NCBI GenBank assembly: GCA_000993405.1
Contig: LBWB01000012.1
Location: 37,777-101,776 of the forward strand
From: Candidatus Woesebacteria bacterium GW2011_GWB1_39_12
Lineage (GTDB): Bacteria; Patescibacteriota; Microgenomatia; UBA8517
Reading direction: 5' to 3'
Length of the DNA stretch: 64,000 bases
Shown: piece after piece, positions 1-64,000 of the stretch
How the letters are laid out: every line of letters begins with the position of its first letter
How positions within the stretch are numbered: the first letter of the stretch is position 1
The notes under the pieces: model-generated
Told to the model about the DNA's origin: nothing
Databases searched by the model: none
Seen by the model: only the letters and a program-made list of their open reading frames with translations
Program-made: the position numbers and the translations under genes

Positions 1-1029
1 AATAAGAGCTGGGATATAAGTTGGGTTGGATTCAGAAGTTCGCTCGAAGGAGAAAAAGTACCTTCACTCTCTTCGATTTATTTCCCGAAATATCACATTA
101 AGACGTACGGGATTACGGCCGGGCGAATTCAGAGAAAATTAACAATTCATACGCTGCCTTCGATACTGAAGATACCGCTAGGTTTTATTCATGCATTTAT
201 TCTCCTTACCGGAATTAAACCTGATTTAATATTATCTTTTGGTGGATTTGCCGCATTCCCGGTTGTTGTCATAGGTTATTTGTTGGGAATACCGGTAATA
301 ATTCATGAACAAACCTCCGTAGTCGGCAGAGCTAATAAATATTCTGCGTTCTTTGCCAAAAAAATTGCTATATCAAGAGAGTCAAGTTATGATTATTTTC
401 CCAAAAATAAAACCACACTAACAGGTAATCCGACTCCGAGCACCGTTTTTACGACGAAGCCCCGCAGATTTTTAAGTAAAATTCCGACCATTTTTGTAAC
501 CGGTGGTCAGTCGGGTTCCCTTGCCATTAATAAGGTAATTGAAGATGCACTCACGATTATTCTTAAAGATTTTTGCCTAGTTCATTTAACCGGCATTAAA
601 AATGAAAAGAAATTCATTGGTATTAGGGAAAGACTGGTCCGTGACCTAAAAAAGAGGTACAAAGTTTACGGCTTAGTCAGTCCAAAAAAGTTTAACGACC
701 TTTTTAAGTTTTCTGATATTGTAATTTCCAGGGCTGGTGCGAATACTGTTTCTAAAATTATTGCTGCCAAGAAACTCTCAATCCTTATACCGCTTCCAAT
801 TTCTTATCTTGACGAGCAGAAAAGAAATGCACTTTTTGCCGAAGAATTCGGGATTGCGAGAATTTTAAATCAGGACGCGTTGACGCCTGAAAATTTGGTT
901 GCCCAGATAAGATACATAACGGCCAATTGGAATAAAATTTTACAAAGCGTAAGCGGAAAGGAGAGCCCGGATAAAGATGCGGCTAAGAAGCTGGTCGCGC
1001 TTATCGAAGAATTTGTTGGCAAAAAATGA
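1..1029 (+). CDS. murG: UDP-GlcNAc:lipid I N-acetylglucosaminyltransferase MurG, C-terminal part (5' end lies outside the window)
   Basis: Frame 1 is open from base 1. The GGQSGS motif and a C-terminal glycosyltransferase GT28-like sequence are present. It sits directly upstream of ftsQ-ftsA-ftsZ. Confidence 0.75.
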   Translation, partial: NKSWDISWVGFRSSLEGEKVPSLSSIYFPKYHIKTYGITAGRIQRKLTIHTLPSILKIPLGFIHAFILLTGIKPDLILSFGGFAAFPVVVIGYLLGIPVIIHEQTSVVGRANKYSAFFAKKIAISRESSYDYFPKNKTTLTGNPTPSTVFTTKPRRFLSKIPTIFVTGGQSGSLAINKVIEDALTIILKDFCLVHLTGIKNEKKFIGIRERLVRDLKKRYKVYGLVSPKKFNDLFKFSDIVISRAGANTVSKIIAAKKLSILIPLPISYLDEQKRNALFAEEFGIARILNQDALTPENLVAQIRYITANWNKILQSVSGKESPDKDAAKKLVALIEEFVGKK

Positions 1030-1715
1030 TAAAGAAATTTCTTTTACTGTTAATACTATTTTTAGCTGTAGGGTTTGTTCTCAGTTTACCAAGGATAATT
1101 AAGATCAGAGAAGTCGTTTGTTTAAGTCAGTATGGGGAGTGTAGCGAAATAATCCAAAAGGAGCTTTCAAAAGAAAAAGGGAAAAGTTATTACGCTTCCA
1201 AAAGAAATATTAAAGCTTACCTTGAAGATAACATTTTGGTCAGGCAGTACTCAATTTCCTTTAAACTTCCTCCAAGAATTGAGGTTAAACTCCTTCTACA
1301 GAAGCCAAAGTTTGCCATAGCAAAAAAAGACGAAAAATTAATTTCTTTGGTTTCGGAAGAGGGCGATGTTTTAGAAGTTGCTCAGGTATCTAGCCTGCCG
1401 CGATTAATCATTGAGGAAAACCCGCCGGACATAGGTAAAAAGGTTAGTCCAAATATTTTATTTTCATTAAATATCGTTTTGGAATTGACAAATGATATTA
1501 AATTGACGAGTTCTTTCATGGAGGGTGAGAAATTGGTCATTGAAGTAGATGGTGGTCCCACTGTAATATTTCCAGTTGAAGGGGATAGGGATTTACTTTT
1601 GGGATCTTTCGTTCTGATTACAAACGAGCTTAAAAAGTCTGGTTCGGAAACGAGTTTTCCGGATGTTTCCAAAAAGGTGGTAGATTTGAGATTTAAAAAC
1701 CCCGTAATTAAGTAA
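1026..1715 (+). CDS. ftsQ: cell division protein FtsQ/DivIB-like (N-terminal TM anchor plus POTRA-like region)
   Basis: 229 aa with an N-terminal hydrophobic helix. It lies between murG and ftsA, and its start overlaps the murG stop by 4 nt. Confidence 0.6.
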   Translation: MIKKFLLLLILFLAVGFVLSLPRIIKIREVVCLSQYGECSEIIQKELSKEKGKSYYASKRNIKAYLEDNILVRQYSISFKLPPRIEVKLLLQKPKFAIAKKDEKLISLVSEEGDVLEVAQVSSLPRLIIEENPPDIGKKVSPNILFSLNIVLELTNDIKLTSSFMEGEKLVIEVDGGPTVIFPVEGDRDLLLGSFVLITNELKKSGSETSFPDVSKKVVDLRFKNPVIK

Positions 1716-1716
1716 T

Positions 1717-2994
1717 ATGACAAAAACCAAAATAGTTTCCGGAATTGAACTTGGATCTTCAAAAATAGCGACAATAATTGCGCAGGTTAACTTTGATGAG
1801 GTGACAGGTGAGAAAGCGGTTAATCTCGTTGGGGTTTCTTCAGTTGAAAGTAGAGGCATTAAGAAAGGGCAAATTGTAGATATAGAAGAAGCGGTCGAAG
1901 CGACTATTGCCAGTGTTGAAGCTGCTGAGAGAATGGCGGGGTATAACCTTGATAACGCGTATATTGCATTGGGGGGAGCACACATGGCCTCGCAGAATTC
2001 CCAAGGGATAGTTGCGGTTTCGGATCCGGGCGGAGAAATAAACTACGACGATGTGGACAGGGTAATTGAAGCTGCAAGTGCAGTATCGCTTCCTTCTTCA
2101 AGAGAGCTGATACACGTTTTACCGAGAGAATTTATCGTTGATGGTGAGGAGGGCGTAAGAGACCCCGTCGGAATGAGCGGAGTAAGACTTGAAGTTCAAA
2201 CACACCTCATCACCGCCTCAGGTGCAGCGGTTAAAAATTTAAAAAAAGCCGTTGGCGAGGTGGGTATTAAAGTCAACGAACTTATCTATAGCGGACTTGC
2301 TGCTGCCGAATCGGTTTTGACAAAGACGGAGAAAGAACTGGGATGTGTGCTAATCGACGTTGGCGGTGGGACAACATCGATTGCTGTCTTTGTTGACGGG
2401 GCTCTAAGCTACTCCGGCGTTCTTCCAATAGGCGCCAAAAATGTCAGTAATGATTTGGCGATAGGTTTACGGGTTTCGCTGGAAAGTGCTGAAAAAATAA
2501 AACTTGCTCTCTCGATAGACGATAAAAAAAACAAGAAAGCAAAAGACCAAAGTGTTTCCGATGAGTTTGACCTGGAGTCTCTGGGTATCGGTGAAATTAA
2601 GAGAGTTTCCAAAAAAACTTTGACCGAAGGAATAATAAAACCCCGTTTAAACGAGATTTTTTCGATGGTCAAGATAGCGCTTGATAGAGAAGGTTTGTCT
2701 GCAAGAGTTCCTGCCGGGGCAATTCTTACTGGCGGAGGTGCCGAAACAGTAGGAGCTGTGGAAGCCGCAAAGAGAATGCTTTCCCTTCCTATCCGAATTG
2801 GAGTTCCCAGGGGTATAGGAGGTCTGATAGATGATGTTATGAACCCTGCCTTTGCTGTTCCGATTGGATTAGTGCTTCATTCTGCAAAATTAGCGGAGGG
2901 CGAATCATTGACATCTTTTTCGAAGAAGATTAAACTGCCTTCAAAAGGCCTGATTGGCAAACTCTTAGCAACAATAAAGGATCTTCTGCCCTGA
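1717..2994 (+). CDS. ftsA: cell division protein FtsA (actin-like ATPase)
   Basis: 425 aa with actin/HSP70-fold motifs (DVGGGTT-like VLIDVGGGTTSIAVF). It is immediately upstream of ftsZ. Confidence 0.85.
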   Translation: MTKTKIVSGIELGSSKIATIIAQVNFDEVTGEKAVNLVGVSSVESRGIKKGQIVDIEEAVEATIASVEAAERMAGYNLDNAYIALGGAHMASQNSQGIVAVSDPGGEINYDDVDRVIEAASAVSLPSSRELIHVLPREFIVDGEEGVRDPVGMSGVRLEVQTHLITASGAAVKNLKKAVGEVGIKVNELIYSGLAAAESVLTKTEKELGCVLIDVGGGTTSIAVFVDGALSYSGVLPIGAKNVSNDLAIGLRVSLESAEKIKLALSIDDKKNKKAKDQSVSDEFDLESLGIGEIKRVSKKTLTEGIIKPRLNEIFSMVKIALDREGLSARVPAGAILTGGGAETVGAVEAAKRMLSLPIRIGVPRGIGGLIDDVMNPAFAVPIGLVLHSAKLAEGESLTSFSKKIKLPSKGLIGKLLATIKDLLP

Positions 2995-3030
2995 ATAAGG
3001 AATACTACCCACTAAAATAGTGTTGTTTTG

Positions 3031-3039
3031 TGCTAGAAT
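3031..3039 (+). promoter_or_regulatory. possible extended -10 element (TGcTAGAAT) upstream of ftsZ
   Basis: TGnTAnAAT-like sequence about 50 nt upstream of the ftsZ ATG. Confidence 0.25.
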
Positions 3040-3086
3040 GCCTTGTTTTCAGGATTTTCAAGTAGTAGAATCATCAGACAAAATAT

Positions 3087-4250
3087 ATGGCACTTGTTAA
3101 GCCGGATTCGGCAAGAATTGCAAAAATTAAGGTTATTGGAATAGGTGGCGGGGGTAGTAATGCCGTAGGCTCAATGATTGATTCGAACGAGATACTCGGC
3201 GTTGAATTTATTGCGGTCAATACCGACGCTCAGGTACTTCTTGCCAATAAAGCTCCCACGAAACTTCAAATTGGAGAAAAATTAACAAAAGGCTTAGGCT
3301 CCGGAGGAGATCCTGATATCGGTTTTCAGGCTGCTGAAGAATCGAAAGAAAAAATAAAGGATTTATTGATTGATAGCGACATGGTATTTATAACTTCGGG
3401 TATGGGTGGTGGTACCGGGACAGGTGCTTCGCCGGTGGTTGCACAAATCGCCAAAGAGACTGGTGCTCTGACGGTTGCAATTGTAACCAAGCCTTTTCAC
3501 TTTGAAGGAACAAGGCGTTCGGTTGTTGCTGACGACGGAATTGAAAAGTTAAGAGAGCAGGTAGATACTCTGATAGTCATTCCAAACCAAAGGCTGATGG
3601 ACGTAATTGACCGGAAAATGACTCTTCTGGAGGCTTTTAAAGTTGCTGATTCTGTTCTTGGGCAGGCAGTATCAGGCATTGCCGATATCATAACGACCCC
3701 GGGACTCATAAACGTCGATTTTGCAGATATAAAAACCGTAATGAAAGACGCTGGAACTGCGCTTCTCGGAATAGGAACAGGCGTCGGAGAGAACAGAGCT
3801 CAGATGGCAGCACGGGCCGCAATATCATCTCCACTCCTTGATTTGTCAATTGAGGGCGCAACAGGAGTTCTCTTCAATATTACCGGAGGACGCGACTTAA
3901 CAATGTTTGAGGTTGATGAAGCCGCTCGGATTATCTCTGCGTCCACTGATGCCGATGCCAATATAATCTTTGGCGCCGTCATTAGGGATGAATTGGCGGA
4001 TCAGATAAGAATTACGGTTGTTGCAACCGGTTTTGACGAGACGAGAGCAAGGATTGCCGGCTTTGCACAACCCGGCGTTACACCACCTATTCAAGGGGTT
4101 GTTAGCGAACCGATTCAAATTCAGAAACAGGAGGAAGAGGAGGAAAGAATAAAAGACGAGGAAGATGAAGAACCGATGTCGGGTAGGGGAGACCAGGATG
4201 TGTTTGGGGAGAAATTCGAAATCCCCGCTTTTTTGAGAAAAATAACTTAA
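3087..4250 (+). CDS. ftsZ: cell division GTPase FtsZ
   Basis: Tubulin signature GGGTGTG ([16 protein letters not shown]), an N-terminal [10 protein letters not shown], and an acidic C-terminal tail. Confidence 0.95.
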
Positions 4251-4266
4251 GACTAGATTCAGAATT

Positions 4267-4288
4267 CCCCGAGCCTCCGCGCTCGGGG
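4267..4288. terminator. GC-rich hairpin (CCCCGAGC...GCTCGGGG), followed by two further small hairpins up to ~4375. Likely a bidirectional terminator between ftsZ and the convergent minus-strand gene.
   Basis: Perfect 8-bp inverted repeat with a 6-nt loop. Additional stems GTCGCCgaaGGCGAC and GCCCC...GGGGAGGC follow. Confidence 0.5.
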
Positions 4289-4379
4289 ATGAATGAACCT
4301 AGGCTAGAAGCCTGTCGCCGAAGGCGACTATCTTTGTGAAAGAAGCCCCAAGCCTCTGTGCGGGGAGGCTTCACTTACT

Positions 4380-4976
4380 TCAATTTGTAAGAGATCCACA
4401 ACTGCAGGAACAAGGGTCAGAGATTGATACGGGTTGATCCAGGCAATAAATTTGCGGACAGGGGGTTTGTGAATGAATACATATTGGGGGAACTGGTTTG
4501 GGTGGATCTATGATTATTGGAGGAGCTGTCGGTTCAGGCGCAGGGGTTGGAGTAGGAGTAAGTGTTGGTCTTGGAGTAGGCGTTAAGCATAAACTTGGAT
4601 AATCAGAACAGGCAATGATGGCTGGTGAATTTTCGATGGCAATTCCCGCAACATTACCCACCGGTTTTTCGCTTCTGGTATTATAAGCATCTTGTTTACT
4701 TGTATCCGGATCGGGATTTTCCCCTTCTTCCTGTTGCGGATTTTCCGATTGGGATTCACCCTCGGATTGGGCGACTTGAGTAGGATTTGCAGGAGGCGTA
4801 ACCGAAAGAATGACTTCGGGTAGATTTTCTTCGAGCTGAGCAATTATTTTTTCACTAACATCACCGGGAGCGGAAACGGCCTGTACGGAAAAAATGGTCA
4901 GGATTAATGCTAATAGAAATTCCAACATAGTTATCAAATATGGGATGATAATAAAGATTGGGACCCTATTTGTCAA
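4380..4976 (-). CDS. secreted proline/threonine-rich protein with a Cys-rich C-terminus (hypothetical)
   Basis: N-terminal signal/TM helix, PTP/TPTP repeats, and a CxxCxC cluster at the C-terminus. Confidence 0.5.
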   Translation of the reverse strand: MTNRVPIFIIIPYLITMLEFLLALILTIFSVQAVSAPGDVSEKIIAQLEENLPEVILSVTPPANPTQVAQSEGESQSENPQQEEGENPDPDTSKQDAYNTRSEKPVGNVAGIAIENSPAIIACSDYPSLCLTPTPRPTLTPTPTPAPEPTAPPIIIDPPKPVPPICIHSQTPCPQIYCLDQPVSISDPCSCSCGSLTN

Positions 4977-5225
4977 GCAAAACTATATAAACGAGAAAAT
5001 ATAAAAAGTATTTCTTGGATTATTTTACGGCCTTGACTTGTAATACTTTAAATGACTATTCTAGATGTATAGATATGGCGAGAAAGGTGAAAAGCAAGAA
5101 AAAAGTTAAAAGACAAACTTCGGGGTTAATGAAGATTTTGGAAGCGGTTGTGATTATCGGATCAGTTGCGGCCGTTTTAATAAAGTTTTTCAAAGTCAGA
5201 AAAAGTAAAAAGTAACTCCAAAGGC

Positions 5226-6734
5226 TTAATTATTTGGAAAACGGAATTTGTTTTCGTAATATGCTCTCAACTTACCTGTGTCTACCGATTTGATTTGTTT
5301 ATATTGCAGGTAGTCTAAAAAAGTTACCGTGCGAAAATCAAATTTTGAATATTTGCGCTGAAGGCTCTCTATTTTATAAAGTATGATAAGCGGGTTTATA
5401 TTATTGTAAACCTCAAGCGAATAATCACCTTTCTCAGTTACTTCTTTAAGATTCAAGAACTGATCGTGATAAGAAAGCGAATCGGGTGATAGAGTTGAAA
5501 GAAAGGTATAATCAACTCCCTGGCCGGTTTTTGCTTTTTGAAAGTGGTAGATGAGGTAGTCAAAATTAAGGACGTTAACAAGAAACAGTATTACCCCTGA
5601 AAAAATAATGGTTTTTTTGACAAACATAGCGACTCCCTTATTCTGCCGGTAGTTTCTAAAAAAGTGAAAAAATATACCGGTTACCCATGTCGCAAAAGTC
5701 AGGCCGTAAAGTCTTTTATAACTCAGCCCCCAAGCGTTTATATATTCGAAGACGCTTTTATAAGCCATCAAGGTTAGAAAGATGCCTTGCACCCCAAGAA
5801 TGTAAGTCAAAATCGTACCTAATGTACTTTTACCCTTGTCGTTATATATCAAAACTAAAACTATGCCCGCGACCAGCGACAGCTGACCAAACACTTCTCT
5901 TGTATGCTGGGAATAGCTGATGCCCATGCTTTTCAGAATTTCATCGCTGGCAAAATAAAACTGAAGCTGAGTGATAAAAAATACAAAAAGGATGATGGCC
6001 AAAACCAATTTGGGAATATGGAGAGGTAGCGCATCAATTTTGAAAAAAGAAGGAAGGGTATAGTTATTACTTTTATTGATTAAAGTTATGATTTTGGGAA
6101 TGATAAAAATAAAGATAAGAAAAAATACAAGTCTTAACGACCAAATAAAAACGCTTTCCAGAACGATGTTTTTAAACAGATTTTCAAGGCTGAGAAAATT
6201 CCAAACATTTTCAATAAGTCTTAGAAAAAACGGATTGGTTGACGACAGGAGAGGCAAAATAATTACCAACAAAAAAATCGTTATCAGGATGCCAAAAACT
6301 ATTTCAGTTGCCTTGACCGTATTGAAGCTTGTCTTTTTTTCTTTAAATTCAAGGTAATAATCATTTCTGGCGAAAACACTTTTTATAATAAAGAGAAGTT
6401 GTGCATAGATATAGTCTATAAAACCCTTTTTTTCCTTATCATTAGAAACAAGCATTAGCGAGCCGAAGAAAAGTGCTGCCACTAAGTTTAAAAAAGTAAT
6501 AGCTCCTTCACTTCTTACAGAAAGAAGTAGTGAAAACACAAGAGTAAATGTTAGATATAGCTTAGTTTCTTTACTTTTATCTTTCTTGAATTTGTAAGAA
6601 AGAAGTGAAAATAGTACAAGAGATACTGTGAAACCCAGATGAGGAAAATAGTTAAGTGTAATAATTAGGTACGAAAAAACTAGAGAAAGGAGAGAAATGA
6701 CGAAGAATACTTTTCCGCGATCTGTAAGGTTCAT
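5226..6734 (-). CDS. polytopic integral membrane protein (hypothetical, >=10 predicted TM helices)
   Basis: 502 aa and extremely hydrophobic, with periodic 20-aa hydrophobic stretches. Confidence 0.55.
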   Translation of the reverse strand: MNLTDRGKVFFVISLLSLVFSYLIITLNYFPHLGFTVSLVLFSLLSYKFKKDKSKETKLYLTFTLVFSLLLSVRSEGAITFLNLVAALFFGSLMLVSNDKEKKGFIDYIYAQLLFIIKSVFARNDYYLEFKEKKTSFNTVKATEIVFGILITIFLLVIILPLLSSTNPFFLRLIENVWNFLSLENLFKNIVLESVFIWSLRLVFFLIFIFIIPKIITLINKSNNYTLPSFFKIDALPLHIPKLVLAIILFVFFITQLQFYFASDEILKSMGISYSQHTREVFGQLSLVAGIVLVLIYNDKGKSTLGTILTYILGVQGIFLTLMAYKSVFEYINAWGLSYKRLYGLTFATWVTGIFFHFFRNYRQNKGVAMFVKKTIIFSGVILFLVNVLNFDYLIYHFQKAKTGQGVDYTFLSTLSPDSLSYHDQFLNLKEVTEKGDYSLEVYNNINPLIILYKIESLQRKYSKFDFRTVTFLDYLQYKQIKSVDTGKLRAYYENKFRFPNN

Positions 6735-6866
6735 CTAATACTATTATAGCAAGGAAACACAAATTTATGTGCAAAAAGCGTCTTCTCGCAAAATTCGCTT
6801 TAGATTCAAGGTTGGAGTAAAATATTGGTACCTTCAAATCTTCAGGAATTTTTGCTAGTCTGAGGA

Positions 6867-7559
6867 ATGACTCGCAAAAAACTCAATAAATTTCTTTTTA
6901 TCGGGATTTTTATCGCAGTAATTAGCCTGGGCGGGTTTGTATTGAAAAAGTCCTTTGAAAACAATCGTTGTGCTAATACCTTAAGCTGTAAGGAAAGTTT
7001 TATAGTTTCTGTTAATAACGATGAACAGGCAATTTTCAATGGCAAAGTAATTGATCCGCCGGACATTGATCTTGCCCAAAAGTCAACGGAACCGCATGTC
7101 TTGGGAAGTGAAAGCTCAATGGGTGATAAGCATATTTATGTTGATTTAACCACGCAAACGTTAAAAGCATACGAGGGAGACACTCTTTTTATGGAAACAA
7201 AAGTATCCACAGGTAAATGGGCTCCCACACCCACAGGGGATTTTAGGATTTGGACAAAGATTCGTGCAGCGAAAATGTCGGGCGGGAAGGGTGCCGATTA
7301 TTATTATTTGCCTAACGTACTATATATTATGTTTTTTTCAAATTCCCAAGTTGCCTCTTCACGCGGTTTCGCGTTACACGGGACCTACTGGCATAATAAT
7401 TTCGGCCACGCAATGAGCCATGGTTGTGTAAACTTGCGAATTACTGATGCCAGAAAGCTATATTATTGGGCCGAACCATATACTTCTGAGAACGAGTCAA
7501 AGCCTGCTAGCAAAGATTCGCCGGGTACGCTGATAACTATCTATGGAGAAGCGCCGTAG
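6867..7559 (+). CDS. L,D-transpeptidase (YkuD domain) with an N-terminal membrane anchor
   Basis: Catalytic motif HGTYWHNNFGHAMSHGCVNL (HG...SHGC[VI]N/R). Confidence 0.8.
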   Translation: MTRKKLNKFLFIGIFIAVISLGGFVLKKSFENNRCANTLSCKESFIVSVNNDEQAIFNGKVIDPPDIDLAQKSTEPHVLGSESSMGDKHIYVDLTTQTLKAYEGDTLFMETKVSTGKWAPTPTGDFRIWTKIRAAKMSGGKGADYYYLPNVLYIMFFSNSQVASSRGFALHGTYWHNNFGHAMSHGCVNLRITDARKLYYWAEPYTSENESKPASKDSPGTLITIYGEAP

Positions 7560-8169
7560 TAAATTATTTTTAACTTTTATACTAACAGGAACCTTTCTTT
7601 TGGCGGGTTTAGTATTTTTTGGTTCTTTAAGGATAAAAGAAGGTACTCCACAACCCGAAAGCTTTGCCTCAAGCGTCATGCCTGAAGAAGAAAGACAAAC
7701 TTCAGTCGATGTTCTTGCACCTAATGAGAAAGCTACGCTTACAATGAAGGCTTTAAGAAAATTAGACGGGACACTTAGCCAAACATTTTTTATTTCGTTA
7801 GATGCGGCTAAAGAAAGTGTTGAAATCTACTTGCATGAATCAAATCCCTCTTATCAGGTTTTGATTCCTTATAACACCTTTTCTCCCGACAATAAATACA
7901 TTTTTCTCAAAATTGACGATCCCGAAAGGCCGCAGTATATTGTATTAAGAACCGATGGAAAAAATATAAGAGGTGAAGAAAAGTTAGTCGAGATAACTAG
8001 TCTTTTTTACGAAAAATATGACGAATTTGTGATTACGGACGTAACCGGTTGGGGCGGCTACAGTTTGATTGTAGTTAATACAAATTACAAAGACGGCAAA
8101 ATTGGACCATCTTTCTGGTTTGATCTATCAAACTTCGGATTTATTCAACTTTCAAACAGATTCAACTAA
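7543..8169 (+). CDS. hypothetical membrane-anchored protein
   Basis: 208 aa with an N-terminal TM helix and no recognisable motifs. Confidence 0.45.
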   Translation: MEKRRSKLFLTFILTGTFLLAGLVFFGSLRIKEGTPQPESFASSVMPEEERQTSVDVLAPNEKATLTMKALRKLDGTLSQTFFISLDAAKESVEIYLHESNPSYQVLIPYNTFSPDNKYIFLKIDDPERPQYIVLRTDGKNIRGEEKLVEITSLFYEKYDEFVITDVTGWGGYSLIVVNTNYKDGKIGPSFWFDLSNFGFIQLSNRFN

Positions 8170-8218
8170 CTCAAAAGCTCTAATTTCCTTCTTAAATCTA
8201 TTGTAAAATACAGGCATA

Positions 8219-8731
8219 ATGAAAAAACTGTCCAAAAGAACTTCAAGAAATATTATTTATGCTTTCATCGACAGCCAAAACCTCAATTTGGGAGTTCAAT
8301 CGCAAGGCTGGAGGCTGGATTTTGCACGCTTCCGAATTTATCTCAAAGACAAATATCATGTACAGAAAGCCTATCTTTTTATCGGTTATATACCAAAAAA
8401 TAGAAAACTTTATGATTTTCTTGATAAAGCAGGTTATAAGTTAATTTATAAACCTGTTTTGGAATCGAAAAGGCCTAAAGTTAAAACAAAGGGAAACGTT
8501 GATGCAGAACTTGTGCTCCATACCATGATTGAGTTCCCTAGATACGACAAAGCTATTATTGTAAGTGGTGATGGAGATTTCTACTGTATTATTGAATATT
8601 TGGATAAGAAAAGAAAACTTGAGAAGGTTATTGTTCCAAACAAAGCAAGTTTTTCAAGTTTACTAAGAAAGTTTAGAAAATATGTTGTATACGTTAGGGA
8701 TTTTAGGGCGAAGGTTGAAAGAAAGAAGTAA
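8219..8731 (+). CDS. NYN/LabA-like (PIN-fold) domain protein
   Basis: FIDSQNL ... NVDAELVLH ... IIVSGDGDF pattern typical of NYN/LabA (DUF88). Confidence 0.65.
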   Translation: MKKLSKRTSRNIIYAFIDSQNLNLGVQSQGWRLDFARFRIYLKDKYHVQKAYLFIGYIPKNRKLYDFLDKAGYKLIYKPVLESKRPKVKTKGNVDAELVLHTMIEFPRYDKAIIVSGDGDFYCIIEYLDKKRKLEKVIVPNKASFSSLLRKFRKYVVYVRDFRAKVERKK

Positions 8732-8885
8732 AAAAAAGAGAGGGATTATCCTTCGGACGAACCTTAGGCGTGCCCTCTCATCGTGATTAAATATATTATA
8801 CCAACCCCCGCAACTCGAGTCAAAGGCAAAACTAGGCTCACCCGCATTCGCTTTATGCCCGAAAATCGGATAAAATACGGACAGA

Positions 8886-11627
8886 ATGAGCAAAGAGGAA
8901 ACCAAACAAAAAATCCAAGAGTTGGTCGATAAATATGAGAAAGCAAAACTTTCTCGTTCAATTTCTAAATATACAGAGGAAGAAACAAAAAAAGACTTTA
9001 TACTTCCATTATTTCAAGCTTTAGGCTGGAATATTTTTGATAAAAACGAGGTTAGTGCAGAAGAATCACAGTCGGGAGGACGAGTTGATTTTGGTTTTTA
9101 TTTTAAGGGCAGACTCAAATTTTATCTTGAGGCAAAATCTTTACGAACTGATCTTAATAGGGAAGAATTTGCTAATCAAGCCATCAAATATTCTTGGAAT
9201 AAGGGCGCAACCTGGGCAATTTTGACAGATTTCGAGGGCTTGAAAGTTTTCAACGCTCAAATTATCGATAGAAAACTTACGGACAAGCTTTATTTTGAAA
9301 TACTTTCAAACCAATATGTTGAAAGGTTTGATCAGCTTTGGTTACTCTCCAAAGGTGCTTTCGAAGAAAATTTAATTGATAAAGAAGCTGAAAAAGTCGG
9401 TAAAAAAATTCAAAGAGTTTCGGTAGGAATATCACTATATAAAGATTTAACCTTGTGCAGAGATATCTTAACCGACAAGCTTGGAAAAATGAATCCTGGG
9501 ATAGATAGTGAATTGTTAGACGAGGGTGTTCAGAAATTACTGGATAGACTTATATTTATAAGAGTTGCAGAAGATCGGGGAATAGAGCCACCAACATTAA
9601 TTCCTCTTATTCGTGCGTGGAAAAATAGCAAAAACCCAAACGAAATTCCTCTTTATAAGTCGATGGTTTCAAAGTTTAGAGAGCTAGATGAAACTTACAA
9701 TTCGAACCTTTTCACTAAACACCCATTGGAAGATTGGGAAGATTGGAGCAATATAACTGAACAAGTTGTAAAAATTCTCCAAGGAAAGCCGGGCTATTAC
9801 GAATATGACTTCAAAGCTATTCCCTCGGATGTTTTAGGAAGCGTTTATGAAAATTATCTAGGCTATAGACTTTCAAAATCCAAAAAAGGACTCACTCTCA
9901 GTAAAGACGCTAAAAAGAGAAAAGAACACGGAATCTACTATACTCCAGATTATATTGTTGACTATATTGTTAAAAATGCACTTAAACCGGTTCTGGACAA
10001 ATGTAATTCAGTAGCAGAGTTAAAGAAGATTAAGGTTTTAGATCCCGCTTGTGGTTCAGGCTCCTTTTTAATTAAAGCGATGGATTTAATTTACAAAAAA
10101 TATGAAGAATTTGGCAATCGAGGAGGGACATATACTAAATTAGCCATCCTGTTAGACAATATTTATGGTGTTGACCTTGATCCACAGGCAGTTGAAATAG
10201 CCAGGTTAAATCTTTTACTTAATATTCTTGAAGAAAAAATAAAACTTCCTTTACTTGATAAAAACATTAAAAACGGCAATTCTCTTATTTCAGGAACAGA
10301 TGAAGAGCTTAAAAGATATTTTGGAGAAAACTTCAGAGATAAAAAACCATTCAATTGGCAAGAAGAATTTCCGGAAGTATTCAAACAAGGTGGTTTTGAC
10401 GTAATTATAGGAAATCCGCCATATATAAGTTTTTATTCGAGGGAATCCCACTTAGACCAATATATACAAGATGTACAGTTTCTTACAGACAAATATGAGT
10501 TAACTCAAATATATTCTGACAGAAGACTAAATACCGTTATGTTTTTTATTGAAAGGTCTCTGCAGATACTGAGAGCTCATGGGAACTTGGGTTTTGTGAT
10601 AGATGCAAACTTTTTGGAAAAACCTTTCAGGGCACTTAGGTCATGGTTAGTGGAAAAGAAGTTCGTAGTTAAAATTTCACAAAAGTTTTCTGCTTTTAAC
10701 GAAGTGGCTAGCGATCAAAATCTTCTGTTTGTTAAAAAATCTAAGTCAGAGCTTCCTTTTGAAGTATTAAGTTTTGATGGAAATGTCGGAAACTTTACGA
10801 ACTCCAAAATCAAAGTTCTTTCTGAAAAGTTCAAAGAGGATGTGGTGAATCTAAATCCAAAGAAAATTAATCTTTATAAAGTTGGTATATTACCACTTAA
10901 GGAATTGGCGCTGGTTTCGACGGGTGTACAGATCGGAATAGGTGGAACAAGGGCATATGACGGACAAAACATTGAAAAATTGTTTTATTCTGAATCTAAA
11001 AAATCGGAGAAACATTTTGAAAATATATCGCTGAATCCAAAAGATTTCTTTCAATATTGTCCACCCAAAACAAAGAATTACCTGAATTTGGATGAAAAAT
11101 TAGCGTCTAAAATAAATAGAAACGTAAAAAAATGTAACATTGCAGTTACGAAAGCAAAACCATTTATAAACAAGGAAAAAATTTTTGTCAGACAATCTTC
11201 TTCATCGATTGTTGCAACTGTAGGTCAGCCAAGGCAAATTTCAGAGTATTCTGCCTTTATGATAAGACCTTTCCAGAAGCACGATACTCATTTCATTCTG
11301 GCAATTCTAAATTCTAAACCAATGACCTTATATGCTAAAGAGGAAAATGTAATTTTAATGGGTAATAAAAAACAACCACAAATCAGGCTAAAGGGTCTGA
11401 AAAAACTACCTTTTCCAGTTGTTGGTGTTAACCCAAAGAGGTCTTTGGCTAGTAAAGCACGGGTTATGTTACATCTCAACAATAAGTTGTTAAAAGTACA
11501 AGAAAACTCAGAAAAATGGAATTATATAAAATCAGAAATCGAGAAAACTGATAATAAAATTGATGAAGAAGTTTACAAACTCTACAACCTCACGGCTAAA
11601 GAAATTGAAATTGTGGAGAAAAGTTGA
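8886..11627 (+). CDS. MmeI-family Type IIL/IIG restriction-modification enzyme (fused PD-ExK nuclease, gamma-class N6-adenine methyltransferase and target-recognition domain)
   Basis: 913 aa. The N-terminal MmeI-like nuclease domain has VDFGFY...YLEAKS (D...EXK). It carries SAM motif I (VLDPACGSGSFL) and motif IV (IIGNPPYI), plus a long C-terminal TRD-like region. Confidence 0.7.
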   Translation: MSKEETKQKIQELVDKYEKAKLSRSISKYTEEETKKDFILPLFQALGWNIFDKNEVSAEESQSGGRVDFGFYFKGRLKFYLEAKSLRTDLNREEFANQAIKYSWNKGATWAILTDFEGLKVFNAQIIDRKLTDKLYFEILSNQYVERFDQLWLLSKGAFEENLIDKEAEKVGKKIQRVSVGISLYKDLTLCRDILTDKLGKMNPGIDSELLDEGVQKLLDRLIFIRVAEDRGIEPPTLIPLIRAWKNSKNPNEIPLYKSMVSKFRELDETYNSNLFTKHPLEDWEDWSNITEQVVKILQGKPGYYEYDFKAIPSDVLGSVYENYLGYRLSKSKKGLTLSKDAKKRKEHGIYYTPDYIVDYIVKNALKPVLDKCNSVAELKKIKVLDPACGSGSFLIKAMDLIYKKYEEFGNRGGTYTKLAILLDNIYGVDLDPQAVEIARLNLLLNILEEKIKLPLLDKNIKNGNSLISGTDEELKRYFGENFRDKKPFNWQEEFPEVFKQGGFDVIIGNPPYISFYSRESHLDQYIQDVQFLTDKYELTQIYSDRRLNTVMFFIERSLQILRAHGNLGFVIDANFLEKPFRALRSWLVEKKFVVKISQKFSAFNEVASDQNLLFVKKSKSELPFEVLSFDGNVGNFTNSKIKVLSEKFKEDVVNLNPKKINLYKVGILPLKELALVSTGVQIGIGGTRAYDGQNIEKLFYSESKKSEKHFENISLNPKDFFQYCPPKTKNYLNLDEKLASKINRNVKKCNIAVTKAKPFINKEKIFVRQSSSSIVATVGQPRQISEYSAFMIRPFQKHDTHFILAILNSKPMTLYAKEENVILMGNKKQPQIRLKGLKKLPFPVVGVNPKRSLASKARVMLHLNNKLLKVQENSEKWNYIKSEIEKTDNKIDEEVYKLYNLTAKEIEIVEKS

Positions 11628-11648
11628 CTTCATTTATTTAGCTTCATA

Positions 11649-11677
11649 TTGACAAATTCCATAGCTGGGTATATAAC
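11649..11677 (+). promoter_or_regulatory. sigma70-like promoter TTGACA-17nt-TATAAC, 10 nt upstream of the ATG at 11688
   Basis: Consensus -35, a 17-nt spacer and a near-consensus -10. The very short leader implies a near-leaderless mRNA. Confidence 0.5.
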
Positions 11678-11687
11678 TTTGTTTAAT

Positions 11688-12194
11688 ATGATAAAGGATT
11701 TAAACTCGTTACTTTCGCTACAGGAGGTTTCTGAACTATTAGGAGTCCACCCTGAAACTTTAAGACGTTGGGACAGAGAGGACAAGTTATCAGCAATTAA
11801 AGTCAACGAGAGAGGAGATAGGAGATATCGATATGGAGATGTTATGAGAATTCTAGGAAGTTACGGAACAATAGAATACAAGGGATTTAAAATAACTCAC
11901 TACAGTCCAGGTTTTGAAATGTTTCCAGATAGGTTTGGTTCCATAGCTAAATTTGTAGTAAGTAATAATTTGGTAGTTGCAGGTTTTGCTTTTGCAGTTG
12001 CGGGTCTGAAACTTTTTGCAGAGCCAGATGTTAAATCGCAAGATCTAGAAAATCTAGCATTGTCAAAAATCAAGTATTTTATAAACCAAAAGCTAATAAA
12101 GAATTTAAAGGAATATACTTTCGAGTTTGAATCTAGGGAACAAGGATTTATACAAATTAAAAATCCAGACTGGTGGACTAAAGGAAGTTTATGA
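11688..12194 (+). CDS. HTH (excisionase/MerR-like HTH_17) DNA-binding protein with a C-terminal hydrophobic segment
   Basis: LSLQEVSELLGVHPETLRRWDRE helix-turn-helix. The ATG at 11688 is preferred over the TTG at 11649 used by the ORF track. Its stop overlaps the next gene's start (ATGA). Confidence 0.55.
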   Translation: MIKDLNSLLSLQEVSELLGVHPETLRRWDREDKLSAIKVNERGDRRYRYGDVMRILGSYGTIEYKGFKITHYSPGFEMFPDRFGSIAKFVVSNNLVVAGFAFAVAGLKLFAEPDVKSQDLENLALSKIKYFINQKLIKNLKEYTFEFESREQGFIQIKNPDWWTKGSL

Positions 12195-13114
12195 GCGAGA
12201 AGATATATGTTAGTAAAATTACGCAAGACACAAAGAACAGCGTTAAAGATTGTCTTTTGAGTTTATTTTACCGAAAGAACGATTTGATTCAATTTTTAAA
12301 AAGTTGCGGTTCCACATCTTCTGATTTGATTAATATAGGAGAATTAATGACAAAGTCCCGAATTGTTGACACTTATTTTGGCAACCTCGAACAGAGGTTA
12401 GACAATGGAACAGCTCAGTATCATAGTTTGATGAGACAAATTATTGATTGGGACGATTTTGACTCTTATTGGTTTCGGAATGGCAGTCTAGATGCAGGTT
12501 ATGCAAAAAGTAGGATTGGGCAATTGAACAAGCTTTTAGGTAAGAAAACAAAAATAGAAGAGGAGAGACTGAAATTACGCGAGAAAGAACAAGAATACGA
12601 AAAAATAAAAGCTAGGTCTCAGCTAATAACTGATTTAAGAGATAAATTTTATCGAATGTGTCAGGATAGCGATCAGACGCAAAAACGAGGTTACGAGTTA
12701 GAAGATTTACTAAATAAAATGTTTAGTTTTTTCGGCTTTGACGTTTTCAAACCATTTAAACTAAAAGGGGAGCAAATAGATGGTTCCTTTAAACACGATG
12801 GAGATAACTATATATTTGAGTCGAAATGGCAGGATAAAGAAAGTGCAGTCAATGATCTTTATGCTTTTGCTTACAAAATAGAGAGCAATTCTTTGTATCC
12901 TAGGGGTGTGTTTTTTTCTATAAATGGATACTCTGAAGATGCATTAAATAGAATAACTTACAACAAAAAGGCTCAACTAATTTTATTTGATGCCGTCGAT
13001 ATAATCGCCGTTCTCGAGGAACGTATATCATTAGTTAGTCTTCTGGAAGAAAAAATTAGATTTGCACAAACACATTCAAGAATCTATGTTAATGCAAATG
13101 ATATTCTTAAATGA
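12191..13114 (+). CDS. Mrr-like restriction endonuclease-fold (PD-(D/E)xK) protein with an N-terminal domain of unknown function
   Basis: The C-terminal region FGFDVF...GEQIDGSF...IFESKWQDK...SINGYSEDA matches the Mrr_cat D...(D/E)xK pattern. It is translationally coupled to the HTH gene. Confidence 0.55.
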   Translation: MSEKIYVSKITQDTKNSVKDCLLSLFYRKNDLIQFLKSCGSTSSDLINIGELMTKSRIVDTYFGNLEQRLDNGTAQYHSLMRQIIDWDDFDSYWFRNGSLDAGYAKSRIGQLNKLLGKKTKIEEERLKLREKEQEYEKIKARSQLITDLRDKFYRMCQDSDQTQKRGYELEDLLNKMFSFFGFDVFKPFKLKGEQIDGSFKHDGDNYIFESKWQDKESAVNDLYAFAYKIESNSLYPRGVFFSINGYSEDALNRITYNKKAQLILFDAVDIIAVLEERISLVSLLEEKIRFAQTHSRIYVNANDILK

Positions 13115-13230
13115 AAACTAATTGGATGATAAAAATTGAGAAATTTATAAATTAATGACATCTCCCGGGCGGGATGAATTGACGCCTCGGGATTTTTCTT
13201 TCCTCCTTCATCAAGACTTCGAAGGACAAG

Positions 13231-13244
13231 CAAATTTGACCCCA
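13231..13244 (+). repeat. cassette-boundary motif copy a (CAAATTTGACCCCA, short form)
   Basis: First member of an 18-copy motif family. It lies 117 nt after the Mrr-like gene stop. Confidence 0.8.
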
Positions 13245-13322
13245 CTCTTTTGGTGTCTCGTATTTAGTATTTAGGAATAATTTGCGTTGACAGTGAGTCT
13301 TTCATATAGTTTAATAGGGATT

Positions 13323-13610
13323 ATGGACGACGTTAAGAAAATGTTTAGAGTAATTGTTAACGGGCAGAGTGTAATAAAGCAAGAGTTGCTTTCGGAAATT
13401 AAGAAAGTAGACAAGAGCTTGAGCGGCAGAATTGATAGTTTAACTACAGAAATGAAAGACGGGTTTAAGAAAGTAAACAAACGTTTAGATTTAATAGGGA
13501 AATCAGTCGCCTTTCTTGAGGATGATACACCGACTAGAGAAGAACATGATAAATTAGAAAAACGCGTTTCTAAAGTAGAAAGAAAACTTCAAATTCAAGC
13601 ACCTGTTTAA
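13323..13610 (+). CDS. small coiled-coil protein, paralog copy 1 (96 aa from MDDVKKMF)
   Basis: ~90% identical to the ORF at 20532..20819, and the upstream 90 nt are also conserved. Confidence 0.55.
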   Translation: MDDVKKMFRVIVNGQSVIKQELLSEIKKVDKSLSGRIDSLTTEMKDGFKKVNKRLDLIGKSVAFLEDDTPTREEHDKLEKRVSKVERKLQIQAPV

Positions 13611-13616
13611 ATATTT

Positions 13617-13634
13617 TCTCCAAACTTGACCCCA
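13617..13634 (+). repeat. motif copy b (TCTCCAAACTTGACCCCA, short form)
   Basis: Starts 7 nt after the preceding stop codon. Confidence 0.8.
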
Positions 13635-13665
13635 TCTTTTTCTATTTTAAAATATATAATTAGTT

Positions 13666-14088
13666 ATGGTTAAGATTAGGAATTATAAAATTAGTGATTA
13701 CACGAAAGTCAAAGAAATTTTAGAAGAAGCCAGTCTTTTTGATGGAGTTTGGGATTCGGAAGAAAATTTATCAGGTAAGATTAAAGCCAATCCTGAATCA
13801 ATACTTGTTGCGGTAAAAGATGGTGTAATTGTTGGAAATGTATGTATCATTAATTACGGGTCAAAACTTCAATATCTTTTCCGTTTGGCTGTAGATAAAG
13901 ATTATCGTAATCAGGGAATAGCAACACAGTTAATTAATTCTGCAGTTGATATTGCAAGAAAAAATGGGGTAAATGAAGTGGGTTTATATGCTGATGCAGA
14001 CAATTCTAAATTGTTAGCCTATTACAGCAAAAGAGGCTTTAAAAAATCTAAGAGCAGATATTATTATATGTGGCAGGATATTAAATAA
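13666..14088 (+). CDS. GNAT family N-acetyltransferase
   Basis: Acetyl-CoA-binding motif RNQGIATQLI (R/Q-x-x-G-x-A/G) and a ~140-aa GNAT fold length. Confidence 0.75.
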   Translation: MVKIRNYKISDYTKVKEILEEASLFDGVWDSEENLSGKIKANPESILVAVKDGVIVGNVCIINYGSKLQYLFRLAVDKDYRNQGIATQLINSAVDIARKNGVNEVGLYADADNSKLLAYYSKRGFKKSKSRYYYMWQDIK

Positions 14089-14092
14089 GAAT

Positions 14093-14160
14093 CTCCAAAT
14101 CCTTCGATAAATTATAACAGTGAGTGTAGTCGAACTGCTCAGGACTATAGTTTGACCCCA
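14093..14160 (+). repeat. motif copy c, long form (CTCCAAAT-CCTTCGATAAATTATAACAGTGAGTGTAGTCGAACTGCTCAGGACTATAG-TTTGACCCCA)
   Basis: 68 nt, starting 5 nt after the GNAT stop. The palindrome halves are separated by a ~48-nt insert. Confidence 0.8.
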
Positions 14161-14236
14161 CGGTTATTTTTTTGTATCAAACTGCGGTTTCTTGACTTTG
14201 TTACTTTTGAACCTCAATATTAGATTAAGGTTAAAT

Positions 14237-14509
14237 ATGATAATAGATGATCCTAACTTTGATATTCCACTTTGGTTTTTTTATCTAATAGCTTTTATAA
14301 AAATAGCATATCTACTTTTTATAGTTTGGGTTATTTTTAACTTATTTTTGATGATTTATTGGTTAATTAGGTCGATAAAAGATAAAAGTGTTATAAAGAT
14401 AGTCAAGAAAAGGGTTAAGTATGTTTTTTTTGGAATGGCTGCTCTTTTAATTCTCTCTTTGGTAGCTTACGTTTTAGGGTTAGTCCCCAATATTAGAGAT
14501 ATTGTGTAG
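14237..14509 (+). CDS. small membrane protein (2-3 TM helices), hypothetical
   Basis: Hydrophobic 90-105-aa ORF. The start is ambiguous (ATG 14192 or 14237). Confidence 0.4.
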   Translation: MIIDDPNFDIPLWFFYLIAFIKIAYLLFIVWVIFNLFLMIYWLIRSIKDKSVIKIVKKRVKYVFFGMAALLILSLVAYVLGLVPNIRDIV

Positions 14510-14576
14510 TTCGTAGCACTTGTATATTAAAGAAAATTAAACAACATAGGGTTGGACTGAAATGTCTCAGGAAAGG

Positions 14577-14590
14577 CAAATTTGACCCCA
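14577..14590 (+). repeat. motif copy d (CAAATTTGACCCCA)
   Basis: Short form. It begins a ~300-bp segment that is duplicated at 18126..18440. Confidence 0.8.
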
Positions 14591-14673
14591 CAATTTTTTA
14601 GAGCGTTTTTTTCTACAGACTCCGCAACCCCTGTTTTGTTGACAAGCCCTGAAATAAGTTTTAAAGTTTTACC

Positions 14674-14871
14674 ATGAACGACGAAAGGGTAAGAGAGCAC
14701 CGCATCCCTCAAAACACAATTGTTGATAGGGGAGGGTATATCGGCCCAGGAGGCAGAATCAACGCCGAGCTTGTGCGGCCACCTGTTGCAGCATCGCCCA
14801 CAACAGAGATTCCACCCGCAGTTTCCCCGCAATCAACTGGAACCGAAAACCCACCACCTACAACGTATTAG
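14674..14871 (+). CDS. small Pro-rich protein, paralog copy 1 (65 aa, MNDERVREHRIP...)
   Basis: Paralog at 18221..18445 differs by an in-frame 27-nt indel and a few substitutions. The frame is conserved on the + strand, and TTGACA...TTAAAG lies upstream. Confidence 0.5.
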   Translation: MNDERVREHRIPQNTIVDRGGYIGPGGRINAELVRPPVAASPTTEIPPAVSPQSTGTENPPPTTY

Positions 14872-14883
14872 TAGTAATATTTT

Positions 14884-14951
14884 CTTCAAATCCTTCGGCA
14901 TGTTATAACAGTGAGCGTTGTCGAACTGCTCAGGACTATAGTTTGACCCCA
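14884..14951 (+). repeat. motif copy e, long form (CTTCAAAT-CCTTCGGCATGTTATAACAGTGAGCGTTGTCGAACTGCTCAGGACTATAG-TTTGACCCCA)
   Basis: 68 nt, starting 13 nt after the stop of the previous ORF. Confidence 0.8.
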
Positions 14952-14974
14952 AATTATTGATAAGAAAGTAGTGC

Positions 14975-15418
14975 ATGTTCTATACTGGTAGTGTGAAGTA
15001 TTTTAAAAACTTCTTTTTATTTTTTTTGCTAACTTTTTTAATTGCTCCGTTTCCGGAATGTATAGATGGATCCTATAGGGGGGTTAATAAATTTAAATGT
15101 TATACCGGTTTATCATTTTTACCTCCTCTAATAAATATAACTTCGATTATGAGCTTTTCATTTCTTTTTTGGTATAAATCTGATCGGGTCGTTTATAACT
15201 ATTGGCTTTGGCAAAATTTCCAGTCTTTTGTCACTTTTATTATTCTTCCCGTTTTAATGTCAGTTTTTTATACAAAATTTGTTGAAAAGTTTGATGCTAA
15301 AAAGAGAGTAATGTATATGATTTTTATTTTGATATTATTCCTGACGGTAAATACTTTAGTCTTTTATTTATTGAAGTACTATAAAATATTGCCGGCTTCG
15401 CTTTTAATTGCCGATTAG
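14975..15418 (+). CDS. hypothetical membrane protein (4 TM)
   Basis: 147 aa and hydrophobic, with no recognisable motifs. Confidence 0.45.
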   Translation: MFYTGSVKYFKNFFLFFLLTFLIAPFPECIDGSYRGVNKFKCYTGLSFLPPLINITSIMSFSFLFWYKSDRVVYNYWLWQNFQSFVTFIILPVLMSVFYTKFVEKFDAKKRVMYMIFILILFLTVNTLVFYLLKYYKILPASLLIAD

Positions 15419-15488
15419 TTTTAAGATAATTATTAATTAATAAATTGCGCCTTAGAAGTGAAATAAGTTTACACCTTGATATATCCTT

Positions 15489-15625
15489 CCAATTTGACCC
15501 CATAATCCATTCGGCTTCGCTCAGGACTATAGTCCATTCGACAAGTTATAACAGTGAGCGTTGTCGAACTGCTCAGGACATAGTCCTTCGGTTTTACTCA
15601 GAATCATAATTCTTCGATTTTTGTT
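15489..15625 (+). repeat. motif copy f, composite (short core CCAATTTGACCCCA plus ATAATCCATTCGGCTTCGCTCAGGAC, plus the GTTATAACAGTGAGCGTTGTCGAACTGCTCAGGAC insert segment at 15545..15579, plus a tail shared with 18471..18551)
   Basis: Sub-repeats are shared with copies g, h and j. Confidence 0.75.
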
Positions 15626-15644
15626 TGGGTTTGAGATATAATTA

Positions 15645-16328
15645 TTGCAAATGTATAAACTATCTCCTTCCGACTTTAAGTATTTGTATGAGGACTGTAA
15701 GCATTGCTATTACCAAAAAGTTCGGGGGGTAATTAAAGAGCTCCCCTCGATTGGTATGCCGGGGGTATTTACGAAGATGAATACTCTTTTGCAAAACACA
15801 ATTATCGGCATGGATTTACGGGAAATTAATTCCAAACTTCCCGCAGGTAAAATCGAGGTTAAAGAAGGTTTTTTGAAATCCAAAACAATTCCTCCAACCA
15901 ACGATTGCTTTATAGGAGGAAGATTTGATATTGCCTCACGCCTTGACGACGGAACTTATTCAGTCATAGATTTTAAAATTACTGATCCTACAGAAGACAA
16001 AATCCAAAAGTTCTTTCCGCAATTGCATGCTTACAAATTTGCCCTGGAAAATCCGGCGTTTGGTGAGGCGAAAAAGGTGAGCAAAATGGGAGTTATCGCA
16101 ATTAATCCTGAAGAGATATCTTTTCCTGGCGAGAAAGTAGTCTTTACGGCAAAGCCCCTATTGTTTGAGATCGAGGAAGACATGGATAGGTTTTTTGCAT
16201 TTATTTCTGAAGTATCTAAATTGGTGAATGGACCTGAACCGCCGGAAAACTCTGACAATTGCAAATGGTGTTATTATCGACTTTGTACGACAAAGGTTAA
16301 AGATAACCAAGAAGACATTCCTTTTTAA
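15645..16328 (+). CDS. Cas4-like / RecB-family PD-(D/E)xK nuclease with an Fe-S Cys cluster (standalone, no CRISPR locus)
   Basis: N-terminal SPSDFKYLYEDCKHCYY (Cas4-like YxxC motif), core GGRFDI...SVIDFKI (D...DxK), and C-terminal CKWCYYRLC (CxxCx4C). Confidence 0.6.
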   Translation: MQMYKLSPSDFKYLYEDCKHCYYQKVRGVIKELPSIGMPGVFTKMNTLLQNTIIGMDLREINSKLPAGKIEVKEGFLKSKTIPPTNDCFIGGRFDIASRLDDGTYSVIDFKITDPTEDKIQKFFPQLHAYKFALENPAFGEAKKVSKMGVIAINPEEISFPGEKVVFTAKPLLFEIEEDMDRFFAFISEVSKLVNGPEPPENSDNCKWCYYRLCTTKVKDNQEDIPF

Positions 16329-16337
16329 TAACTCTTT

Positions 16338-16393
16338 AAATTTGATCTCATAATCCATTCGGCTTCGCTCAGGACTTCGCAAATTTGACTACA
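16338..16393 (+). repeat. motif copy g, degenerate (TAAATTTGATCTCATAATCCATTCGGCTTCGCTCAGGAC ... GCAAATTTGACTACA)
   Basis: Starts 10 nt after the Cas4-like stop and shares a 27-nt block with copy f. Confidence 0.7.
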
Positions 16394-16423
16394 GAGTTAT
16401 TCGAAATTATACTAGCCCATATT

Positions 16424-17356
16424 ATGAGTGAGAGAGGAAAAGATAAAAAAATTGTAAATGCCAGAAGTACAATCGCGCATCTTGGAAGAAAAGAGCATCT
16501 TACATCCAAAGAAGAAGATAGATTAGATAAAGCTAAAAAAATTACAAGACGACAATTTTTTAAACGGGCCGGAGTTTTAACCGGTGGTGCAGCTCTAACC
16601 GTAATTGGCGGTGGTGCAGCTTATAAAATTGTAGAAAATTTGACAAAGAGTGAAAGTGATGAAGAGGTTGTTACCGGATATGAGAAGGCATTAAATTCTG
16701 TTGTCGAAGGCGATTCAGAGGGAGAAAAATTACTTGATTTTTACAGAGACAGGAAGCGGGACGCCCATATAGAGGGCGATGTTATTTATGCTGATGAAGA
16801 AGGGGACTTAGATAGTAACTTCTGGGTGGTGGTGGATAGAGGTGGAGAATTTAAATCAAATAGAGTTACGGGAATTTCAGAATATAGCCAAGATAATAAT
16901 TTATTGAGAGTTAGATCCTTTGAATCAACTGATGACTTCAAGGGAACCTTGCTCGCACATGAACTGAAACACGCTTATGACGATATTATGCAGATAGAAG
17001 GTCCGGATGAGAATTCATTTTACCGTTCTGAAGCAGAGGCATATGATTTTGAATTTCGATTATTAGATAATGTTTCGGGGAAGCGTTTTATAGGTGTACT
17101 TCAGGAACAGTCACGGTCTATTGAACCGGGAAAGTTTAGGGGTAGATTGTCAGATGAAAATTTTATTTCCTTGAATGATTTATTTCTTGACGCTGTAAGC
17201 AAAGAAGAATTAAATCATAGAGTAGTAGTGTATACAATCGCACTAAATTTTGCCGCCATCGGATTAAGATCTGATATCGCCGATGTTGCACAACAAAAAG
17301 CGGAATATATTCGTGCGATTTATTCTCAAGATATCCCAATATTACCCCTTGATTAA
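16424..17356 (+). CDS. Tat-signal secreted HExxH metallopeptidase-like protein
   Basis: Twin-arginine motif TRRQFFKRAG followed by a hydrophobic h-region, and HELKH (HExxH). The ATG at 16424 is preferred over the TTG at 16385. Confidence 0.5.
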   Translation: MSERGKDKKIVNARSTIAHLGRKEHLTSKEEDRLDKAKKITRRQFFKRAGVLTGGAALTVIGGGAAYKIVENLTKSESDEEVVTGYEKALNSVVEGDSEGEKLLDFYRDRKRDAHIEGDVIYADEEGDLDSNFWVVVDRGGEFKSNRVTGISEYSQDNNLLRVRSFESTDDFKGTLLAHELKHAYDDIMQIEGPDENSFYRSEAEAYDFEFRLLDNVSGKRFIGVLQEQSRSIEPGKFRGRLSDENFISLNDLFLDAVSKEELNHRVVVYTIALNFAAIGLRSDIADVAQQKAEYIRAIYSQDIPILPLD

Positions 17357-17448
17357 CAATTTAATGCCATTTTGAAAGGAACTTGACTTAATGTGGCATT
17401 CTTATGTCACCTTCAAAGTATGATACAAGTAAGTAAATCAGGATTTTT

Positions 17449-17506
17449 CTCCAAATTCGACACTTAGACGTGACTAAGTGCAAGCCCATAATCCATTCGA
17501 CAAGCT
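17449..17506 (+). repeat. motif copy h, degenerate (CTCCAAATTCGACA ... CCCATAATCCATTCGACAAGCT)
   Basis: Lies in the convergent gap between the metallopeptidase gene and the minus-strand HD gene. Confidence 0.6.
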
Positions 17507-17517
17507 CCGAAATATTT

Positions 17518-18075
17518 TTAAATTTTCTTTGCTCTTTTCAAATCTCTTTTCTCAAGTTCCTTAAATATCTTGCTGCCGTTTTTGGATTTAAAAACAGGTT
17601 TATAATTTTCAAAAAAAGTATCCAAAACTTTTGTATCTTGTGTTTCTTCTTCAAATACTTCTCCCTGAAGTAAGGTTTCAAGCTTATCGGCTTCCCTCGC
17701 AATTTGGGATTCTTTAGTCTTCATAGAATTAAATTCATTGAATAAATTCATATATTCTTTTTTAATTACGGAAGGTAGTTCGTTGAAAACAGTCCTTTTT
17801 GCTTTCTCTTCCATTAATCGCTTCTTGTCATAATTACCGGAGGGGGGAATAACGTCATCCATTTTTGCCATCACCCAATCGTGAACTAATAATATCTTGA
17901 CTACTTTCTCTGAATTTACCTTCTCAAGTTTTGCCAAGTAGAGACCAATGCACATTGCCCCAAAAATGTGAGAGGCCAGATCATCCGAATCCATTCCTTT
18001 GTAAATCCAACCCTGGCGCTTGGTCTTCTTTAAAACTGAAATGATTGAGTACAAGTCCTTTATAGTTTTCATCAT
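17518..18075 (-). CDS. HD-domain phosphohydrolase (YfbR-like 5'-deoxynucleotidase family)
   Basis: H...HD...D pattern: SHIFGAMCIG, LLVHDWVMAKMDD, READKLETLLQ. Confidence 0.6.
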   Translation of the reverse strand: MMKTIKDLYSIISVLKKTKRQGWIYKGMDSDDLASHIFGAMCIGLYLAKLEKVNSEKVVKILLVHDWVMAKMDDVIPPSGNYDKKRLMEEKAKRTVFNELPSVIKKEYMNLFNEFNSMKTKESQIAREADKLETLLQGEVFEEETQDTKVLDTFFENYKPVFKSKNGSKIFKELEKRDLKRAKKI

Positions 18076-18120
18076 ACAATTTTAGCACTTGTAGATTCAT
18101 TTTTCGATAAACTCCAGTTT

Positions 18121-18139
18121 CTTCAAATTTGACCCTGCA
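18121..18139 (+). repeat. motif copy i (CTTCAAATTTGACCCTGCA)
   Basis: Start of the duplicated segment (copy 2). Confidence 0.8.
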
Positions 18140-18220
18140 ATTTTTTAGAGCGTTTTTTTCTACAAACTCCGCAACCCCTGTTTTGTTGACAAGCCCTGAA
18201 ATAAGTTTTAAAGTTTTACA

Positions 18221-18445
18221 ATGAACGACGAAAGGGTAGGAGAGCACCGCATTCCTAAAAACACAATTGTTGATAGGGGAGGGTATATCGGCGCAGGAGG
18301 CAGAATCAACGCCGAGCTTGTGCGACCACCCGAAGTCGTTCCTCCTATAAATCCGCCTGTCGCAGCATCGCTCACAACAGAGACGCCACCCGCTGTTCCC
18401 CCGCAACTATCTGGAAACGAAAACCCACCACTCACAACGTATTAG
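18221..18445 (+). CDS. small Pro-rich protein, paralog copy 2 (74 aa)
   Basis: See 14674..14871. A 9-aa insertion (EVVPPINPP) preserves the frame. Confidence 0.5.
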   Translation: MNDERVGEHRIPKNTIVDRGGYIGAGGRINAELVRPPEVVPPINPPVAASLTTETPPAVPPQLSGNENPPLTTY

Positions 18446-18457
18446 TAGTAATATTTT

Positions 18458-18551
18458 CTTCAAATCCTTCGGCAAGTTATAACAGTGAGCGTTGTCGAAC
18501 TGCTCAGGACTATAGTCCTTCGGTTTTACTCAGGATCACGATTCTTCGACT
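18458..18551 (+). repeat. motif copy j, long form variant (CTTCAAAT-CCTTCGGCAAGTTATAACAGTGAGCGTTGTCGAACTGCTCAGGACTATAG-TCCTTCGG...), with a tail shared with copy f
   Basis: Starts 13 nt after the stop. It is ~95% identical to 15545..15625 and lacks the terminal TTTGACCCCA. Confidence 0.75.
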
Positions 18552-18583
18552 TTTATTTATTGAAGCAGTATAATCGCCATAGA

Positions 18584-18976
18584 ATGTTGGAATCAAAATC
18601 GTCCATAAATCAGGGACTGGCAGAAATATATAAAGAGGCATGTCAAAACCTTGGTAGGTATTTAGACGGTTTGAATCATGGTGTTGCAAGGTCGTATAAA
18701 GGACGTATGAGGCAAGAAACGGTACGACAAGAGGTTGAAGAGTACGGGCAGGAATCTCTTTACCATACTTTCGAAACACCGTACGTTCAGGGATATGGTT
18801 TGGTTGTCTCGACTTTAAATATTTTAGAAAGGTTAAATGTTCATACAAATACCGATCTTTTAGGATTAGATATAGAGAACGCCGAAAAGCAAAACAGAGA
18901 CTTTGGCGATAAAAAAGTAGAATTGGTTGGCCTTTTCAAAGAAATAGTCAGAGCACAAAAAGACTTAGAAGAGTAG
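18584..18976 (+). CDS. hypothetical protein (130 aa from MLESKSS)
   Basis: ATG at 18584 with TATAAT 9 nt upstream. The ORF-track GTG start at 18485 lies inside the repeat and is rejected. Confidence 0.45.
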   Translation: MLESKSSINQGLAEIYKEACQNLGRYLDGLNHGVARSYKGRMRQETVRQEVEEYGQESLYHTFETPYVQGYGLVVSTLNILERLNVHTNTDLLGLDIENAEKQNRDFGDKKVELVGLFKEIVRAQKDLEE

Positions 18977-18982
18977 TATTAT

Positions 18983-18999
18983 CTCCAAATTTGACCCCA
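18983..18999 (+). repeat. motif copy k (CTCCAAATTTGACCCCA)
   Basis: Starts 7 nt after the stop. Confidence 0.85.
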
Positions 19000-19065
19000 C
19001 ATTATTAGTATTAAATATTGAGTATATCGTAGTTATGGAATGTTGTGGGTGATATACTTTAGCCT

Positions 19066-19632
19066 ATGAAGAGGGCAATAATTGTTCACTGTTGGGAAGG
19101 GTATCCTAAGTATTGTTGGTATCCTCAAACTAAAAAGGAGTTAGAAGAGGAAGGTTTTGAAGTAGAAGTTCCAGAGATGCCTGAAACTGCAAATCCTAAA
19201 CTTTCTGGGTGGCTTTCCAAGCTTAAAGATATAGTTCAAACTCCTGATAAAAATCTCTTTTTAGTCGGGCACAGTTTAGGCTGTATAACCATAATGAGAT
19301 ATTTGGAAAGCTTAAAAGAGGGCAAGAAAGTGGGAGGAGTAGTTTTTGTGGCGGGATTTACGGATGATTTGGGTTATAAGGAACTCACAAACTTTTTCAC
19401 TGAAACGATTGATTTTGAAAAGATTAGAGAAAAATCTGATAGTTTTTATGCAATAAATTCCGATGACGACCCATACGTTTCTCTTAAATACGCTGATATT
19501 TTGAAAGAAAAACTCGGAGCGATATCGATAATAAAGCATAATATGAAGCATTTCTCAGGACCAATAGACAATGAAGACAGCTGTCTTTCTATTCCGGAAG
19601 TTACAAAGTCCATCATAAAGATGGCGAGGTGA
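19066..19632 (+). CDS. RBBP9/YdeN-like alpha/beta serine hydrolase
   Basis: ~190 aa with IIVHCWEG at the N-terminus and the nucleophile elbow GHSLG. Confidence 0.7.
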   Translation: MKRAIIVHCWEGYPKYCWYPQTKKELEEEGFEVEVPEMPETANPKLSGWLSKLKDIVQTPDKNLFLVGHSLGCITIMRYLESLKEGKKVGGVVFVAGFTDDLGYKELTNFFTETIDFEKIREKSDSFYAINSDDDPYVSLKYADILKEKLGAISIIKHNMKHFSGPIDNEDSCLSIPEVTKSIIKMAR

Positions 19633-19634
19633 TT

Positions 19635-19651
19635 CTTCAAATTTGACCCCA
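19635..19651 (+). repeat. motif copy l (CTTCAAATTTGACCCCA)
   Basis: Starts 3 nt after the stop. Confidence 0.85.
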
Positions 19652-19696
19652 TATTGCTTCACCAGAATAAGGCGATTATAGCTCAACTGGATGAGT

Positions 19697-19930
19697 TTAT
19701 ACTATTGGTCGATGGGGTAACCTGGCACGAGTGGCTCTCGATACGGCATTGGGGTTAGTTGCATTACCAACTGCACCTATAACTTCATCTACACTGAAAG
19801 GTTCGGGAGTTAAGGCTTGAATTACATCTAACTTGGCTAGCTCTGCGGAATCTCTCGGGTCTTCCGGTTGAACGTGTTGGTATCTTTGGATTACTTCTCT
19901 TGTAAGAGGAGCTTCAATTCTTAAAGTCAT
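19697..19930 (-). CDS. hypothetical 77-aa protein (minus strand, locally higher GC)
   Basis: The ORF sits in a GC-richer patch. It is the only minus-strand ORF in this gap and has no motifs. Confidence 0.3.
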   Translation of the reverse strand: MTLRIEAPLTREVIQRYQHVQPEDPRDSAELAKLDVIQALTPEPFSVDEVIGAVGNATNPNAVSRATRARLPHRPIV

Positions 19931-19966
19931 TAGTTGTTCGTATTATAAGGATAGAATTAAGATTTT

Positions 19967-19981
19967 GCAAATTTGACCCCC
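19967..19981 (+). repeat. motif copy m (GCAAATTTGACCCCC)
   Basis: Short form. Confidence 0.8.
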
Positions 19982-20036
19982 GACCGTAGAAATTAAACGA
20001 TAGTTTCGTTTGAATATTCTATGTTAAGATTAACTA

Positions 20037-20402
20037 ATGAAACGCAGATTGCCGTATATTATTATTTTTATTTTATTTATAGCAATTTTAATTTTTCTGT
20101 ATTTTTTATTTAGTATGAATTATGTTCCTAAGAATAAGGAACTGAAATTTACGAATTCTCCACTTAATTATTGTTCGTCCAATTTTGATTGTTATATTTA
20201 CAGTTATGATTCATGCCAGTGTCCGACCAGTGTTGTTGTGAATAAGAAATATAAAGATTCCCCTGAGCTGTATAATAATTTTCCTATTACTCCCTCCGAA
20301 GAATGTCTTATTGCTTGTACTCCTGGAAGCTCTTTTCCCAAAAATGCTTATTGTGTTAATGGTAAGTGCGGTATTGAATACGAGAAATTGTTTGAAAAAT
20401 GA
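20037..20402 (+). CDS. small secreted Cys-rich protein (hypothetical)
   Basis: N-terminal signal/TM helix and 10 Cys in the mature part. Confidence 0.5.
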   Translation: MKRRLPYIIIFILFIAILIFLYFLFSMNYVPKNKELKFTNSPLNYCSSNFDCYIYSYDSCQCPTSVVVNKKYKDSPELYNNFPITPSEECLIACTPGSSFPKNAYCVNGKCGIEYEKLFEK

Positions 20403-20444
20403 CTTAAGATTTGTAACAATTGAGATTATTCATCCGTGAAATAT

Positions 20445-20461
20445 CCTTCAAATTTGACCCT
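20445..20461 (+). repeat. motif copy n (CCTTCAAATTTGACCCT)
   Basis: Begins the duplicated coiled-coil cassette (20445..20822, similar to 13231..13613). Confidence 0.8.
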
Positions 20462-20531
20462 ACTTTTGGTATCTAGTATTTAGGAATAATTTGCGTTGAC
20501 GGTGAGTCTTTCATATAGTTTAATAGGGATT

Positions 20532-20819
20532 ATGGACGACGTTAAGAAAATGTTTAGAGTAATTGTTAACGGGCAGAGTGCAATAAAGCAAGAGTTGCTT
20601 TCGGAAATTAAGAAAGTAGACAAGAGCTTGAGCGGCAGAATTGATAGTTTAACTACAGAAATGAAAGAAGGGTTTAAGAAAGTAAACAAACATCTTGATA
20701 TGATTGGAAAGAGTGTTGCTTTTCTTGAAGACGACACACCGACCTGGGAGGAACATGATGAATTAGAAAAGCGGGTTACTAAAGTTGAGAAAAAACTTCA
20801 GATTCAAGCACATATTTAA
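20532..20819 (+). CDS. small coiled-coil protein, paralog copy 2
   Basis: See 13323..13610. Confidence 0.55.
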   Translation: MDDVKKMFRVIVNGQSAIKQELLSEIKKVDKSLSGRIDSLTTEMKEGFKKVNKHLDMIGKSVAFLEDDTPTWEEHDELEKRVTKVEKKLQIQAHI

Positions 20820-20826
20820 ATATGCT

Positions 20827-20869
20827 CTCCAAATCCTTCAGTATTATTCAGGACTGTAGTTTGACCACA
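20827..20869 (+). repeat. motif copy o, intermediate form (CTCCAAAT-CCTTCAGTATTATTCAGGACTGTAG-TTTGACCACA)
   Basis: Starts 8 nt after the stop and has a shortened insert. Confidence 0.7.
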
Positions 20870-20928
20870 AAACCCCCAGCCGTTTCTTTCACGCGCCCTA
20901 TTATGAGAGTTGTTGAAACTATTGGTGA

Positions 20929-21226
20929 AGTTATTTAATCGCGTCTCGAACCGCCTCCTCCTCTGTTGTCGTTTCCGCCCGAAGATCTCTCTTCTCGCGG
21001 TCTTGCTTCGTTAACAACTATTTTTCTTCCGCCAAGCTCCGTACCGTTTAACTCTTTTATTGCTTTATCTGCATTTGCATCGTCTGCAAACTCAACAAAA
21101 GCAAACCCCTTTCCTTGATTCGTAAACTTGTCGGTAATAACGTCAGCCGTAGTAACTTCTCCTATTTTCGAAAAAAGTTCCAGAAGCCCGTGAAACCTAT
21201 ACCTGAAGTATCGATTTAGTGCCTAT
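20929..21226 (-). pseudogene. RRM-type (RNP-1/RNP-2) RNA-binding protein gene, apparently 5'-truncated with no in-frame start
   Basis: The minus-strand translation ...GLLELFSKIGEVTTADVITDKFTNQGKGFAFVEFADDANADKAIKELNGTELGGRKIVVNEARPREERSSGGNDNRGGGGSRRD* contains RNP-1 (KGFAFVEF). The RNP-2 region is garbled, and no ATG/GTG/TTG precedes the in-frame stop. Confidence 0.5.
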
Positions 21227-21360
21227 CAGAATGGATTCGTAACCTTAAGCTGTATTATATCTTAATTGGTTCCATAATTCCTAATAATCGGTTGTAGTAG
21301 AAATTTAACCCCACATAAAATGCTTCATTCTTCCTAAAGTTTTTTTAAGCCGATTTCCAG

Positions 21361-21374
21361 CAAATTTGACATTA
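21361..21374 (+). repeat. motif copy p, degenerate (CAAATTTGACATTA)
   Basis: Short form with the CCCCA tail lost. Confidence 0.6.
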
Positions 21375-21420
21375 GTTGATTTATTTCTATATAATGACTT
21401 TTTATATAAAAGTTTCAGTT

Positions 21421-22164
21421 ATGAAAGGTAAATTAGTTTTATTAACATCTCTCCTTACTTCATTTATTCTTCTTTTTTATGTCGCAACCGGTGTTAGGGC
21501 TGAAAATCCAAAAGAACAAGTTGGTCGCGGACCATTAACCAAGATTACCTTTATTCATTACAAGAAAGCGTTTGCCAAACCGCCTTGGGCAGGCGGGAAC
21601 AACACAACAGCGGTAAAGTGTTACGGTTTTTTGGCAAGAGGTGCAAAATGGAAAATCCAGGAGCCGTATTATGTAAACCCAACAGACTCCGGTCTAAGTT
21701 CCTCATTTGTCGAGAATGCAGTTACCACTGGAGTTGGTGAATGGGAGAATTATGCAGGAAACGTGTTCGGAAACGGAAACGTTGATGCGAGCGCAAGCTA
21801 TAACGAGGGCAATCTCGATGGAGTAAATACGGCTTCGTTCGGTTCATATCCTGATAACGCTGTCATTGCCGTAACCAACGTTTGGGGATATTTCGGCGGT
21901 CCACCTCAAACCAGAGAATTGGTCGAATGGGATATGCTTTTTAACAACTCTTCGGAATGGACCTGGGGAGATGGACTAGGTGATCCGACACTGATGGACG
22001 TACAAAATATTGCTACTCATGAACTCGGACATAGTTTCGGCATGGCCGATCTTTATGATACGTCGTGTAACTTGGAAACAATGTATGGTTACTCAACCGA
22101 AGGCGAGACTTCAAAACGGGATTTAAATTCTGGTGATATTCAAGGAATCCAAGAGTTATACTAA
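21421..22164 (+). CDS. secreted metzincin-like zinc metalloprotease
   Basis: Signal peptide, HELGHSFGMAD (HExxHxxGxxD), and a Met-turn candidate (ETMYGYS). Confidence 0.65.
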   Translation: MKGKLVLLTSLLTSFILLFYVATGVRAENPKEQVGRGPLTKITFIHYKKAFAKPPWAGGNNTTAVKCYGFLARGAKWKIQEPYYVNPTDSGLSSSFVENAVTTGVGEWENYAGNVFGNGNVDASASYNEGNLDGVNTASFGSYPDNAVIAVTNVWGYFGGPPQTRELVEWDMLFNNSSEWTWGDGLGDPTLMDVQNIATHELGHSFGMADLYDTSCNLETMYGYSTEGETSKRDLNSGDIQGIQELY

Positions 22165-22210
22165 AGAACTTCTACAAATTTCACTCCAAGGAAAAATTAA
22201 TAGTTAATTA

Positions 22211-22477
22211 TCATATACAAGTTGGAACTTTATCTCCCGGCAAAGTTAAGCAGATGAAGTAACAATTAGCCAGACAAGCGCCTCGAGGACACCCCAGTTC
22301 TGCCCCTTTTATACATATGGGATATTTGTTTTTGCAACTCGTTCGACACAAGTTTTTTCTTACTAATAAAATAGTTGTTACTAAAAAAGTTAATAAGGTA
22401 AGGATAAATATTATAATTAAAAAAATTTTATATATCTTCACAACCTTAATATTAGAAGCGATAGAGAATAAATTCAA
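22211..22477 (-). CDS. small Cys-rich membrane protein (hypothetical)
   Basis: 88 aa, with an N-terminal TM helix and 9 Cys. Confidence 0.3.
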   Translation of the reverse strand: MNLFSIASNIKVVKIYKIFLIIIFILTLLTFLVTTILLVRKNLCRTSCKNKYPICIKGAELGCPRGACLANCYFICLTLPGDKVPTCI

Positions 22478-22481
22478 CTTT

Positions 22482-22498
22482 CTTCAAAATTGACCCCG
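22482..22498 (+). repeat. motif copy q (CTTCAAAATTGACCCCG)
   Basis: Short form, upstream of BrnT. Confidence 0.8.
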
Positions 22499-22526
22499 TT
22501 GTTTGATATGGCAAAAGGTATGGTAA

Positions 22527-22826
22527 TATGGTAATATCCTTACAGATACGACTTTTGAGTGGGATGAGGATAAAAATACTAAGAATCTGAAGAAGCATGG
22601 TGTCGACTTTGAAACTGCCCAATACGCTTTTCTAGACGAAAGACGTGTAATTGCAAAAGATTTAGCACATAGTAAAGAAGAAGAACGGTATTATTGTTTC
22701 GGTAAAGTAAAAGGAGGTGTAATAACTGTCCGGTTTACCTATCGAGATAATCGTATCCGGATAATCGGAGCAGATTATTGGAGAAGGGGCAGAAAAATAT
22801 ATGAAAAAGAAAATAAAATATTCTAA
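22527..22826 (+). CDS. brnT: BrnT-like toxin (DUF497 ribonuclease fold); the ORF lacks a canonical in-frame start codon
   Basis: Translation TTFEWDEDKNTKNLKKHGVDFETAQYAFLDERRVIAKDLAHSKEEERYYCFGKVKGGVITVRFTYRDNRIRIIGADYWRR... matches the BrnT family. It overlaps brnA by 26 nt. An 8-bp tandem duplication, TGGTAATATGGTAATA, lies at the 5' end. Confidence 0.55.
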   Translation, partial: YGNILTDTTFEWDEDKNTKNLKKHGVDFETAQYAFLDERRVIAKDLAHSKEEERYYCFGKVKGGVITVRFTYRDNRIRIIGADYWRRGRKIYEKENKIF

Positions 22827-23028
22827 CGAGCCTGTTGAGGCAAAGGTAATCGATGATTTTCTACCCAGCCCGGAAGAGTTGGTTTTAAAAGAAAAGAAAA
22901 CCAAAATAACGCTTACTCTTACAGAAAAAAGTCTCAAATTCTTTAAAGACAGTGCCAAGAAACAGGGAGCATCTTATCAAGCAATGATCAGAAGACTAAT
23001 TGATTATTACGTAGCAAATCAAATTTAA
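22801..23028 (+). CDS. brnA: BrnA-like antitoxin (RHH/CopG-like)
   Basis: DDFLPSPEEL...KITLTLTEKSLKFFKDSAKKQGASYQAMIRRLIDYY matches the BrnA pattern. It is downstream of and overlapping BrnT. Confidence 0.65.
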   Translation: MKKKIKYSNEPVEAKVIDDFLPSPEELVLKEKKTKITLTLTEKSLKFFKDSAKKQGASYQAMIRRLIDYYVANQI

Positions 23029-23055
23029 AACACTTCTATCTGGGCATTTTTCTTT

Positions 23056-23082
23056 CCTTCAAAGTGCACAAATCTGACCCCA
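23056..23082 (+). repeat. motif copy r (CCTTCAAAGTGCACAAATCTGACCCCA)
   Basis: Last copy. It starts ~27 nt after the brnA stop. Confidence 0.7.
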
Positions 23083-23177
23083 CAAAGAAGTTATTGTACA
23101 GACCATTCGTTGTTACGAGTAACCGAAATTTGTGAAAAAAACTTGGAAATATGTCCGGAAAGGGATAGAATTAGTCT

Positions 23178-23576
23178 ATGAAAGGTTTTAAGGGAAATAT
23201 TGAAGAACTTACTTTGAAAAACGGGAATTTTAGAAAGGTTCTCTATACGGCCAAGTTTAGTCAGTTGGTTTTGATGAGTCTAAAACCAAATGAGGAAATT
23301 GGTGAAGAAATTCATGAAGACACAGATCAGTTTTTTCGTGTAGAGACAGGAGAAGGTAAAGTAATTATTGACGGAAATGAGTACGAAGTTGAAGACGGTT
23401 CTGCTGTTGTTGTTCCGGCTGGGGCCAAACATAATGTAATCAATACCTCAAGTACCGAAGACTTAAAGCTTTATACTATTTATTCTCCTGCTCATCACAA
23501 AGACGGGATAGTCCATTCAACAAAAGCTCAAGCTGAGGCGGATTCCGAACACTTTGACGGACAAACCACTGAATAA
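23178..23576 (+). CDS. cupin-domain protein
   Basis: Cupin_2-like GEEIHEDTDQFF...AVVVPAGAKHNVIN (two His-containing motifs). Confidence 0.6.
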   Translation: MKGFKGNIEELTLKNGNFRKVLYTAKFSQLVLMSLKPNEEIGEEIHEDTDQFFRVETGEGKVIIDGNEYEVEDGSAVVVPAGAKHNVINTSSTEDLKLYTIYSPAHHKDGIVHSTKAQAEADSEHFDGQTTE

Positions 23577-23645
23577 AATTGAGTATAGATTAAGGGACTT
23601 TGTTTCTACCAAAAGTGTTTAAGCTATTGTACAATTAGCCACAAT

Positions 23646-26611
23646 ATGGCAAAAACAAAGCCCTTTTTCGAACCTCTTTCCCCGAATGTAGATTTTCCAA
23701 AATTGGAGGAAGAGCTTCTCAAGAAATGGAATAAAGAGGGGACTGTCAAAAGGTATCTTCAAAAGAACGAGAATTCTAAGAAAAACTTTTCCTTCTTGGA
23801 CGGTCCTATTACCGCAAATAATCCCATGGGAGTACATCATGCATGGGGGCGTACTTATAAGGACCTTTGGCAGAGGTTTTACAATATGCGCGGGTTCAAA
23901 CAAAGGTTCCAGAATGGCTTTGACTGTCAGGGACTTTGGGTTGAGGTTGAGGTTGAAAAAGAGCTCGGTTTAAAAAGTAAAAAAGATATTGAAAATTTAG
24001 TTCCGGGTGACGTTAAGGCAAGTATCGCCAAATTTGTAGAACTTTGTAGACAAAGAGTTTATAAATACGCAAAAATACAGACGGAACAATCCAAACGATT
24101 AGGGTATTTCATGGATTGGGATAATTCCTACTTCACCCTTTCTGAAGAGAATAACTATATGATTTGGCACTTTTTGAAAAAATGTAATGACCGCGGACTT
24201 ATTTATAAGGGACGCGATTCTGTTCCATGGTGTCCCCGCTGCGGGACCGCAATTTCTCAACACGAGATTCTGACGGAAGATTATAGAGAGCTAACACACG
24301 AGACTGTCTTTTTTAAGGTTCCGGTTAAAGACCGCGACTTTAGTTTATTGGCATGGACGACAACACCCTGGACAATTCCGGCGAATGTTGCTCTGGCAAT
24401 AAACCCTAAGTTTAAATATCGGGTTTGGAAACTTAATAATAAAGATACGATTTTAACGGTTAACCCCGATGAAATTGCTGACGCGGAATCTCGCGAGTGG
24501 TTTAATAAAAATGTTGTTGAAGCGGGATTCGTGCACGAAAAAGGTACTGAAGACATTCTTGGCAAAGATCTGGTAGGCCTCAAATATGAGGGCCCTTTTG
24601 ACGATTTACCAAGAGTTAAAGATGCTCTCAATAAAAATCCTGATACATTCCACTCTGTCATTGATGCGGAAGATTTGGTTGTTGCAACGAAAGGAACAGG
24701 AATCTTGCATGTAGCCCCTGGCGCCGGAGAAGAAGATTATAAATTGGGAAAAGAGAAAAATTTATCGGTAATTGATGTAATTAATGAAGAAGCCAATTAT
24801 TACGATCAATTAGGAGAATTTAGCGGGAAAAATGCTAAAAGGCATCCCGAGATTATAATCGATTTTCTTAAAAGTAAGGATGAAGGCAGGTTTCTTTTAA
24901 AAACAGCGAATATTACACACAGATATCCCGCTTGTTGGCGCTGTAAAACCGAGCTTGTTTGGAGAGTTGTTGATGAATGGTATATCGCTATTGACCCAGT
25001 TCGTGAAGATATGAAGAAAGTTACAAAGAGAATTCGCTGGATACCCGGTTTTGGTCTTAAAAGAGAGTTAGATTGGCTAAAGAATATGCATGATTGGCTG
25101 ATTAGTAAGAAAAGATATTGGGGTCTTGCTATACCGATCTGGGAATGCAAAAAATGCGGCAATTTTGAAGTTATTGGTAGCTATGAAGAGCTGAAGGAAA
25201 AAGCGGTTGACGGCTGGGAAAAATTTGAGGGCCATACTCCGCATAAGCCGTGGGTTGACGAAGTGAGAATTAAATGTTCTAAGTGCGGTGAGATTACTGA
25301 AAGGATACCGGATGTCGGGAACCCCTGGCTTGATGCCGGGATTGTCTCTTTTTCAACAATCTCGAAAGACAATAAAAGTGATCCTTTATATTGGTCGGAT
25401 AAGGAGGAATGGCAAAAGTGGTTTCCGGCCGATTTTATAACCGAAAGCTTTCCGGGACAATTTAAAAACTGGTTTTATTCTTTAATCGCAATGAGCGCTG
25501 TTTTAGAAAATAGGGAACCATTTAAAACCGTTAAGACGGCAGGCCTATGCATAAAAGTTGGGGAAACGCGATCGAATTTAATGAGGGCGCCGAGAAAATA
25601 GGTGTTGACGTTATGCGCTGGATGTACGTTCGCCAAAATCCTTCTGATAATCTGTTATTTGGTTACAAAATTGCGGACGAGACCAGGAGGAAATTCCATT
25701 TAACTCTTTGGAATATCTATAACTTCTTCGTGACTTATGCAAATCTCGATGATTGGCATCCTGTAGCAGGTCAACCGATTATTCTAAGAAATTTGCTTGA
25801 TGTGTGGGTTACCTCACGTTTGCAGGAAACACTCCTTGGGGTAACGAAATCTCTCGAAGATTATGACGCAAGATCGGCAAGCCAATTTATTGAGGACTTT
25901 GTGCAAGATATGTCTCTTTGGTATATAAGACGCTCAAGAAATCGTGTGGGATTAAGCGCACCGGATGCGACCGATAAAAAAGATTTTTACATTGTTTGTC
26001 ATTTTGTTTTAGTAAACCTGACTAAAATCTTAGCGCCCTTTACTCCTTTTTTGGCGGACATAATATTTACAAATCTCGTAAAGCTAGGGACTATATCAGT
26101 TCACCTGATTGACTGGCCGGACGCAAAATTTGTAAAGAATTTACAAGGATTACTCGGAGAAAAAAAGGAAGTGAAAAAGTTAATGAAATATATGCATTTG
26201 GTTAGAAGTGTCGTAGAAAAAGGTCATTCGGCCAGGAAAGAAGCAAGGTTGCCTGTTAGACAACCGCTAGCCTCGATAACAATCTACTTTGATGAGAGAT
26301 GTGATGCAAGGATGCTAAAGTTAATTGAAGATGAACTGAACGTTAAAGAGGTGATTTGGAAAAAAGGGAAGGAATTAAAAATAAAACTAGATACTAAGAT
26401 TACTCCGGAACTTGAAGAAGAGGCAAAGACAAGAGAATTAATTCGGAAAATTCAAGGTACAAGAAAAGAAATGGGTATAACCCTTACTCAAAAAGTTACT
26501 GTTTTAAGTCCCTGGCTTCCTCTGAATAAAGATCTTATTCAAAGAGTGAAGGATATTACGTTAACAAGGGACATTGGTAAAGGAGATTTTGAAGTTAAAG
26601 TTAGCAATTAA
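23646..26611 (+). CDS. ileS: isoleucyl-tRNA synthetase-like class I aaRS, split by a +1/-1 frameshift around 25540-25560
   Basis: N-terminal FLDGPITANNPMGVHHAWGRT (HIGH region variant), GFDCQGLW (like IleRS WDCHGLP), WCPRCGT zinc motif, and KMHKSWGN (KMSKS). KMHKSWGN is in the second ORF, directly after the frame break. Confidence 0.6.
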
Positions 26612-26622
26612 TGCTTTAGCTA

Positions 26623-27678
26623 ATGGTAAGTTTTTCAGCATCAAAAATTTGGGACCTAGTTTTAATAGTTTCGATTTCGCTCCTGATTCTTATTAGTACT
26701 TTTGTCTTGCATTCGGTTGAACCCAGCATTTTCCCTTCATATTTTGTTTATATTGGTATGGCTGTCTTTTTCTTTCTTTTTTTCATAAGAATCGATTTTG
26801 ATATATATCTTGCTTTCTCAACCCATCTGTATTTTTTGACATTGATTTTCCTTGTAATAACTCTTCTGATCGGTCAGGTGACCAGGGGAGCGGTTCGCTG
26901 GATTCCTTTGGGGGTAGTAACGATACAACCGTCAGAAGTAATGAGGGCCTTCCTACTTCTTTTTTTTGCAAAATATCTAACCGAAAAAGAAGTAAACCTG
27001 TCAAGGCTTATCAAGCTCTTTGTCAGTTTTTTGATTCCTTTCGGTCTAATTTTAGTTCAACCATCCCTGGGTGTTGCAATTCTAACTGCGGTTGGATTTT
27101 TTGGCATTCTTTTGGCGTCAAGCCTGGAGAAAAAATACTTTTTAGTGGGCCTTTTCATTTTTGTCGCCATTTTGCCACTCGTTTGGTTTATTCTTGCACC
27201 CTATCAAAGAGAAAGGTTAAGCTCGTTTGTTGATCCTGAGAGCGACCCACTAGGCTCCGGTTATAACAGTATTCAGTCTATGATTTCAGTCGGGTCGGGA
27301 AGATTTATAGGTCGCGGATTAGGTGAAGGTGTTCAAACGCAACTTGAGTTTTTGCCTGAAAAGCATACGGACTTTATTTTTGCTGCAATTTCCGAAGAAC
27401 TCGGATTTTTGGGAGCAGGTTTAATTATAACTGGTTTATTTATAGTTTTTTGGATTCTTATTCAAATCGTAGCAAATGCAAAAAATCCAACCGCTCGGGC
27501 ATATGTTACGGGAGTATTTTTGATTCTTTTTACACAGAGCCTTATTCATATAGGGATGAACATGGGACTTTTGCCGATAACGGGTGTTCCTTTACCTTTT
27601 GTCTCATCCGGGGGTTCCTCCCTTCTGGGAACCGTAGTTGCAGTTGTAATTTCGTTAAAGGCTAAAGCTGAGAGTTAG
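26623..27678 (+). CDS. SEDS-family peptidoglycan glycosyltransferase (RodA/FtsW)
   Basis: Signature GLLPITGVPLPFVSSGGSSL, with 9-10 TM helices. Confidence 0.8.
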   Translation: MVSFSASKIWDLVLIVSISLLILISTFVLHSVEPSIFPSYFVYIGMAVFFFLFFIRIDFDIYLAFSTHLYFLTLIFLVITLLIGQVTRGAVRWIPLGVVTIQPSEVMRAFLLLFFAKYLTEKEVNLSRLIKLFVSFLIPFGLILVQPSLGVAILTAVGFFGILLASSLEKKYFLVGLFIFVAILPLVWFILAPYQRERLSSFVDPESDPLGSGYNSIQSMISVGSGRFIGRGLGEGVQTQLEFLPEKHTDFIFAAISEELGFLGAGLIITGLFIVFWILIQIVANAKNPTARAYVTGVFLILFTQSLIHIGMNMGLLPITGVPLPFVSSGGSSLLGTVVAVVISLKAKAES

Positions 27679-27723
27679 CTTGTTTTTGGAAAGCTTTAAC
27701 TATACAATACGAAGGATATAATT

Positions 27724-28026
27724 ATGACAAAGTACGCCGTACTAAAAATAAAAGGTACTCAGTATAAAGTCCTTGAAGGCGAGGAAATCCTGGTAGCTAA
27801 ATTGGGAGATACTAAGGTTCAGGCTGATATGCTTCTTCTTGTTGAAGATGATAAAGTGTCAATTGGGAAACCTGTCTTGAAGGCTTCAAATTTGAAACTT
27901 AAGGTTGTTAAAGAAGAAAAAGGTGAAAAAATAACTGTTTTTAAATACAAAGCAAAGTCGCGCTACAGAAAGAAAACCGGTTTTAGACCAAAATATACGA
28001 GACTTTTGGTTGAAAAGATCTCCTGA
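27724..28026 (+). CDS. rplU: 50S ribosomal protein L21
   Basis: MTKYAVLKIKGTQYKVLEGEEILV matches the L21 N-terminus. It is ~100 aa and lies upstream of rpmA. Confidence 0.85.
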   Translation: MTKYAVLKIKGTQYKVLEGEEILVAKLGDTKVQADMLLLVEDDKVSIGKPVLKASNLKLKVVKEEKGEKITVFKYKAKSRYRKKTGFRPKYTRLLVEKIS

Positions 28027-28072
28027 TAATTTAACCATATAGTAATATAGCAATCTGCAACTTACTATTCGC

Positions 28073-28101
28073 TTGACATCCGTGAAAATATAAATTATAT
28101 T
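28073..28101 (+). promoter_or_regulatory. sigma70-like promoter TTGACA-17nt-TATATT, 9 nt upstream of the rpmA ATG
   Basis: Consensus -35 and a good -10, implying a near-leaderless transcript. Confidence 0.45.
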
Positions 28102-28110
28102 GTTTGTAAT

Positions 28111-28356
28111 ATGGCACACAAAAAACAGGGCGGAAAGTTAACCCAAAGAGTAAGGCCCGAACCTAAATATCTTGGACTTAAAGTTTCTGACGGTCAGAAA
28201 GTTACGACAGGAAGTATTTTGGTGAGACAAAGAGGAACTCCATTTACTTCAGGAGAAGGAGTTAAGATTGGCCGCGATCATACACTTTTTGCCGTAAAAC
28301 CCGGAACGGTTAAATTTGGATCAAAAATGGGTAAGAAAATAATTTCTATTCACTAA
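28111..28356 (+). CDS. rpmA: 50S ribosomal protein L27
   Basis: MAHKKQGG...ILVRQRGT...GRDHTLFA matches the L27 signature. Confidence 0.9.
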   Translation: MAHKKQGGKLTQRVRPEPKYLGLKVSDGQKVTTGSILVRQRGTPFTSGEGVKIGRDHTLFAVKPGTVKFGSKMGKKIISIH

Positions 28357-28359
28357 CTT

Positions 28360-29205
28360 ATGGCCGAGGAAGTTATTCAAATCGATATTAACGAGTTGCA
28401 GCCGAATCCTTTACAACCAAGGGGCTCAATAACACCTGAGAGTTTGGTTGATTTGGTAGACTCGGTAAAAGAACATGGAATTTTGGAACCTCTAGTTGTT
28501 GCCAAAACTCCCGCAGGTTTTCAAATAATAGCAGGCGAAAGACGTTGGAGGGCGGCAAAGTTGGCAGGATTATCTCACGTTCCTGCAATAATCCGTGAAA
28601 CCTCTCCAAAAGGAATGCTTGAGATGGCACTGGTTGAGAATGTCCAACGCGTTGATCTAAATGCACTTGATCGCGCAAAAGGATTTGAAAGGTTACAGGC
28701 AGAATTTGGCTTATCAACAAGCGAAATCGCAACAAGAATAGGCAAGTCGGTAGCATACGTGTCGAATTCGTTAAGACTTCTTACTTTACCTGACGCACTA
28801 AAAGACGGCCTACTTTCAGGCCTTATAAGTGAAGGCCATGCCAGGGCACTTGCCGCAATTGACGATACAAATTTAATGGTTGAGGCCTATAAGATTATTT
28901 TAAGGGAGTCGGGATCTGTTAGGCGTGCAGAAGAGTTAGCACGACGGATGAAAGTAAAGTCCCAACAGCCGAACCGACCCGGCGGAAGACCTCAGGAATT
29001 TAGAATTGTTTCGGAAGAAATTGACCGTATGCAGGAGGATATGGAAAGGGCTCTTTTATCTAAAGGAGATGGTGATTCCGGTAAGAAAACAAGCGTAAAA
29101 TTAATAAGATCACGACGCGAAACCCGGATTGTCTTCATTTTTAAAGGCGGTCTTGAGGAAACAGAGGATAGACTTCAAAAAGTTTACAAGTCCGTTAGAA
29201 GCTAG
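28360..29205 (+). CDS. parB: ParB/Spo0J chromosome partitioning protein
   Basis: ParB box GERRWRAAKLAGL and an HTH region. No parA is adjacent. Confidence 0.8.
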   Translation: MAEEVIQIDINELQPNPLQPRGSITPESLVDLVDSVKEHGILEPLVVAKTPAGFQIIAGERRWRAAKLAGLSHVPAIIRETSPKGMLEMALVENVQRVDLNALDRAKGFERLQAEFGLSTSEIATRIGKSVAYVSNSLRLLTLPDALKDGLLSGLISEGHARALAAIDDTNLMVEAYKIILRESGSVRRAEELARRMKVKSQQPNRPGGRPQEFRIVSEEIDRMQEDMERALLSKGDGDSGKKTSVKLIRSRRETRIVFIFKGGLEETEDRLQKVYKSVRS

Positions 29206-29798
29206 TTTGCACCATAGGTTACCTCTTCAACTACTCCTACTTTAGGTGGCGGCCAATAGATGACCCATGCTCTTCCCGATATTGACTTTTTTGATATAAA
29301 ACCCCAAGTTCTTGAATCCGAAGATGCACCACGATTATCTCCCAACACAAAATAATATTCATTCGGTACAACTATTTCTTGGCCTTCTTTAAGAAAATTT
29401 CCACCTTGAGACTTGATTGTTTCGGATAAGTATGACTCGCCGAGTCTTTGATTATTAATAAGAATAGACCCGTTATTAAGTGAGACTTGTTCACCCGGAA
29501 GGCCAATTATCCTTTTTATGAACTCGTCTCCACCTGCGCCTGGTGCCTCGAACACGATTACGTCACCCCTTTTTGGTTTCCGGAGACGGTAAGTAATTTT
29601 GTCGGTAAGTAAGTACTCGCCGTCCAAAAAATTAGGAAGCATCGAGTCCCCCTTAATTTTATGCGGTTGGAGAATTAGCAAATAGACAAAGAGAAAGATC
29701 GCAATTGCGAATACGACGACCTCCGTTATATCCAAAAAAAATGCGCTTAATTTTTTAAGCATGGATTTATTATATGGGTGTAAGGAATAAAGATTCAA
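29202..29798 (-). CDS. lepB: signal peptidase I (S26)
   Basis: GDSMLPNF (Ser nucleophile box), GDNRGASSDSR, and an N-terminal TM anchor. Confidence 0.85.
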   Translation of the reverse strand: MNLYSLHPYNKSMLKKLSAFFLDITEVVVFAIAIFLFVYLLILQPHKIKGDSMLPNFLDGEYLLTDKITYRLRKPKRGDVIVFEAPGAGGDEFIKRIIGLPGEQVSLNNGSILINNQRLGESYLSETIKSQGGNFLKEGQEIVVPNEYYFVLGDNRGASSDSRTWGFISKKSISGRAWVIYWPPPKVGVVEEVTYGAN

Positions 29799-29810
29799 GC
29801 ACCAGCTTCT

Positions 29811-31475
29811 TTAAGCATTATTGTTGCCATGAGCTTCAGATAAATACTGTGTTTTTTCAGACATTATTCTTAAAAATTCCCGTTTATCTTTAGACAAAAG
29901 TAAACGTAATTCACGTATATCTTCCACTCCTAAATCTGCAAGAGTACGGGCTGCGTGGCGAAGATATTCATTTATCCAAAAAGCCATCGAGCATGCTTTT
30001 TCTTCATAATACATAAGACCAGGTTTCCCTTCGCTATAATAAGTTCTACCTGCGGCGTCTGTTCTTCTTAATGCTAATTCAGGATTTTCGGATTCAATAA
30101 TTTGAGTAACAGGGCTTGCTGTTCCTGGATAAGGTTGGCAAGTTCTTCCTGCGAGGTCACGTATGAAGATATTTCCGGTTTCAATAGTACCCCTGACAAA
30201 TTTCTGGTTACCCAAGACGGCGTCAACCCCAATGATAAGAGAGGTGCCGATTGATCTGCCTACGCCGCCTTCAATCATTAGGCTTGTTTTGTTAAAATCA
30301 CTGTCTAAACAAATTTCATATATGTCCTCCAAAGTAGTAATAGCCATTCCGTTTATGGCCGAAGTGCATTGTTGACCTCCGCCGTGGCCGTAGATAAGAC
30401 CATCGACGGCAATGTCAGGGGAAATCAGTTTTTTTGCCTGGGCTTTATCTGCAATTTGGCCTACGAAAATTTCGATGTTTTCCCCAAGTGTTTGTCTCAA
30501 GAGCTTTGCGGTTTTAACGACTCTTGGATCGCTTCCTATTGTGTATATTCTAAAAGAAGTAACTCTGGCTTCAAAATAAAGTCTTTTGGCGATTTTTGTT
30601 TCTTCTTCAGGATTTTCTGCTCCCAGAGCAGCTCCTACATTTCTCATCACTTTTTTCTTCCAGGAAGAGGAAATTGGGATTTTTTGGATTAAATCCCTTA
30701 CACTAATTCCTAAGCGTATTCTCTCTTCCAGATTAAGTGCAAATATGCTGCTTCTTGGAATAAAAGAAAGCATGTGGCCAATGGCAGACAGAACAAGCGT
30801 GTCTCTCCAACCTGAAACAGGAGGCATGGCACCAAGGCCGAGGATCTTACGGGGATATTTTCCGATTTTATTAAAAAGACCAATTTTCACTATGTTTCTT
30901 CTGCTTATTATCTTTTCGGAACTTATTTTTTTGTAGCCAAGTTGGGAGATTGCGGGAGTGTAAAGAGACGTTTTACCTAGTCCTTTTATGCCTAAAGCTT
31001 CTTCTATTGTTAGAGACCTTTTATTTAATCTATCGGGAATCTTAATTTTACCTGTTTCAATATCTTCTATTTTTCTATATATTGTCTCGTTGTGGTTGTC
31101 GTCAAAAAATAGTGCTCTTTGGGCTAAAGCCAAATCTGTCCTTTTTTTTCCCATTTGCCAGAAAACCGGCTCTCCATTTTTATATTTCTCTATTCTATTT
31201 AAGTCAATATTTGTTAAAACTATGCCTATGCTACGGGATTCGGAAGATCTTTTATAGCGTGAATAAAATTTGCTTTTATATTTATAAATTGGGCTTGTTT
31301 TTTTAAGCGAAATATTTTCTAAGAGATTAGAAAATATTCTACCGTTTTGACTTAATTCTTCGGTGCGGATTCTTTGCATTTCTTCTTCGTAAGGTTCTTT
31401 AAGTTCATTTATCCTGAGTTTTAACTTCTTATATGTTTTTTGAAGATTTGTATGTTTATCAATTTTTTGATTCAT
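29811..31475 (-). CDS. IMPDH/GMP-reductase-family TIM-barrel protein with an atypical ~300-aa basic N-terminal region (function unclear)
   Basis: GHGGGQQCTSA (like GIGPGSICTT, catalytic Cys loop), IEGGVGRSIGTSLIIGVDAVLGN (like IADGGIR...GAD.VM.G), and a C-terminal AGRTYYSEG...MAFWINEYL segment resembling the IMPDH flap region. No CBS pair is evident. Confidence 0.45.
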   Translation of the reverse strand: MNQKIDKHTNLQKTYKKLKLRINELKEPYEEEMQRIRTEELSQNGRIFSNLLENISLKKTSPIYKYKSKFYSRYKRSSESRSIGIVLTNIDLNRIEKYKNGEPVFWQMGKKRTDLALAQRALFFDDNHNETIYRKIEDIETGKIKIPDRLNKRSLTIEEALGIKGLGKTSLYTPAISQLGYKKISSEKIISRRNIVKIGLFNKIGKYPRKILGLGAMPPVSGWRDTLVLSAIGHMLSFIPRSSIFALNLEERIRLGISVRDLIQKIPISSSWKKKVMRNVGAALGAENPEEETKIAKRLYFEARVTSFRIYTIGSDPRVVKTAKLLRQTLGENIEIFVGQIADKAQAKKLISPDIAVDGLIYGHGGGQQCTSAINGMAITTLEDIYEICLDSDFNKTSLMIEGGVGRSIGTSLIIGVDAVLGNQKFVRGTIETGNIFIRDLAGRTCQPYPGTASPVTQIIESENPELALRRTDAAGRTYYSEGKPGLMYYEEKACSMAFWINEYLRHAARTLADLGVEDIRELRLLLSKDKREFLRIMSEKTQYLSEAHGNNNA

Positions 31476-31595
31476 AATAATTTTAGAGAAACAAAAAACC
31501 TCCCTAGGTTGGGGAGGTTAAGATGTTCCCTTTTCAAGAATATCGTAAAAATTTAGCTCTTTGTCAACACCCAATTTTGTTTTATACTTTCAAAA

Positions 31596-32147
31596 ATGAT
31601 CAAACTTTATTTTGCAACAGGTAATGAAGGGAAATTGAAAGAAGCTCAAAATATCTTGGGAGTTGACGTTGAAGGTGTAGGGTTAGAAATTGATGAAATT
31701 CAATCGATGGACCCTGTTGAAGTAGCAGTTAAAAAAGCTCGTGCCTATTACAGCGCGCTCAAAAAACCTATATTTATCGAGGACGTTTCGGTTTCAATTA
31801 AAGCTCTGTATGGTTTGCCGGGAACATATATCGATGCATTTATGCAAAGCTTGGGTAATGAGGGGATAGTTGAACTTATGAAGGAAAAAACTAATCGAAA
31901 AGTTCTGGCTCAGGCAACTGTAGTTTACGTTGAGAAGGCTGGTTCAGAAAAGATATTCATCGGTAAGGTTGTCGGAAAAGTTGCAGACAAGCCAAGGGGA
32001 GATGGTTTTGGGTGGGATCCGATTTTTATTCCTAAAGGGGAGAAAAGGACGTTTGGAGAAATGAGTTTAGAAGAAAAAAATAAGTATTCGATGCGTGCAA
32101 AAGCGTTAACGAAGTTTAAAAAGTGGCTTGATGATAAAAGTAAATAA
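31596..32147 (+). CDS. rdgB: non-canonical purine NTP pyrophosphatase (RdgB/HAM1 family)
   Basis: MIKLYFATGNEGKLKE ... FGWDPIF ... matches the HAM1/ITPase pattern. Confidence 0.85.
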   Translation: MIKLYFATGNEGKLKEAQNILGVDVEGVGLEIDEIQSMDPVEVAVKKARAYYSALKKPIFIEDVSVSIKALYGLPGTYIDAFMQSLGNEGIVELMKEKTNRKVLAQATVVYVEKAGSEKIFIGKVVGKVADKPRGDGFGWDPIFIPKGEKRTFGEMSLEEKNKYSMRAKALTKFKKWLDDKSK

Positions 32148-32158
32148 GGGCGTACTCT

Positions 32159-33271
32159 TTATTTTGCAAATTGATATATTTTCCAGAATAGATCGCCTGC
32201 AAAAGAACCTGATTCAAATCCGTTTCGCCTTTCGATACCGTCAGGATATTGATCTCCAGCAGTTACTCCGTAGTGCACATAGGCTATAGATCTTCTAATA
32301 GCCCTTTCTGTTACAGGAAAGTTGCCAAGTGGTTCATATTTGTTTTGAATTATTTTAATAAGATCGTCGTTTAGTGGCGGGAAAATATAATCAGCACAGC
32401 TCATGGCAATTATTTCTTTAAGCGCCGAACCAAAATTACCCACGCCTTCTTTTCTTATTCTTCCAAGAGTTTGATCTCCTTCTGCTCTAAAAAACCTTTT
32501 TTGAAAATACTCATATTCTTGATTCATGGCTCCCAACCAATCGCCCACAAAATCCAATGTCCGTCTCAGTCCATAAGGCAGCAATACAGGTTTGCCATCA
32601 ATCATCTTCGATTCGTTAATTGGAATTCCTGCATGCGTTAACTCATGTATATATGCGCTGTAAGCACCCCAAGGGAGAGGAGACTTCGAATCACTATATT
32701 CCTTAGCTCCAGCTTGCCATTGAACCATGTTACCGCCAGCGTGATTCTGATCTGTGAGTTTGACTTCCACAACACGCCATTGGTCGTCGGTTAAATATGC
32801 ATCAAAAATTTCTCTGGCTTGCTTTTGCCTTTCTGTGGTTCCTCCGGTAACAGCGGGTCTATCAGCCTTAAAATCATAAGAATACGATCCCTGTTCTGTA
32901 ATCCAAACCTTGAAATCGTCAGGATTTCGGAAATAAGCATTTCTTATTCCAGGAATTAAATTGTTTCTCGCTAAATAAATTGTAAGAATACCGTCAGAAT
33001 TCAAATTTGGCACTTTCCCACCCTCTTCTAGATAAATTTTTTTCCCAAAATTCCTCAATTGTGTATCGATCTCAACAATTTTTTTGGACTGTTCTGGAGG
33101 AATATCTATATCTGGTTTGCCCAAATTGCCAAGAGCTTCTGCTTGTTTCCTGAGTCGTCTAATCTCATCTAAAAACAAAACTTCTGCTGTAACTGCCGCA
33201 CCCGCAAGACCAAGCTTCAAAAAATCCCTCCTTGATAATTTCTTTCTTGGATCTAATCCACCTTCACCCAT
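32159..33271 (-). CDS. Tat-signal secreted protein with an HExxH motif (putative metallopeptidase)
   Basis: SRRDFLKLGLAGAAV twin-arginine signal, and YIHELTHAG (HExxH). Confidence 0.45.
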   Translation of the reverse strand: MGEGGLDPRKKLSRRDFLKLGLAGAAVTAEVLFLDEIRRLRKQAEALGNLGKPDIDIPPEQSKKIVEIDTQLRNFGKKIYLEEGGKVPNLNSDGILTIYLARNNLIPGIRNAYFRNPDDFKVWITEQGSYSYDFKADRPAVTGGTTERQKQAREIFDAYLTDDQWRVVEVKLTDQNHAGGNMVQWQAGAKEYSDSKSPLPWGAYSAYIHELTHAGIPINESKMIDGKPVLLPYGLRRTLDFVGDWLGAMNQEYEYFQKRFFRAEGDQTLGRIRKEGVGNFGSALKEIIAMSCADYIFPPLNDDLIKIIQNKYEPLGNFPVTERAIRRSIAYVHYGVTAGDQYPDGIERRNGFESGSFAGDLFWKIYQFAK

Positions 33272-33341
33272 ACTTTGATTTTACCAAAAAATCTTTGCTT
33301 TATTGAGCATAACCAGATTGTCTTCAAATTCTTCAAAACTG

Positions 33342-33415
33342 TAGTCGCGGATGGACTCGAACCATCGACCTTTCGAATGTGAATCGAACGCTCTAGCCAA
33401 CTGAGCTACGCGACC
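33342..33415 (-). tRNA. tRNA-Val (anticodon CAC)
   Basis: The reverse complement GGTCGCGTAGCTCAGTTGGCTAGAGCGTTCGATTCACATTCGAAAGGTCGATGGTTCGAGTCCATCCGCGACTA folds as a cloverleaf. The anticodon loop is TTCACAT and the T-loop is TTCGAGT. Confidence 0.85.
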
Positions 33416-33474
33416 TCAAATGTATTTTAACATTTTATTCTCTCATCTTCGAATACTTTGCTATACTAAAGGTA

Positions 33475-34161
33475 ATGTCTCTAGGAACGAAAAGGATTAT
33501 CTTTTGGATTTTTTGGCTTCTAATAGTTCTTTCTGGACCAATCACCGTTATTAGAAATTCGGACCTCCGGAATACTTTTGCAAACACGGTAGTACTTACC
33601 AACTTTTTTCAAAGGATGACAGGCCTTCTAGCTTTCAGTCTGCTTTTTATACAAATCATCTTGGGTTCATGGATGGGCAGGTGGCTACAAATTATCGGTG
33701 CAAAAGCCTACAAAATTCATATCACCCAGGGATTGGTTATTTACTTACTCATGCTTATTCACCCGCTTTTTGAAAATGCAATCGTATATCTTGTTTCTAA
33801 AAACATTATTGATGCTCTATATGTTTTTATCCCAAGTTTGGGAACAGAGAGGGCGATACTACTTGTATTCGGAAGGACAGCATTTTTACTGGCAACAATT
33901 GCAGTTATTGCGTCGTATTTTCGGACAAAGCCCTTTTTCAGGAGGAACTGGCAAGCTTTTCATATCCTAAACTACCTTGTCTTTATTCTTATCTTTATTC
34001 ATATGAGACTAGGCACAGATATAGTATCCCCGCCTTTTGTTTGGGTTTCTTGGATCGCCTTAATAGGTGTTTTGTTTTCACTGGTTCACAGATTTTTATA
34101 TCCTTTACTTCCAAAAAGCATTTTCCAAAGAGGGACTGACATTAAAGAGCAAAAGGCGTAG
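33475..34161 (+). CDS. hypothetical polytopic membrane protein (6 TM; paired His in TM helices may indicate a b-type haem-binding, ferric-reductase-like fold)
   Basis: Hydrophobicity pattern, with His residues in predicted helices (HITQG...IHPLF; FHILNY...IHMRLG). Confidence 0.4.
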   Translation: MSLGTKRIIFWIFWLLIVLSGPITVIRNSDLRNTFANTVVLTNFFQRMTGLLAFSLLFIQIILGSWMGRWLQIIGAKAYKIHITQGLVIYLLMLIHPLFENAIVYLVSKNIIDALYVFIPSLGTERAILLVFGRTAFLLATIAVIASYFRTKPFFRRNWQAFHILNYLVFILIFIHMRLGTDIVSPPFVWVSWIALIGVLFSLVHRFLYPLLPKSIFQRGTDIKEQKA

Positions 34162-34171
34162 TATTTTAGAT

Positions 34172-34849
34172 ATGATACAAGATGATGCGACCCGCTGGGA
34201 CTTAATTCACAAAAAGTCTTATAAGACGAGTGAAACCCACTCAAAATATGCTGAAGAGAAAGAAGCATTATTCCCCAGAAACTCACTCGTTGTCGAACTC
34301 GGGGCAGGCAGGGGGGCTGACGCCATATATTTTCTTACCAAGGGTCATAGCGTAATAGCATTGGATATATCCCCTTTCGCCCTGAAGTTACTACAGGAGA
34401 AGGTTAAAGGATTAAATTTGGGAAAAAAGCTTGTCGTTAGGCAGGTTGATTTTGGTTTGCAAGCTATACCTATCAAAGACGACTCAATCGACGTGGTTTA
34501 TTCAAGAATTTCACTAAATTACTTTGGAGCTAAACAAACGACCAAAACATTCAAGGATATTTATAGGATATTAAAGCTAGGAGGTATGGCTTTTATAACT
34601 ATGAAATCACCCGATGACTCCTTGGAAATGCAATATCTGGAAAGAAGTTCAACTTTATACGAACCTAACGTTTTTATTGAGGGTGGTATGCTTAGGAGTA
34701 GATTTACACAAGAGCAGCTCAAAGTCATTTTGAAGGAGGCGGAAATACCTGGTTTTGAACTAGATTCATACCAGGAAGATTTAACTTCTAAGGGAGAAGA
34801 GCACAACAAGACTCTTTTTGTCAACGAGATTAATTTCAAAAAAGTCTAA
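34172..34849 (+). CDS. class I SAM-dependent methyltransferase
   Basis: Motif I VVELGAGRGADAIYF and motif post-I VIALDIS. The start is chosen at MIQDD to avoid overlap with the previous gene. Confidence 0.65.
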   Translation: MIQDDATRWDLIHKKSYKTSETHSKYAEEKEALFPRNSLVVELGAGRGADAIYFLTKGHSVIALDISPFALKLLQEKVKGLNLGKKLVVRQVDFGLQAIPIKDDSIDVVYSRISLNYFGAKQTTKTFKDIYRILKLGGMAFITMKSPDDSLEMQYLERSSTLYEPNVFIEGGMLRSRFTQEQLKVILKEAEIPGFELDSYQEDLTSKGEEHNKTLFVNEINFKKV

Positions 34850-34871
34850 GAGTGTCTGAAGAGTCCTTTAG

Positions 34872-35168
34872 TCAACTAAAAAGCCCTATTATAGGGCCCA
34901 AAGGAATTAAAAATAAAAACCTGATATTTATGAGTGCTAGGATAACAAAGATTAAAGAAGTGAAGCTGCCGAATAGGACCCAAACCCAGGCCTTATTATA
35001 CCAGGTTGCAACTTCTTCATTGGGTCTTTCAAGTTTAGGTTTTTTTAATTCACGAACGTTGACGACGCTTAAGATGGTGGAAGGAGTGTCTTTTCCTTTT
35101 TGTTCGGAAAAGGTACTCTCTTTTTCCATTTGGTTGGATGTTATTCCTGTTCCCGGAATGTGAGTCAT
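34872..35168 (-). CDS. small membrane protein (hypothetical); the coding strand is ambiguous (a + strand ORF at 34852..35163 also exists)
   Basis: A C-terminal TM helix on the minus-strand ORF. Neither ORF has motifs. Confidence 0.25.
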   Translation of the reverse strand: MTHIPGTGITSNQMEKESTFSEQKGKDTPSTILSVVNVRELKKPKLERPNEEVATWYNKAWVWVLFGSFTSLIFVILALINIRFLFLIPLGPIIGLFS

Positions 35169-35551
35169 TTGATTTAGTATAACACTATGGTTGCGTTTAC
35201 GAATTCTGTGGTGTATAAATGTAAATGTACCGCTATTACTTATGCTCGACTATTTTATTAAGACTAAATCATACTTGGCTGGTTTAAAGCTCTGAGGCGA
35301 CGTTTTGTAAGGGGTGCGGTGGAGGTTGAAGCAATTGATAGAGCAGTAAGACGAACGAAAATAAAAAGGGAAAAATTAGGAGGTATTTATAAATATAAAA
35401 TTCAAGGGACAGATGGAAATTGGTTTGAGCCTGAGGAGAGAATTTGGGTTGTTGCAATGTATGCGCTTTGGCAAGACTCAAAGTGAACTGCTTCTTGTAA
35501 ATCTTCGATACTTTATTCTACTATATATTTAAAGATTTAAGGCTTAATCTG

Positions 35552-35992
35552 ATGTTAACAAAACTCAAATTTTTTACATACGCTTTCACTAAGTTTCGAA
35601 AGAAAAGTTGGAGACAGAAATTATTGTATTTTTACATCACTGGGCTTATCCTGGGAATAGTAATTCTAGCTCTATATGCCTTTATTCCATCCTTAATTTT
35701 TTGCACTCCAATTTTCGGCCAACAAGTTTGTACACCGGCAGGAATATTATTAGCCTTGGTTTTGTCTCTCCCTGGGTATTTGATTGCAGGTAATTTATTG
35801 CAATTTCTGCCTGAATTGGCATGGGGCATATCGCTTGTGGTAATAATCGTAGTTTCGGCAGCTTTTTATTATCTCTCGGGATGGTTAATTGACCAAAAGC
35901 TCGAAAAGAAATTGTCGACATCAACCTTCAGTAAATATTTAATACTTTTTGTTTTTGCCGTATTGGTTCTGATATTAATTTCATTGATTTAA
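35552..35992 (+). CDS. hypothetical membrane protein (4 TM)
   Basis: 146 aa and hydrophobic. Confidence 0.45.
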   Translation: MLTKLKFFTYAFTKFRKKSWRQKLLYFYITGLILGIVILALYAFIPSLIFCTPIFGQQVCTPAGILLALVLSLPGYLIAGNLLQFLPELAWGISLVVIIVVSAAFYYLSGWLIDQKLEKKLSTSTFSKYLILFVFAVLVLILISLI

Positions 35993-37863
35993 TGAAACGT
36001 CTTCTTAGATATTTTTTAGCTTTTGCGGCCCTTTTTTATTTTTTGAAAACTCCGGGAATTGCAAATGCCCAAGGGAAATACGAGATAAGAAGTATTGAAA
36101 GCGAGATAACTCTTGAAAAAGATACGACTTTGGCAGTTAAAGAGACGATAATAATAAACTTTCCTGAATTCCGTCACGGCATTTTTAGAATAATTCCTGT
36201 TGTTTATTCTTACAAAGGTAAAACCATAAAAGCCGACTTTAAATTATTAAGCGTCAAAGACGAGAACGGAAATTCTTACAAATATGAAAAAAGTAGACTT
36301 GGTCAGAGTATACAGTTAAAAATTGGTGATCCTGATGTGGTAATTGATGGGGTTCATACTTATGTTTTGACATACAAAATTGATGACATTCTGCAAAGAT
36401 ACGATACTTATGATGAAATCTATTGGAATATAACAGGACACGAGTGGGATACAGATATAAATAATGCTTTCGCTAAAGTTGTTTCGCCTCACGCAAAAAT
36501 AGAAAAAGTTGATTGTTTTGCCGGAATTTTCGGATCGACTGAAAAATTATGTAATTCTGCTTTTTCAGAAAATAATGCAGACTTTTATTCAACGACGGTT
36601 CTTGGAGATGGCCGTGATTTTACCGTCGTTATCGCTTTGAATAAAGAAAGCGATCTTATCTTTCCCGGAAAAGTCCAAAATGCTCTTGATTTTATTCTTG
36701 ATAACTGGGGCTATTTAGTTTCGATTCTTCCTTTTATGGCCATGGCCTACTTTTGGTTTAAGAAAGGAAGAGACAAAAAATATTTAGGAGATAATATCTA
36801 TTATGCAACTGACAAGAAAAAGGTAATAGACAGACCGTTATTTGCAAGGGAACACTTACCGCTGGTTTATTCTCCGATTCAAGGCTTTTCACCTTCAGAA
36901 ATTGGAACCGTAGTCGATGAGAAAGTGGATATTCACGATATCGTTGCCGAAATTACTGAGCTTGCGCGATTAGGTTTTCTTAAAATTGAAAAAATAGAAA
37001 AAAAGAAACTATTGGGAAGCGAGACGGACTTTGCCTTTGTCAAACTTGATAAAGATACCAAGGATTTAGCTGAATACCAAACATACTTATTAGAAAAATT
37101 ATTTGATAAAGATATGGTGGCAAAATCTTTGAAAGCGGTTGAAAGTTTTTATAGTAATAATGAAAATAAGTTAAAGGATACGTTAAAATTAATTAGCGAA
37201 GATAATTATGTGCTTCTTTCATCTTTAAAAAATAACTTCTATAAACATTTGGAGGATTTTAGGAAAAAATTATACGACTCGCTTGATATTGAAGGTGTTT
37301 TCGACGGAAAGCCGGATAAAGTAAAACAAAAATGGATAGGAGTATTTGTAATTCTGGAATTCATCTCTGGTTTTGTTGTTGTTAATTTCGCAAACGCAAC
37401 AGCTAATTTCTTTCCCTTAATAGTATTAGCAATTCTTTCCGTACCTTCAATATTATTCACTATATCGATGCCGAGAAGAACTGCTAAAGGCTTTTCTTTA
37501 TATAGACAAATAAAGGGACTGGCATTTTATCTAGGAAAAGGAAAATGGCGGGAAGAAATTGCTGAAAAGCACTTGTTTTTCGGGGAAATGTTACCTCTGG
37601 CGATAGCACTCGGAGTTGTTGATAAGTTGGCAAAAGAGATGGAAGTTCTGGGAATTCCTGCACCAAACTATTTTGGAGGAGTAGCTACGGGGGCAATTTA
37701 CCACGATTTAACAAAGTTTGAGTCAAGCGCATCCAGCACTTTTATGTCTTCGCCTGGCGGTAAGTTTTCAGGCTCATCATCATGGAGCGGCGGCTCGGGT
37801 TTCAGCGGAGGTGGTGGCTTCTCCGGCGGGGGATTTGGTGGAGGTGGAGGAGGAAGCTGGTAA
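35992..37863 (+). CDS. DUF2207-like membrane protein with a Gly-rich C-terminal tail
   Basis: Signal peptide, a large extracellular N-terminal domain, TM helices, and a C-terminal GGSGFSGGGGFSGGGFGGGGGGSW. Confidence 0.55.
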   Translation: MKRLLRYFLAFAALFYFLKTPGIANAQGKYEIRSIESEITLEKDTTLAVKETIIINFPEFRHGIFRIIPVVYSYKGKTIKADFKLLSVKDENGNSYKYEKSRLGQSIQLKIGDPDVVIDGVHTYVLTYKIDDILQRYDTYDEIYWNITGHEWDTDINNAFAKVVSPHAKIEKVDCFAGIFGSTEKLCNSAFSENNADFYSTTVLGDGRDFTVVIALNKESDLIFPGKVQNALDFILDNWGYLVSILPFMAMAYFWFKKGRDKKYLGDNIYYATDKKKVIDRPLFAREHLPLVYSPIQGFSPSEIGTVVDEKVDIHDIVAEITELARLGFLKIEKIEKKKLLGSETDFAFVKLDKDTKDLAEYQTYLLEKLFDKDMVAKSLKAVESFYSNNENKLKDTLKLISEDNYVLLSSLKNNFYKHLEDFRKKLYDSLDIEGVFDGKPDKVKQKWIGVFVILEFISGFVVVNFANATANFFPLIVLAILSVPSILFTISMPRRTAKGFSLYRQIKGLAFYLGKGKWREEIAEKHLFFGEMLPLAIALGVVDKLAKEMEVLGIPAPNYFGGVATGAIYHDLTKFESSASSTFMSSPGGKFSGSSSWSGGSGFSGGGGFSGGGFGGGGGGSW

Positions 37864-37902
37864 TCTCACAAGGAGTATCCTTGTAGAAATAAATTATTTA
37901 TA

Positions 37903-39714
37903 TTAAAGAAGATTATTGATGAGGATCTCAATTTGTTTTTGGAGGTAAAGTGAAACATTATCGCTTATAAATTGAGGAGTTGCAAATCTAACCTTTTGAA
38001 GTGCTAACTCCATTAGGATTTTTGACGAAATTCCTTGTCCTTTATCATTATTCTTTTGCGAATTTTCGATAAGCTGATGGATAGAGGTGTATAAACCATG
38101 ATTACTTATATATCCATCTTTGTATATGTCATCAAAGAATGAAAGTACAGATTCAAAATTTACTTCGGATACAATTATATTATTTAGGTCTTCGTTATCA
38201 AAATAGATTTCGAGAAGGTCAGATGATTCATCAGTCGTTGATCCAAAATAACTTCCAATTTTGATCTCGCCATTATTGTTGAAAAAATAGTAATCAAGTT
38301 GATACACTCCGTCTCCATAAATTTCAACTTCGTAATTTCCAATATCCGGTTTTGGATAATAGAAAGCATTGAGAGTCTCAACTCCACTATCTAAATCTGG
38401 ATTATCAGGATCCATCATTGGACCCTCTTTGAAGTAAAATTCATCGCCAACTATTACGCCAGATTCGCTACTAACTTTTATATCAAAATCTTCATTGACA
38501 AAAAGAACTATATATGAAAGATCAGTATTTGAGGGCCTAAATCTTCCAAGCTTTAGAGTGTTTCCCCAATAAGAATTCGCTTGAGCAAGAGTTATTTTAG
38601 TTGTGGCTGGATCGTTAATATTAATATCACTATTACTATAACCTTTAGCTACAACAAAATGATTACCGCCGTAAGCATCATTCTCGAGCTTTAATACTGA
38701 AGGTCTATTTAGGTCAATTTCGCTTTTAGCTAAACTTTCGGAATAATTTAAGTATGAAAATTCAAGTTTTGGAGTATCAGGATCTAATGAAGAATACCTG
38801 GATACAGTCGGCCAAAGAATCGCACCATTTCTTGCGTAACCGTTATTGTTTTTTAGCCAGTTATTAAGTAATTCAGGAGTAGTGTTGTTTCCATGAAAAT
38901 TAAGCACCATCGCAGCTGAAGTCATGGCACAACCCCATCGGGATATTTTTGGATTACTAGGTGACCAATTAGAGGCATTGTCATATTCTTGCGGCCCCCA
39001 AGGAGGTGAATATTGCTTAATATCAGGAACGTTTAGCAAAGTTTCCGGTTCATCTAAAGATTTTACAACCACATTGTCAAACCAAACCTCCGAAGTGGGT
39101 GTTCCACCCGCACTCGCAACAAGAGCAATATTAGAATTCTCGAAAAAAGGAGAATTTTCGCTAATTGTTTCCAAAACGCCATCATTTATATAAATTTTGT
39201 ATTCGTTTGTACTGTTTAATATTTCAACCTTTATTTTATAAGTTATATTATTTTGAAAAGGATACACCATAATCCATCCGGTAGGAAAATGTTGAATCCC
39301 GCTTACGACTTTTTCAAAGTAAATCGTTTGTCCGTAGAAGTGTAAATCATACCAGTTTGTTAAATTTTTAATTTTGAAGGAAAAATTTCTATCCATATAA
39401 ATATCGGGGGTCATTGTAATTTCAACTTCTACTGCATAATCGGTATTAATTGGGATGTTTAAATTCTGAGGTATGTTAAATGTGTTACAACCTCCACCGT
39501 TAATGATTATTCCATACTTACCATTTTGAAAAGTCCATTCAGCTGGAGAGTTATTGAATTTGCAAGTATTTCGTATAACAGTCCAGCCATTTATATTGCC
39601 ATGTTCAAAATCATCTTGAAATAAAATTGTTTGGGATTTAATTACTATTGGATGGACTAACGGTAGTAATGAGAAGATTAAAAAAATAATACTAGAATAG
39701 AGAATTTTTTTCAT
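37903..39714 (-). CDS. secreted protein with an N-terminal LamG/concanavalin-like region and a C39-like (Peptidase_C39_2/papain-fold) domain
   Basis: Signal peptide, FQDDFEHGNINGWT, and the candidate Cys nucleophile region SRWGCAMTSAAMVLNFHG ... GGNHFVVAKGY. Confidence 0.5.
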   Translation of the reverse strand: MKKILYSSIIFLIFSLLPLVHPIVIKSQTILFQDDFEHGNINGWTVIRNTCKFNNSPAEWTFQNGKYGIIINGGGCNTFNIPQNLNIPINTDYAVEVEITMTPDIYMDRNFSFKIKNLTNWYDLHFYGQTIYFEKVVSGIQHFPTGWIMVYPFQNNITYKIKVEILNSTNEYKIYINDGVLETISENSPFFENSNIALVASAGGTPTSEVWFDNVVVKSLDEPETLLNVPDIKQYSPPWGPQEYDNASNWSPSNPKISRWGCAMTSAAMVLNFHGNNTTPELLNNWLKNNNGYARNGAILWPTVSRYSSLDPDTPKLEFSYLNYSESLAKSEIDLNRPSVLKLENDAYGGNHFVVAKGYSNSDININDPATTKITLAQANSYWGNTLKLGRFRPSNTDLSYIVLFVNEDFDIKVSSESGVIVGDEFYFKEGPMMDPDNPDLDSGVETLNAFYYPKPDIGNYEVEIYGDGVYQLDYYFFNNNGEIKIGSYFGSTTDESSDLLEIYFDNEDLNNIIVSEVNFESVLSFFDDIYKDGYISNHGLYTSIHQLIENSQKNNDKGQGISSKILMELALQKVRFATPQFISDNVSLYLQKQIEILINNLL

Positions 39715-39780
39715 TACACTTATTTCATTTAATAGTCATATATGTTGTTTGTCAATATATATAACTGATACACTTCGAGT

Positions 39781-40512
39781 ATGAAGAAATTATACGAAAG
39801 ATATCACAGCGATAGAAAATCTCAGAGGAGAATAATTGGTGAAAACGATTTTACTTATCGATCTATGATTTATTTCATTAGAAAATATGTACATTTAAAA
39901 GATAAAGTTTTAGATATTGGATGCGGGGTCGGTACAATAGACTTCTATTTAGCCAAACGCGGGTGCAACATTGTTGGCGTTGACATTTCACGACAAGCTA
40001 TATTAGCCGCAATGAAAGACTCCAAAAACTTCAAATTAAATCAACATATCAAGTTTATAGTAAAAGATTTTACAAAGGTAGTTATAAATGAAAAATTTAA
40101 TGTTGTTATTTGTTCTGAGGTGCTTGAACATCTTAAACAGGATAAGCTTGCTGTAGAAAAGATCATAGATCTACTTATAAAAGGTGGTGTGGTGATTGCA
40201 TCATCACCATCCAAGAGGGCACCTCTTTACAAAATAGGAGTGTTAAATAAGTTTGATCTAAAGGTTGGACATGTTAGAAGATATACAGAAGCGAGTTTTA
40301 AAAAGTTATTTGAAAGAGCTGGATTTAAAGTCTTGGAGGTTAACAAGACAGAAGGCGTTTTTAGAAACTTTCTCTTTGTTAGCTCTGTTGGTGGGATTTT
40401 GCTTCGGGTACTCAATAAGTGGCCAGTTTCAGAAGTAGTAACTTTTTTAGATAATATGACCGTTCCGTTTTTTGGAGAATCTAATATTTATTTAGTTGCT
40501 GAAAAGAAATGA
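39781..40512 (+). CDS. class I SAM-dependent methyltransferase
   Basis: VLDIGCGVGTIDFYLAKRGCNIVGVDIS (motifs I and post-I). Confidence 0.7.
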   Translation: MKKLYERYHSDRKSQRRIIGENDFTYRSMIYFIRKYVHLKDKVLDIGCGVGTIDFYLAKRGCNIVGVDISRQAILAAMKDSKNFKLNQHIKFIVKDFTKVVINEKFNVVICSEVLEHLKQDKLAVEKIIDLLIKGGVVIASSPSKRAPLYKIGVLNKFDLKVGHVRRYTEASFKKLFERAGFKVLEVNKTEGVFRNFLFVSSVGGILLRVLNKWPVSEVVTFLDNMTVPFFGESNIYLVAEKK

Positions 40513-41513
40513 AAGTACTTTTTTTAACACGTTTGTACTGGCCGCATGTTGGGGGAGTAGAAAAACATGTGAGGGAAGTAAGTGTAAGAGTAAAAGATAA
40601 AGGAAACGAGATAACAGTCATTACTGAGAAATACGATAAGAAATTAAAAGATGAAGAGATTAAAGATGGGATAAAAATACTTAGAATTGATTATCCGAAA
40701 ATTAAATATTTAGGAATATTTTATATATGGTTTTGGTTAATTAGGAATATAAATTTAATCAAAGAAAGTGATATTGTACACGTACACGATGTATTTATTT
40801 GGTATTGGCCGTTTAAACTTCTTTTACCAAGGAAAAAAGTTTATCTAACCTTTCATGGAAGGTGGGGGATTTATCCTATTCCCTGGGTTGATATCTTGCA
40901 AAAAAGAATTGGTGCGAAATATTCGAACGGATTAATATGCATCGGCGATTATATTCCCAAAAGCTACGGGATCAAATCGGATGTTATAGCCTACGGAGCA
41001 ACCGAAATTCCGAGACATATACCAAAAAAAGACAATAATTTAGTGATTTATGTTGGGAGACTTGATAAGGACATAGCTCTTGAAAAGATTCTGAAAGTTA
41101 TAAAGGAAATAAAAAAAGATAAACAAATTATTATTTGCGGGGATGGAGAACTTGCAAGTCGGGCAAATTTATATGGAGAAGTTAAAGGTTTCGTTGATCC
41201 TTTATTGTATTTCCAAAAAACCAGATATTGTTTTGCTTCTGGATATCTAACAATTCTCGAAGCACTCGCAAATAAATGTTTAGTTTTTGTTTCTTATGAT
41301 AATACACTTCAAAAAGATTATTACGAACTGACTCTCTTCAGTAAGTATATCGTTTCATCAAAAAGCTCAAGTGATCTTTATAAAAAATTCAAATACTACG
41401 AGAAGAATGATAAAGAGGCAGAAAAATTAATAATAGGAGGTTATAATTGGGTTAGAACTCAAACATGGGAAAATATGCTTGCGAAATACTTCAAACTTTG
41501 GGATATAAAGTAA
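40509..41513 (+). CDS. glycosyltransferase, GT4-like (GT-B fold)
   Basis: N-terminal WPHVGGVEKHV, C-terminal E...E pattern, and genomic context. Confidence 0.6.
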   Translation: MKVLFLTRLYWPHVGGVEKHVREVSVRVKDKGNEITVITEKYDKKLKDEEIKDGIKILRIDYPKIKYLGIFYIWFWLIRNINLIKESDIVHVHDVFIWYWPFKLLLPRKKVYLTFHGRWGIYPIPWVDILQKRIGAKYSNGLICIGDYIPKSYGIKSDVIAYGATEIPRHIPKKDNNLVIYVGRLDKDIALEKILKVIKEIKKDKQIIICGDGELASRANLYGEVKGFVDPLLYFQKTRYCFASGYLTILEALANKCLVFVSYDNTLQKDYYELTLFSKYIVSSKSSSDLYKKFKYYEKNDKEAEKLIIGGYNWVRTQTWENMLAKYFKLWDIK

Positions 41514-41538
41514 AAATAGTTCCAAATTTATTACAAAA

Positions 41539-42513
41539 ATGAAAGTTTCGGTTTGTATCACAGTTTTTAATGAGGAAAAAAGTATAAGTAAGCTTCTTAG
41601 TAGCCTCTTGGGACAATCAAGGATACCTGACGAAATTGTTATCGTGGATGGGGGATCGAGTGATAAAACAGTTGATATTATTCGGCATTGGCAAAAAAGG
41701 AATAATAAAATTAAGTTTCTTGTTGAAAAATGTAGTCGTGCTAAAGGCAGAAACTTAGCTGTAGAACTTTCCAAAAGCGATATTATAGCCATGACAGACG
41801 CTGGTTGCATTCCAAAAAGAGATTGGCTTAAAAACATAGTAGAACCTCTAAAGCAGAAAGAAATAGATATTGTTGCGGGGTTTTACGAAATGACAGATAT
41901 TACAGGGTCGTACCCTGTAAAAACAAGGGTACGACCCTTGCAAAAGTCATTTTCAGTATTTTTAGGAATACATCCTGAGGATTTTAACATTAATTTTTTA
42001 CCTTCAACTCGTTCAATCGCTTTTAGAAGGAGAGCCTGGGAGAAAATAGGCGGTTTTCCTGAGAAATTAATAGACACAGCTGAAGACACTGTGTTTAACT
42101 ATAGAGCGATTAAAGAGGGACTTAGTTTTGCACGTGTGAAAAATGCTAGGGTAGAGTGGAAAATGCCGACAGATTTCTCCGAAGGCATCAGAAAAATCTT
42201 CTACTATGCTAAAGGTGATGCAAAAAGTGGGATATGGTTTTATCCTTTAAAAGGTCTTGTGTCGCACAATATAAAGGCATTATCTATTTTTATTCGCTAT
42301 CTAATTGGGTTTTTCCTTCTTGTTTTGGGATTCACTAAACCTATGATGCTTCTTGTACTTTTCTTACTTTTGATACTTTGTTCATTCTGGTCTTTCCGTA
42401 AAGTCTATATTAAAGTAGGAGATTTGAGAGCAGGATTGTGGGGAGTTGTTGTACAATTTGCATCGGACTTTGCAGTTATGTCAGGCTTTTTATCAGGAGT
42501 TTTAGGGAGATAG
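41539..42513 (+). CDS. glycosyltransferase family 2 with a C-terminal TM region
   Basis: VCITVFNEE...IVIVDGGSSD...DAG (DxD region), GT-A fold. Confidence 0.7.
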   Translation: MKVSVCITVFNEEKSISKLLSSLLGQSRIPDEIVIVDGGSSDKTVDIIRHWQKRNNKIKFLVEKCSRAKGRNLAVELSKSDIIAMTDAGCIPKRDWLKNIVEPLKQKEIDIVAGFYEMTDITGSYPVKTRVRPLQKSFSVFLGIHPEDFNINFLPSTRSIAFRRRAWEKIGGFPEKLIDTAEDTVFNYRAIKEGLSFARVKNARVEWKMPTDFSEGIRKIFYYAKGDAKSGIWFYPLKGLVSHNIKALSIFIRYLIGFFLLVLGFTKPMMLLVLFLLLILCSFWSFRKVYIKVGDLRAGLWGVVVQFASDFAVMSGFLSGVLGR

Positions 42514-42523
42514 TATAGGATTT

Positions 42524-43747
42524 ATGGGCTATTTTAAAGATTATATTAAAGGGTTGTCGTGGATAGGCGGTCTGAGATTTTTTACTCGAATAATCGCTTA
42601 TTTGAAGACGATTATTTTGGCAAGAATATTAGTACCCGAGCAGTTCGGAATATTTGGTATTGCATCACTGATACTTGCTTTTTTGGAAACTTTAACTGAA
42701 ACGGGAATAAATGTATTTTTTATTCAGGGCGAAGGAAAAATAAAAAAATATGTAAACTCGGCTTGGATTGTTTCGCTTGTCAGAGGTTTAGCCATATCGC
42801 TTCTTATATTACTATCTTCTTCGTATATAGCGAATTTCTTCAACTCTCCTGAGTCCTTAAATATTATAAGGTTAATTGCCCTGGTGCCGTTAATACGAGG
42901 CTTTATAAACCCTGCGATAGTTATTTTGAAAAAAGATCTTTTATTTAAAAAAGAGTTTATTTTCCGAACTTCGGTATTTTTGATTGAAGGCATTGTTGTA
43001 ATCTTTTTGGCGCTGACTTTAAAAAGCGCGTACAGCTTGGTATACGGAATGATAGTAGGTGCCTTTTTGGAAGTTATACTTTCATTTATATTTATAAAAC
43101 CCTTACCCAAGTTTTCAATAGAAAAAGAAGAAGTCAAAAAGATAATAGGCAGAGGAAAGTGGGTTACTTTGGCGCAATTTTCAAATCTGGCGTTTAAAGA
43201 AGGAGACGACGTTTTTGTAGGTAGACTGTTAGGCACTTATGCACTTGGAATTTATCAGATGGCTTATAAATTAGCTACGTTGCCTTTAACCGAGGTAGGA
43301 GAAGTCGTTAGCGAAGTGACATTTCCGGTTTATTCTAAAATTTCCGGAGACATTAAAAGACTAAAGAAGGCGTATTTTAAGGTGGTGGCAAGTGTAATTG
43401 TGCTTATTCTTCCAATAGGAGTCATCCTATTTTTTTATCCCACACAAATTGTATTAGTACTATTAGGAGAAAAATGGATTGGAGTTGCAAATATACTTAA
43501 AACTTTATCTTTGTTTGGAGTATTAAGGGCAGTAGATTACACCAGTCTTTCTTTATTTTTGTCAATAAAAAAACAGGAATATGTTGCAGTTAAAAATACA
43601 GTAAGTTTTTTAATTATGATTGTTTTAATTATTCCACTTATTTTTAAATATGGACTTGTGGGTGCGGCTTATTCCGCTTTTGCCGGCTTATTATTTTCCC
43701 TGCCATTTACGGTCTACTTCCTATTTAAAGTTTTTAAATCCAAATAA
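42524..43747 (+). CDS. polysaccharide flippase (Wzx / MOP-superfamily oligosaccharide transporter)
   Basis: 12-14 TM helices, typical length, and glycan-cluster context. Confidence 0.6.
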   Translation: MGYFKDYIKGLSWIGGLRFFTRIIAYLKTIILARILVPEQFGIFGIASLILAFLETLTETGINVFFIQGEGKIKKYVNSAWIVSLVRGLAISLLILLSSSYIANFFNSPESLNIIRLIALVPLIRGFINPAIVILKKDLLFKKEFIFRTSVFLIEGIVVIFLALTLKSAYSLVYGMIVGAFLEVILSFIFIKPLPKFSIEKEEVKKIIGRGKWVTLAQFSNLAFKEGDDVFVGRLLGTYALGIYQMAYKLATLPLTEVGEVVSEVTFPVYSKISGDIKRLKKAYFKVVASVIVLILPIGVILFFYPTQIVLVLLGEKWIGVANILKTLSLFGVLRAVDYTSLSLFLSIKKQEYVAVKNTVSFLIMIVLIIPLIFKYGLVGAAYSAFAGLLFSLPFTVYFLFKVFKSK

Positions 43748-43769
43748 CTTTATATTGCATAAAATATTT

Positions 43770-45230
43770 ATGCTAAGAAAAGTAATAGCAAAAAAAACGC
43801 TAATTTTATTTATCCTTGCTATAGGAACTTTTTTAAGATTTTATAGGATTCAGGAAAACCTTGTGTTTAATGGAGAGGTTGGACTGGATTATCTAAAAAT
43901 AAAAGACTTTGTGGAAAGCGGCAAACTTCCTCTTTTTGGCCCTCAAACATCACATCCTTGGTTTTCAATTGCACCTCTTTTTTATTGGATCTTTATGTTA
44001 ATTTTGCCATTTGGCAAGTTTCAACCTGTAGTGGGTGCATACTTTTTTGCAGGAATTGGAGTTCTGGGAATACTAATCTGTTATAAAACATTATCAAAAC
44101 TCTTGGATAGAAAAGCAGGTCTAATAACTTCATATTTAATGGCAATATCTCCTTCATGGCTTTCTTATACCCGTGCTTCAAGGTACAACTTTGTTGCGAC
44201 AATTCTTTTTTTCCCTTTTATATATTTTTTAGTCAAATCGTTTGAAGATAAAGGTAAAAGTCTTTTGGGTTTAGGTCTTACGTTAGGGTTAATGTTTAAT
44301 TTTTTTCCAAGTCCTTTTGTTCTAATACCAGTTGCTTTATTGATTATTTTTCAGAAAAGAAAAATGATTAAGAGAAAATATTTTTGGCATGGTCTTGGAG
44401 CGTTTTTATTAATCAATACCCCCTATATTATCGGAATAATCGAAGATAGATTCGTAATGCTTATGAAAATTATTCAGTGGATTCCTTATCGCATCTTAGG
44501 TTTTTTTGGTTTGTACTCGAAAAATACACTAACCTCTGCCATTTTAAAAGCAAACTTTTTTTCTTTATATGATTTTTTTAAAGAAAGTTTTATTGTTAAT
44601 GACTATCTATTTTCTATTCTTTTGTTTATATACGTAATACTATTTTTGTTTTTAAAATTTACACAAAAGAAAGATAAGGAAAAACCATTTTGGAGAATCC
44701 TGATAATCACATTTACTCTTGGTTATTTGGGATTATTCTTGCACGGAGATCCTCCCAAACATTACTATTTTGTTATATTTCCTGTTCCAATAATTGTACT
44801 GGGATCATTATTTGCTGATATAGCCAAAAGTAAGGCGGGAATGATAATTAGTGCGGTTATTTTATTGTTTATAACATATAAAAACTTTAATTATTTCTTT
44901 TCTGATAAATGGTTTTATATTCCCCAGGACAGAGTACAAGACGGTAAGTTGCCAGTTCCTTATAATCTTCAAGTTAAAATCGTTGATTTTATTAAAAACG
45001 ATGCTAAAGGTAAAATGCTTAGTCTGAAAAGGGTCGGAGAACTTGATCATTTTAATAGTGATTTTGCGCAAAATTATCTATATTTATTAGAGCTCGAAGA
45101 GATTAAAACCGTTTCTGATTCAAATCTTGTTTATACTATATTTGAGGATATAGAAAAAATTCCAAGTGATACCGAAGGCGATATTACTTGGATTAGTAAT
45201 ATCGCAGTTTTGAGAGAAATTAGCTATTAG
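43770..45230 (+). CDS. GT39/ArnT-like (PMT-type) membrane glycosyltransferase
   Basis: Polytopic membrane protein of ~487 aa, with an N-terminal loop containing a DxxK/ExD-like region (FYRIQENLVFNGEVGLDYLK). It resembles dolichyl-/undecaprenyl-phosphate sugar transferases. The ATG at 43770 is preferred. Confidence 0.45.
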   Translation: MLRKVIAKKTLILFILAIGTFLRFYRIQENLVFNGEVGLDYLKIKDFVESGKLPLFGPQTSHPWFSIAPLFYWIFMLILPFGKFQPVVGAYFFAGIGVLGILICYKTLSKLLDRKAGLITSYLMAISPSWLSYTRASRYNFVATILFFPFIYFLVKSFEDKGKSLLGLGLTLGLMFNFFPSPFVLIPVALLIIFQKRKMIKRKYFWHGLGAFLLINTPYIIGIIEDRFVMLMKIIQWIPYRILGFFGLYSKNTLTSAILKANFFSLYDFFKESFIVNDYLFSILLFIYVILFLFLKFTQKKDKEKPFWRILIITFTLGYLGLFLHGDPPKHYYFVIFPVPIIVLGSLFADIAKSKAGMIISAVILLFITYKNFNYFFSDKWFYIPQDRVQDGKLPVPYNLQVKIVDFIKNDAKGKMLSLKRVGELDHFNSDFAQNYLYLLELEEIKTVSDSNLVYTIFEDIEKIPSDTEGDITWISNIAVLREISY

Positions 45231-45245
45231 TGTAAAAAAATAGTA

Positions 45246-45947
45246 TTAACGGACTAAATCAAATATAAAGCTATTAATGGTATGGGATCGAATTACATAA
45301 CCTTTCTTTAGTAAAAATTTTGTTATTCTATTACCATTTAAATTGTTTTTGAGAGGGTTTAATAATATTTCTATACAAATAACTTTAGGTTTAAATAGAT
45401 TCCAATTATTTGATCTAAGTACTTCATAATCCAAACCTTCAACGTCAAGGTTTAAAAAGTCGATACTTGCGTTTTTGGGTAAATATCTTGTCAAAATTTG
45501 TTCTAATGTATAAGATTTAACTTTTAATATTTTAACAAGTTCAGATTGCTTGGATTTCACAACAATCCCTGCCTGTTTCCGGGATAATGTATTTAAAGCC
45601 GTATCATTAAATACATACAAATTTAAAATCGTGTTTTTGTTGGAAATAACTTTAGCGACGTTGATATCTTTAGGTCTAGCCTTTTTGAATAGTTTAATGG
45701 CTTTTATATCCGCGTCTATATTGATACCCCGCCAGCCGTTTTTATAAAGTAAGAAGGTATTGGAATAGCGGAAAGGATGGTGGGCACCAATGTCGACATA
45801 AAAACCTTTTTTTTTAAAATTGACTATTTTTTGAATTATCAGATCTTCTCCTTCCTGAGAGTAAGAAGCTCTTGCATATAAAAAATATAAATTTAATTTG
45901 ACCGAAATTACACTCTTTAAATATCTGAAAATATTTTTTAAATTCAT
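45246..45947 (-). CDS. FkbM-family methyltransferase
   Basis: YVDIGAHHPFRYSNT ... characteristic of the FkbM domain. Confidence 0.6.
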   Translation of the reverse strand: MNLKNIFRYLKSVISVKLNLYFLYARASYSQEGEDLIIQKIVNFKKKGFYVDIGAHHPFRYSNTFLLYKNGWRGINIDADIKAIKLFKKARPKDINVAKVISNKNTILNLYVFNDTALNTLSRKQAGIVVKSKQSELVKILKVKSYTLEQILTRYLPKNASIDFLNLDVEGLDYEVLRSNNWNLFKPKVICIEILLNPLKNNLNGNRITKFLLKKGYVIRSHTINSFIFDLVR

Positions 45948-46010
45948 GGAAATTAAGGTAGACTTAGGATAAACTTGCTAAAATATATATAGATCTATTT
46001 ATTTAGTCAA

Positions 46011-46772
46011 ATGAAAAAACTTAGGACTTTAAGCGCCGTTGTTTTAACTAAAAATCAAGAAAAGAATATTGTTGAGTGTATAAAAAGTCTAACATTTTGT
46101 GATGAAGTTTTGGTAATTGATGATAATTCGATTGATAAAACTATTTATCTGGCACGAAGTAACGGAGCGAAGGTTTTTTCAAGGAGTCTTAATAACGACT
46201 TTTCTTCGCAAAGGAACTTTGGACTAGAAAAAGCGAAAGGAGAATGGGTTTTATTTTTGGACGCTGACGAAAAAGTAAGCGACGAGCTCCAAAAGGAAAT
46301 ATTAAGGGAATTAAACCTAAAGGATAACCCTTATACAGGATATTATTTTCGACGAAGCGATTTCATTTGGGGAAGAGAACTTAAATTTGGTGAAACGGGG
46401 AACATAAAATTACTAAGGCTGGCAAAAAAAGGTTCCGGTAAATGGAAGCGGAAGGTTCACGAGGTATGGCAAATCGAAGGAAGAATAAAAACTCTGAGAA
46501 ATCCTCTTATTCATCACCCGCATCAAACACTGTCAGAGTTTATAGCCGACATTAATTTTCATACAAACTTGGATATTTCGGCTAAAATACAGGAAGGAAA
46601 AAGATCGAGTCTTTTGAAAATCATTTATTGGCCCATTGCTAAATTTAAGTTAAATTGGCTCCTACGTTTGGGATTTTTAGACGAAACTCAGGGATTTGTA
46701 ATTGCAATTTTAATGAGTTTTCACTCATTTCTATCATGGAGCAAACTTTGGCAAAATCAGAAAAAAAATTAG
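46011..46772 (+). CDS. glycosyltransferase family 2
   Basis: LSAVVLTKNQE...VLVIDDNSID...LDADE (DxD). Confidence 0.75.
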   Translation: MKKLRTLSAVVLTKNQEKNIVECIKSLTFCDEVLVIDDNSIDKTIYLARSNGAKVFSRSLNNDFSSQRNFGLEKAKGEWVLFLDADEKVSDELQKEILRELNLKDNPYTGYYFRRSDFIWGRELKFGETGNIKLLRLAKKGSGKWKRKVHEVWQIEGRIKTLRNPLIHHPHQTLSEFIADINFHTNLDISAKIQEGKRSSLLKIIYWPIAKFKLNWLLRLGFLDETQGFVIAILMSFHSFLSWSKLWQNQKKN

Positions 46773-47929
46773 AGAAAATTAAGGAAAACCTGTTATTCAT
46801 TTATTTGATCATATTCCCTCTTGGTCAGTTATTAAGTTTCCGCTTAAATCTTTTTAGTTACAGTTTTCCTGTACATATAATAGACTTTTTGGTAGTAATT
46901 TTAGGGTTTACTACTTTAGTAGATATAAAAAACTATCCAAAGTTTTTTAAACCCATTGTAAATTTTATTTGGATTCTTGCCTTTTGTTACATATTTTCTT
47001 TCACAATTTTCAGATCTAGCACTCTTATTTTAGGGGGGCTTTATCTTCTCAGGATCGTTTTTTACGCACTGTTTACTATTACTATTTTTAATATAGTTAA
47101 AAATAACCAAAACAAAAAAATTCTTCTTTTCAAAAGTTTAATGGTGGTTTCCCTTGCAATTGCGGTATATGGCATTTTGCAATATATTTTTTATCCTGAT
47201 ATAAGAGGACTGACTATTTTGGGTTGGGACGATCATCTATATCGTCTTGTTTCAACTTTTATAGACCCCGGGTTTACAAGTATTTTTTTGGTACTAGGAT
47301 TTTTGGCAAGCCTTCTTATGTTTCTTGAAACAAAAGAAAAAAAGTTTTTTGTATTCATGGCGATTTTTATGATAGCTTTAACGCTCACCTATTCTAGAGC
47401 CGGTTATCTGGCTTTTTTTTCTGGTACTCTAGCACTTTTAGTCCTTAAGAATAGGCTTGCCAAACTAATTCCTCTTGCCCTAATTTTTGTCGGTATACTA
47501 TTTCTGATACCGAACTACGGAAGCGAAGGAGTCAGGCTTGGTAGAACAAGAAGCATACTAACAAGGATCGTGAGTTATCAGGATGCATTTTCAATTTTCA
47601 AAAAATCTCCGCTTCTGGGTGTAGGTTATAATAATATCTGTATTGCTAAACAAAAATATTTAGGTCAGCGTGTCAACTTTGAGTCACACTCGTGTTCGGG
47701 AATAGAATCAAGCTTTCTCCTTATTCTTGCAACAACCGGAATAGTTGGATTCACAATATTTATTTACGGTTTGGGCAATTTATTAATCCTACCAAAGAAT
47801 TTTTACGGACCTGTTTTTACTTCATCAATGGTTGCTGTTTTAACTCATGCATTTTTCGTAAATAGCCTTTTTTACCCTTGGGTAATGGGTTACTTGGGAA
47901 TTCTTTTTGCTGTAAGTGTTAAGGAGTGA
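46737..47929 (+). CDS. O-antigen ligase/polymerase-like (Wzy_C) membrane protein
   Basis: Polytopic protein with a large periplasmic loop and a conserved ...SRAGYLAFF... region. The ATG at 46737 is preferred. Confidence 0.5.
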
Positions 47930-48626
47930 AAGTTACGCTTATACTTTTCTCTGTTACGTTTCCTGCCAAATCTTCAGCCTTTATGTTAAAAGTGTTAGTT
48001 CCTTCAGAAAGAGAAGTTACAAATGCGAAGGTCTGGTCCTGTTCAACCACGACTAATCTTGAATTTATATTTACCTGGGATCCCTCTTCCACTTTACCTT
48101 CAATTACGATTTGCCTTTGGAGGTTTCCGAAAAATTCGTCTTTATCTTGAGGTTTTGTAATTTCAAGGTCTGGAGGTTTTTTATCAAAAGTAATTTCCAA
48201 AGTTTCACTTTTCTGGCTTTCATTCCCTGCAGAATCTTTGCTACTTGCTGAAATTCTATTGTCTCCATTATTTAAGGGAATGCTGATATTGAAACTGCCT
48301 TCAGAATTTACTACAACTTCATCAGTTTTGCCGTTATAAAAAATTTTTATGGTTGCTCCAGGTTCACTAGATCCTTGAATGTCTAAAATTTCTTTATTTG
48401 TTTGTTTAGGAATTGATGAGAGACGAGGGGGTGGAGGAGGCGTTGTGTCCGAAGATTCAACCGACTGTGATGTTTGTCTTAAATCAGTAAGAAACCCGGC
48501 AAACTTTGCAACAGCCGGCAAACCATAAAAAAATATTAAAAAAAGAGAAAAAATTGTTAAAGAAATAAAGAAAAAGGCTTTTCTTTTATTCTTCCGTTCT
48601 TCTGTAATTAGTCTTCTTGAATACAT
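47919..48626 (-). CDS. membrane-anchored protein with Ig-like (Big) beta-sandwich repeats
   Basis: N-terminal TM, a Pro-rich linker (TTPPPPPRL), and two ~80-aa repeats ending in ...ISA/...ISV. Confidence 0.45.
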   Translation of the reverse strand: MYSRRLITEERKNKRKAFFFISLTIFSLFLIFFYGLPAVAKFAGFLTDLRQTSQSVESSDTTPPPPPRLSSIPKQTNKEILDIQGSSEPGATIKIFYNGKTDEVVVNSEGSFNISIPLNNGDNRISASSKDSAGNESQKSETLEITFDKKPPDLEITKPQDKDEFFGNLQRQIVIEGKVEEGSQVNINSRLVVVEQDQTFAFVTSLSEGTNTFNIKAEDLAGNVTEKSISVTFTP

Positions 48627-48636
48627 TTTTTACGAG

Positions 48637-48708
48637 AGCCGATGAGAGGAGTTGAACCTCTAACCTCTCCCTTACGAAGGGATTGCTCTACCATTGAGCT
48701 ACACCGGC
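48637..48708 (-). tRNA. tRNA-Thr (anticodon CGT)
   Basis: Reverse complement GCCGGTGTAGCTCAATGGTAGAGCAATCCCTTCGTAAGGGAGAGGTTAGAGGTTCAACTCCTCTCATCGGCT. The anticodon loop is TTCGTAA. Confidence 0.8.
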
Positions 48709-48751
48709 ACACGTTCGGCAAAGAAATTATAACACTTGAGTAACTGTGAAG

Positions 48752-49363
48752 CTAATAACCCCAATTTCCAATTAATTTTTTAAGCATTTGTTCATCGACT
48801 CGTCCAACTAATCCACTCCAAACTTCCCTAGATTCTTCGGGATGTGACACAGTCATTTCAACCTTAATATTTTCAAAACTTTTTGACCAATTTTCCAAAT
48901 CTTTCCTAAAGGCAATTTCCTCGGGGATTGAATTGGAATAGATAAGGTGAAGTTTTGTATCAGATAATTTATTGTCAATGTTATATTTGATAAAACTTCT
49001 GAATGGGGTAATGCCTATGCCTCCTGCTATAAGAACATAATTGCCTTTTTGGTTTTCATCCAAAATAAAAGTCCCGTTCGGACCTTCGCCTTCAACCTCA
49101 TCATTAATTTTGAGTTCATCTAAGGATTTTTTATAGCCAGATTCTTGACGTATCCTGGTAGTTAACCTCAACACTTTTCCCTCTGTAGGAGAGGAAGATA
49201 TCGTGAAATGCCTTGTAGCCCCTCTGGCATCAGGATATCTGATATTTGGAAGCGTGTAGTAAAAATATTGACCTGGAAGCCAATTTACTTCCCTTTCCGG
49301 CTCAAAAAAGAATGATTTTGTTCCCTTTGCTTCGTCTCTTTTTTCGACAAGTTTTAACTTCAT
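48752..49363 (-). CDS. ferredoxin-NADP reductase-like FAD/NAD(P)-binding oxidoreductase domain protein
   Basis: RHFTISSSP (FAD-binding RxYS/T) and GGIGITPF (NAD-binding GGxGxxP). Confidence 0.65.
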   Translation of the reverse strand: MKLKLVEKRDEAKGTKSFFFEPEREVNWLPGQYFYYTLPNIRYPDARGATRHFTISSSPTEGKVLRLTTRIRQESGYKKSLDELKINDEVEGEGPNGTFILDENQKGNYVLIAGGIGITPFRSFIKYNIDNKLSDTKLHLIYSNSIPEEIAFRKDLENWSKSFENIKVEMTVSHPEESREVWSGLVGRVDEQMLKKLIGNWGY

Positions 49364-49366
49364 TTT

Positions 49367-49600
49367 TTAATTGTCGCCTAGATCCTCAAGACACCTGTGT
49401 TTTGTATTGTCATAAGAAAAAAAAGCATCAATGTCTGAATTTCTTTTTCCAAGTACAGACGATGTATTGGCGGCAATTTCACTACAGCCTGCCTCAATAA
49501 CAATGGGTCTGTAAAAAGTAAAAAAAGCCCATCCGATTAATGAAGCTATGGCTGCAATTATTAAAAGATATAATTTACTTCTTCTTTCTGGTTGATACAT
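49367..49600 (-). CDS. small membrane protein (hypothetical)
   Basis: 77 aa with one TM helix. Its stop abuts the oxidoreductase start. Confidence 0.35.
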   Translation of the reverse strand: MYQPERRSKLYLLIIAAIASLIGWAFFTFYRPIVIEAGCSEIAANTSSVLGKRNSDIDAFFSYDNTKHRCLEDLGDN

Positions 49601-49604
49601 AAGG

Positions 49605-49675
49605 AGCGGGATACGGGAGTCGAACCCGTTTCTCTACCTTGGGAAGGTAACGTTAAACCGCTTAACTAATCCCGC
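49605..49675 (-). tRNA. tRNA-Gly (anticodon CCC)
   Basis: Reverse complement GCGGGATTAGTTAAGCGGTTTAACGTTACCTTCCCAAGGTAGAGAAACGGGTTCGACTCCCGTATCCCGCT. The anticodon loop is TTCCCAA. Confidence 0.8.
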
Positions 49676-49713
49676 TTAAGGGTACGGGATTATTATAGCA
49701 GATTTCAAGAAAA

Positions 49714-49730
49714 CCCCGATTTAATCGGGG
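49714..49730. terminator. hairpin CCCCGAtttaaTCGGGG, the first of a ~140-nt multi-hairpin element (49700..49850) between the LysM gene and tRNA-Gly
   Basis: 6-bp GC stem. It is followed by the nested palindromes ATACTTCGA...TCGAAGTAT, CTCAGTATgATACTGAG, CGCTCttttaGAGCG and CATCCTCC...GGAGGATG. Confidence 0.4.
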
Positions 49731-49859
49731 ATGAATCGAACTCTGATATGTCATACTTCGATTTCACTCAGTATGATACTGAGCTTGTCGAAGTATCATC
49801 CTCCTTTAGAGGAAACCACGCTCTTTTAGAGCGGGGAGGATGTCATAACATGTAATTTT

Positions 49860-50633
49860 CTACCTTGGTAAAGTCAGGATATTGCCGCTGTGGATTATGC
49901 CAGGATTAACTAAATCGTTTTCTTTTGCAATTTCTGGCCATCTGTAACCATCCCCATATGCCCGAATAGCAATATTCCAAAGATTGTCGTCCTTTTGAAC
50001 AGTGTATGTTGCGCCTGATATAGCTTCCGCCTCTTCTTTTTTACTTGCAACAACTGTTGTCGCCTTTGAAGTAACGTTAGGAATAGTTAATTCCTGATCT
50101 GGCTCAATTACTCCAGGGTTACTTAGATCGTTTTCTTCCGCTATATCGACCCAATTATATCCAGAATCGAAATAGAGTTCTGCTATTTTCCAAAGGTTTT
50201 CTCCTTTTTGAACGGTGTGAGTTCTTTCCTGGGCTTCGGTTTTTGCTAATGTTGGTTCAGGTTCCGTTTCTGTAGGAATTTCTTCAGCTATTCTCGGAGC
50301 AACATCAGGAATAACAAGTTCTTGTCCGACTGAAATTTGATTAGGATTTATAATTTTGTTTTCAGATTGAATATCAGTCCAGTTATATCCGGTCCCATAA
50401 TACTTTTCAGAAATAGTCCAAAGATCTTCGCCCTCGGAAACAGTGTGCGAAGCAGGAAGAGTAATCTCCTCCTCAACATCTATTGCCGGAATAGTTTCCC
50501 CACGTCTACCGGAAAAAAAGTTTATCAGTAGTACTCCTATTAAAACTATAACAATAGCTCCTAATACCATGCTAAAAGTAGTTTCGTGAAGCTTGATTGA
50601 TTTTAAAGTCTTTTTCAAATTCACTCTAATCAC
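49860..50633 (-). CDS. LysM-repeat peptidoglycan-binding protein (3 LysM domains) with an N-terminal membrane anchor
   Basis: Three repeats: HTVSEGEDLWTISEKYYG, HTVQKGENLWKIAELYFD, YTVQKDDNLWNIAIRAYG. Confidence 0.8.
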   Translation of the reverse strand: MIRVNLKKTLKSIKLHETTFSMVLGAIVIVLIGVLLINFFSGRRGETIPAIDVEEEITLPASHTVSEGEDLWTISEKYYGTGYNWTDIQSENKIINPNQISVGQELVIPDVAPRIAEEIPTETEPEPTLAKTEAQERTHTVQKGENLWKIAELYFDSGYNWVDIAEENDLSNPGVIEPDQELTIPNVTSKATTVVASKKEEAEAISGATYTVQKDDNLWNIAIRAYGDGYRWPEIAKENDLVNPGIIHSGNILTLPR

Positions 50634-50765
50634 CCCCAGAGGCAGATTTTAGGAGCAGTAAAAAGTAAATCGAATTTAAACTATAAGTCACAAAATGTCA
50701 AGCCCTGCACAAAAAGTATTGACGACTCATAAATTAAGGTAATATAATTAGATAAGCCAAATAAT

Positions 50766-51080
50766 ATGATAAATTTGATGCCAAGTGGGCAATTTTCCGG
50801 ACTTAGCAACATTACGATAGGGAATATTGTTACTGCAGTAATTACCTTAATTTTAGTAATCGCAGCTTTGATATTTTTCTTCATGCTCGTAATGGGAGGA
50901 ATAAGATATATAACTTCAGGAGGAGACAAAGGTCAAACCGAAGCAGCAAGAGGTCAGATTACAGCGGCTCTTATTGGCTTATTAATAGTTTTTGCAGCTT
51001 GGGCAGCAATTAGCCTCGTACAGAGCTTCTTCGGGGTAGATATAACAAACCTAACTATACCAAACGCCCAAGGTCCTTAA
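50766..51080 (+). CDS. small two-TM protein, possibly a VirB2/TrbC-like pilin
   Basis: 104 aa. It has a hydrophobic N-terminus, a second TM helix (ALIGLLIVFAAWAAISLV) and a Gly-rich linker. Confidence 0.3.
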   Translation: MINLMPSGQFSGLSNITIGNIVTAVITLILVIAALIFFFMLVMGGIRYITSGGDKGQTEAARGQITAALIGLLIVFAAWAAISLVQSFFGVDITNLTIPNAQGP

Positions 51081-51138
51081 CCCTTTCTTAATAGTTATTG
51101 TCGTTTATTCTTCTTTAGGTTATAATTCATTCGTCTAT

Positions 51139-51215
51139 GGGGCTGTAGCTCAGTTGGTTAGAGCGTCCGCCTGTCACGCGGAAGGTCGAGGGTTCGAGTC
51201 CCTTCAGCCCCGCCA
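51139..51215 (+). tRNA. tRNA-Asp (anticodon GTC), with encoded CCA
   Basis: GGGGCTGTAGCTCAGTTGGTTAGAGCGTCCGCCTGTCACGCGGAAGGTCGAGGGTTCGAGTCCCTTCAGCCCCGCCA. The anticodon loop is CTGTCAC. Confidence 0.9.
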
Positions 51216-51307
51216 CATTCATATCGCTAAAGCGATTGAACGTGGCGAGCCACGTTTAGTTTACATAAACGTGGACGCTTAGCCTTATTTTCTTCTAATA
51301 TTAGCTA

Positions 51308-51571
51308 ATGCCTTTCTTTTATTTTTATATTCTCCTAAGCAAGAAAAACAAAAAATTGTATCTTGGTTCAACGTCAAACCTCAATATCAGATTAAAACAA
51401 CACAACTCTGGAACAGTCGCTGCGACCAAACCAAACATTCCATATAATCTTATTCACTTTCAAGGTTTTGTAAGTAAGAGGGATGCTACCGGTTGTGAGA
51501 AATATTTTAAAACTACTGCTGGCTGGAGAAGACTGAAGAAAATGCTTAAAGATACCTTGAAAAATACCTAA
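51308..51571 (+). CDS. small GIY-YIG nuclease-family protein (YhbQ/UPF0213-like)
   Basis: FYFYILLSKKNKKLYLGSTSNLNIRLKQHNSG (GIY...YIG...R...QH/N). Confidence 0.65.
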   Translation: MPFFYFYILLSKKNKKLYLGSTSNLNIRLKQHNSGTVAATKPNIPYNLIHFQGFVSKRDATGCEKYFKTTAGWRRLKKMLKDTLKNT

Positions 51572-51679
51572 AATCAGGCTCAGGAAGAGCCTTTATTCAA
51601 AAACACAAATTAATCACCTTTTAGCCTTAGAATATTCCTTACCCTTAACGGGACGTAGAACTCCTGATATACTTGATCA

Positions 51680-52018
51680 ATGACTTTTAAAGAAGCTATT
51701 GATCTTGCTAGAGGTATAATCAAAAGATTTGAAAAGATTGAAGGAAAACCTTGGAAAGTTGATGGCTCGATGATTGAGTTATCAAAACAGGTTGGAGATT
51801 TGTCTAAACTTGTAATGTCTTATGAAGGGTATTATCCCAAAAACAGAGGGAAGCAAGTCAAACTATACTCAGCTACAAAAGAAAGAATAGCTGATGAGTT
51901 GGCAGATTTACTCTTTATGGTAATAAGAATTGCCGATTACTATGACATTGATTTAGAAAAAGCACACATCAACGCAAGAAAAGGAGAAGACAAATATTTA
52001 AAGAATTACGGGGTTTAA
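51680..52018 (+). CDS. MazG-like nucleotide pyrophosphohydrolase domain protein
   Basis: EVGDLSK...RIADELADLLFMVIRIADYYDIDLEKA (EExxE-like metal-binding helix pair). Confidence 0.6.
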   Translation: MTFKEAIDLARGIIKRFEKIEGKPWKVDGSMIELSKQVGDLSKLVMSYEGYYPKNRGKQVKLYSATKERIADELADLLFMVIRIADYYDIDLEKAHINARKGEDKYLKNYGV

Positions 52019-52200
52019 ATAAGAGTTCCTTAGATACTCAACTAGAGGCCGCCATCGTCTTGCTGAAGCTAGACTACGGCGGGGTGAAGCCCGCCTACCG
52101 AAGCGGAAGCGATTAATCTTCAATTTTTATCGAAGATATATATATATGTACTCCTTATATCGGGTATCTCACTTAGAGGCTGGAAAGAAGAAATAAATAC

Positions 52201-52479
52201 CTAGATATCATTTAAAAACTTTATACCCAACATCTCCGCATTTTTATTTTTTCTCCATTCGGAACCCCAGTCTACACATTCCCTTTTTGTACAAACCAAG
52301 ACGCCTTTACTCTCCTTATTATTTGGGGAGTTTTCATAAATCAAGTAATCCGAAATTCTATGGCAATTTGCACATCTTAAAACCTTTGTTGTATAAGAAA
52401 TTCGCCCCTGAAAAATTACCACCCAAAATGTTCCTGAGCCATCAACGTTGTTTATTTTTCTGAGTGTAGGTTCTTCCAT
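52201..52479 (-). CDS. hypothetical Cys-containing small protein
   Basis: 92 aa with CANCH...C..REC (possible Zn ribbon). Confidence 0.35.
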   Translation of the reverse strand: MEEPTLRKINNVDGSGTFWVVIFQGRISYTTKVLRCANCHRISDYLIYENSPNNKESKGVLVCTKRECVDWGSEWRKNKNAEMLGIKFLNDI

Positions 52480-52584
52480 TAGACCACTCTTTCTTCCCTT
52501 ATTATACAGTAAATTCGGTTTATAGCGGAGTGCGTGTATTTATTTGAAGCTTCGGTTCTTTCGAAACTGCTATAATCAAATTGT

Positions 52585-54426
52585 ATGAAAATGGGGAAAG
52601 AGATGACGAATACTGAGATTGCAGAGCTTCTGAGGGCTGTTGCTGCTGCCTATCAGCTTCAAGACGAAAAAAAGAATCGCTTTAAGATAATTGCATATCA
52701 AAGAGCGGCTGATGCGGTTGAACATGAGTCTAGCGAACTTAAAGATCTTTGGGATGAAGGTAAATTAGACGAAGTACCGGGGGTTGGCGAAAGTATTGCG
52801 AAGCATCTTGACGAACTGTTCCGAACCGGTAAATCAAAACATTTTGAAGAAATTATGAAAGGATTGCCTTCTTCCGTGTTTGACCTTATGAAAATTCCGG
52901 GTATTGGGGTAAAAACAGCTTACAAATTAGTTGAAAAGTTTAAGTCTAAGATTTCAGCAAAAGATCCAATAGGAGATCTTGAAAAGATAGCCAAAAAAGG
53001 AAAAATCGCTATATTAGAAGGTTTTGGAGAAGATTCTGAAAAAGCGATTCTTAATTCAATAAAGGAAGTTAAAGGCCGTGAAGTTAGACTCCTTCTTCCC
53101 TACGCTCAGAAACTTGCGGATGAAATTATATCCTGGCTAAAAGGATCAAAAGATATAATCCGAGCTGATGCTCTCGGCAGTTTAAGAAGGAGAGCTTCTA
53201 CCGTGGGCGACGTTGATATTTCTGTTTCTTCTCTCAATGCTTCCGCAGCAATTGAGCACTTTACCAACTATCCGAACGCAACTAGAATATTGGAAAAAGG
53301 GGAAAGAACTGCCTCAATTATCGTTCCAGGCAATAAACAGGTTGATTTGATGGTTGAAAAGCCAGAAAGCTATGGTTCACTGCTTCAACACTTTACCGGA
53401 AGTAAACATCATAATATTGCGCTTCGAACCTTGGCGCTAAAGAAGGGGTATTCGGTATCCGATTATGGGATTTATGTATTAGACAAAAAAAGGAAATCAC
53501 AGAAAGCACTGAAAAATTCTCGGAAGTCACTGAGAAAGTTTTCGACAGAAGAGGAGTTTTATAAATTTTTGGGAATGGGATGGATACCGCCTGAATTAAG
53601 GGAAGACAGTGGAGAAATTGAAAGTGCCCTTCGCTCCGCTCAGGGTAAACTAGGCGGATTACCTAAACTTGTGGAGCTCAATGATGTTAAGGCAGATTTA
53701 CAGATTCACTCCGACTTTGATATTGAAACAAGCCACGACTTGGGAGAATCCTCAATGCAAGATTTAGTTGAAAAAGCAAGCGCTCTTGGATATGAATATA
53801 TAGCATTTACAGAGCATAACCCAAGTCATAGTAAACACACAGAGGATGAGATCGTGGAAATATTGAAAAAGAAGCGTGAAATAATTGATAAAATAAATTA
53901 CTCATATAATCCCAAAGCTAATAGAGTATTAAAAGTATACAACAGCCTGGAAATAGATATTTTGCCGGATGGAAGATTACCTGTCCCGGATAAAGGCTTG
54001 GAAACTCTAGACTTTGCTCTCGTTGCTATTCATTCAAGTTTTAAACTTGCTAAATACAATATGACACGGAGAGTTCTTTCAGCTTTATCTCAGCCTAAGG
54101 TGAAAATATTTGCTCATCCGACGGCAAGAAAATTGGGAGAAAGAGAAGGAATTGAACTGGACTGGGAAGCGTTATTTGATTTCTGTCTAAAGAACGATAA
54201 GTGGCTAGAAATAAATGCCGATCCGATGAGGCTTGATCTTCCTGATTTTTTGGTTCATGAAGCTACAAAATTAGGAGTTAAACTAACACTAGGAACAGAT
54301 GCGCATCATTTTGAGCATATGAATAACATGGAGTTTGCTGTGTCTGTTGCAAGACGGGGTTGGGCAGAAAAGAAAGATATTGTAAATACAAGGTCATTTG
54401 CAGAATTTGAAAAGATGCTAGAATAA
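52585..54426 (+). CDS. polX: family X DNA polymerase (Pol beta-like) with a C-terminal PHP phosphoesterase domain
   Basis: HhH (IPGIGVKTAYKL), nucleotidyltransferase GSLRRRASTVGDVDI, and PHP motifs (LQIHSDFD..., EHN, LGTDAHH). Confidence 0.75.
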   Translation: MKMGKEMTNTEIAELLRAVAAAYQLQDEKKNRFKIIAYQRAADAVEHESSELKDLWDEGKLDEVPGVGESIAKHLDELFRTGKSKHFEEIMKGLPSSVFDLMKIPGIGVKTAYKLVEKFKSKISAKDPIGDLEKIAKKGKIAILEGFGEDSEKAILNSIKEVKGREVRLLLPYAQKLADEIISWLKGSKDIIRADALGSLRRRASTVGDVDISVSSLNASAAIEHFTNYPNATRILEKGERTASIIVPGNKQVDLMVEKPESYGSLLQHFTGSKHHNIALRTLALKKGYSVSDYGIYVLDKKRKSQKALKNSRKSLRKFSTEEEFYKFLGMGWIPPELREDSGEIESALRSAQGKLGGLPKLVELNDVKADLQIHSDFDIETSHDLGESSMQDLVEKASALGYEYIAFTEHNPSHSKHTEDEIVEILKKKREIIDKINYSYNPKANRVLKVYNSLEIDILPDGRLPVPDKGLETLDFALVAIHSSFKLAKYNMTRRVLSALSQPKVKIFAHPTARKLGEREGIELDWEALFDFCLKNDKWLEINADPMRLDLPDFLVHEATKLGVKLTLGTDAHHFEHMNNMEFAVSVARRGWAEKKDIVNTRSFAEFEKMLE

Positions 54427-54477
54427 TAGTGGTTAGTTGGTTCATTTTTTATAGATCATTGTTTTTTTAAACTAACT

Positions 54478-55113
54478 ATGAACGAACTAACAATGAACTT
54501 TTTACGATTGGGGGTGATAAATATGAGTTTAATTTGGATCTTAATAATTGCATTGGTAATCGTAATTGGTTGGGTTATTTCTATCTATAACTTTTTCGTA
54601 TCCAGTAAAGCTAGAATTAAAGCAGCTGTTCAGGAAATAGGAAACCAACTCAAAAGACAAGCCGATCTTATTCCGAATCTTGAGTCTTCTACTAAAGGCT
54701 ACCTTACGCACGAAAAAGGTGTTTATGAAAAACTGACGGAAGCAAGGAAAGCAATTGCAGGTGCAATAAAGTCCGGTGATGTTCAGAAGATGGCAGATGC
54801 AGGAGCAAAGCTTGCGTCTTTAATACCCAATATCCAGGTATTGGTTGAAAGTAATCCTGAGTTGAAAGCCTCAAATGTCGTGGCAAAATTAATGGACGAG
54901 CTAAGAGATACCGCTGACAAAGTGATGTTTTCAAGAAGGTTAGTAATAGATTTAACGGCCGATTACAACGTAAAAAGGGTTAGTGTTCCATCAAATATTG
55001 TAGCCAACATGTTTAAGTTTGAGGAGCAACCGGGGCTCATTACTCCTGAAAAAGGTGAACACGTAGAGGTTGGAGGTGAAGAACTTAAGACACCTAAGGT
55101 AGATTTAGGGTAA
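54478..55113 (+). CDS. lemA: LemA family protein
   Basis: N-terminal TM plus YNFFVSSKARIKAAVQEIGNQLKRQADLIPNL, typical of LemA. Confidence 0.7.
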   Translation: MNELTMNFLRLGVINMSLIWILIIALVIVIGWVISIYNFFVSSKARIKAAVQEIGNQLKRQADLIPNLESSTKGYLTHEKGVYEKLTEARKAIAGAIKSGDVQKMADAGAKLASLIPNIQVLVESNPELKASNVVAKLMDELRDTADKVMFSRRLVIDLTADYNVKRVSVPSNIVANMFKFEEQPGLITPEKGEHVEVGGEELKTPKVDLG

Positions 55114-55217
55114 GTAATTGGGTAACGGTTATGATGCCCGTTTCGGATACGTCAGTCGGTTACGTTACCATTACCGTAATACAATACGGGCTTCTTAGCC
55201 CTAACCGTAAAACATTT

Positions 55218-56147
55218 ATGCAGAATATCTATGAAGCTCAGGCTTCTAATAAACGTAAAAGTGCTTTAATTCTTGTACTTTTTCTTCTTTTTACTGCGCT
55301 TGTTATATATGTTTTATCACAGGCCTTTGTAGTCTATTTAGGCTATGAACCGGGAGGTTTAGGATTTGTTGGTCTTGCTTTGATAATATCGGGATTAATG
55401 AGTTTTGGAAGCTATTGGTATTCTGACAAGATTGTACTTACAATTTCAGGTGCAAGGCCAGCGAAAAGAGAAACCGAATTCAATTTTTATACCGCTGCAG
55501 AAAACCTGTCAATAGCCGCTGGTATTCCCAAGCCAAAGCTGTATGTCATCGAAGATTCGGCTCCAAACGCATTTGCTACAGGTCGGGATCCCGAACATGC
55601 CGTAGTCTGCGCCACATCTGGTCTTTTACAAAAACTCAATAGGACTGAACTTGAGAGTGTAATAGCCCACGAACTTTCCCATATAAAAAATTACGATATA
55701 AGGCTTATGACTATAGTTACCGTACTGGTTGGGACAATAGCCCTTCTTGCCGACTGGTTTTTCAGAATAGGCTGGCATTCGAGGGGTGGTAGGGATAGAG
55801 ACAGAGGTCAAATAGGAGCCATTTTTCTGGTTTTAGGGATAATCTTTGCGATTCTCTCGCCCTTCATCGCGCAACTTATTCAACTTGCAATATCGCGAAG
55901 ACGCGAATTTACTGCTGATGCAGGGTCTGTTGCAATTACCAGGCAACCTACCGGCCTGATTGCTGCATTAGAAAAAATTTCAGAGGATCATGAAGCCTTA
56001 GAGGCTGCCAACAAAGCCACTGCTCACCTTTACATAGTGAATCCTTTTAAAGATAAGATTAAAGGAGGAATAGGTTTGTTTTCGAATCTTTTCAACACGC
56101 ACCCTCCATTGGGAGAGAGAATAAAAATTTTAAGACAGATGTCTTAA
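55218..56147 (+). CDS. htpX: zinc metalloprotease HtpX (M48)
   Basis: HELSHIKNYD (HExxH), 4 TM helices, and a C-terminal NTHPPLGERI. The ATG at 55218 is preferred. Confidence 0.8.
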   Translation: MQNIYEAQASNKRKSALILVLFLLFTALVIYVLSQAFVVYLGYEPGGLGFVGLALIISGLMSFGSYWYSDKIVLTISGARPAKRETEFNFYTAAENLSIAAGIPKPKLYVIEDSAPNAFATGRDPEHAVVCATSGLLQKLNRTELESVIAHELSHIKNYDIRLMTIVTVLVGTIALLADWFFRIGWHSRGGRDRDRGQIGAIFLVLGIIFAILSPFIAQLIQLAISRRREFTADAGSVAITRQPTGLIAALEKISEDHEALEAANKATAHLYIVNPFKDKIKGGIGLFSNLFNTHPPLGERIKILRQMS

Positions 56148-56494
56148 CGTGTAACCAGTAAGAAAAATTTACGAAGGGCTACAAATGTAGTCCCCCAGAT
56201 CATAGGAAGCCATAAAGGCGTCGTTATTAGATTCAAAATATCAACTTCAGGCGCCCATCCGGAAAAAGTCAAACCATTCGCAATTATCGGAATCGCCGCC
56301 CCTAGCCAAAACCATAAAAAGTCTTTTTTCTCTCTCAGGAAAGTAAAATAAAAAAGTACAATTGTTATTGAGAAAATGTTAATTATATTTAGCTCAGGCC
56401 GAAGATAGGTAATAAGGAAAAGCCAGGTAAAATAAAGTACATAGAACATGGTTATTAAAGTTTCTTTTTTCATAAGATATTCGTCTAATGGCAA
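56144..56494 (-). CDS. hypothetical membrane protein (3-4 TM)
   Basis: Hydrophobic 116-aa ORF. Confidence 0.4.
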   Translation of the reverse strand: MPLDEYLMKKETLITMFYVLYFTWLFLITYLRPELNIINIFSITIVLFYFTFLREKKDFLWFWLGAAIPIIANGLTFSGWAPEVDILNLITTPLWLPMIWGTTFVALRKFFLLVTR

Positions 56495-56497
56495 GGG

Positions 56498-56920
56498 CTA
56501 TGAAGCCCGTATCGTATAACGGTTAGGTCTTTCGTCTTTTTTAAATTGTTTCCATGCGTTGGCTAATTTATATAACTGCCTCCCTGATTTATCATATACG
56601 TCTACTAGTTTTATGCAAAGTTCTGTTTCAATTTCATATATGTCAATAATTTGTTCTAGACATACCAAAGTTTCGTTACATTCTCCCATCGCATCATCCA
56701 AATATTTCTGGAATCCAGACCTTTGGTGTCTTTTTGCATATCCTTCTGCAATTAATCTTGGAATAGCCTTTGTGGATCTAGATAACTGATCGTATAATAT
56801 ATACCTTTCCTTTTCTGGAAGTTTAGGTAAAATTTTCTTATGTACAATAATACAAGCTTCATAAGTATTTTGGTAAACTTCAAGATCTTTAAAAGAAGTT
56901 ATGGGCTTTTTATTGATCAT
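56498..56920 (-). CDS. four-helix-bundle protein (TIGR02436 family, formerly the 23S rRNA intervening-sequence protein)
   Basis: FKDLEVYQ...LPKLPEKERYIL.DQLSRSTKAIPRLIAEG. Confidence 0.65.
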   Translation of the reverse strand: MINKKPITSFKDLEVYQNTYEACIIVHKKILPKLPEKERYILYDQLSRSTKAIPRLIAEGYAKRHQRSGFQKYLDDAMGECNETLVCLEQIIDIYEIETELCIKLVDVYDKSGRQLYKLANAWKQFKKDERPNRYTIRAS

Positions 56921-57125
56921 TTTAATAATAAGAATAATCTGCTAGGCCCATTTCTTAATACCCTTACTACCTTACCTCTTTACGAAACGGGCTCCTTTAC
57001 CGTGGCCGTAACCTTTGTTCCAGTTTAGCAGATTTGACAATAGAAAATCAGATAGTAGAATCAAAATAGCTTCTCACCGAGCCAGAGACTCTCTGAGCCG
57101 GAGGCATAAAACAGAAAAGTTTTTA

Positions 57126-58721
57126 ATGAAAAAAGATATTTTATCAAAAGATCAAATTAAACACATTGCAAAGTTAGCAAACTTGTCTTTAGACGATAAA
57201 GAACTCCAAATTTACACAAGACAACTAGCCTCTGTCCTAAATTATATGGAAATACTTCAAGAGGTGGATACAAAACACGTTCCACCGACTTATCAGGTTT
57301 TAGACAGGACTACAAATATTTATCGCGAAGATGTTGTTGGCGAATGTTTTAGCCAAAAAGAGGCAATTTCTCAAGGCAAAAAAATTTATGAAGGATTCTT
57401 TACTACAAGAAACGTATTTGAAGAAGCAAGAGTTGGAAATAGAACTCTAGAGCCTTCTCAAAGAAAAGTGAACGATAAATATAATGCTATTTTAACTACG
57501 GCTGATCCAAAAGGAGTGGTTGGTCATAAGGATTTGTTTATGACTAAAGGTATTGAGACCACAGCAGGATCCAGGGTTTTAGAAGGTTACATTCCCCAGT
57601 ACAACTCTACCGTTGTATCTAACTTTGAAAAAGCCGGTCTTAAAACTAAATATAAATTAAACCAGGATGCCTGGGGCCATGGATCAAGTGGAGAAAATTC
57701 TGACTTTGGCCCGACAAAAAACCCGTGGAATACCAAGAAAGTTGCGGGCGGATCTTCCAGTGGAAGTGTCGTGGTTGTCGCAACCGGAAAAGTTGATGTG
57801 GCCACGGCTACAGACACCTGTGGTTCAATTCGTATGCCCTCTTCTTACTGTAATGTTTGTGGAATTAAACCCACCTACGGAGCAGTGAGCAGATATGGAG
57901 TTATTGCTTTCGCTAGCAGTTTGGATTGTCCTGGCGTTCTATCTAACTCTGTAGAAAATCTCCAAAAATACTTTGATCTTATTAGTGCTAAAGATTCTCG
58001 TGATGCAACAAGTCAAAGTGAAAGTCGTGAAAAAAAGATGGGCAAATTAAAAAGAATCATAGGCGTTCCCATGGAGTTTTTAGGAGAGGGGATTGACAGT
58101 GAAGTCAAGAAAATTTTTCTCAAAGCTGTAGAAATTTTTAAGAAAGCCAACTACAAAATCATTGATGTGTCTCTGCCTCACACTAAATACGGAATAGCCG
58201 CATATTATATTCTTGCTCCCACAGAAACCGCCAGTAATTTAGCAAGGTATGACGGAGTTCGTTACGGAAATGACAGGAGTTACTTTGGTCCCGAAGCAAA
58301 AAGAAGAATTATGCTCGGGACTTTTGTATCGTCAGCTGGTTATACGGATAGATACTATGAAAAAGCTGCCCGTATCAGAACGCTAATTATTAGAGATCTT
58401 GAAAAAGCATACGACATAGTTGATGCTATTTTGGCTCCTGTTTCACCGATTCCCCCATTTAATATTGGAGAAAAGGTTGATGATCCGCTTCAGCTTTATT
58501 TAATGGATATATATGCAGCTCCAGCCAGCCTCTCCGGCACGCCATCTTTAGCTATACCATGCGGCTTTACTAAAGATGAACTTCCCGTCGGAATGCAGAT
58601 AATGGGACCAAGATGGAGTGAAGAGATGCTATTTGAGCTCGGGGAAGAATATCAAAAAGCTACACAATGGCATAAATTCAGGCCAAACTCAAAAGAAATG
58701 ATTTATGACAAAAACTGGTAA
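57126..58721 (+). CDS. gatCA: fused GatC-GatA: Asp/Glu-tRNA(Asn/Gln) amidotransferase subunit C fused to subunit A
   Basis: GatC-like N-terminus (LSKDQIKHIAKLANLSLDDKEL...) is continuous, with no stop, into the GatA amidase signature (GGSSSGSVVVVATG, Ser-cisSer-Lys triad region). The ATG at 57126 is preferred. Confidence 0.7.
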   Translation: MKKDILSKDQIKHIAKLANLSLDDKELQIYTRQLASVLNYMEILQEVDTKHVPPTYQVLDRTTNIYREDVVGECFSQKEAISQGKKIYEGFFTTRNVFEEARVGNRTLEPSQRKVNDKYNAILTTADPKGVVGHKDLFMTKGIETTAGSRVLEGYIPQYNSTVVSNFEKAGLKTKYKLNQDAWGHGSSGENSDFGPTKNPWNTKKVAGGSSSGSVVVVATGKVDVATATDTCGSIRMPSSYCNVCGIKPTYGAVSRYGVIAFASSLDCPGVLSNSVENLQKYFDLISAKDSRDATSQSESREKKMGKLKRIIGVPMEFLGEGIDSEVKKIFLKAVEIFKKANYKIIDVSLPHTKYGIAAYYILAPTETASNLARYDGVRYGNDRSYFGPEAKRRIMLGTFVSSAGYTDRYYEKAARIRTLIIRDLEKAYDIVDAILAPVSPIPPFNIGEKVDDPLQLYLMDIYAAPASLSGTPSLAIPCGFTKDELPVGMQIMGPRWSEEMLFELGEEYQKATQWHKFRPNSKEMIYDKNW

Positions 58722-60012
58722 TTACAATCCAACCATCGGAATGGAGACGCATGTGGAATTGAGAACGAATTCCAAGATGTTTTGCGGTTGCCCGGCCGAC
58801 CATTTCGGCAAAAAGCCAAATACTCAAACGTGTCCGGTCTGCCTAGGCTTGCCAGGCGCACTCCCTGTACCAAATAAACGAGCCATTGAATGGTGCATAG
58901 TTGCCGGCCTTGCTTTAAACTGCAAAATTAATAAGGCGAGCAAATTTGACAGGAAGCACTATTTTTACCCTGACCTACCCAAAGGTTATCAAATAAGTCA
59001 ATATGACGAACCTATTGCGATTAACGGCTTCTTAGATACTTCTTTTGGAAGGATAGGAATTGAAAGAGTTCATATAGAAGAAGATACCGGAAAACTTCAA
59101 CACAAAAAAATAAACGGAGAGAATTTAACCTTGGTTGACTTTAACAGATGTGGGGTTCCTCTTATCGAAATAGTTACAAAGCCCGATATACACTCCGGTG
59201 CCCAAGCAAAGGATTTCGAACAAAAGCTGCAGCAAATTATAAGGACTTTGAAAGTTTCGGACTGTGATATGGAAAAGGGGTCTATGAGATTGGAGGCAAA
59301 TATTTCCTGGGGGCTTGACTGGGGTTATAAAGTTGAAGTAAAAAATTTAAACTCTTTCAGATTCGTGGATAAAGCTATTGAGTACGAATTGAAACGCCAA
59401 AGACAGATTTTAGAAAAAGGGGAAATTCCTAATCAGGAAACACGGGGATGGGATGAGAATAAAAACGTAACAGTGAGCCAGCGATTTAAGGAAACCGCTT
59501 CGGATTACAGGTATTTTCCCGAGCCGGATATTCCTCCGATGGAATTCACTGATACGTTTATTGCCGAAATTAAGAAAAAAATTCCCAAGCTGCCTGCTGA
59601 AAAAAAAGCTAAACTCATAGAAACTTACAAAGTAAGAGGCTCCTACGCAGAAATAATTGTTTCCCAGGAAGGTCTTCTTGAACTGGCAGAGAAAGTATTC
59701 GACATTGGGAAGACAAAAGGTCTTGAGGCGGACGCTTTGGCAGGCATTCTGGTAAATCAGAAGATTAAAGCAGACACTACTCCGGAGAAAGTCCTGAAGT
59801 TAGTGAAAGTCAAAAAGGAAAGAGTCGGAGATATAGGCGAGGTTACCAAGTGGGTAGACGCTGCGATAATCGCCATGCCGAGTGCTATTTCTGACTATAA
59901 AAAGGGTAAAGTCAATGCAATAATGGCTGTTGTAGGGAGGGTTATGCAGTTGAGCCGCGGCAAGGCAAACCCGGACATTGTCAAAAAACTTCTGGAAGAT
60001 AGGCTGAAATGA
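58705..60012 (+). CDS. gatB: Asp/Glu-tRNA amidotransferase subunit B
   Basis: MTKTGNYNPTIGMETHVEL...CGCPADHFG... matches the GatB N-terminus. Confidence 0.85.
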   Translation: MTKTGNYNPTIGMETHVELRTNSKMFCGCPADHFGKKPNTQTCPVCLGLPGALPVPNKRAIEWCIVAGLALNCKINKASKFDRKHYFYPDLPKGYQISQYDEPIAINGFLDTSFGRIGIERVHIEEDTGKLQHKKINGENLTLVDFNRCGVPLIEIVTKPDIHSGAQAKDFEQKLQQIIRTLKVSDCDMEKGSMRLEANISWGLDWGYKVEVKNLNSFRFVDKAIEYELKRQRQILEKGEIPNQETRGWDENKNVTVSQRFKETASDYRYFPEPDIPPMEFTDTFIAEIKKKIPKLPAEKKAKLIETYKVRGSYAEIIVSQEGLLELAEKVFDIGKTKGLEADALAGILVNQKIKADTTPEKVLKLVKVKKERVGDIGEVTKWVDAAIIAMPSAISDYKKGKVNAIMAVVGRVMQLSRGKANPDIVKKLLEDRLK

Positions 60013-61277
60013 TAAATGATGAAGGGAAACTTCTTACTAACATTCGTTTTTGGTATATTTGGATCTCCCAAATATTTTCCCAATTTACCTTAAGCATTTT
60101 GAATTTCGCACTTCTTTTTACGCTTTTTGAAAAAACCGGATCGACTATAGCCACTAGTTTTCTGTGGATTGCTTATGCGCTTCCAGCACTTTTAATCGGA
60201 CCTTTTGCTTCTGCCGCGGTTGACATTTTCGACAGGCGCCGTATGTTAATTTTGACTAATCTATTTCAGTCTATTTTAATTATTTCTTATGCAATTCTGG
60301 CCAACAGCAGTTCATTCTATGTATACACCGTTGTCCTTATATATTCTTCTATAAACCAGTTTTATGTACCCAGTGAATTTGCAACTTTACCTCACGTTGT
60401 CAGTAAAAACTTGTTGGCGCAAGCGAATGGACTTTTTTTAATTACCCAGCAAGGTTCACTAATTTTAGGCTTTGGTATTGCGGGAGTGATTTTGAGTGCA
60501 TTTGGATTCAGAGATACTCTTATATTTTGCGGAATGCTGCTTTTTGTCGCTTTTATTTCAACATGTTTCTTGCCTAAAATGAAGCCAGCGCAAAAAATTC
60601 CTAAAGAGTTTGAAAAAGGCCTTATGATTTTTTTTGAAAATATCGTATCCGGAGTACGTTTCATAATCGAAAATAAGTATGTCTTAGCACCCTTTCTTAT
60701 TTTGGTTAGTATGCAAATTTCTTTAGCCATAACGGTAGTAAATGCTCCTGCAATCGCACAGGACATTGTCAGAGTCCCTCTTGCCTATGCGGGGACATAT
60801 TTGGTTGTTCCGGGAGGAATAGGCGCGGCTCTGGCATCAATTGTTATTCCAAGATTGCTTAATCTGGGTATCAGAAAAATAAAAATAATTAAATCTTCAC
60901 TTCTGGTTATGATTTTCTCGCTTTTCCTTGTGGTATTTATGTTTTCGGAATTAGCATACGTTTTGAGAATTTTGGGATCCTTATTGGCGCTTATTACAAT
61001 AGGATTTTCATATGTAGGAATAATAATTCCTTCGCAAACTTTTTTGCAGCAAAAGACGCCTTTTGATTTGAGGGGAAGAGTTTTCGGGAACTATTGGTTT
61101 CTGGTTACTGTTTTGTCGGTTTTTCCGGTAATTTTGTCTGGAACTGTGTCGGAAATTTTAGGTGCTCGTTCATTAATGTTTGTACTGATTTTAGCAGTTT
61201 TGGCACTATTCCTGTTTTTGAAAGACAGAGAGAAAAGATATCTTTTGCCTGAAAACGGAGACGGCAACAGGCTATAA
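60009..61277 (+). CDS. MFS transporter
   Basis: 12 TM helices, with the D-R/K-x-G-R-R-like loop FDRRRM. Confidence 0.65.
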   Translation: MINDEGKLLTNIRFWYIWISQIFSQFTLSILNFALLFTLFEKTGSTIATSFLWIAYALPALLIGPFASAAVDIFDRRRMLILTNLFQSILIISYAILANSSSFYVYTVVLIYSSINQFYVPSEFATLPHVVSKNLLAQANGLFLITQQGSLILGFGIAGVILSAFGFRDTLIFCGMLLFVAFISTCFLPKMKPAQKIPKEFEKGLMIFFENIVSGVRFIIENKYVLAPFLILVSMQISLAITVVNAPAIAQDIVRVPLAYAGTYLVVPGGIGAALASIVIPRLLNLGIRKIKIIKSSLLVMIFSLFLVVFMFSELAYVLRILGSLLALITIGFSYVGIIIPSQTFLQQKTPFDLRGRVFGNYWFLVTVLSVFPVILSGTVSEILGARSLMFVLILAVLALFLFLKDREKRYLLPENGDGNRL

Positions 61278-61291
61278 TGTAAAAGCGTTAT

Positions 61292-62053
61292 ATGTCAGAA
61301 GATCCACAACCCATAAATACAGAATTCTCAGCTGCCGAAGTACACTCAAAGGTTGAAGAACTAAGTGGAATGGGAAAGGAACAAGTAGCCTTGCATGTAC
61401 TCGAGGTAGAATTTGAAAACATGAAGCTAAGAAGACAGGCCTACTATGATACAGCATTAACCTTTTTGCTTAATAAGACAGGTTTAATTGAGGAACTAGA
61501 CGCTATTGAGGTTTCTTCTGAAAAGTCTGTCCAAGTTGAGGGCGAACAAAGAGGTAGCAGTGATATCGGTTATATTGTTGCAGATGCGGTAGATCTTCAC
61601 TTGGTGAATAATACCTATGGCCAGGATGCGGGAGATCTATATTTGCTGGATATAGCAAGTACTGCGTCTCTAATTGCCAGAAGAGAGAACGATTTAGTTA
61701 CAACTGTTAAGATACCCTCTTCAGCTTCACGGCCCGGAATTGCGGCTAGGGGAGGAGCACGGTCTGATGAGTTTGTAGTTGTTAACTCCGGTGTTGATCG
61801 GGAGGGACTTGATGAGCGTGTCGGAATTTGGGAAAGGATTTTAAAGGAGAGGGAGACTGAGGCACAAAAGAGATATCCGGGAATCAAATACAGCTTGAGT
61901 ATTGTAAAGACCTTGAGGCGTCCCGGTGAAAAGGTAACAGACGGTTTTGTAAGGGCTATGAGTAGTTTACACATAGCTAAGGAGGAGAGGAAGAGTAGAG
62001 AAGGTCAAGATCAAACTAAGGATGAATTGCCCGCCGGGGGTATTTGGGTATAG
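61292..62053 (+). CDS. hypothetical protein (253 aa, acidic, GC-richer than its neighbours)
   Basis: ORF only, with no motifs recognised. Confidence 0.4.
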   Translation: MSEDPQPINTEFSAAEVHSKVEELSGMGKEQVALHVLEVEFENMKLRRQAYYDTALTFLLNKTGLIEELDAIEVSSEKSVQVEGEQRGSSDIGYIVADAVDLHLVNNTYGQDAGDLYLLDIASTASLIARRENDLVTTVKIPSSASRPGIAARGGARSDEFVVVNSGVDREGLDERVGIWERILKERETEAQKRYPGIKYSLSIVKTLRRPGEKVTDGFVRAMSSLHIAKEERKSREGQDQTKDELPAGGIWV

Positions 62054-62078
62054 TAAGCACTTAGGAAAGATTAAGAAT

Positions 62079-64000
62079 ATGGCAAAAAATTTTGTCCATC
62101 TACATGTTCATAGCGAATACTCGCTTCTTGATGGCCTATCAAGAATTGGCAAAATGATTACCCATATAAAAACTCTGGGAATGGATGCACTTGCTATAAC
62201 AGATCACGGCGTAATGTACGGAGCGGTAGAATTCTATAAAAAGTGTACAAAGGAAGGCATAAAACCGATTATCGGAATGGAGGGTTATATTTCGAATGAA
62301 GATCACAGAACCAGGCCAGAAAGATCAAAACTTAAAAACTATCACTTAGTTCTTTTAGCAAAAGATAATGAAGGCTACCAAAACCTCATGAGGTTAACTT
62401 CAATCGCCCACCTCGAAGGCTACTACTATCGGCCAAGATTTGATAAGGACGTTCTTAGAAAATATTCAAAAGGCCTTATTTGTACATCGGCTTGTCCTTT
62501 AGGAGAAGTAGGACAATTATTAATAAATAATAACTATGGCGTAGCTAAAGAGACTGTCAAATGGTATTTGGACCTTTTCGGGAAAGATTATTACTTAGAA
62601 GTCCAAAGACATGAACCTGAAAAGTTTATTGCTAAAGCGGAAAGTGCTGAAATAAAAAGTTTTCTCAGAGAGCAAGCAGAAACCGAAAATAAGGTTAATC
62701 AAGGAGTATTAAAATTAAGCCGAGAATTAGGGATACCTATAATTGCAACAAATGATACCCATTATGTAAAAAGGGAGGACGCACCGGCTCAGGATGCATT
62801 GGTCTGTATTTCAACCGGGAAAAATGTAAGTGACCTCAAAAGATTAAGATACATTGATTCCCCGACCTTTTATCTCAAATCGCCTCAAGAAATGACCGAC
62901 CTTTTCCGGGATCTGCCTGATGCAATTAAGAATACTGTTAAAATAGGAGACAAGTGTGAAATTACTATTACTCTGGATAAATGGTATTTTCCCAAATTCG
63001 ATCTACCTAAAGGTAAAACTCCGGACAAAGAACTAGAAGAAAAAAGCTGGGAGGGGTTGGAGAAAAGGCTGAAAAAGATTACTTCTGAGGTAAAAGAGCG
63101 TCTCAACTATGAACTCGATATTATTAAACAAAAAGGCTATTCTACCTACTTTCTTATAGTCTCTGATATATCAGACTGGTGTAATGCTAATAAAATAATT
63201 ACAAATACAAGAGGTTCCACCGCAGGAAGCTTGGTTGCATATGCACTCGGTATAGTTAATATTAACCCTCTTGACTATGAACTTCCTTTCGAGAGATTCC
63301 TTACACCATGGAGGCCCTCTCCACCCGATATAGACTTCGACATTGCAGACAATAGAAGAGAAGAAGTAATCGAATATATGACGAAAAAATACGGCAGGGA
63401 GCGGTTGGCACAAATTTGTACTTTTGGTAGAATGCTGGCCCGCGGTTCTGTAAGAGACATTGCCAGAGTTTTAGGATTCCCTTACGCAACGGGTGATAGG
63501 ATCTCCAAACTCATTCCCATTGGATCTCAGGGCTTTCCGATGACAATAAGTAATGCTCTCGAAATATCAAGCGACTTAAAAAGGATCTACGAAGATGATA
63601 AAGACGCAAAAAAAATTATAGATCTTGCTAAAGAAGTTGAAGGTAATGCCCGACATATTTCGGTTCATGCCGCCGGCGTTGTTATTGCGCCGGATGATAT
63701 TACCATGTTTACTCCGATACAGCTTGATCCTGAGGGAAAAAAGGTTATCACTCAGTACGACATGGATTCACTAGATCCCAACGTTTCACCTAATGAAGCG
63801 GTCGGACTTCTAAAGTTTGATCTTTTAGGACTTAGAAATCTGTCAATTCTTGGTGAAGCAATTGATGTTGTCAATAAGCTGCACCAGATTGACATAAACC
63901 TAATAAATATACCACTAAACGATAAAAAGACGTTTGAGATGCTCTCACGAGGGGACACTATGGGTGTATTTCAACTTGCAGGCAGCGGAATGACCAGATA
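62079..64000 (+). CDS. dnaE: DNA polymerase III alpha subunit, N-terminal part (3' end lies outside the window)
   Basis: PHP domain FVHLHVHSEYSLLDG, ITDHGVMYGAVEFYK. The reading frame is open to the window end. Confidence 0.85.
   Translation, partial: MAKNFVHLHVHSEYSLLDGLSRIGKMITHIKTLGMDALAITDHGVMYGAVEFYKKCTKEGIKPIIGMEGYISNEDHRTRPERSKLKNYHLVLLAKDNEGYQNLMRLTSIAHLEGYYYRPRFDKDVLRKYSKGLICTSACPLGEVGQLLINNNYGVAKETVKWYLDLFGKDYYLEVQRHEPEKFIAKAESAEIKSFLREQAETENKVNQGVLKLSRELGIPIIATNDTHYVKREDAPAQDALVCISTGKNVSDLKRLRYIDSPTFYLKSPQEMTDLFRDLPDAIKNTVKIGDKCEITITLDKWYFPKFDLPKGKTPDKELEEKSWEGLEKRLKKITSEVKERLNYELDIIKQKGYSTYFLIVSDISDWCNANKIITNTRGSTAGSLVAYALGIVNINPLDYELPFERFLTPWRPSPPDIDFDIADNRREEVIEYMTKKYGRERLAQICTFGRMLARGSVRDIARVLGFPYATGDRISKLIPIGSQGFPMTISNALEISSDLKRIYEDDKDAKKIIDLAKEVEGNARHISVHAAGVVIAPDDITMFTPIQLDPEGKKVITQYDMDSLDPNVSPNEAVGLLKFDLLGLRNLSILGEAIDVVNKLHQIDINLINIPLNDKKTFEMLSRGDTMGVFQLAGSGMTR

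Follow-up and report, generated by a model that had tools for sequence, protein, structure and literature searches.

The attC sites of integrons vary in sequence and share a conserved imperfect hairpin with R''-L''...L'-R' boxes, and 93% of complete integrons are found in gamma-Proteobacteria (PMC9024848). The dif modules of Acinetobacter use a recombinase supplied by housekeeping genes (XerC/XerD) encoded elsewhere (PMC6449649). Their pdif sites are 28 bp long (11-6-11), dif-like and of alternating orientation, and have been described mainly on plasmids. The sfx sites of shufflons, the substrates of Rci, are short (~19 bp) and asymmetric, with one arm well conserved and the other less so; they are inverted, and the inversions take place within one gene. 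Phage-type promoters, such as the 23-bp promoter of T7, also form a conserved motif of ~20 bp that recurs in one orientation between the genes of a limited region. Candidate phyla radiation bacteria have tiny genomes, in which the gain and exchange of accessory genes are little understood; our literature search turned up no cassette array described from this group.

Cassette array and its 18-bp site

The window, a 64-kb stretch of chromosomal DNA from a Candidatus Woesebacteria (candidate phyla radiation) bacterium, contains an array of short units at 13231..23082 (+ strand), defined by motif search, repeat families D5-D8, a site logo and unit statistics. Neighbouring cassettes join at an asymmetric site of 18 bases, TTCTYCAAA|TTTGACCCC, with the palindromic core TCAAA|TTTGA, which is present in ~20 copies, on the + strand only. 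Motif search of the 64-kb window gave 25 matches, compared to 9.9 expected; every match with at most two mismatches is on the + strand inside 13231-23082, and none lies elsewhere in the 64 kb. The array spans ~10 kb, with a median unit length of ~490 bp. Each cassette starts with TTTGACCCC and ends with TTCTYCAAA; in between lies a single gene, more rarely two or none, and often a promoter of its own just before the ATG. Unit statistics place the site closer to the upstream stop codon than to the downstream ATG, and the distance from site to start codon ranges from ~13 to ~250 nt. The logo shows that conservation is limited to the 18 nt of the site, the CCCC and TTCTYC positions included. Site orientation is constant whatever direction the gene points, and minus-strand genes and ORF-less 126-nt units have sites on both flanks. 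In its architecture the region is a cassette array, made up of one-directional short units that are bounded by a recombination site and whose boundary falls within that site.

The junctions vary in length. The short form is seen between cassette A1 and a GNAT cassette (13621..13634, + strand), where TTGACC also provides the GNAT gene with a -35-like element, and a medium form lies at the 3' end of cassette A2 (20825..20868, + strand). The long-form junction at 14092..14160 (+ strand, repeat family D3) comprises the left half-site TCTCCAAA, a module TCCTTCG...CTCAGGACTATAG and the right half-site TTTGACCCC. Two left halves (TCTYCAAA and CTCAGGACTATAG) and two right halves (TTTGACCCC and TCCWTTCG) occur in all four combinations. 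The left half-site variant goes with the upstream cassette, being TCTCC in both A copies and TCTTC in both B copies. The first site (13231) follows a terminator-like hairpin and a TCCTTC...GAAGGAC module, itself conserved; no attI or Pc was recognised within the 64 kb.

The array resembles sedentary chromosomal integrons and CALINs (attC clusters without an integrase) in many respects: a chromosomal, one-directional series of ~20 short, mostly single-gene units; a repeated site directly 3' of each ORF that is homogeneous within the lineage and holds the unit boundary; acetyltransferase (GNAT), toxin-antitoxin and small unknown ORFs; paralogous cassettes; and a content that differs among related species. 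These likenesses would suit a classical integron or CALIN with unusual attC sites, a reading that we nevertheless regard as very improbable. Compared to integron attC sites, which are structured hairpins of 57-141 nt, the present sites are 18 bp of conserved sequence without the R''/L''/L'/R' layout. Most junctions are just these 18 bp with a 10-bp palindrome, for which an attC-type hairpin is impossible. The 55-78-nt long forms and a 108-nt junction show no attC-like fold (-2.8 to -9.0 kcal/mol) and fold no better than shuffled sequence on either strand (z from -1.1 to +1.0); the same holds for the junction at 14092..14160 (z = 0.2 to 1.0). In addition, most cassettes are self-promoted in a leaderless-type arrangement, whereas a Pc promoter at attI drives the mostly promoterless cassettes of integrons, and the host belongs to the candidate phyla radiation. 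A complete integron was rejected, as no intI was found beside the array in a scan of 67 ORFs of the 64-kb window.

Like the dif modules of Acinetobacter, the array has small accessory modules, toxin-antitoxin included, between short recombination sites; unlike pdif sites, its sites are 18 bp, all direct and chromosomal. They also appear unlike dif in sequence. Modules of the XerC/XerD dif type were rejected, given that conservation covers only 18 nt and a single orientation is found. The site shares shortness and asymmetry with sfx, whereas its copies are direct and bound whole genes. A short, sequence-defined site of this kind would evade integron-finding software, which seeks attC hairpins and intI.

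Two pairs of paralogous cassettes

Two cassettes occur twice in the array, in the order A1..B1..B2..A2 and all in direct orientation. Cassette duplication is ordinary for cassette arrays per se. The two pairs give the window's most direct evidence that rearrangement proceeds by whole motif-bounded units. Pair A extends over 13231-13624 and 20449-20833 with about 90-92% identity (MAFFT and a repeat finder: 92% for 13260-13559 against 20469-20768, ~90% for the whole unit), in agreement with the ~90% that the first-pass annotation had assigned to a duplicated coiled-coil unit. The homology starts exactly at CAAATTTGACCC (13231 and 20449) and ends at TCTCCAAA (13624 and 20833), and outside these limits the sequences of the two copies are unrelated. 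Cassette A1 (13235..13624), from its TTTGACCCC half-site to its TCTCCAAA half-site, and cassette A2 (20453..20833), both on the + strand, are thus homologous up to the site centres.

Both A cassettes carry the coiled-coil gene CC1, which encodes 95 aa (13323..13610 in A1 and 20532..20819 in A2, + strand). A promoter-like element read from the sequence, TTGACA-17-TTTAAT, lies 7 nt 5' of the ATG in A1 (13287..13315, + strand), a leaderless-type arrangement; it recurs in A2 at 20496-20524 and is kept in homologous cassettes of contigs L070 and L073. Comparison of the two copies gave a dN/dS of 0.16, with most differences at third codon positions, and searches revealed 80 homologues (word index) and 388 representative clusters (profile). 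Judged from these comparisons, CC1 is a real + strand gene. The alignment describes a standalone protein of ~90 aa with conserved N-terminal (MDDVKKMFRxIVNGQS) and C-terminal (LEDDTPTxEE..LEKRV) motifs, and AlphaFold2 predicted two helices for the A1 protein, comprising residues 2-68 and 72-92. CC1 has no significant Pfam match, and its marginal matches in PADLOC, PHROG and PDB sequences are of a generic, uninformative coiled-coil type.

Identity is unevenly distributed along pair A, at 98% over the 5' 220 nt and ~77% over the 3' 140 nt, where dS is about 1.2. Both 3' parts match genes of other genomes better than they match each other: that of A2 has 88% amino acid identity to P0021 but 81% to A1, and that of A1 is nearer to P0007 and P0048 than to A2. 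A simple recent duplicate was therefore rejected, and pair A is by its sequence a mosaic whose 3' part is old and whose 5' part has recently been homogenised. It may go back to an old duplication or to two captures out of a common cassette pool. In a wider form of the latter, neither pair was copied in the array: the homologous cassettes would have been taken up separately from a shared pool, with pair A partly homogenised afterwards. We consider this possible but doubtful. The dS and the outside affinities of the 3' parts are in its favour, as is the abundance of CC1, which is commoner than any other cassette family and has one to two or more copies in each array examined. However, the identical leader and promoter of A1 and A2 require local exchange anyway, and for pair B, without relatives outside the species, local duplication is simpler. 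Independent capture concerns the origin of the copies rather than the mechanism, and is compatible with the main explanation.

Pair B extends over 14577-14941 and 18124-18515 at 91-96% identity (96% for 14577-14783 against 18124-18330, 91% for 14779-14942 against 18353-18516), with a single 27-nt indel in frame with the ORF. The duplication and the indel had been described correctly, but the homology runs ~60 nt further 3' than first reported: it takes in a 59-nt long-form junction and ends in GGACTATAG (14941 and 18515). Cassettes B1 (14581..14941, junction at 14883-14941) and B2 (18128..18515, junction at 18457-18515), on the + strand, contain a putative coding Pro-rich ORF of 65 aa (14674..14871) and 74 aa (18221..18445, with the 27-nt in-frame insertion), respectively, also on the + strand. 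The B1 ORF is preceded by a promoter-like TTGACA-17-TAAAGT (14639-14667). The leaders measure 92 nt in pair A and 97 nt in pair B, as the earlier estimates of ~90 and ~100 nt had it.

For the Pro-rich ORF, dN/dS is 0.63, a value drawn from only 17 differences (R>G, Q>K and P>A among the changes), and a minus-strand frame scores about equally. Homologues outside its own species are absent among 5.8 billion clusters. The ORF is a species-restricted orphan with weak coding evidence; of the two small ORFs that had been taken for real + strand genes, the coiled-coil one is thus borne out and the Pro-rich one is not. As relatives elsewhere are absent, pair B would most simply be an in-situ duplication.

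Repeats of such length and identity cannot arise by chance. The chance that assembly produced them, through collapse, expansion or chimerism, is negligible, because both copies of both pairs are colinear, at 99.7-100% identity, in many contigs from different samples (ENA and JGI) and different assemblers (MEGAHIT k141, SPAdes-type scaffolds, JGI), which settles the assembly concern raised at first reading; the genomic context of B2 is the same in at least 24 contigs. The paired copies moreover differ at 23-36 positions and have distinct flanks. What speaks for an artefact is local: the window has defects, with roughly 100 nt deleted from the RRM gene and 25 nt from ileS, and a 1-kb contig (L258) is an A2/A1 hybrid. 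Both pairs are real paralogous cassettes, delimited at site centres.

Proposed exchange at the site centre

As first proposed, whole motif-bounded units are duplicated: all four homology boundaries fall inside the motif. Each duplicated unit starts in the middle of one site and ends in the middle of the next, which amounts to a circular permutation of the site and places the crossover at AAA|TTT. Such mid-site ends are predicted by site-specific exchange, and copying of a gene with its promoter would not yield them. One segmental duplication cannot give the order A1..B1..B2..A2, and therefore at least two separate cassette-scale events are required. The best reading is that the array is integron-like but not an integron, and that recombination at site centres copies or moves its cassettes through a putative enzyme encoded elsewhere. 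A cassette array whose copies were made by site-specific exchange at site centres is, as a whole, the probable explanation. A site-specific recombinase encoded elsewhere in the genome would exchange strands within the central AAATTT; a cassette would be excised as a circle and a copy re-inserted at another site, like integron cassette shuffling; and the copies would then diverge. The 5' 220 nt of pair A would later have been homogenised by gene conversion between direct repeats; the mosaic identity speaks for this, as does a single SNP found polymorphic in A1 as well as in A2.

Several observations count against site-specific exchange. Pfam scans detected no recombinase domain in 67 ORFs from the 64-kb window (mostly at least 100 aa long), in gene calls and large ORFs within the limited flanks of the L015, L070, L073, L077 and L094 arrays, or in the two ORFs scanned in L074. 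No cassette presence/absence or order variant was found among more than 24 contigs of the species or among contigs of two other species, and the array is stable throughout the sampled populations. The sole junction variants encountered are a hybrid contig of the homologous-recombination type (L258) and L257, which is of low coverage and possibly chimeric. The essential gene obg sits between two direct sites in L015 and L077. At 18 bp with asymmetric arms, the site is short for known recombinases. Its right half also holds the consensus -35 TTGAC, which serves some cassettes in that capacity, and a regulatory role could thus explain part of the conservation.

Taken further, the 18-mer could be a regulatory element before each small gene, either composed of UP-like AAATTT plus -35 TTGAC or acting as operator for an HTH protein that the array encodes, with units duplicated by short-homology or RecA-type recombination, for instance after natural transformation, and without a dedicated recombinase. 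We consider this unlikely. Good -10 elements lie at 16-18 nt in four window cassettes (13626, 16385, 18991 and 21366), correctly spaced -10-like hexamers are ~2-4 times commoner after sites than at random positions, and an L073 repeat covers -35 and -10 alike. The sole hybrid contig, L258, crossed over within the homologous ORF and away from the site. The failure to find a recombinase in the scanned ORFs fits as well. However, ~80% of sites lack a correctly spaced -10, in many cassettes a separate promoter lies a further 40-60 nt downstream, and a -35 element needs neither CCCC nor TTCTYC. The duplicated units are cut in mid-site rather than at site edges, and 18 bp is under the length that efficient homologous recombination usually needs. 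The one-way sites around minus-strand genes and empty units argue likewise and, together with the variable distance to the start codon and the mid-motif cuts, set the motif apart from T7-type promoters.

Within the site-specific reading, we tentatively suggest an undescribed Woesebacteria cassette system, an analogue rather than a homologue of integrons, in which exchange would occur at double-stranded TTCTYC-AAATTT-GACCCC by an array-unlinked recombinase, possibly a housekeeping Xer-type pair or another enzyme. Its self-promoted cassettes beside restriction-modification neighbours might serve very small genomes as a store of defence and accessory genes. If true, modular gene capture would have been solved a second time, and independently.

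Related arrays, cargo and flanks

At least six other Woesebacteria-like contigs carry arrays with the same 18-nt site as boundary and a largely different gene content. The few common families (CC1, a second coiled-coil family, Cas4-like, HicAB, Ser hydrolase and BrnA) are not colinear between species, and within-array duplicates in L073, L015 and L070 have a start or an end only a few nt away from a site. The mobile cassette array of the first-pass annotation thus stands as to architecture and finds counterparts in other species; that it is mobile we only infer, because the scanned ORFs of the 64 kb hold no recombinase domain, the sites are not attC-like and presence/absence variants were not encountered among more than 24 contigs of this population.

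The cargo is of the usual cassette kind: GNAT, BrnT/BrnA, a Cas4-like nuclease, an HD hydrolase and small orphan ORFs. A toxin-antitoxin cassette (22541..23028, + strand) contains a BrnT frame (PF04365, E = 1.7e-24) without a canonical start codon, followed by a BrnA/CopG-like ORF with weak matches (22801-23028). The array begins 117 nt 3' of a left flank (8886..13114, + strand) encoding a Type IIG restriction-modification enzyme, a MerR/HTH_17 protein and a 307-aa protein; other arrays likewise begin beside restriction-modification systems, of differing types. The right flank has a cupin gene (23178..23576, + strand) and then ileS. The Cas4-like PD-(D/E)XK nuclease cassette (15651..16328, + strand; Pfam PF12705, PADLOC Cas4) is present as a single copy in five of seven arrays by family clustering. 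Its leader comprises a site and three tandem small modules, TCCATTCG...CTCAGGAC (15489..15620, + strand), of which the homologous leader has none in L015 and one in L094.

Duplicated units and the motif that bounds them

Alignment showed that both repeat pairs are present as described in the first-pass annotation. Pair A comprises two copies (A1, 13231-13624; A2, 20449-20833) of a unit that encodes a 95-residue coiled-coil protein, termed CC1, and shares 92% identity between 13260-13559 and 20469-20768, and ~90% across the whole unit. Its homology starts exactly at CAAATTTGACCC (13231 and 20449) and ends at TCTCCAAA (13624 and 20833), with unrelated sequence on both sides. Pair B carries a Pro-rich ORF of 65 residues in B1 (14577-14941) and 74 residues in B2 (18124-18515), the two copies sharing 96% identity between 14577-14783 and 18124-18330, and 91% between 14779-14942 and 18353-18516, with a single 27-nt indel that is in frame with the ORF. 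The homology starts at the same bounding motif as that of pair A (14577 and 18124) and ends at GGACTATAG (14941 and 18515) after a 59-nt long-form junction, ~60 nt beyond the end that had been assigned to it.

Public contigs assembled from different samples with different assemblers contain the A1 protein and the 74-residue B2 protein in more than 20 cases each, and the long ones among them are colinear with 12001-21191 at 99.7-100% identity, including both copies of both pairs. As many independent assemblies hold both copies, an assembly artefact was rejected. The A2 protein corresponds to UT24_C0012G0063 of Candidatus Woesebacteria bacterium GW2011_GWB1_39_12. An apparent extra 95-residue gene in two contigs (L004 and L006) proved to be an alternative start call of a 121-residue ORF, ruling out a cassette swap. 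Relative to every other assembly of this genome, the window lacks two stretches: ~100 nt at 21182-21191, with loss of the start of a minus-strand RRM RNA-binding gene, and 25 nt at ~25530, which splits ileS into 23646-25601 and 25547-26611. Both gaps probably reflect local misassembly in the source record, and neither reaches pair A or pair B.

The motif bounding the pairs is TTCTYCAAATTTGACCCC. About 20 copies with no more than two mismatches to CAAATTTGACCCCA were found, all on the plus strand and all within 13231-23082; with up to three mismatches, the window has 25 matches against 9.9 expected. The core of the motif, TCAAATTTGA, is a 10-bp palindrome, and cassettes start with TTTGACCCC at the 5′ end and finish with TTCTYCAAA at the 3′ end. 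In a logo of 107 sites from eight contigs (including five sites of L232, a contig later set aside), the information is confined to 18 positions, TTCTYCA followed by AATTTGACCCC, with none outside; the median unit length in this set is 491 bp. The stop codon of the upstream plus-strand ORF lies at a median of 31 nt from AATTTG, and within 12 nt in one quarter of the cases, whereas the next ATG is farther from the site, at a median of 91 nt.

Three units of the array hold minus-strand genes, namely an HD hydrolase (17518-18075), a 77-residue ORF (19697-19930) and the RRM gene (~20940-21250), each of which sits between plus-oriented sites on both sides. The cargo further includes small ORFs (two of CC1, two of the Pro-rich ORF and two encoding small membrane proteins), a GNAT acetyltransferase, a Cas4-like PD-(D/E)XK nuclease, a secreted 310-residue protein, a serine hydrolase, a matrixin-like protease and BrnT/BrnA. 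The array is flanked by a Type IIG restriction-modification operon (8886-13114) on one side and cupin-ileS on the other, within housekeeping surroundings consisting of ftsA and ftsZ upstream, and ftsW, rplU, rpmA and parB downstream. The BrnT toxin frame (22541-22831; PF04365, E = 1.7e-24), which lacks a start codon of the ATG, GTG or TTG type and is annotated by no gene caller, is followed by a BrnA/CopG-like ORF (22801-23028).

The genes of the two pairs

The two CC1 genes have a dN/dS of 0.16, and 20 of their 32 differences fall on third codon positions. The ATG at 13323 is the correct start codon and is located 7 nt past a TTGACA-17-TTTAAT promoter-like element kept in homologous cassettes. 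The predicted structure consists of two helices (residues 2-68 and 72-92; mean pLDDT of 82). Searches against Pfam, PADLOC, PHROGs and PDB sequences gave no informative match, and the family comprises 388 representative clusters of almost exclusively small standalone proteins. Pair A is a mosaic: counted from 13260, only four differences occur in the first 222 nt, compared to 32 in the next 140 nt (dS ~1.2). Identity between the two proteins is 96% over their N-terminal parts and 81% over their C-terminal parts, each of the latter being closer (88%) to proteins of other contigs than to its partner. Positions 13372 (T/C) and 20581 (C/T) are polymorphic in both copies across samples, which fits ongoing gene conversion between them. 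From these sequence patterns, we read pair A as ancient paralogues or as the products of two independent captures, the 5′ parts of which would have been recently homogenised by gene conversion.

The Pro-rich ORF has a dN/dS of 0.63 over 17 differences, with an equal score for one minus-strand frame, and a search of 5.8 billion clusters found no homologue beyond this species. Structured RNA analysis of cassette B gave no signal (z = -0.25 and +0.52). Arguments for coding are that neither copy has an interrupted frame, that the indel preserves it, and that a TTGACA-17-TAAAGT element is located 6 nt upstream of the ATG; we regard the ORF as a probable gene. Overall, the first-pass interpretation, which took both small ORFs as real genes duplicated by recombination between the repeats of a mobile array, was supported in part.

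Many cassettes have a sigma-70-like promoter (TTGACA, 17 nt, then TTTAAT or TAAAGT) at 6-8 nt before the ATG, as seen at 13287-13325, 14639-14676, 18186-18223 and 20496-20534 of the window, and at 6573-6610, 8835-8873 and 9911-9950 of a related contig (L070). These cassettes have no Shine-Dalgarno sequence, which, together with the short distance to the ATG, suggests that their mRNAs may be leaderless.

Site structure and a possible mode of exchange

The sequence common to the pair A copies runs from the boundary between CAAA and TTTGACCC at the left to the end of TCTCCAAA at the right, so each unit extends from the centre of one site to the centre of the following one. The left half-site is linked to the upstream cassette, being TCTCC in both A copies and TCTTC in both B copies, and the right half-site is linked to the downstream cassette. 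All four combinations of two left and two right halves were found, and the apparent junction is always inside the central AAATTT. This pattern would fit an arm-overlap-arm layout of TTCTYC / AAATTT / GACCCC. Should the motif instead be a promoter or operator element, which is the main rival explanation and one we regard as unlikely, the duplicated units would not be expected to be cut mid-site; moreover, the sites also bound minus-strand genes and empty units, and many cassettes possess their own promoter farther downstream. The TTGAC of the motif does match the -35 consensus and is paired with a good -10 in four window cassettes; however, a -10-like hexamer, although found after 21% of sites compared to 10% of random positions, is lacking after four fifths of them.

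Besides the 18-bp short form, there are long-form junctions with an extra module between the two halves. In the first type (14092-14160, 14883-14951 and 20825-20868), a small module, TCC(A)TTCG...CTCAGGAC(TATAG), lies between CAAA and TTTG; in the second (13233 and 16381 of the window; 7564 and 9510 of L015, another array contig), it lies between TCC and AAATTTG. The folding energies of the long forms range from -2.8 to -9.0 kcal/mol (z of -1.1 to +1.0), a 142-nt triple-module region excepted. As the long forms lack an attC-like fold, a classical attC was rejected, and an Rfam search of 12500-24000 gave no match.

The modules, 26-52 nt in length, are inserted in both junctions and cassette leaders with variable copy number (15503-15620, 18516-18558, 14100-14141 and 16351-16379 of the window; 7520-7563 and 9480-9509 of L015; ~10350-10390 of the array contig L094). 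Among homologous leaders, belonging to the Cas4-like or GmrSD cassette, that of L015 has no module, that of L094 one and that of the window three, with ATAA flanks. The modules form no strong hairpin, and might represent either miniature mobile elements or scars left by recombination.

The order A1..B1..B2..A2, with all copies direct, is not producible by one segmental duplication and thus takes at least two cassette-scale events. The position of the unit boundaries at site centres points to exchange at the sites. In the simplest model, of the integron type, two direct sites would recombine to release a circle with one rebuilt site, which would then re-insert, at a different site, into a sister chromosome still holding the original. 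No recombinase domain was found among the scanned ORFs of the 64-kb window or among those scanned around the other arrays. The array is stable in this population, as none of its contigs displays gain, loss or reordering of cassettes.

Two contigs depart from the window sequence. In L258 (ERZ4903070 k141_1536275, 1037 nt), sequence running from the end of the 121-residue gene through the A2 leader into the 5′ portion of the ORF is fused to the 3′ portion of the A1 ORF, followed by the GNAT gene, the switch point being inside the shared ORF; L258 represents either homologous recombination between the direct copies (as a circle or tandem duplication) or an assembly chimera. L257 (ERZ4902915 NODE_10332) follows the window to the end of TCTCCAAAC, the exact site centre after cassette A1 (4300-4320 of L257), and continues into unrelated DNA of 47.6% GC encoding a Pro/Thr-rich secreted protein. 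Since the contig has a coverage of 2.5x and no right half-site, L257 was treated as a possible chimera and discounted as evidence for site exchange.

Arrays in related genomes

Arrays delimited by this site were also found in at least six other Woesebacteria-like contigs: L015 (matching L076, L048 and L058, GCA_001792545.1), L070-L072, L073 (site variant TAATTTGACCCTATAAT), L074, L077 (site variant AATTTGACTCC) and L094. Contigs of one species have identical arrays, and arrays of different species have few families in common. Shared families comprise CC1, with 11 members and one to two or more copies in each array; a second small coiled-coil protein, with six members, including two in L070 and two in L094; the Cas4-like nuclease, present once in each of five arrays; and HicAB, Ser hydrolase, BrnA and cupin. 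Where cassettes are shared, their order varies across species, for example A-B-C in L070 versus A-C-B in L094, and duplicates within L073, L015 and L070 start or end a few nt from sites. The motif is absent from the loci of more distant CC1 homologues (L083-L153), indicating that CC1 proteins are not restricted to the arrays.

An exact 18-mer scan of 185,579 species-representative genomes found true arrays in only two contigs, the remaining matches being single and about as many as estimated for chance. A motif scan of viral contigs returned one multi-match contig, L232 (IMG/VR GVMAG-M-3300017963-13), which was set aside because it comes from a giant virus and its repeat, at ~550-750 nt spacing, is longer than and different from the array motif; the repeat contains the 15-mer TCAAAAATTCCAAATTTGACCCCCCC, beyond which L232 has nothing in common with the arrays.

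In the way it works, the array is comparable to a sedentary chromosomal integron, but it has neither the attC structure nor the linked intI by which integrons are defined (PMC9024848). It resembles the Acinetobacter dif modules (PMC6449649) in having short sites and, as we infer for the array, an unlinked recombinase, but differs in site length, orientation and location. We found no description in the literature of integron-like cassette arrays in candidate phyla radiation bacteria, and the array appears to be an undescribed variant of a cassette array. The duplicated pairs by themselves are ordinary for a cassette array; any novelty would lie in the array that they reveal.

Four arrays start directly downstream of restriction-modification or defence clusters of several types: Type IIG in the window (8886-13114), MwoI-like in L015 (4846-7166), Type IIG with ThsB-TIR in L070 (1331-6262) and CfrBI-like in L094 (1123-3443). 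GmrSD genes are also present inside the L073 and L094 arrays. Among enzymes, only the Cas4-like nuclease (15651-16328; homologues in L015, L070, L073 and L077) was found in five of the seven arrays with one copy each; it has Cys motifs at its two ends, and may be either cargo or machinery of the array. L015 has five to six copies of an ORF-less unit of ~126 nt (9509-9627, 10288-10407, 12030-12142, 13567-13690 and 14454-14580), most of them with sites on both sides. Since its 3′ part is similar to the final codons of an adjacent HTH_24 gene, this unit may represent a cassette that has decayed. The essential GTPase gene obg is located on the minus strand between two direct sites in both L015 (10469-11991) and L077 (4872-5819), and would be deleted by recombination between them.

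Follow-up and report, generated by a model that had tools for sequence, protein, structure and literature searches.

The 64-kb window, which is the whole stretch of DNA analysed, is a chromosomal segment of a Woesebacteria (CPR) genome with ftsA, ftsZ, parB and the genes for IleRS, GatCAB and PolX, and it carries a cassette array (13231..23082, + strand) in which about 20 same-orientation sites, TCTyCAAA|TTTGACCCC, separate short promoter-bearing genes. At a minority of the junctions the site appears in a long form, and the reading that we tentatively prefer is that this long form is an ordinary cassette-junction site whose centre has been filled by one to three short mosaic repeats (modules) occurring throughout the lineage. 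The array and its link with the PD-(D/E)XK nuclease locus are more intriguing than the long-form sub-feature. Judged by the literature searched and the loci examined, the array is an undescribed, integrase-less cassette system.

The array genes encode a GNAT protein, a PD-(D/E)XK nuclease, an HD hydrolase, a Ser hydrolase, an M10 peptidase, a BrnT/A-like pair and small hypothetical proteins, and the homologues of the cassette proteins are Woesebacteria-named. The stop codon of a cassette gene is 0-15 nt from the following site, and 37-92 nt separate the site from the next start codon. Many cassettes have their own promoter, and leaderless cassette mRNAs are suggested because the -10 box lies only 5-8 nt 5' of the ATG. 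A type IIG restriction-modification gene and the genes of a MerR/HTH_17 protein and a 307-aa protein are found upstream of the array, and a cupin gene and the IleRS gene downstream. The PDB sequence searches with the PD-(D/E)XK protein and with the 307-aa protein upstream of the array gave no match. Three array genes are on the - strand (17518-18075 and 19697-19930 among them), and the sites flanking them are still on the + strand, which argues against a transcript-level signal, rejected on this ground, and for an array-level DNA site.

Two cassettes are present twice in the array (13231-13634 resembles 20449-20869, and 14577-14951 resembles 18124-18525), and the similarity of both pairs begins and stops at sites. 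Ten assemblies made independently from the same population contain the array with 99.8-100% identity, and it is therefore not an assembly artefact. The ten contigs of this one sampled population were colinear with the window, with no presence/absence polymorphism of modules. The GC skew was positive over the window save for two small local dips, and the + strand is the lagging-strand template, which fits either single-strand-specific insertion or plain co-orientation with transcription.

Arrays with the same site were found in eight other Woesebacteria loci: L013 (GCA_001792545.1, about 20 sites), L017 (13 sites), L001, L015, L028, L062, L076 and L099. Locus L017 lies in the chromosomal slot that also harbours the window array, with YkuD, a 208-aa protein and NYN encoded upstream, and has another restriction-modification system and another cassette order. 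The Ser-hydrolase, BrnT/A and coiled-coil cassettes are common to both loci at 77-82% identity, and shared cassettes reshuffled within the same slot therefore indicate the behaviour of a cassette platform. All of the arrays examined adjoin restriction/defence genes, and no recombinase is present in any of the gene tables.

The searches for an enzyme agreed with the gene tables. Pfam scans of 49 window ORFs detected no recombinase in the 64 kb, a tyrosine recombinase/integrase was absent from the window and from the eight other array-bearing loci, and tblastn with IntI1 and XerD gave no match in array-bearing loci. The wider tblastn searches with XerD, IntI1, gamma-delta resolvase and IS200/IS608 TnpA retrieved only Xer-like genes, all in array-free loci, and a Xer-like gene was seen only beside the PD-(D/E)XK gene, in array-free genomes. 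The IS200/IS608 TnpA queries gave no tblastn match, and hence no RAYT/IS200-like gene, in 1.25 Mb of related DNA. No transposase, RAYT/Y1 or recombinase gene was associated with the modules, and the loci examined contained no IS-like ORF as a candidate parent IS of the modules.

The first-pass annotation, made from the sequence of the window, had described a 10-bp palindrome split by an insert of about 48 nt in four copies. The palindrome is real and non-random: exact TCAAATTTGA occurs four times in the window (0.42 expected), three of these in the array. With up to three mismatches, the 14-mer CAAATTTGACCCCA has 25 matches in the window against 9.9 expected, 18 of which are on the + strand between 13231 and 23082. 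The conserved site, however, is larger than the palindrome and asymmetric. An alignment of 59 sites from this array and four related arrays limits the information content to about 17 nt, TCTyCAAATTTGACCCC, with the TTTGACCCC half as the most conserved part. The symmetry is that of TCAAA|TTTGA alone, and the outer arms TTCTYC and CCCC are not mutual inverted copies. About 15 of the 20 junctions are of this 17-nt type, which leaves about 75% of the junctions without a centre. The variant ATTCGAC forms the right half in real junctions (17452; L013 13708).

Several known elements were rejected as the identity of the site. Over the 59 sites there was no information content 15-30 nt 3' of TTGAC and no -10 box at a fixed spacing, as a sigma-70 promoter would have; separate promoters lie further downstream inside the cassettes. 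A Xer/dif-type site has two 11-bp inverted arms and a 6-8-bp spacer, and only TCAAA|TTTGA is symmetric here. Intrinsic terminators were not enriched (five terminator-like sites in 10.8 kb, 8.2 expected), and the only two terminator-like sequences among the junctions, both between modules b and c, had a weak score. The resemblance of TTCAAAT to a T-loop raised the possibility of tRNA/tmRNA 3'-end duplication, for which the spacing to CCA is wrong; ARAGORN and Rfam were negative there. Self-cleaving ribozymes and other known RNAs were rejected, with no Rfam match in 12900-23400 even at E<=10 and only four tRNAs at the gathering threshold. The viral contigs contained no arrays: the 17-mer had 11 single matches consistent with chance or coding sequence, the 48-nt core had none, and the gapped pattern gave one chance match inside a gene. 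The literature searched held nothing relevant on CPR integrons, CPR cassettes, these arrays or the site sequence.

The long form proper occurs at two junctions, both, like all window features described below, on the + strand. Long form 1 (14092..14160) directly follows the GNAT stop codon and consists of TCTCCAAA, module b1 (14100-14150), which is the most diverged b copy, and TTTGACCCCA. Long form 2 (14883..14951) ends the cassette of a 65-aa ORF and consists of TCTTCAAA, module b2 (14891-14941) and TTTGACCCCA. The insert is indeed present in four copies (its 35-nt core occurs four times in the window, 0.00 expected), but only in these two does it lie between both half-sites. The third copy, in the 15545 region (15533-15583), does not split a site. 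It is downstream of a complete short-type site, CCTTCCAATTTGACCCCA (15485..15502), that precedes the module run 5' of the PD-(D/E)XK gene, and it is flanked by two modules in a three-module tandem (15506..15609) of the short a1 (15506-15532), the 48-nt-type b3 (15533-15583) and the short c1 (15584-15609). The tandem is followed by the promoter TTCGAT-N18-TATAAT (15610-15642) and then by the PD-(D/E)XK gene (15651-16328). The fourth copy has the left half-site that had been assigned to it and lacks the right TTTGA, in place of which the next module and a promoter are found. This feature (18458..18541), a duplicate of the 14577-14941 cassette end, consists of TCTTCAAA, b4 (18465-18515) and the short c2 (18516-18541), and the promoter TTCGAC-N18-TATAAT follows (18542-18574). 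The palindrome within the insert holds as GTTATAAC in three copies; the copy at 14111 has ATTATAAC.

The remaining module-bearing junctions are more varied. The form at 20826..20869, previously taken at 20827 for an intermediate, has between TCTCCAAA and TTTGACCACA an ordinary 20-nt short module, TCCTTCAGTATTATTCAGGA, followed by CTGTAG (20834-20859). The first array junction (13204..13244) stands after an intrinsic terminator, combines a hairpin-type module TCCTTCATCAAGACTTCGAAGGA with CAAGCAAA and TTTGACCCCA, and is 90% identical to L017 11028-11087. In a gene-less mini-cassette (16332..16393), a single short module, a2 (16354-16383), is enclosed by two sites with a spacing of 43 nt, and a partial module, TCCATTCGACAAGCTCCGAAA (17492..17512), lies beside the variant site TCTCCAAATTCGAC (17448-17461). 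All module copies of the window are in the 10-kb array, save the module-like sequence CCCTTCGCTCCGCTCAGGGTAAAC (53627..53650), which lies in frame in the PolX/PHP gene.

Direct reading of all junctions in the window and in the related arrays gave a common order: a T-rich TCTYC(AAA) end, zero to three modules each with its linker, and then either TTTGACCCC or a promoter, TTCTTCGAC-N18-TATAAT. Common to the modules is the frame TCC(A)TTCGRY-(3-36 nt)-CTCAGGA, and 3' of it stands a linker of 5-10 nt that terminates in AAA, TAG or TAA (CTATAG, CTGTAG, TTGTAG, TTATAG, TAATAA, TCATAA, CTTCGCAAA and CATTCTGAAA). Family members range from 19 to 50 nt. The short ones, such as TCCATTCGGCTTCGCTCAGGA, TCCTTCGGTTTTACTCAGGA and TCCTTCGATAAACTCAGGA (the last identical in L001 and L013), have 19-21 nt and form an imperfect 19-21-bp palindrome, TCCTnnG-N5-7-CnnAGGA, with a weak 4-bp stem. 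Module b (about 48-50 nt) is composite, with the short-module frame set around a second family motif, GTTCGACAACGCTCAC, in inverted orientation. Its reverse complement agrees with GTTCGACCACGCTCAC of L041 at 15 of 16 positions and with the + strand modules of L001/L062 at 13 of 15, and the 20834 site corresponds to the module b frame minus the nested inverted core. It is because of this nesting that module b contains the TTCGAC/GTCGAA (TTCGRY/GTCGAA) inverted repeat and the palindrome GTTATAAC. Both the right half-site (TTTGAC/TTCGAC) and codons 5-8 of the PD-(D/E)XK gene are similar to the start of a module, TCC(A)TTCGAC, so the modules could be by-products of recombination and not independent elements.

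The ends of the modules do not have the structure of a strict MITE, which was rejected. Inverted termini are limited to TCC(T)...(A)GGA, the flanks differ (CAAA on one side, ATAG on the other), and no consistent target-site duplication was found, matching flanks (CATAA and CATAA) occurring in one context only. The MITE-like insertion proposed earlier holds loosely: empty and filled homologous sites and off-array copies agree with it, and longer terminal inverted repeats, a consistent target-site duplication and a parent IS were not found in the loci examined. A serine or tyrosine crossover at the module junctions was also rejected, as the shared overlap sequences expected of either were absent on direct reading.

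The comparison of duplicated cassettes showed how the modules are inherited. Cassette ends 14840-14990 and 18414-18570 show no difference up to and including TTTTCTTCAAATCC...CTCAGGACTATAGT, beyond which the similarity ceases altogether (TTGACCCCA in one, CCTTCGGTTTT in the other). The module is therefore the 3' end of the upstream cassette and travels with it, and the exchange point lies to the right of the module, immediately 5' of TTTGAC. Of the two window copies of the coiled-coil cassette, one (13560-13634, site at 13621) has an empty short site at its end and the other (20770-20869, site at 20826) a filled one; the homologues of this cassette have a short end in L013 and L017, module b in L001 and a diverged b relative in L028. 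Likewise, the leader TTTGACCCCATAA|TTCTTCGAC-N18-TATAAT is uninterrupted in L017 and L013, and TTTGACCCCATAA|TTCTTCGAC is also found with one module in L017 and with three in the window. Another leader of the window has two modules 5' of the same promoter and lacks the TTTGACCCC half. As the same cassette family may be empty or differently filled, module content changes independently of the genes.

Modules were also found away from arrays, 5' of the PD-(D/E)XK gene and in other spacers as well as in frame in ORFs. When metagenomes were scanned with the PD-(D/E)XK cassette protein, 80 loci were found at 71-87% identity, most of them array-free, which shows that this nuclease is a widespread Woesebacteria gene. 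Six of the 11 strict module matches lie at most 400 nt upstream of the PD-(D/E)XK gene, mostly in array-free loci. The leaders of L039, L041 and L073 contain tandem 'decoy' units 5' of this gene, each made of an extended -10 box, the ATG and first 28 nt of the gene (...GAYTTCA), a module, and the complement of gene bases 13-30. In several homologues, L039 and L077 among them, bases 23-30 of the gene are CTTCAAAT, the sequence of the left half-site of the arrays; the window copy has CTTTAAGT there.

The relaxed pattern recovered 32 distinct short modules in 933 kb of Woesebacteria DNA, a sample biased toward arrays and the PD-(D/E)XK locus, against about two expected. The + strand carries 28 of them, and non-coding DNA, approximately 12% of the sequence, contains at least 23. 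Three copies are sense-oriented inside ORFs (PolX and two other ORFs). Precisely at the position of the PolX copy (53627), 18 nt are missing from the closest homologue (78% identity), and a 71% homologue has the insertion with GCTCAGGGTAAAC unchanged. Module b was found only at array junctions of the window and one other species, with diverged relatives in L028, L039 and L041, and a scan of GTDB species representatives with the 48-nt core found one other genome, L001 (Ca. Woesebacteria RIFCSPLOWO2_01_FULL_39_23). A dispersed REP-like character, which the first-pass annotation had named as the finding that would speak against its model, probably applies to the module family as a whole and not to its 48-nt member, found only at array junctions. 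Over 62-69 nt, module b and its flanks have 95% identity in a comparison of the window with L001; the shared cassette genes are only 69-82% identical.

Under the preferred reading, the modules would be small, non-autonomous, strand-specific insertional or duplicative repeats similar to REP/BIME or BOX elements. They would tend to land or expand beside ...TTCA(AA) and ...TAG ends, probably favouring the centre of the TCAAA|TTTGA palindrome, which they would split, leaving the TTTGACCCC half. The modular, tandem and nested structure, the extragenic and sometimes in-frame positions, the strand bias, and gain and loss independent of the genes all argue for this reading. The searches described above speak against mobile repeats in that they gave no enzyme gene, no clear terminal inverted repeats, no target-site duplication and no polymorphism in the sampled population, and so does the restriction of the window copies, PolX apart, to the array.

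The likeness to known repeat families is partial in each case. REP/BIME elements of Enterobacteria are mobilised by RAYT Y1 transposases, and REP units carry a GTAG tetranucleotide. REP/BIME elements and REPINs share with the modules the form of 20-50-nt imperfectly palindromic extragenic repeats after stop codons, and also the mosaic, tandem and nested combinations with short linkers. An inverted pair of modules, as in REP/BIME, was found once, in L039 (3756/3821). The (G/A)TAG immediately 5' of the next module is reminiscent of the REP GTAG, which we regard as a lead only; the linkers end in TAG in many units and in TAA or AAA in others. Unlike REP/BIME elements, the modules have very weak stems, are mostly tandem-direct units, have a low apparent copy number and are concentrated at one kind of site. 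The BOX elements of Streptococcus pneumoniae (boxA-boxB(n)-boxC) likewise have conserved ends around variable tandem modules (0-3 here), are intergenic and have no coding capacity, but here the ends are junction-site halves, mostly module-free, and the modules also occur without those ends. Rickettsia palindromic elements (RPEs) are also small repeats in frame inside protein-coding genes, as in the PolX linker and the two other ORFs; however, RPEs are 100-150 bp long and clearly palindromic, and the in-frame copies described here are 18-24 nt long and number only three.

An unlikely but serious explanation, the foremost of the alternatives, is that the modules are gene-less mini-cassettes or by-products of the same site-specific recombinase that would shuffle the cassettes, with degenerate half-sites as ends, so that the long form would be a short site plus empty cassettes. 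The unit at 16332-16393 is exactly such a mini-cassette, and L013 has a 126-nt non-coding cassette with 4-5 repeats between sites. The module start (A)TTCGAC is close to the right half-site, for which the variant ATTCGAC serves in real junctions, as at 17452 and L013 13708, and the module ends ...CAAA and ...TAG are close to the left half, as are linkers such as CATTCTGAAA and CTTCGCAAA. CTTCA in the PD-(D/E)XK gene is where the decoy duplications stop, and together with the left half-site sequence CTTCAAAT in several homologues, this suggests recombination there. Against the explanation, the true long forms have the right-half-like motif displaced by TCC, which gives the non-canonical junction TTCAAA|TCCTTCG, and some modules have no site nearby (PolX 53627; L039 3821). 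Scars, moreover, would be expected to decay, and the 48-nt insert exceeds the genes in conservation.

A second serious alternative, likewise unlikely, is that the modules are selected cis-acting elements, either operators of a dimeric DNA-binding protein or RNA elements of leaders or 3'-UTRs that serve as insulators or terminators or control the translation of leaderless mRNAs, which would have been recruited at cassette boundaries and 5' of the PD-(D/E)XK gene. The 19-21-bp imperfect palindrome of the short module is the size of an operator, and in L077, L039, L041 and L073 a distance of 9-15 nt separates modules from the extended -10 boxes downstream. The complement of gene bases 13-30 in the decoys could pair with the mRNA 5' end, with inter-locus changes that are compatible with G-U pairing, and the b/c module junction scores as a weak terminator. 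The 28:4 sense-strand orientation and the high conservation are further points in favour. Strong conservation and sense-strand bias fit a selected cis-acting function as well as they fit mobile repeats. On the other side, the 48-nt insert is 34-88 nt from the next start codon and the downstream genes are unrelated, copies occur inside ORFs, the predicted folds are no stabler than shuffles, and no Rfam match was obtained. In seven b-type sequences, too few for any statistical power and aligned by MAFFT in imperfect register, the 6-bp stem was either perfect or changed on one side (to G-T or T-G), with no compensatory change.

The view that the long form is an attC-like site, which would fold as single-stranded DNA with R''/R'-like pairing of its half-sites and be recombined by an integron-type integrase, derives from the resemblance to attC drawn by the first-pass annotation. 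The topology agrees: inverted half-sites TCAAA...TTTGA stand at the cassette 3' end around a variable centre and keep one orientation whatever the gene strand. Replication uses the top strand as the template of the lagging strand, and the short duplex site is similar to TCAAA-TCC-TTCGAC, which would be the 5' arm of the hairpin. None of the testable attC features was found. Pairs of the form RYYYAAC-N43-127-GTTRRRY were absent from both strands in 13001-23200 (about two expected), and none of the seven GTTRRRY motifs was within 15 nt of a junction. The DNA folds of the long form on both strands were weak (MFE -3 to -7 kcal/mol, z -1.0 to +1.1), and the RNA folds had z -0.4 to +1.8, so the proposed single-strand folding was no better than that of shuffles. 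The half-sites did not pair with each other in any minimum-energy or centroid structure. The short form has no fold, and the 75% or so of junctions without a centre (e.g., 18116-18141) cannot fold. The junction sites are conserved in sequence and not in structure. With failed core, folding, Rfam and conservation tests, the attC resemblance is therefore only positional, and with no integrase in the 64 kb or the eight other array loci, the folded-site model is very improbable and largely excluded.

The likeness of the array to integrons concerns its organisation. A complete integron has an adjacent intI tyrosine recombinase gene with attI and Pc, and the attC cassette boundary lies inside GTTRRRY. 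Integron attC/CALIN arrays are similar in their one-orientation short cassettes with a site at the cassette 3' end whose orientation is kept when the ORF is reversed, in the duplication and reshuffling of cassettes between related genomes, in non-coding cassettes and, as in CALINs, in having no integrase nearby. However, an attC is a 57-141-nt structure-conserved hairpin with R/L boxes, and the present site is a 17-bp sequence-conserved duplex-type motif without them. Unlike a complete integron, the array has cassettes with their own promoters and no IntI. In pdif modules and IMEX arrays, too, gene modules (toxin-antitoxin, accessory) are bounded by short sites and the recombinase is encoded elsewhere in the genome, but the 11-6-11 dif architecture is absent here, and all sites are direct repeats where pdif sites alternate.

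A broader interpretation, which we consider improbable, is that the 17-bp sites and the modules together form a new CPR cassette-exchange system, mechanistically unrelated to integrons, in which promoter-bearing cassettes and gene-less mini-cassettes, the modules, would be moved by a crossover at TTCA(AA)|TTTGAC and by an enzyme encoded in trans. The enzyme could be a chromosomal Xer-like recombinase or the conserved Cas4-like PD-(D/E)XK nuclease. This interpretation also takes note that the 5' end of the nuclease gene carries the site sequence and accumulates tandem decoy duplications.

The CPR/Patescibacteria have tiny genomes, and little is known about their exchange of accessory genes. The described loci present a recurrent, strain-variable cassette array of one Woesebacteria clade, located beside restriction-modification/defence genes, with a compact 17-bp site and no integrase nearby, and mosaic mini-repeats that colonise the junction sites and, beyond them, the leader of a conserved nuclease gene and some coding sequence. 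Should recombination take place at the sites, the array would amount to a second and independent way of arriving at an integron-like platform for gene capture. Mobile modules, in turn, would be the first REP/BOX-like repeats described for the CPR radiation in the literature searched. In either case, both the sites and the modules can serve as sequence tags for tracking gene flow among groundwater CPR bacteria.

The window was compared with near-identical contigs of the same population at two genes. Compared with contigs from other samples, which are identical apart from this gap, the window lacks approximately 90-100 nt of the minus-strand gene for an RRM_1 RNA-binding protein (window 21182-21191 versus 17526-17617 of contig L003), and the gap represents either a deletion variant or a difference between assemblies. 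The isoleucyl-tRNA synthetase is represented in the window (23646-26611) by two overlapping ORFs of 651 and 354 aa. Contigs L003 and L004 have it called as a single 996-aa product, so the split probably stems from a frameshift or a sequencing error near 25547-25601.

Sequences resembling the module, the short mosaic repeat with the frame TCC(A)TTCGRY...CTCAGGA, were also observed inside ORFs. In the PolX/PHP gene (window 52585-54426; compared with loci L114 and L115), such a sequence lies in frame at 53627-53650, within the linker (ALRSAQGKLGG) that connects the polymerase thumb to the PHP domain. At this position 18 nt are missing from the closest homologue (78% identity), and a homologue of 71% identity carries the sequence with GCTCAGGGTAAAC unchanged. 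Module-like 19-mers at L093 16138 and L095 9655 (minus strand) are both sense to the ORF, one within a GlyRS-like gene (...EDPSTNSGQ...) and the other within a 287-aa ORF.

Upstream of the PD-(D/E)XK nuclease gene, tandem "decoy" units were found in three related loci (L039 1613-1800, L041 779-960 and L073 9925-10005), and truncated forms occur in L043 and L046. Each unit combines an extended -10 box with the initial 28 nt of the nuclease gene, a module and a complement of gene bases 13-30; the units could encode uORFs of 16-30 aa or fold into a long hairpin surrounding the next promoter.

In six Woesebacteria loci without a cassette array, a gene for a XerD-like tyrosine recombinase is convergent to the nuclease gene, and the two are directly adjoining in two or three loci. 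Four of the recombinases (L031 1549-2439, L036 5786-6667, L024 9110-9991 and L025 12453-13334) align over their full length with E. coli XerD at 33-37% identity, while L038 and L055 gave short C-terminal matches only.

In the array of locus L013, a cassette of about 126 nt that carries no gene (TTTGACCCCTGCCAAATTTTCTA...TTCTCACATTCTTGAGAATGTTGGAATAA...) is repeated 4-5 times between junction sites (9508-9640, 10287-10413, 12029-12155, 13566-13708 and 14452-14579). The essential gene for the Obg GTPase lies within one segment of this array.

The promoter module ATAATTCTTCGAC-N18-TATAAT is portable: it precedes unrelated cassettes (PD-(D/E)XK, a 163-aa ORF, a 299-aa ORF and GmrSD) in the window (15610-15642, 18542-18574), L013 (13720-13752) and L017 (13367-13399, 15725-15757), the last occupying the same chromosomal slot as the window. 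As the -10 box lies only 5-8 nt before the ATG in many cassette genes, the sequence suggests that their mRNAs would be leaderless. The window (8790-8850) and L017 (4905-4950) share a stretch of conserved non-coding sequence (ATATTATACCAACCC...GTCAAAGGYAAAA) downstream of the NYN-domain gene; the gene that follows it differs, being a type IIG R-M gene in the former and a 140-aa ORF in the latter. This stretch may be a fixed promoter or the entry point of the variable region.

Follow-up and report, generated by a model that had tools for sequence, protein, structure and literature searches.

The window, by which we mean the whole 64,000-nucleotide stretch of DNA analyzed here from Candidatus Woesebacteria bacterium GW2011_GWB1_39_12, contains an uninterrupted open reading frame at 15645-16328 (+ strand) whose product resembles Cas4 and which lies inside an array of short, co-oriented motif copies. 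An earlier note described it as a stand-alone Cas4-like nuclease of the kind typical of phages and mobile elements, carried as a cassette, and took it as support for the view that the array contents are of mobile origin. The locus thus raises the question of whether this nuclease gene arrived as mobile cargo, or whether it is a resident gene of the chromosome that came to be bounded by repeats.

The open reading frame with its Cas4-type motifs is real and far beyond chance, as it matches the Pfam family PDDEXK_1 (PF12705) at 31.6 bits (E 2e-7; gathering threshold 22) and has 684 homologs at E≤1e-3, of about 225 aa. It is 100% identical to UT24_C0012G0055 of the same organism. Because all 32 close homologs begin with MYKLSPSDF, translation truly starts two codons downstream of the TTG of the earlier note, at the ATG of 15651, which gives a coding sequence of 15651-16328 (+ strand, stop codon included) and a product of 225 aa. 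A TATAAT -10-like box can be read at 15637-15642 (+ strand), 8 nt 5' of the ATG, and inspection of the upstream sequence found no Shine-Dalgarno sequence before the start codon; together, these two features suggest a leaderless or near-leaderless transcript. An alignment of upstream regions showed that three other Woesebacteria loci likewise have a -10-like box, 6-8 nt ahead of their ATG, and the box in the window probably acts as a promoter element.

The catalytic residues were conserved nearly without exception among the 78 family members compared. Motif II, G90-R-F-D93 (GRFD, 15918-15929, + strand; D93 at 15927-15929), has G90 and D93 invariant in 78/78 and aligns with the G+.D motif of Cas4 SSO0001 and of AdnB, D93 being the predicted catalytic metal ligand. 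Motif III, IDFK, supplies the D/E-x-K of the PD-(D/E)xK site (15969-15977, + strand) with D107 (15969-15971) and K109 (15975-15977), both likewise invariant (78/78) and aligned with the matching DxK or ExK motif in SSO0001, ACE1, and AdnB. The QhxxY motif characteristic of RecB-family nucleases, as defined previously (PMC4176176), is present as QLHAY (16020-16034, + strand), in which Q124 (16020-16022) is found in all 78 members and Y128 (16032-16034) in 77.

Profile searches agreed with a RecB-type nuclease, as the earlier note had it, and not with an unrelated family. PDDEXK_1 was matched by 73 of the 78 members, and PADLOC Cas4 models matched the nuclease over nearly its full length (E 1.9e-5). 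The family profile, searched against PDB sequences, recovered Cas4 SSO0001 (4ic1, E 0.0018), ACE1, and AdnB; single-sequence and close-family profile searches against the same sequences returned only noise. The AF2 model reached a pLDDT of 48 with the 32 close homologs alone and of 93 (pTM 0.87) once distant representatives were added. The modeled protein has the RecB-like alpha/beta nuclease fold and is predicted to share the fold of Cas4, and its structural relatives in a fold search include Cas4 and the Argonaute-associated ACE1 (PMC12094033). On the basis of the profiles, the invariant catalytic residues, and the fold search, the nuclease belongs to the Cas4/AddB/Dna2/EXO5 branch of PD-(D/E)xK enzymes.

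The cysteines required a closer reading. The CxxCx4C arrangement on which the Cas4 assignment had partly relied is indeed present near the C-terminus, as CKWCYYRLC (16260-16286, + strand) with C204 (16260-16262), C207 (16269-16271), and C212 (16284-16286), but canonical Cas4 has a 1+3 pattern, C...CxxCx5C, with a single N-terminal cysteine (PMC4176176), whereas the N-terminal YLYEDCKHC of the nuclease (15696-15707, + strand) contains a CxxC, formed by C16 (15696-15698) and C19 (15705-15707). C16 and C19 are invariant in 78/78 members, as is C204, C207 is present in 76/78, and C204/C207 align with the C-terminal CxxC of SSO0001. The third cysteine, C212, occurs in 24 of 32 close relatives and in 7 of 78 broad relatives, and 62 of the 78 members of the wider family have no further cysteine within 10 residues; judged by these alignments, C212 is not a conserved cysteine of the family. 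The conserved pattern is thus 2+2, CxxC (C16, C19)...CxxC (C204, C207), a tetrad that could bind an Fe-S cluster or Zn, and C16/C19, which open the helix of residues 17-24 in the AF2 model, would provide two of the four ligands. The subfamily replaces the one-plus-three cysteine staple of Cas4 by CxxC...CxxC, and our literature searches found nothing on 2+2 cysteine variants.

Accordingly, the relationship to Cas4 has a limit. Compared with Cas4 in the strict sense (DUF83/PF01930, COG1468, TIGR00372; SSO0001 4IC1, Pcal_0546 4R5Q, type I-C 8D3L), the nuclease falls below the family thresholds: the Pfam scan that detected PDDEXK_1 gave no PF01930 match, TIGR00372 scored 19.1 bits against a cut-off of 65, and just 2 of the 78 relatives matched PF01930, weakly (E 0.006). 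CAS-Cas4 would be expected beside cas1/cas2 or a CRISPR array, and the nuclease stood beside neither in the loci examined, whose annotated neighborhoods contained no Cas family. In the window, the absence of cas genes and of a CRISPR array reported earlier held up, with no Cas family among about 50 ORFs (Pfam) and no closely spaced direct repeats. Because the protein is below the family thresholds, has a 2+2 rather than a 1+3 cysteine pattern, and has no cas1/cas2 or CRISPR adjoining, we place it, by these sequence criteria, outside Cas4 proper. The results support a stand-alone Cas4-like PD-(D/E)xK nuclease with a predicted cysteine-ligated metal site.

The distribution of the gene bears directly on its origin. 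Homologs occur in Woese-, Gottesman-, Ames-, Levy- and Curtissbacteria, the Microgenomates relatives being 72-86% identical, and the wider family forms 623 clusters (50% identity), reaching Armatimonadota and Actinomycetota, where the distant homologs are likewise solitary. A pattern-based genome scan found the gene in 38 species representatives, a lower bound. Compared with loci L001 and L021, the nuclease is 80% identical, against 55-68% for IleRS and 60-65% for FtsW; with L049, it is 52% identical, against 35% for FtsW, 36% for MurG, and 51% for FtsA; and with L014, 85% against 60% for the cupin. The nuclease is thus among the most conserved proteins of the region, above the neighboring IleRS and FtsW. 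By the names of the records, Gottesmanbacteria and Levybacteria are closer to the window (83-84%) than other Woesebacteria (63-68%), a mismatch that could mean that the names are unreliable or that some horizontal transfer has taken place within Microgenomates.

The gene has also retained its chromosomal neighborhood, with backbone genes that recur beside it. IleRS-FtsW lies downstream of the nuclease in the window, L001, L021, and L049; Obg lies upstream in L001, L011, L012, and L034; an RRM protein gene is near it in L032, L033, and L014; and a DEAD-box helicase gene in L012 and L032. IleRS-FtsW, Obg, the RRM gene, and the cupin adjoin the nuclease also in genomes without the array and are its ancestral neighbors. 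No conserved operon partner emerged, as no neighbor family was present in more than 5 of 47 loci, and no repair partner (helicase, RecA, etc.) was consistently adjacent in the neighborhoods of these 47 loci.

Taken together, the gene probably encodes a resident, vertically inherited chromosomal single-domain nuclease of an uncharacterized Microgenomates (CPR) subfamily, and not a phage-derived mobile cassette. Its cellular role is most likely that of a housekeeping DNA-end-processing nuclease. DNA cutting at the D/D/K site would depend on a divalent cation, Mg2+ or Mn2+, and by analogy to Cas4, AddB, and EXO5, the activity would most likely be that of a 5'->3' ssDNA exonuclease or an end-processing endonuclease. 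Around the metal centre, an Fe-S cluster or Zn, the four cysteines may hold the N- and C-terminal helices together, and the fourth ligand, which in Cas4 sits in the C-terminal loop, has presumably shifted to the N-terminal helix. In the cell, such an enzyme might resect or trim DNA ends in the recombinational repair of these small-genome bacteria.

A gene of this kind is ordinary: CPR genomes that lack CRISPR are already known to encode stand-alone nucleases of the Cas4/RecB-like type. Solo Cas4-family genes are over-represented in CPR genomes without CRISPR-Cas and evolve mainly vertically (PMC5704561), and the solo-Cas4 proteins of CPR bacteria and DPANN archaea resemble the nuclease in being stand-alone, in small-genome CRISPR-less hosts, and mostly vertical in descent. 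The survey of Hudaiberdiev et al. (2017) covered PF01930/COG1468 proteins and set the PF12705 branch aside (PMC5704561); the nuclease differs from the surveyed proteins in belonging to that branch, in its cysteine arrangement, and in its unusually high conservation. The Solo-Cas4 of M. mazei is a metal-dependent DNA nuclease, for which the [4Fe-4S] cluster is dispensable for catalysis (PMC12501428). The nuclease domains of AddB/AdnA/AdnB, Dna2, EXO5, and MGME1 ('iron-staple' and related RecB-like) are parts of helicase-nuclease machines or larger enzymes, whereas the nuclease is a single domain of 225 aa without a consistently adjacent helicase. With more than 600 clusters at 50% identity, uncharacterized and more conserved in Microgenomates than IleRS or FtsW, the subfamily is well placed as a candidate for the DNA-end-processing enzyme missing from these reduced genomes.

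We also considered a role in defense: like solo-Cas4, the nuclease might degrade or process DNA that invades the cell, perhaps with neighboring restriction-modification (RM) systems. This would be analogous to ACE1 with pAgo or to RecBCD acting after restriction, and the structural kinship with Cas4 and Argonaute-associated ACE1 (PMC12094033) points the same way, as does the suggestion by Hudaiberdiev et al. that solo-Cas4 in small genomes has uncharacterized roles in defense or repair (PMC5704561). A type IIG RM system lies 4 kb upstream of the nuclease in the window, and RM genes lie just upstream in several other loci (type I in L003/L004, type III in L005/L023). However, RM adjacency was seen in about 3 of about 40 distinct neighborhoods, with a different RM type each time, which fits a shared insertion hotspot and not a functional module. 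PADLOC returned no system matches except the generic Cas4 models, and the extreme conservation, above that of IleRS and FtsW, is unlike that of arms-race genes. We regard a defense role as unlikely.

The idea that the nuclease came from a phage or mobile element and was captured by the array as a mobile, motif-bounded cassette draws in part on the flanking DNA, and the gene is indeed bounded by the motif, as the earlier note stated. A 43-nt direct repeat at 15486-15528 (+ strand), which carries the core of the array boundary motif, CAATTTGACCCC, at 15490-15501, recurs at 16334-16376, and the two copies, 91% identical, contain an exact 26-mer that occurs twice, against zero in shuffles. The downstream feature (16334-16392, + strand) starts 6 nt after the nuclease stop and contains two cores, a degenerate one, AAATTTGATCTC (16338-16349), and after it AAATTTGACTAC (16381-16392). 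Between the upstream boundary motif and the nuclease promoter, with ATAAT repeats on either side, sequence and repeat-family alignment identified a 104-nt block (15507-15610, + strand) in which three TCC(A)TTCG...CTCAGGAC-type units stand in tandem; one of them has an 8-bp stem (TTCGACAA/TTGTCGAA). In L034, too, the motif stands on both sides of the nuclease, and the upstream motif-plus-promoter module is common to L034 and the window, so that in both the gene is formatted as a cassette, with motif and promoter module 5' and a motif directly after the stop; the 104-nt block is absent from the otherwise colinear upstream region of L034.

The array itself, as found by motif scan, comprises 17 co-oriented copies of TTTCTyCAAATTTGACCCC over about 10 kb (13232-23081, + strand), to which the motif is confined in the 64-kb window. 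The ORFs between the copies are small and diverse (GNAT, HD, Ser hydrolase, M10 peptidase, unknowns). In 27 of 87 cases, the motif core starts within 25 nt after a + strand stop, against 3.6% at random. Cassettes are duplicated, and units are common to the arrays of different genomes. The segment 22487-23083 is 89% identical to positions 6359-6955 of L051, where it has different neighbors, with homology ending at the motif sites. This unit thus moves, by its behavior, as a block from motif to motif, and it is units of the array other than the nuclease that look mobile.

Phage proteins of the same fold do exist. The Cas4-like/RecB-family exonucleases of phages (phrog_298, COG2887-type) show weak profile similarity to the nuclease (phrog_298, E 1.6e-5) and have the fold in common (BFVD Foldseek TM about 0.5-0.6), but the neighborhood of the nuclease is chromosomal, with cell-division and tRNA-synthetase genes. 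By tblastn, the nuclease had no match in 50,697 phage records (INPHARED) or 72,556 plasmids (PLSDB), and IMG/VR gave two matches only, at 29-34% identity, on contigs of 441 kb and 479 kb. Its GC3 of 0.381 is core-like, next to 0.383 for IleRS, 0.227 for the GNAT cassette gene, and 0.265 for the cassette gene of the 323-aa ORF. The phage or mobile-element type claimed for the nuclease found no support in these comparisons.

Nor does the gene behave as a cassette. The boundary motif is absent from 45 of the first 49 nuclease loci, and more than 40 genomes carry the nuclease with no motif nearby; there, it stays beside IleRS-FtsW, Obg, or the RRM gene, and its identity tracks that of the flanking core genes. 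The array-embedded nucleases of the window and L034 are only 63% identical to each other, and the closest relative (86%, L012) has no motif flanks. The nuclease unit is neither gained nor lost in ten further assemblies from this population, although these are 99.7-100% identical over the array and so have little power to reveal such events. Obg and the RRM gene, which are resident core genes, also sit inside arrays. Arrival as a cassette is largely refuted, and we consider it quite improbable. The flanking repeats are better explained by repeat-delimited cassettes or modules that would have accumulated on both sides of a resident gene. The useful result is hence a negative one. As the motif bounds a resident, strongly conserved gene just as it bounds the other units, array-motif boundaries do not identify mobile cargo, and the nuclease does not support the view that the array contents are of mobile origin.

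The array invites comparison with integrons, in which cassettes (ORF plus attC) are moved by IntI. Both have small, mostly single, co-oriented ORFs with a conserved site within a few nucleotides, and in both, cassettes are duplicated and arrays of different genomes have units in common. In contrast to attC, which consists of imperfect inverted repeats (R''/L''-L'/R') that form a single-strand hairpin, the array motif is a sequence-conserved, non-palindromic 19-mer. An attC-like hairpin was rejected, as the folding z-score of 93 motif-centered DNA segments was -0.07 against -0.30 in controls, and all 17 copies in the window lie on one strand with no inverted partner. An integron has IntI beside the array, but tblastn with a Xer-type recombinase found nothing in the window, ORFs flanking its array gave no Phage_integrase match, and no recombinase was seen beside the other arrays either. 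Integron cassettes are accessory and variably present, whereas the position and neighbors of the nuclease are conserved in motif-less genomes. Rfam had no match in the array. Some motif copies form TTGACC-17-TATAAT, but a general role as a sigma-70 -35 element was rejected because -10 boxes were not clearly enriched (8 observed against about 4.3 expected, score ≥6, shuffles) and because the motif is limited to 10 kb. Nothing on integron-like arrays in Patescibacteria or Woesebacteria turned up in our literature searches. The motif-delimited array recurs in several Woesebacteria, with exchangeable units and without a hairpin site or a visible recombinase, and merits a separate study.

It is a long shot that the nuclease is the conserved anchor, possibly the DNA-processing enzyme, of an undescribed integrase-less Woesebacteria cassette platform with this 19-nt unstructured motif, and that, independently, CxxC...CxxC is a new 'iron-staple' ligand arrangement. 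That the nuclease is a functional component of the array, processing DNA ends or cutting the 19-bp motif, loosely like the integrase at the head of an integron, seems very improbable to us. In four Woesebacteria genomes (window, L034, L012, and L032), the nuclease has a motif array no more than a few kb away, a co-localization that is biased because the loci were found by centering on the nuclease. The array of L141, found independently via the motif, abuts a DEAD-box helicase gene, the neighbor of the nuclease in L012 and L032, and no recombinase was found beside any array. However, more than 40 genomes without the array have the nuclease, no less conserved, and arrays of 6-13 kb occur without the nuclease in the available sequence. 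Site-specific recombination is not an activity known of PD-(D/E)xK exonucleases. RNA as the substrate, for example in RNA end processing or decay, is scarcely credible, as DNA nucleases with the QhxxY motif account for all of the best matches by structure and by profile, and each neighbor family occurs in at most 5 of 47 loci.

Among the large ORFs that flank the arrays are a LexA-methyltransferase fusion, GmrSD, and ThrRS; others, recognized by eye only, are radical-SAM-like, PheS-like, and NHL-repeat proteins. At the left edge of the array in the window, a 307-aa ORF (12191-13114) matched no family. The RM gene precedes it, and its reading frame overlaps that of the HTH gene upstream; by this overlap and position, it looks like part of the RM operon.

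The open reading frame of the nuclease spans 15645-16328 on the + strand. Because 32 of 32 close homologues begin with MYKLSPSDF in the alignment, we placed the start at the ATG at 15651, which gives a protein of 225 aa, 100% identical to UT24_C0012G0055 of Candidatus Woesebacteria bacterium GW2011_GWB1_39_12. The motifs listed in the earlier note could all be read from the sequence (YLYEDCKHC, GRFD, IDFK, QLHAY and CKWCYYRLC), and the RecB-type active site is intact. The Pfam search proposed there assigned PDDEXK_1 at 31.6 bits against a cut-off of 22, whereas PF01930 (Cas_Cas4) did not match the protein and matched 2 of 78 relatives weakly. PADLOC Cas4 models matched over nearly the full length (E 1.9e-5), and the phrog_298 'exonuclease' profile matched with E 1.6e-5, while the NCBIfam Cas4 equivalog TIGR00372 reached 19 bits, below its cut-off of 65; no curated NCBIfam family is dedicated to this subfamily. 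A profile built from 78 diverse family members retrieved from the PDB sequences Cas4 SSO0001 (4IC1, E 0.0018), the Argonaute-associated Cas4-family protein ACE1, and AdnB, with alignments spanning the GxxD, DxK and QxxxY motifs as well as the C-terminal CxxC. The AlphaFold2 model reached a pLDDT of 93 and a pTM of 0.87 with a diverse alignment, a confidence that depended on the alignment, as a shallow one gave a pLDDT of 48. On this profile, sequence and structural evidence, "Cas4-like PD-(D/E)xK nuclease" is the correct label as far as the fold and the active site are concerned.

The cysteines separate the protein from Cas4 proper, whose defining set is a single cysteine near the N-terminus and three near the C-terminus (PMC4176176). 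In contrast, the 78 family sequences (26-86% identity) conserve an N-terminal and a C-terminal CxxC, with C16, C19 and C204 invariant and C207 present in 76 of 78. The CxxCx4C cluster described from the sequence alone does exist in the nuclease itself, but its third cysteine, C212, is kept in 24 of 32 close relatives and in only 7 of the 78 broader ones; 62 of the 78 have no further cysteine within ten residues. Both pairs lie at helix N-termini in the model (helices 17-24 and 205-213). We infer that the four cysteines form a metal centre, Fe-S or Zn, which topologically takes the place of the "iron staple" in Cas4, the N-terminal helix contributing the fourth ligand. The two metal-binding motifs are similar (DCKHCYYQK and NCKWCYYRL; window 15696-15716 and 16260-16280), in the homologous locus L003 even at the DNA level (6044-6067 and 6605-6628), which hints at either internal duplication or convergence of the two knuckles. 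The evidence supports a PDDEXK_1-type subfamily with a 2+2 cysteine site: the claim of a stand-alone Cas4-like nuclease held for the fold, the active site and the solitary gene, not for Cas4 proper. The protein is a new member of a kind already known.

We propose that the protein cuts DNA with the help of a divalent cation and is most likely a 5'->3' ssDNA exonuclease or an end-processing enzyme, as in Cas4, AddB and EXO5, in which the metal centre would staple the N- and C-terminal helices. Its cellular role would be housekeeping recombinational repair. A defence role might be read from the restriction-modification systems upstream of the gene in L003, L005/L023 and the window; however, their types differ each time and they occur in only about 3 of 40 neighbourhoods, so we give this role low weight. 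Action of the nuclease in the surrounding motif array itself seems similarly improbable, and RNA processing is doubtful, too.

The neighbourhood of the gene favors a resident of the chromosome over a mobile gene. The content of the window is clearly that of a chromosome, with MurG, FtsA, FtsZ, IleRS, FtsW, ParB, signal peptidase, PolX and GatCAB. As had been stated, it contains neither a CRISPR array nor cas genes: no CRISPR-like repeats were found across the 64 kb, and none of about 50 Pfam-scanned ORFs was a Cas protein. The gene is a solitary unit without an operon partner, no neighbor family recurring in more than five of 47 nuclease loci. Despite this, the macro-synteny is deep. IleRS-FtsW lies downstream in the window and in the loci L001 and L021, and FtsW-MurG-FtsA in L049; Obg is upstream and divergent in L001, L011, L012 and L034. 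In L032 and L033, the direct neighbor is a divergently oriented gene for an RRM_1 protein, which in L014, L024 and L028 lies nearby. A cupin is found near the nuclease in L014 and L027, as is a DEAD-box helicase in L012 and L032. In alignments with the window, nuclease identity tracks and exceeds that of the core neighbors: 80% in L001 and L021 (IleRS 55-68%, FtsW 60-65%), 85% in L014 (cupin 60%), 69% in L033 (ParB 74%, signal peptidase 56%) and 52% in L049 (FtsW 35%, MurG 36%, FtsA 51%). Purifying selection on the nuclease is very strong.

Base composition also counts against a mobile origin, as the GC3 of the nuclease (0.381) resembles that of IleRS (0.383) and not that of the GNAT (0.227) and 323-aa ORF (0.265) cassette genes or of the RM gene (0.282). 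Moreover, tblastn against 50,697 phage records and 72,556 plasmids returned no match, and IMG/VR gave only two, at 29-34% identity, on contigs of 441 kb and 479 kb. Phage proteins share the fold alone. CPR genomes without CRISPR-Cas commonly carry solo Cas4-family genes, whose evolution is mainly vertical (PMC5704561), a picture with which this gene agrees. With conserved neighbors, core-like GC3 and no phage or plasmid matches, the proposal that the nuclease is itself a mobile cassette was not borne out, and it lends no support to a mobile origin of the array contents.

The gene is nevertheless bounded by motifs, as had been noticed: a 43-nt direct repeat lies on both sides (15486-15528 and 16334-16376, 91% identical), and an exact 26-mer within it occurs twice in the sequence and never in shuffles. 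A TATAAT box (15637-15642) precedes the ATG by 8 nt without a Shine-Dalgarno sequence, which makes a leaderless transcript probable. Between the boundary motif and this promoter lies a 104-nt block (15507-15610) of three tandem hairpin-type units, bordered by ATAAT repeats and missing from the colinear region of L034, the locus of Woesebacteria RIFCSPHIGHO2_01_FULL_39_32. In both genomes, the nuclease sits on the ancestral backbone, with two cassettes between it and Obg in L034. It is the only unit common to the two arrays (63% identity) and an exception among array units. The two also share an upstream module (motif - ATAATTCTTCGAyTTTTGTTyGG - TATAAT - 8 nt - ATG). Since L012, whose nuclease is 86% identical and much closer than that of L034, lacks this module, and since pieces of it precede other units (window 18512-18558; L012 near 1858), the comparison suggests that what spread was the repeat and promoter modules, not the nuclease gene.

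A word-indexed protein search returned 684 homologues, the best 120 of which are nearly all about 225 aa long, 71-86% identical, and hosted by Woese-, Gottesman-, Ames- and Levybacteria and Patescibacteria. An exhaustive search of 50%-identity representatives gave 623 clusters at E<=1e-3 and 355 at <=1e-10, most of the 623 having equal length and 26-40% identity; they include proteins of Armatimonadota and Actinomycetota, which are named only "PD-(D/E)XK nuclease family protein". At least 38 loci, a lower bound, came from a pattern-seeded scan that covered each species by one genome, and their identity is 45-86%. Identity is out of step with class names, at 83-84% for Gottesman- and Levybacteria and 63-68% for some Woesebacteria, reflecting either some transfer within Microgenomates or unreliable names. 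Many of the records that carry this Microgenomates-type nuclease with CPR-like neighbors bear the title "uncultured Gammaproteobacteria" or "Candidatus Bathyarchaeia" (L013, L016, L017, L019, L021 and others). The MAGs are probably mislabelled, so taxonomy cannot rely on record names in this case.

The motif-delimited array is a more unusual object than the nuclease gene and a separate finding in its own right. The core AAATTTGACCCC occurs in 17 copies, all on the + strand, between 13232 and 23081, with only three chance-level matches elsewhere in the window; 47 copies from four loci gave the consensus TTTCTyCAAATTTGACCCC. The ORFs that it separates are small and diverse, among them GNAT, two membrane proteins, the nuclease, a 323-aa protein, HD, a 107-aa coiled-coil-like protein in two copies, a Ser hydrolase and an M10 peptidase. 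At least 20 copies surround Obg and the nuclease in L034, further copies lie upstream of Obg in L012, and L032 has three; when metagenomes were scanned with the motif as seed, arrays also turned up in L098, L051, L122, L141/L132, L080, L071 and others. The core begins within 25 nt past a + strand stop codon in 27 of 87 cases, compared with 3.6% at random. The motif showed no hairpin potential, no clear -10 box enrichment and no Rfam match, and no recombinase was found beside this or the other arrays. The array resembles integrons in layout but not in site structure.

Positions 22487-23083 are 89% identical in nucleotides to 6359-6955 of L051, with a 98-aa ORF on the - strand; the homology is bounded by motif copies and the neighbors differ. 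This alignment offers direct evidence for the exchange of motif-to-motif units between arrays. The 107-aa family and the Ser hydrolase recur in other arrays as well, so some units of the array are mobile. Across the array, identity to ten further assemblies of the same population is 99.7-100%, with no ongoing turnover visible among them. Two units are duplicated within it at 91-96% identity (13260-13559/20469-20768 and 14577-14942/18124-18516); one is the 107-aa ORF, whose family is the most widely spread of all cassettes among the arrays, and the other, of about 365 nt, encodes 65-74 aa without a family match. At three sites (14092-14160, 14883-14951, 18457-18525; also 15526-15594), the boundary motif contains, between CAAAT and TTTGACCCC, an element of about 50 nt that includes GTTATAACAGTGAGCGTTGTCGAACTGCTCAGGACTATAG and is either a small MITE-like insertion with the motif as its target or an extended version of the site.

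A defence-like operon (8219-13114) occupies the left edge of the array. Its genes encode a nuclease of the NYN family, a type IIG restriction-methylase of 913 aa that is Eco57I/MmeI-like, an HTH protein that matched "mad1" of PADLOC (E 1e-9) and a protein of 307 aa without a family match; in L114, too, a related type IIG enzyme is found to the left of the array. Other arrays have, at their side or within them, a 467-aa fusion of LexA (HTH and S24 peptidase) with an N4/N6 DNA methyltransferase (L051 800-2203, - strand) and the type IV restriction enzyme GmrSD, carried as an array unit (L098 6568-8373, + strand). Compared with the otherwise 100% identical assemblies of the population, the window lacks 25 nt in IleRS at 25532/25533, which splits it into ORFs 23646-25601 and 25547-26611, and about 90 nt at 21182-21191, which disrupts an RRM_1 gene on the - strand; both gaps are probably assembly artefacts.
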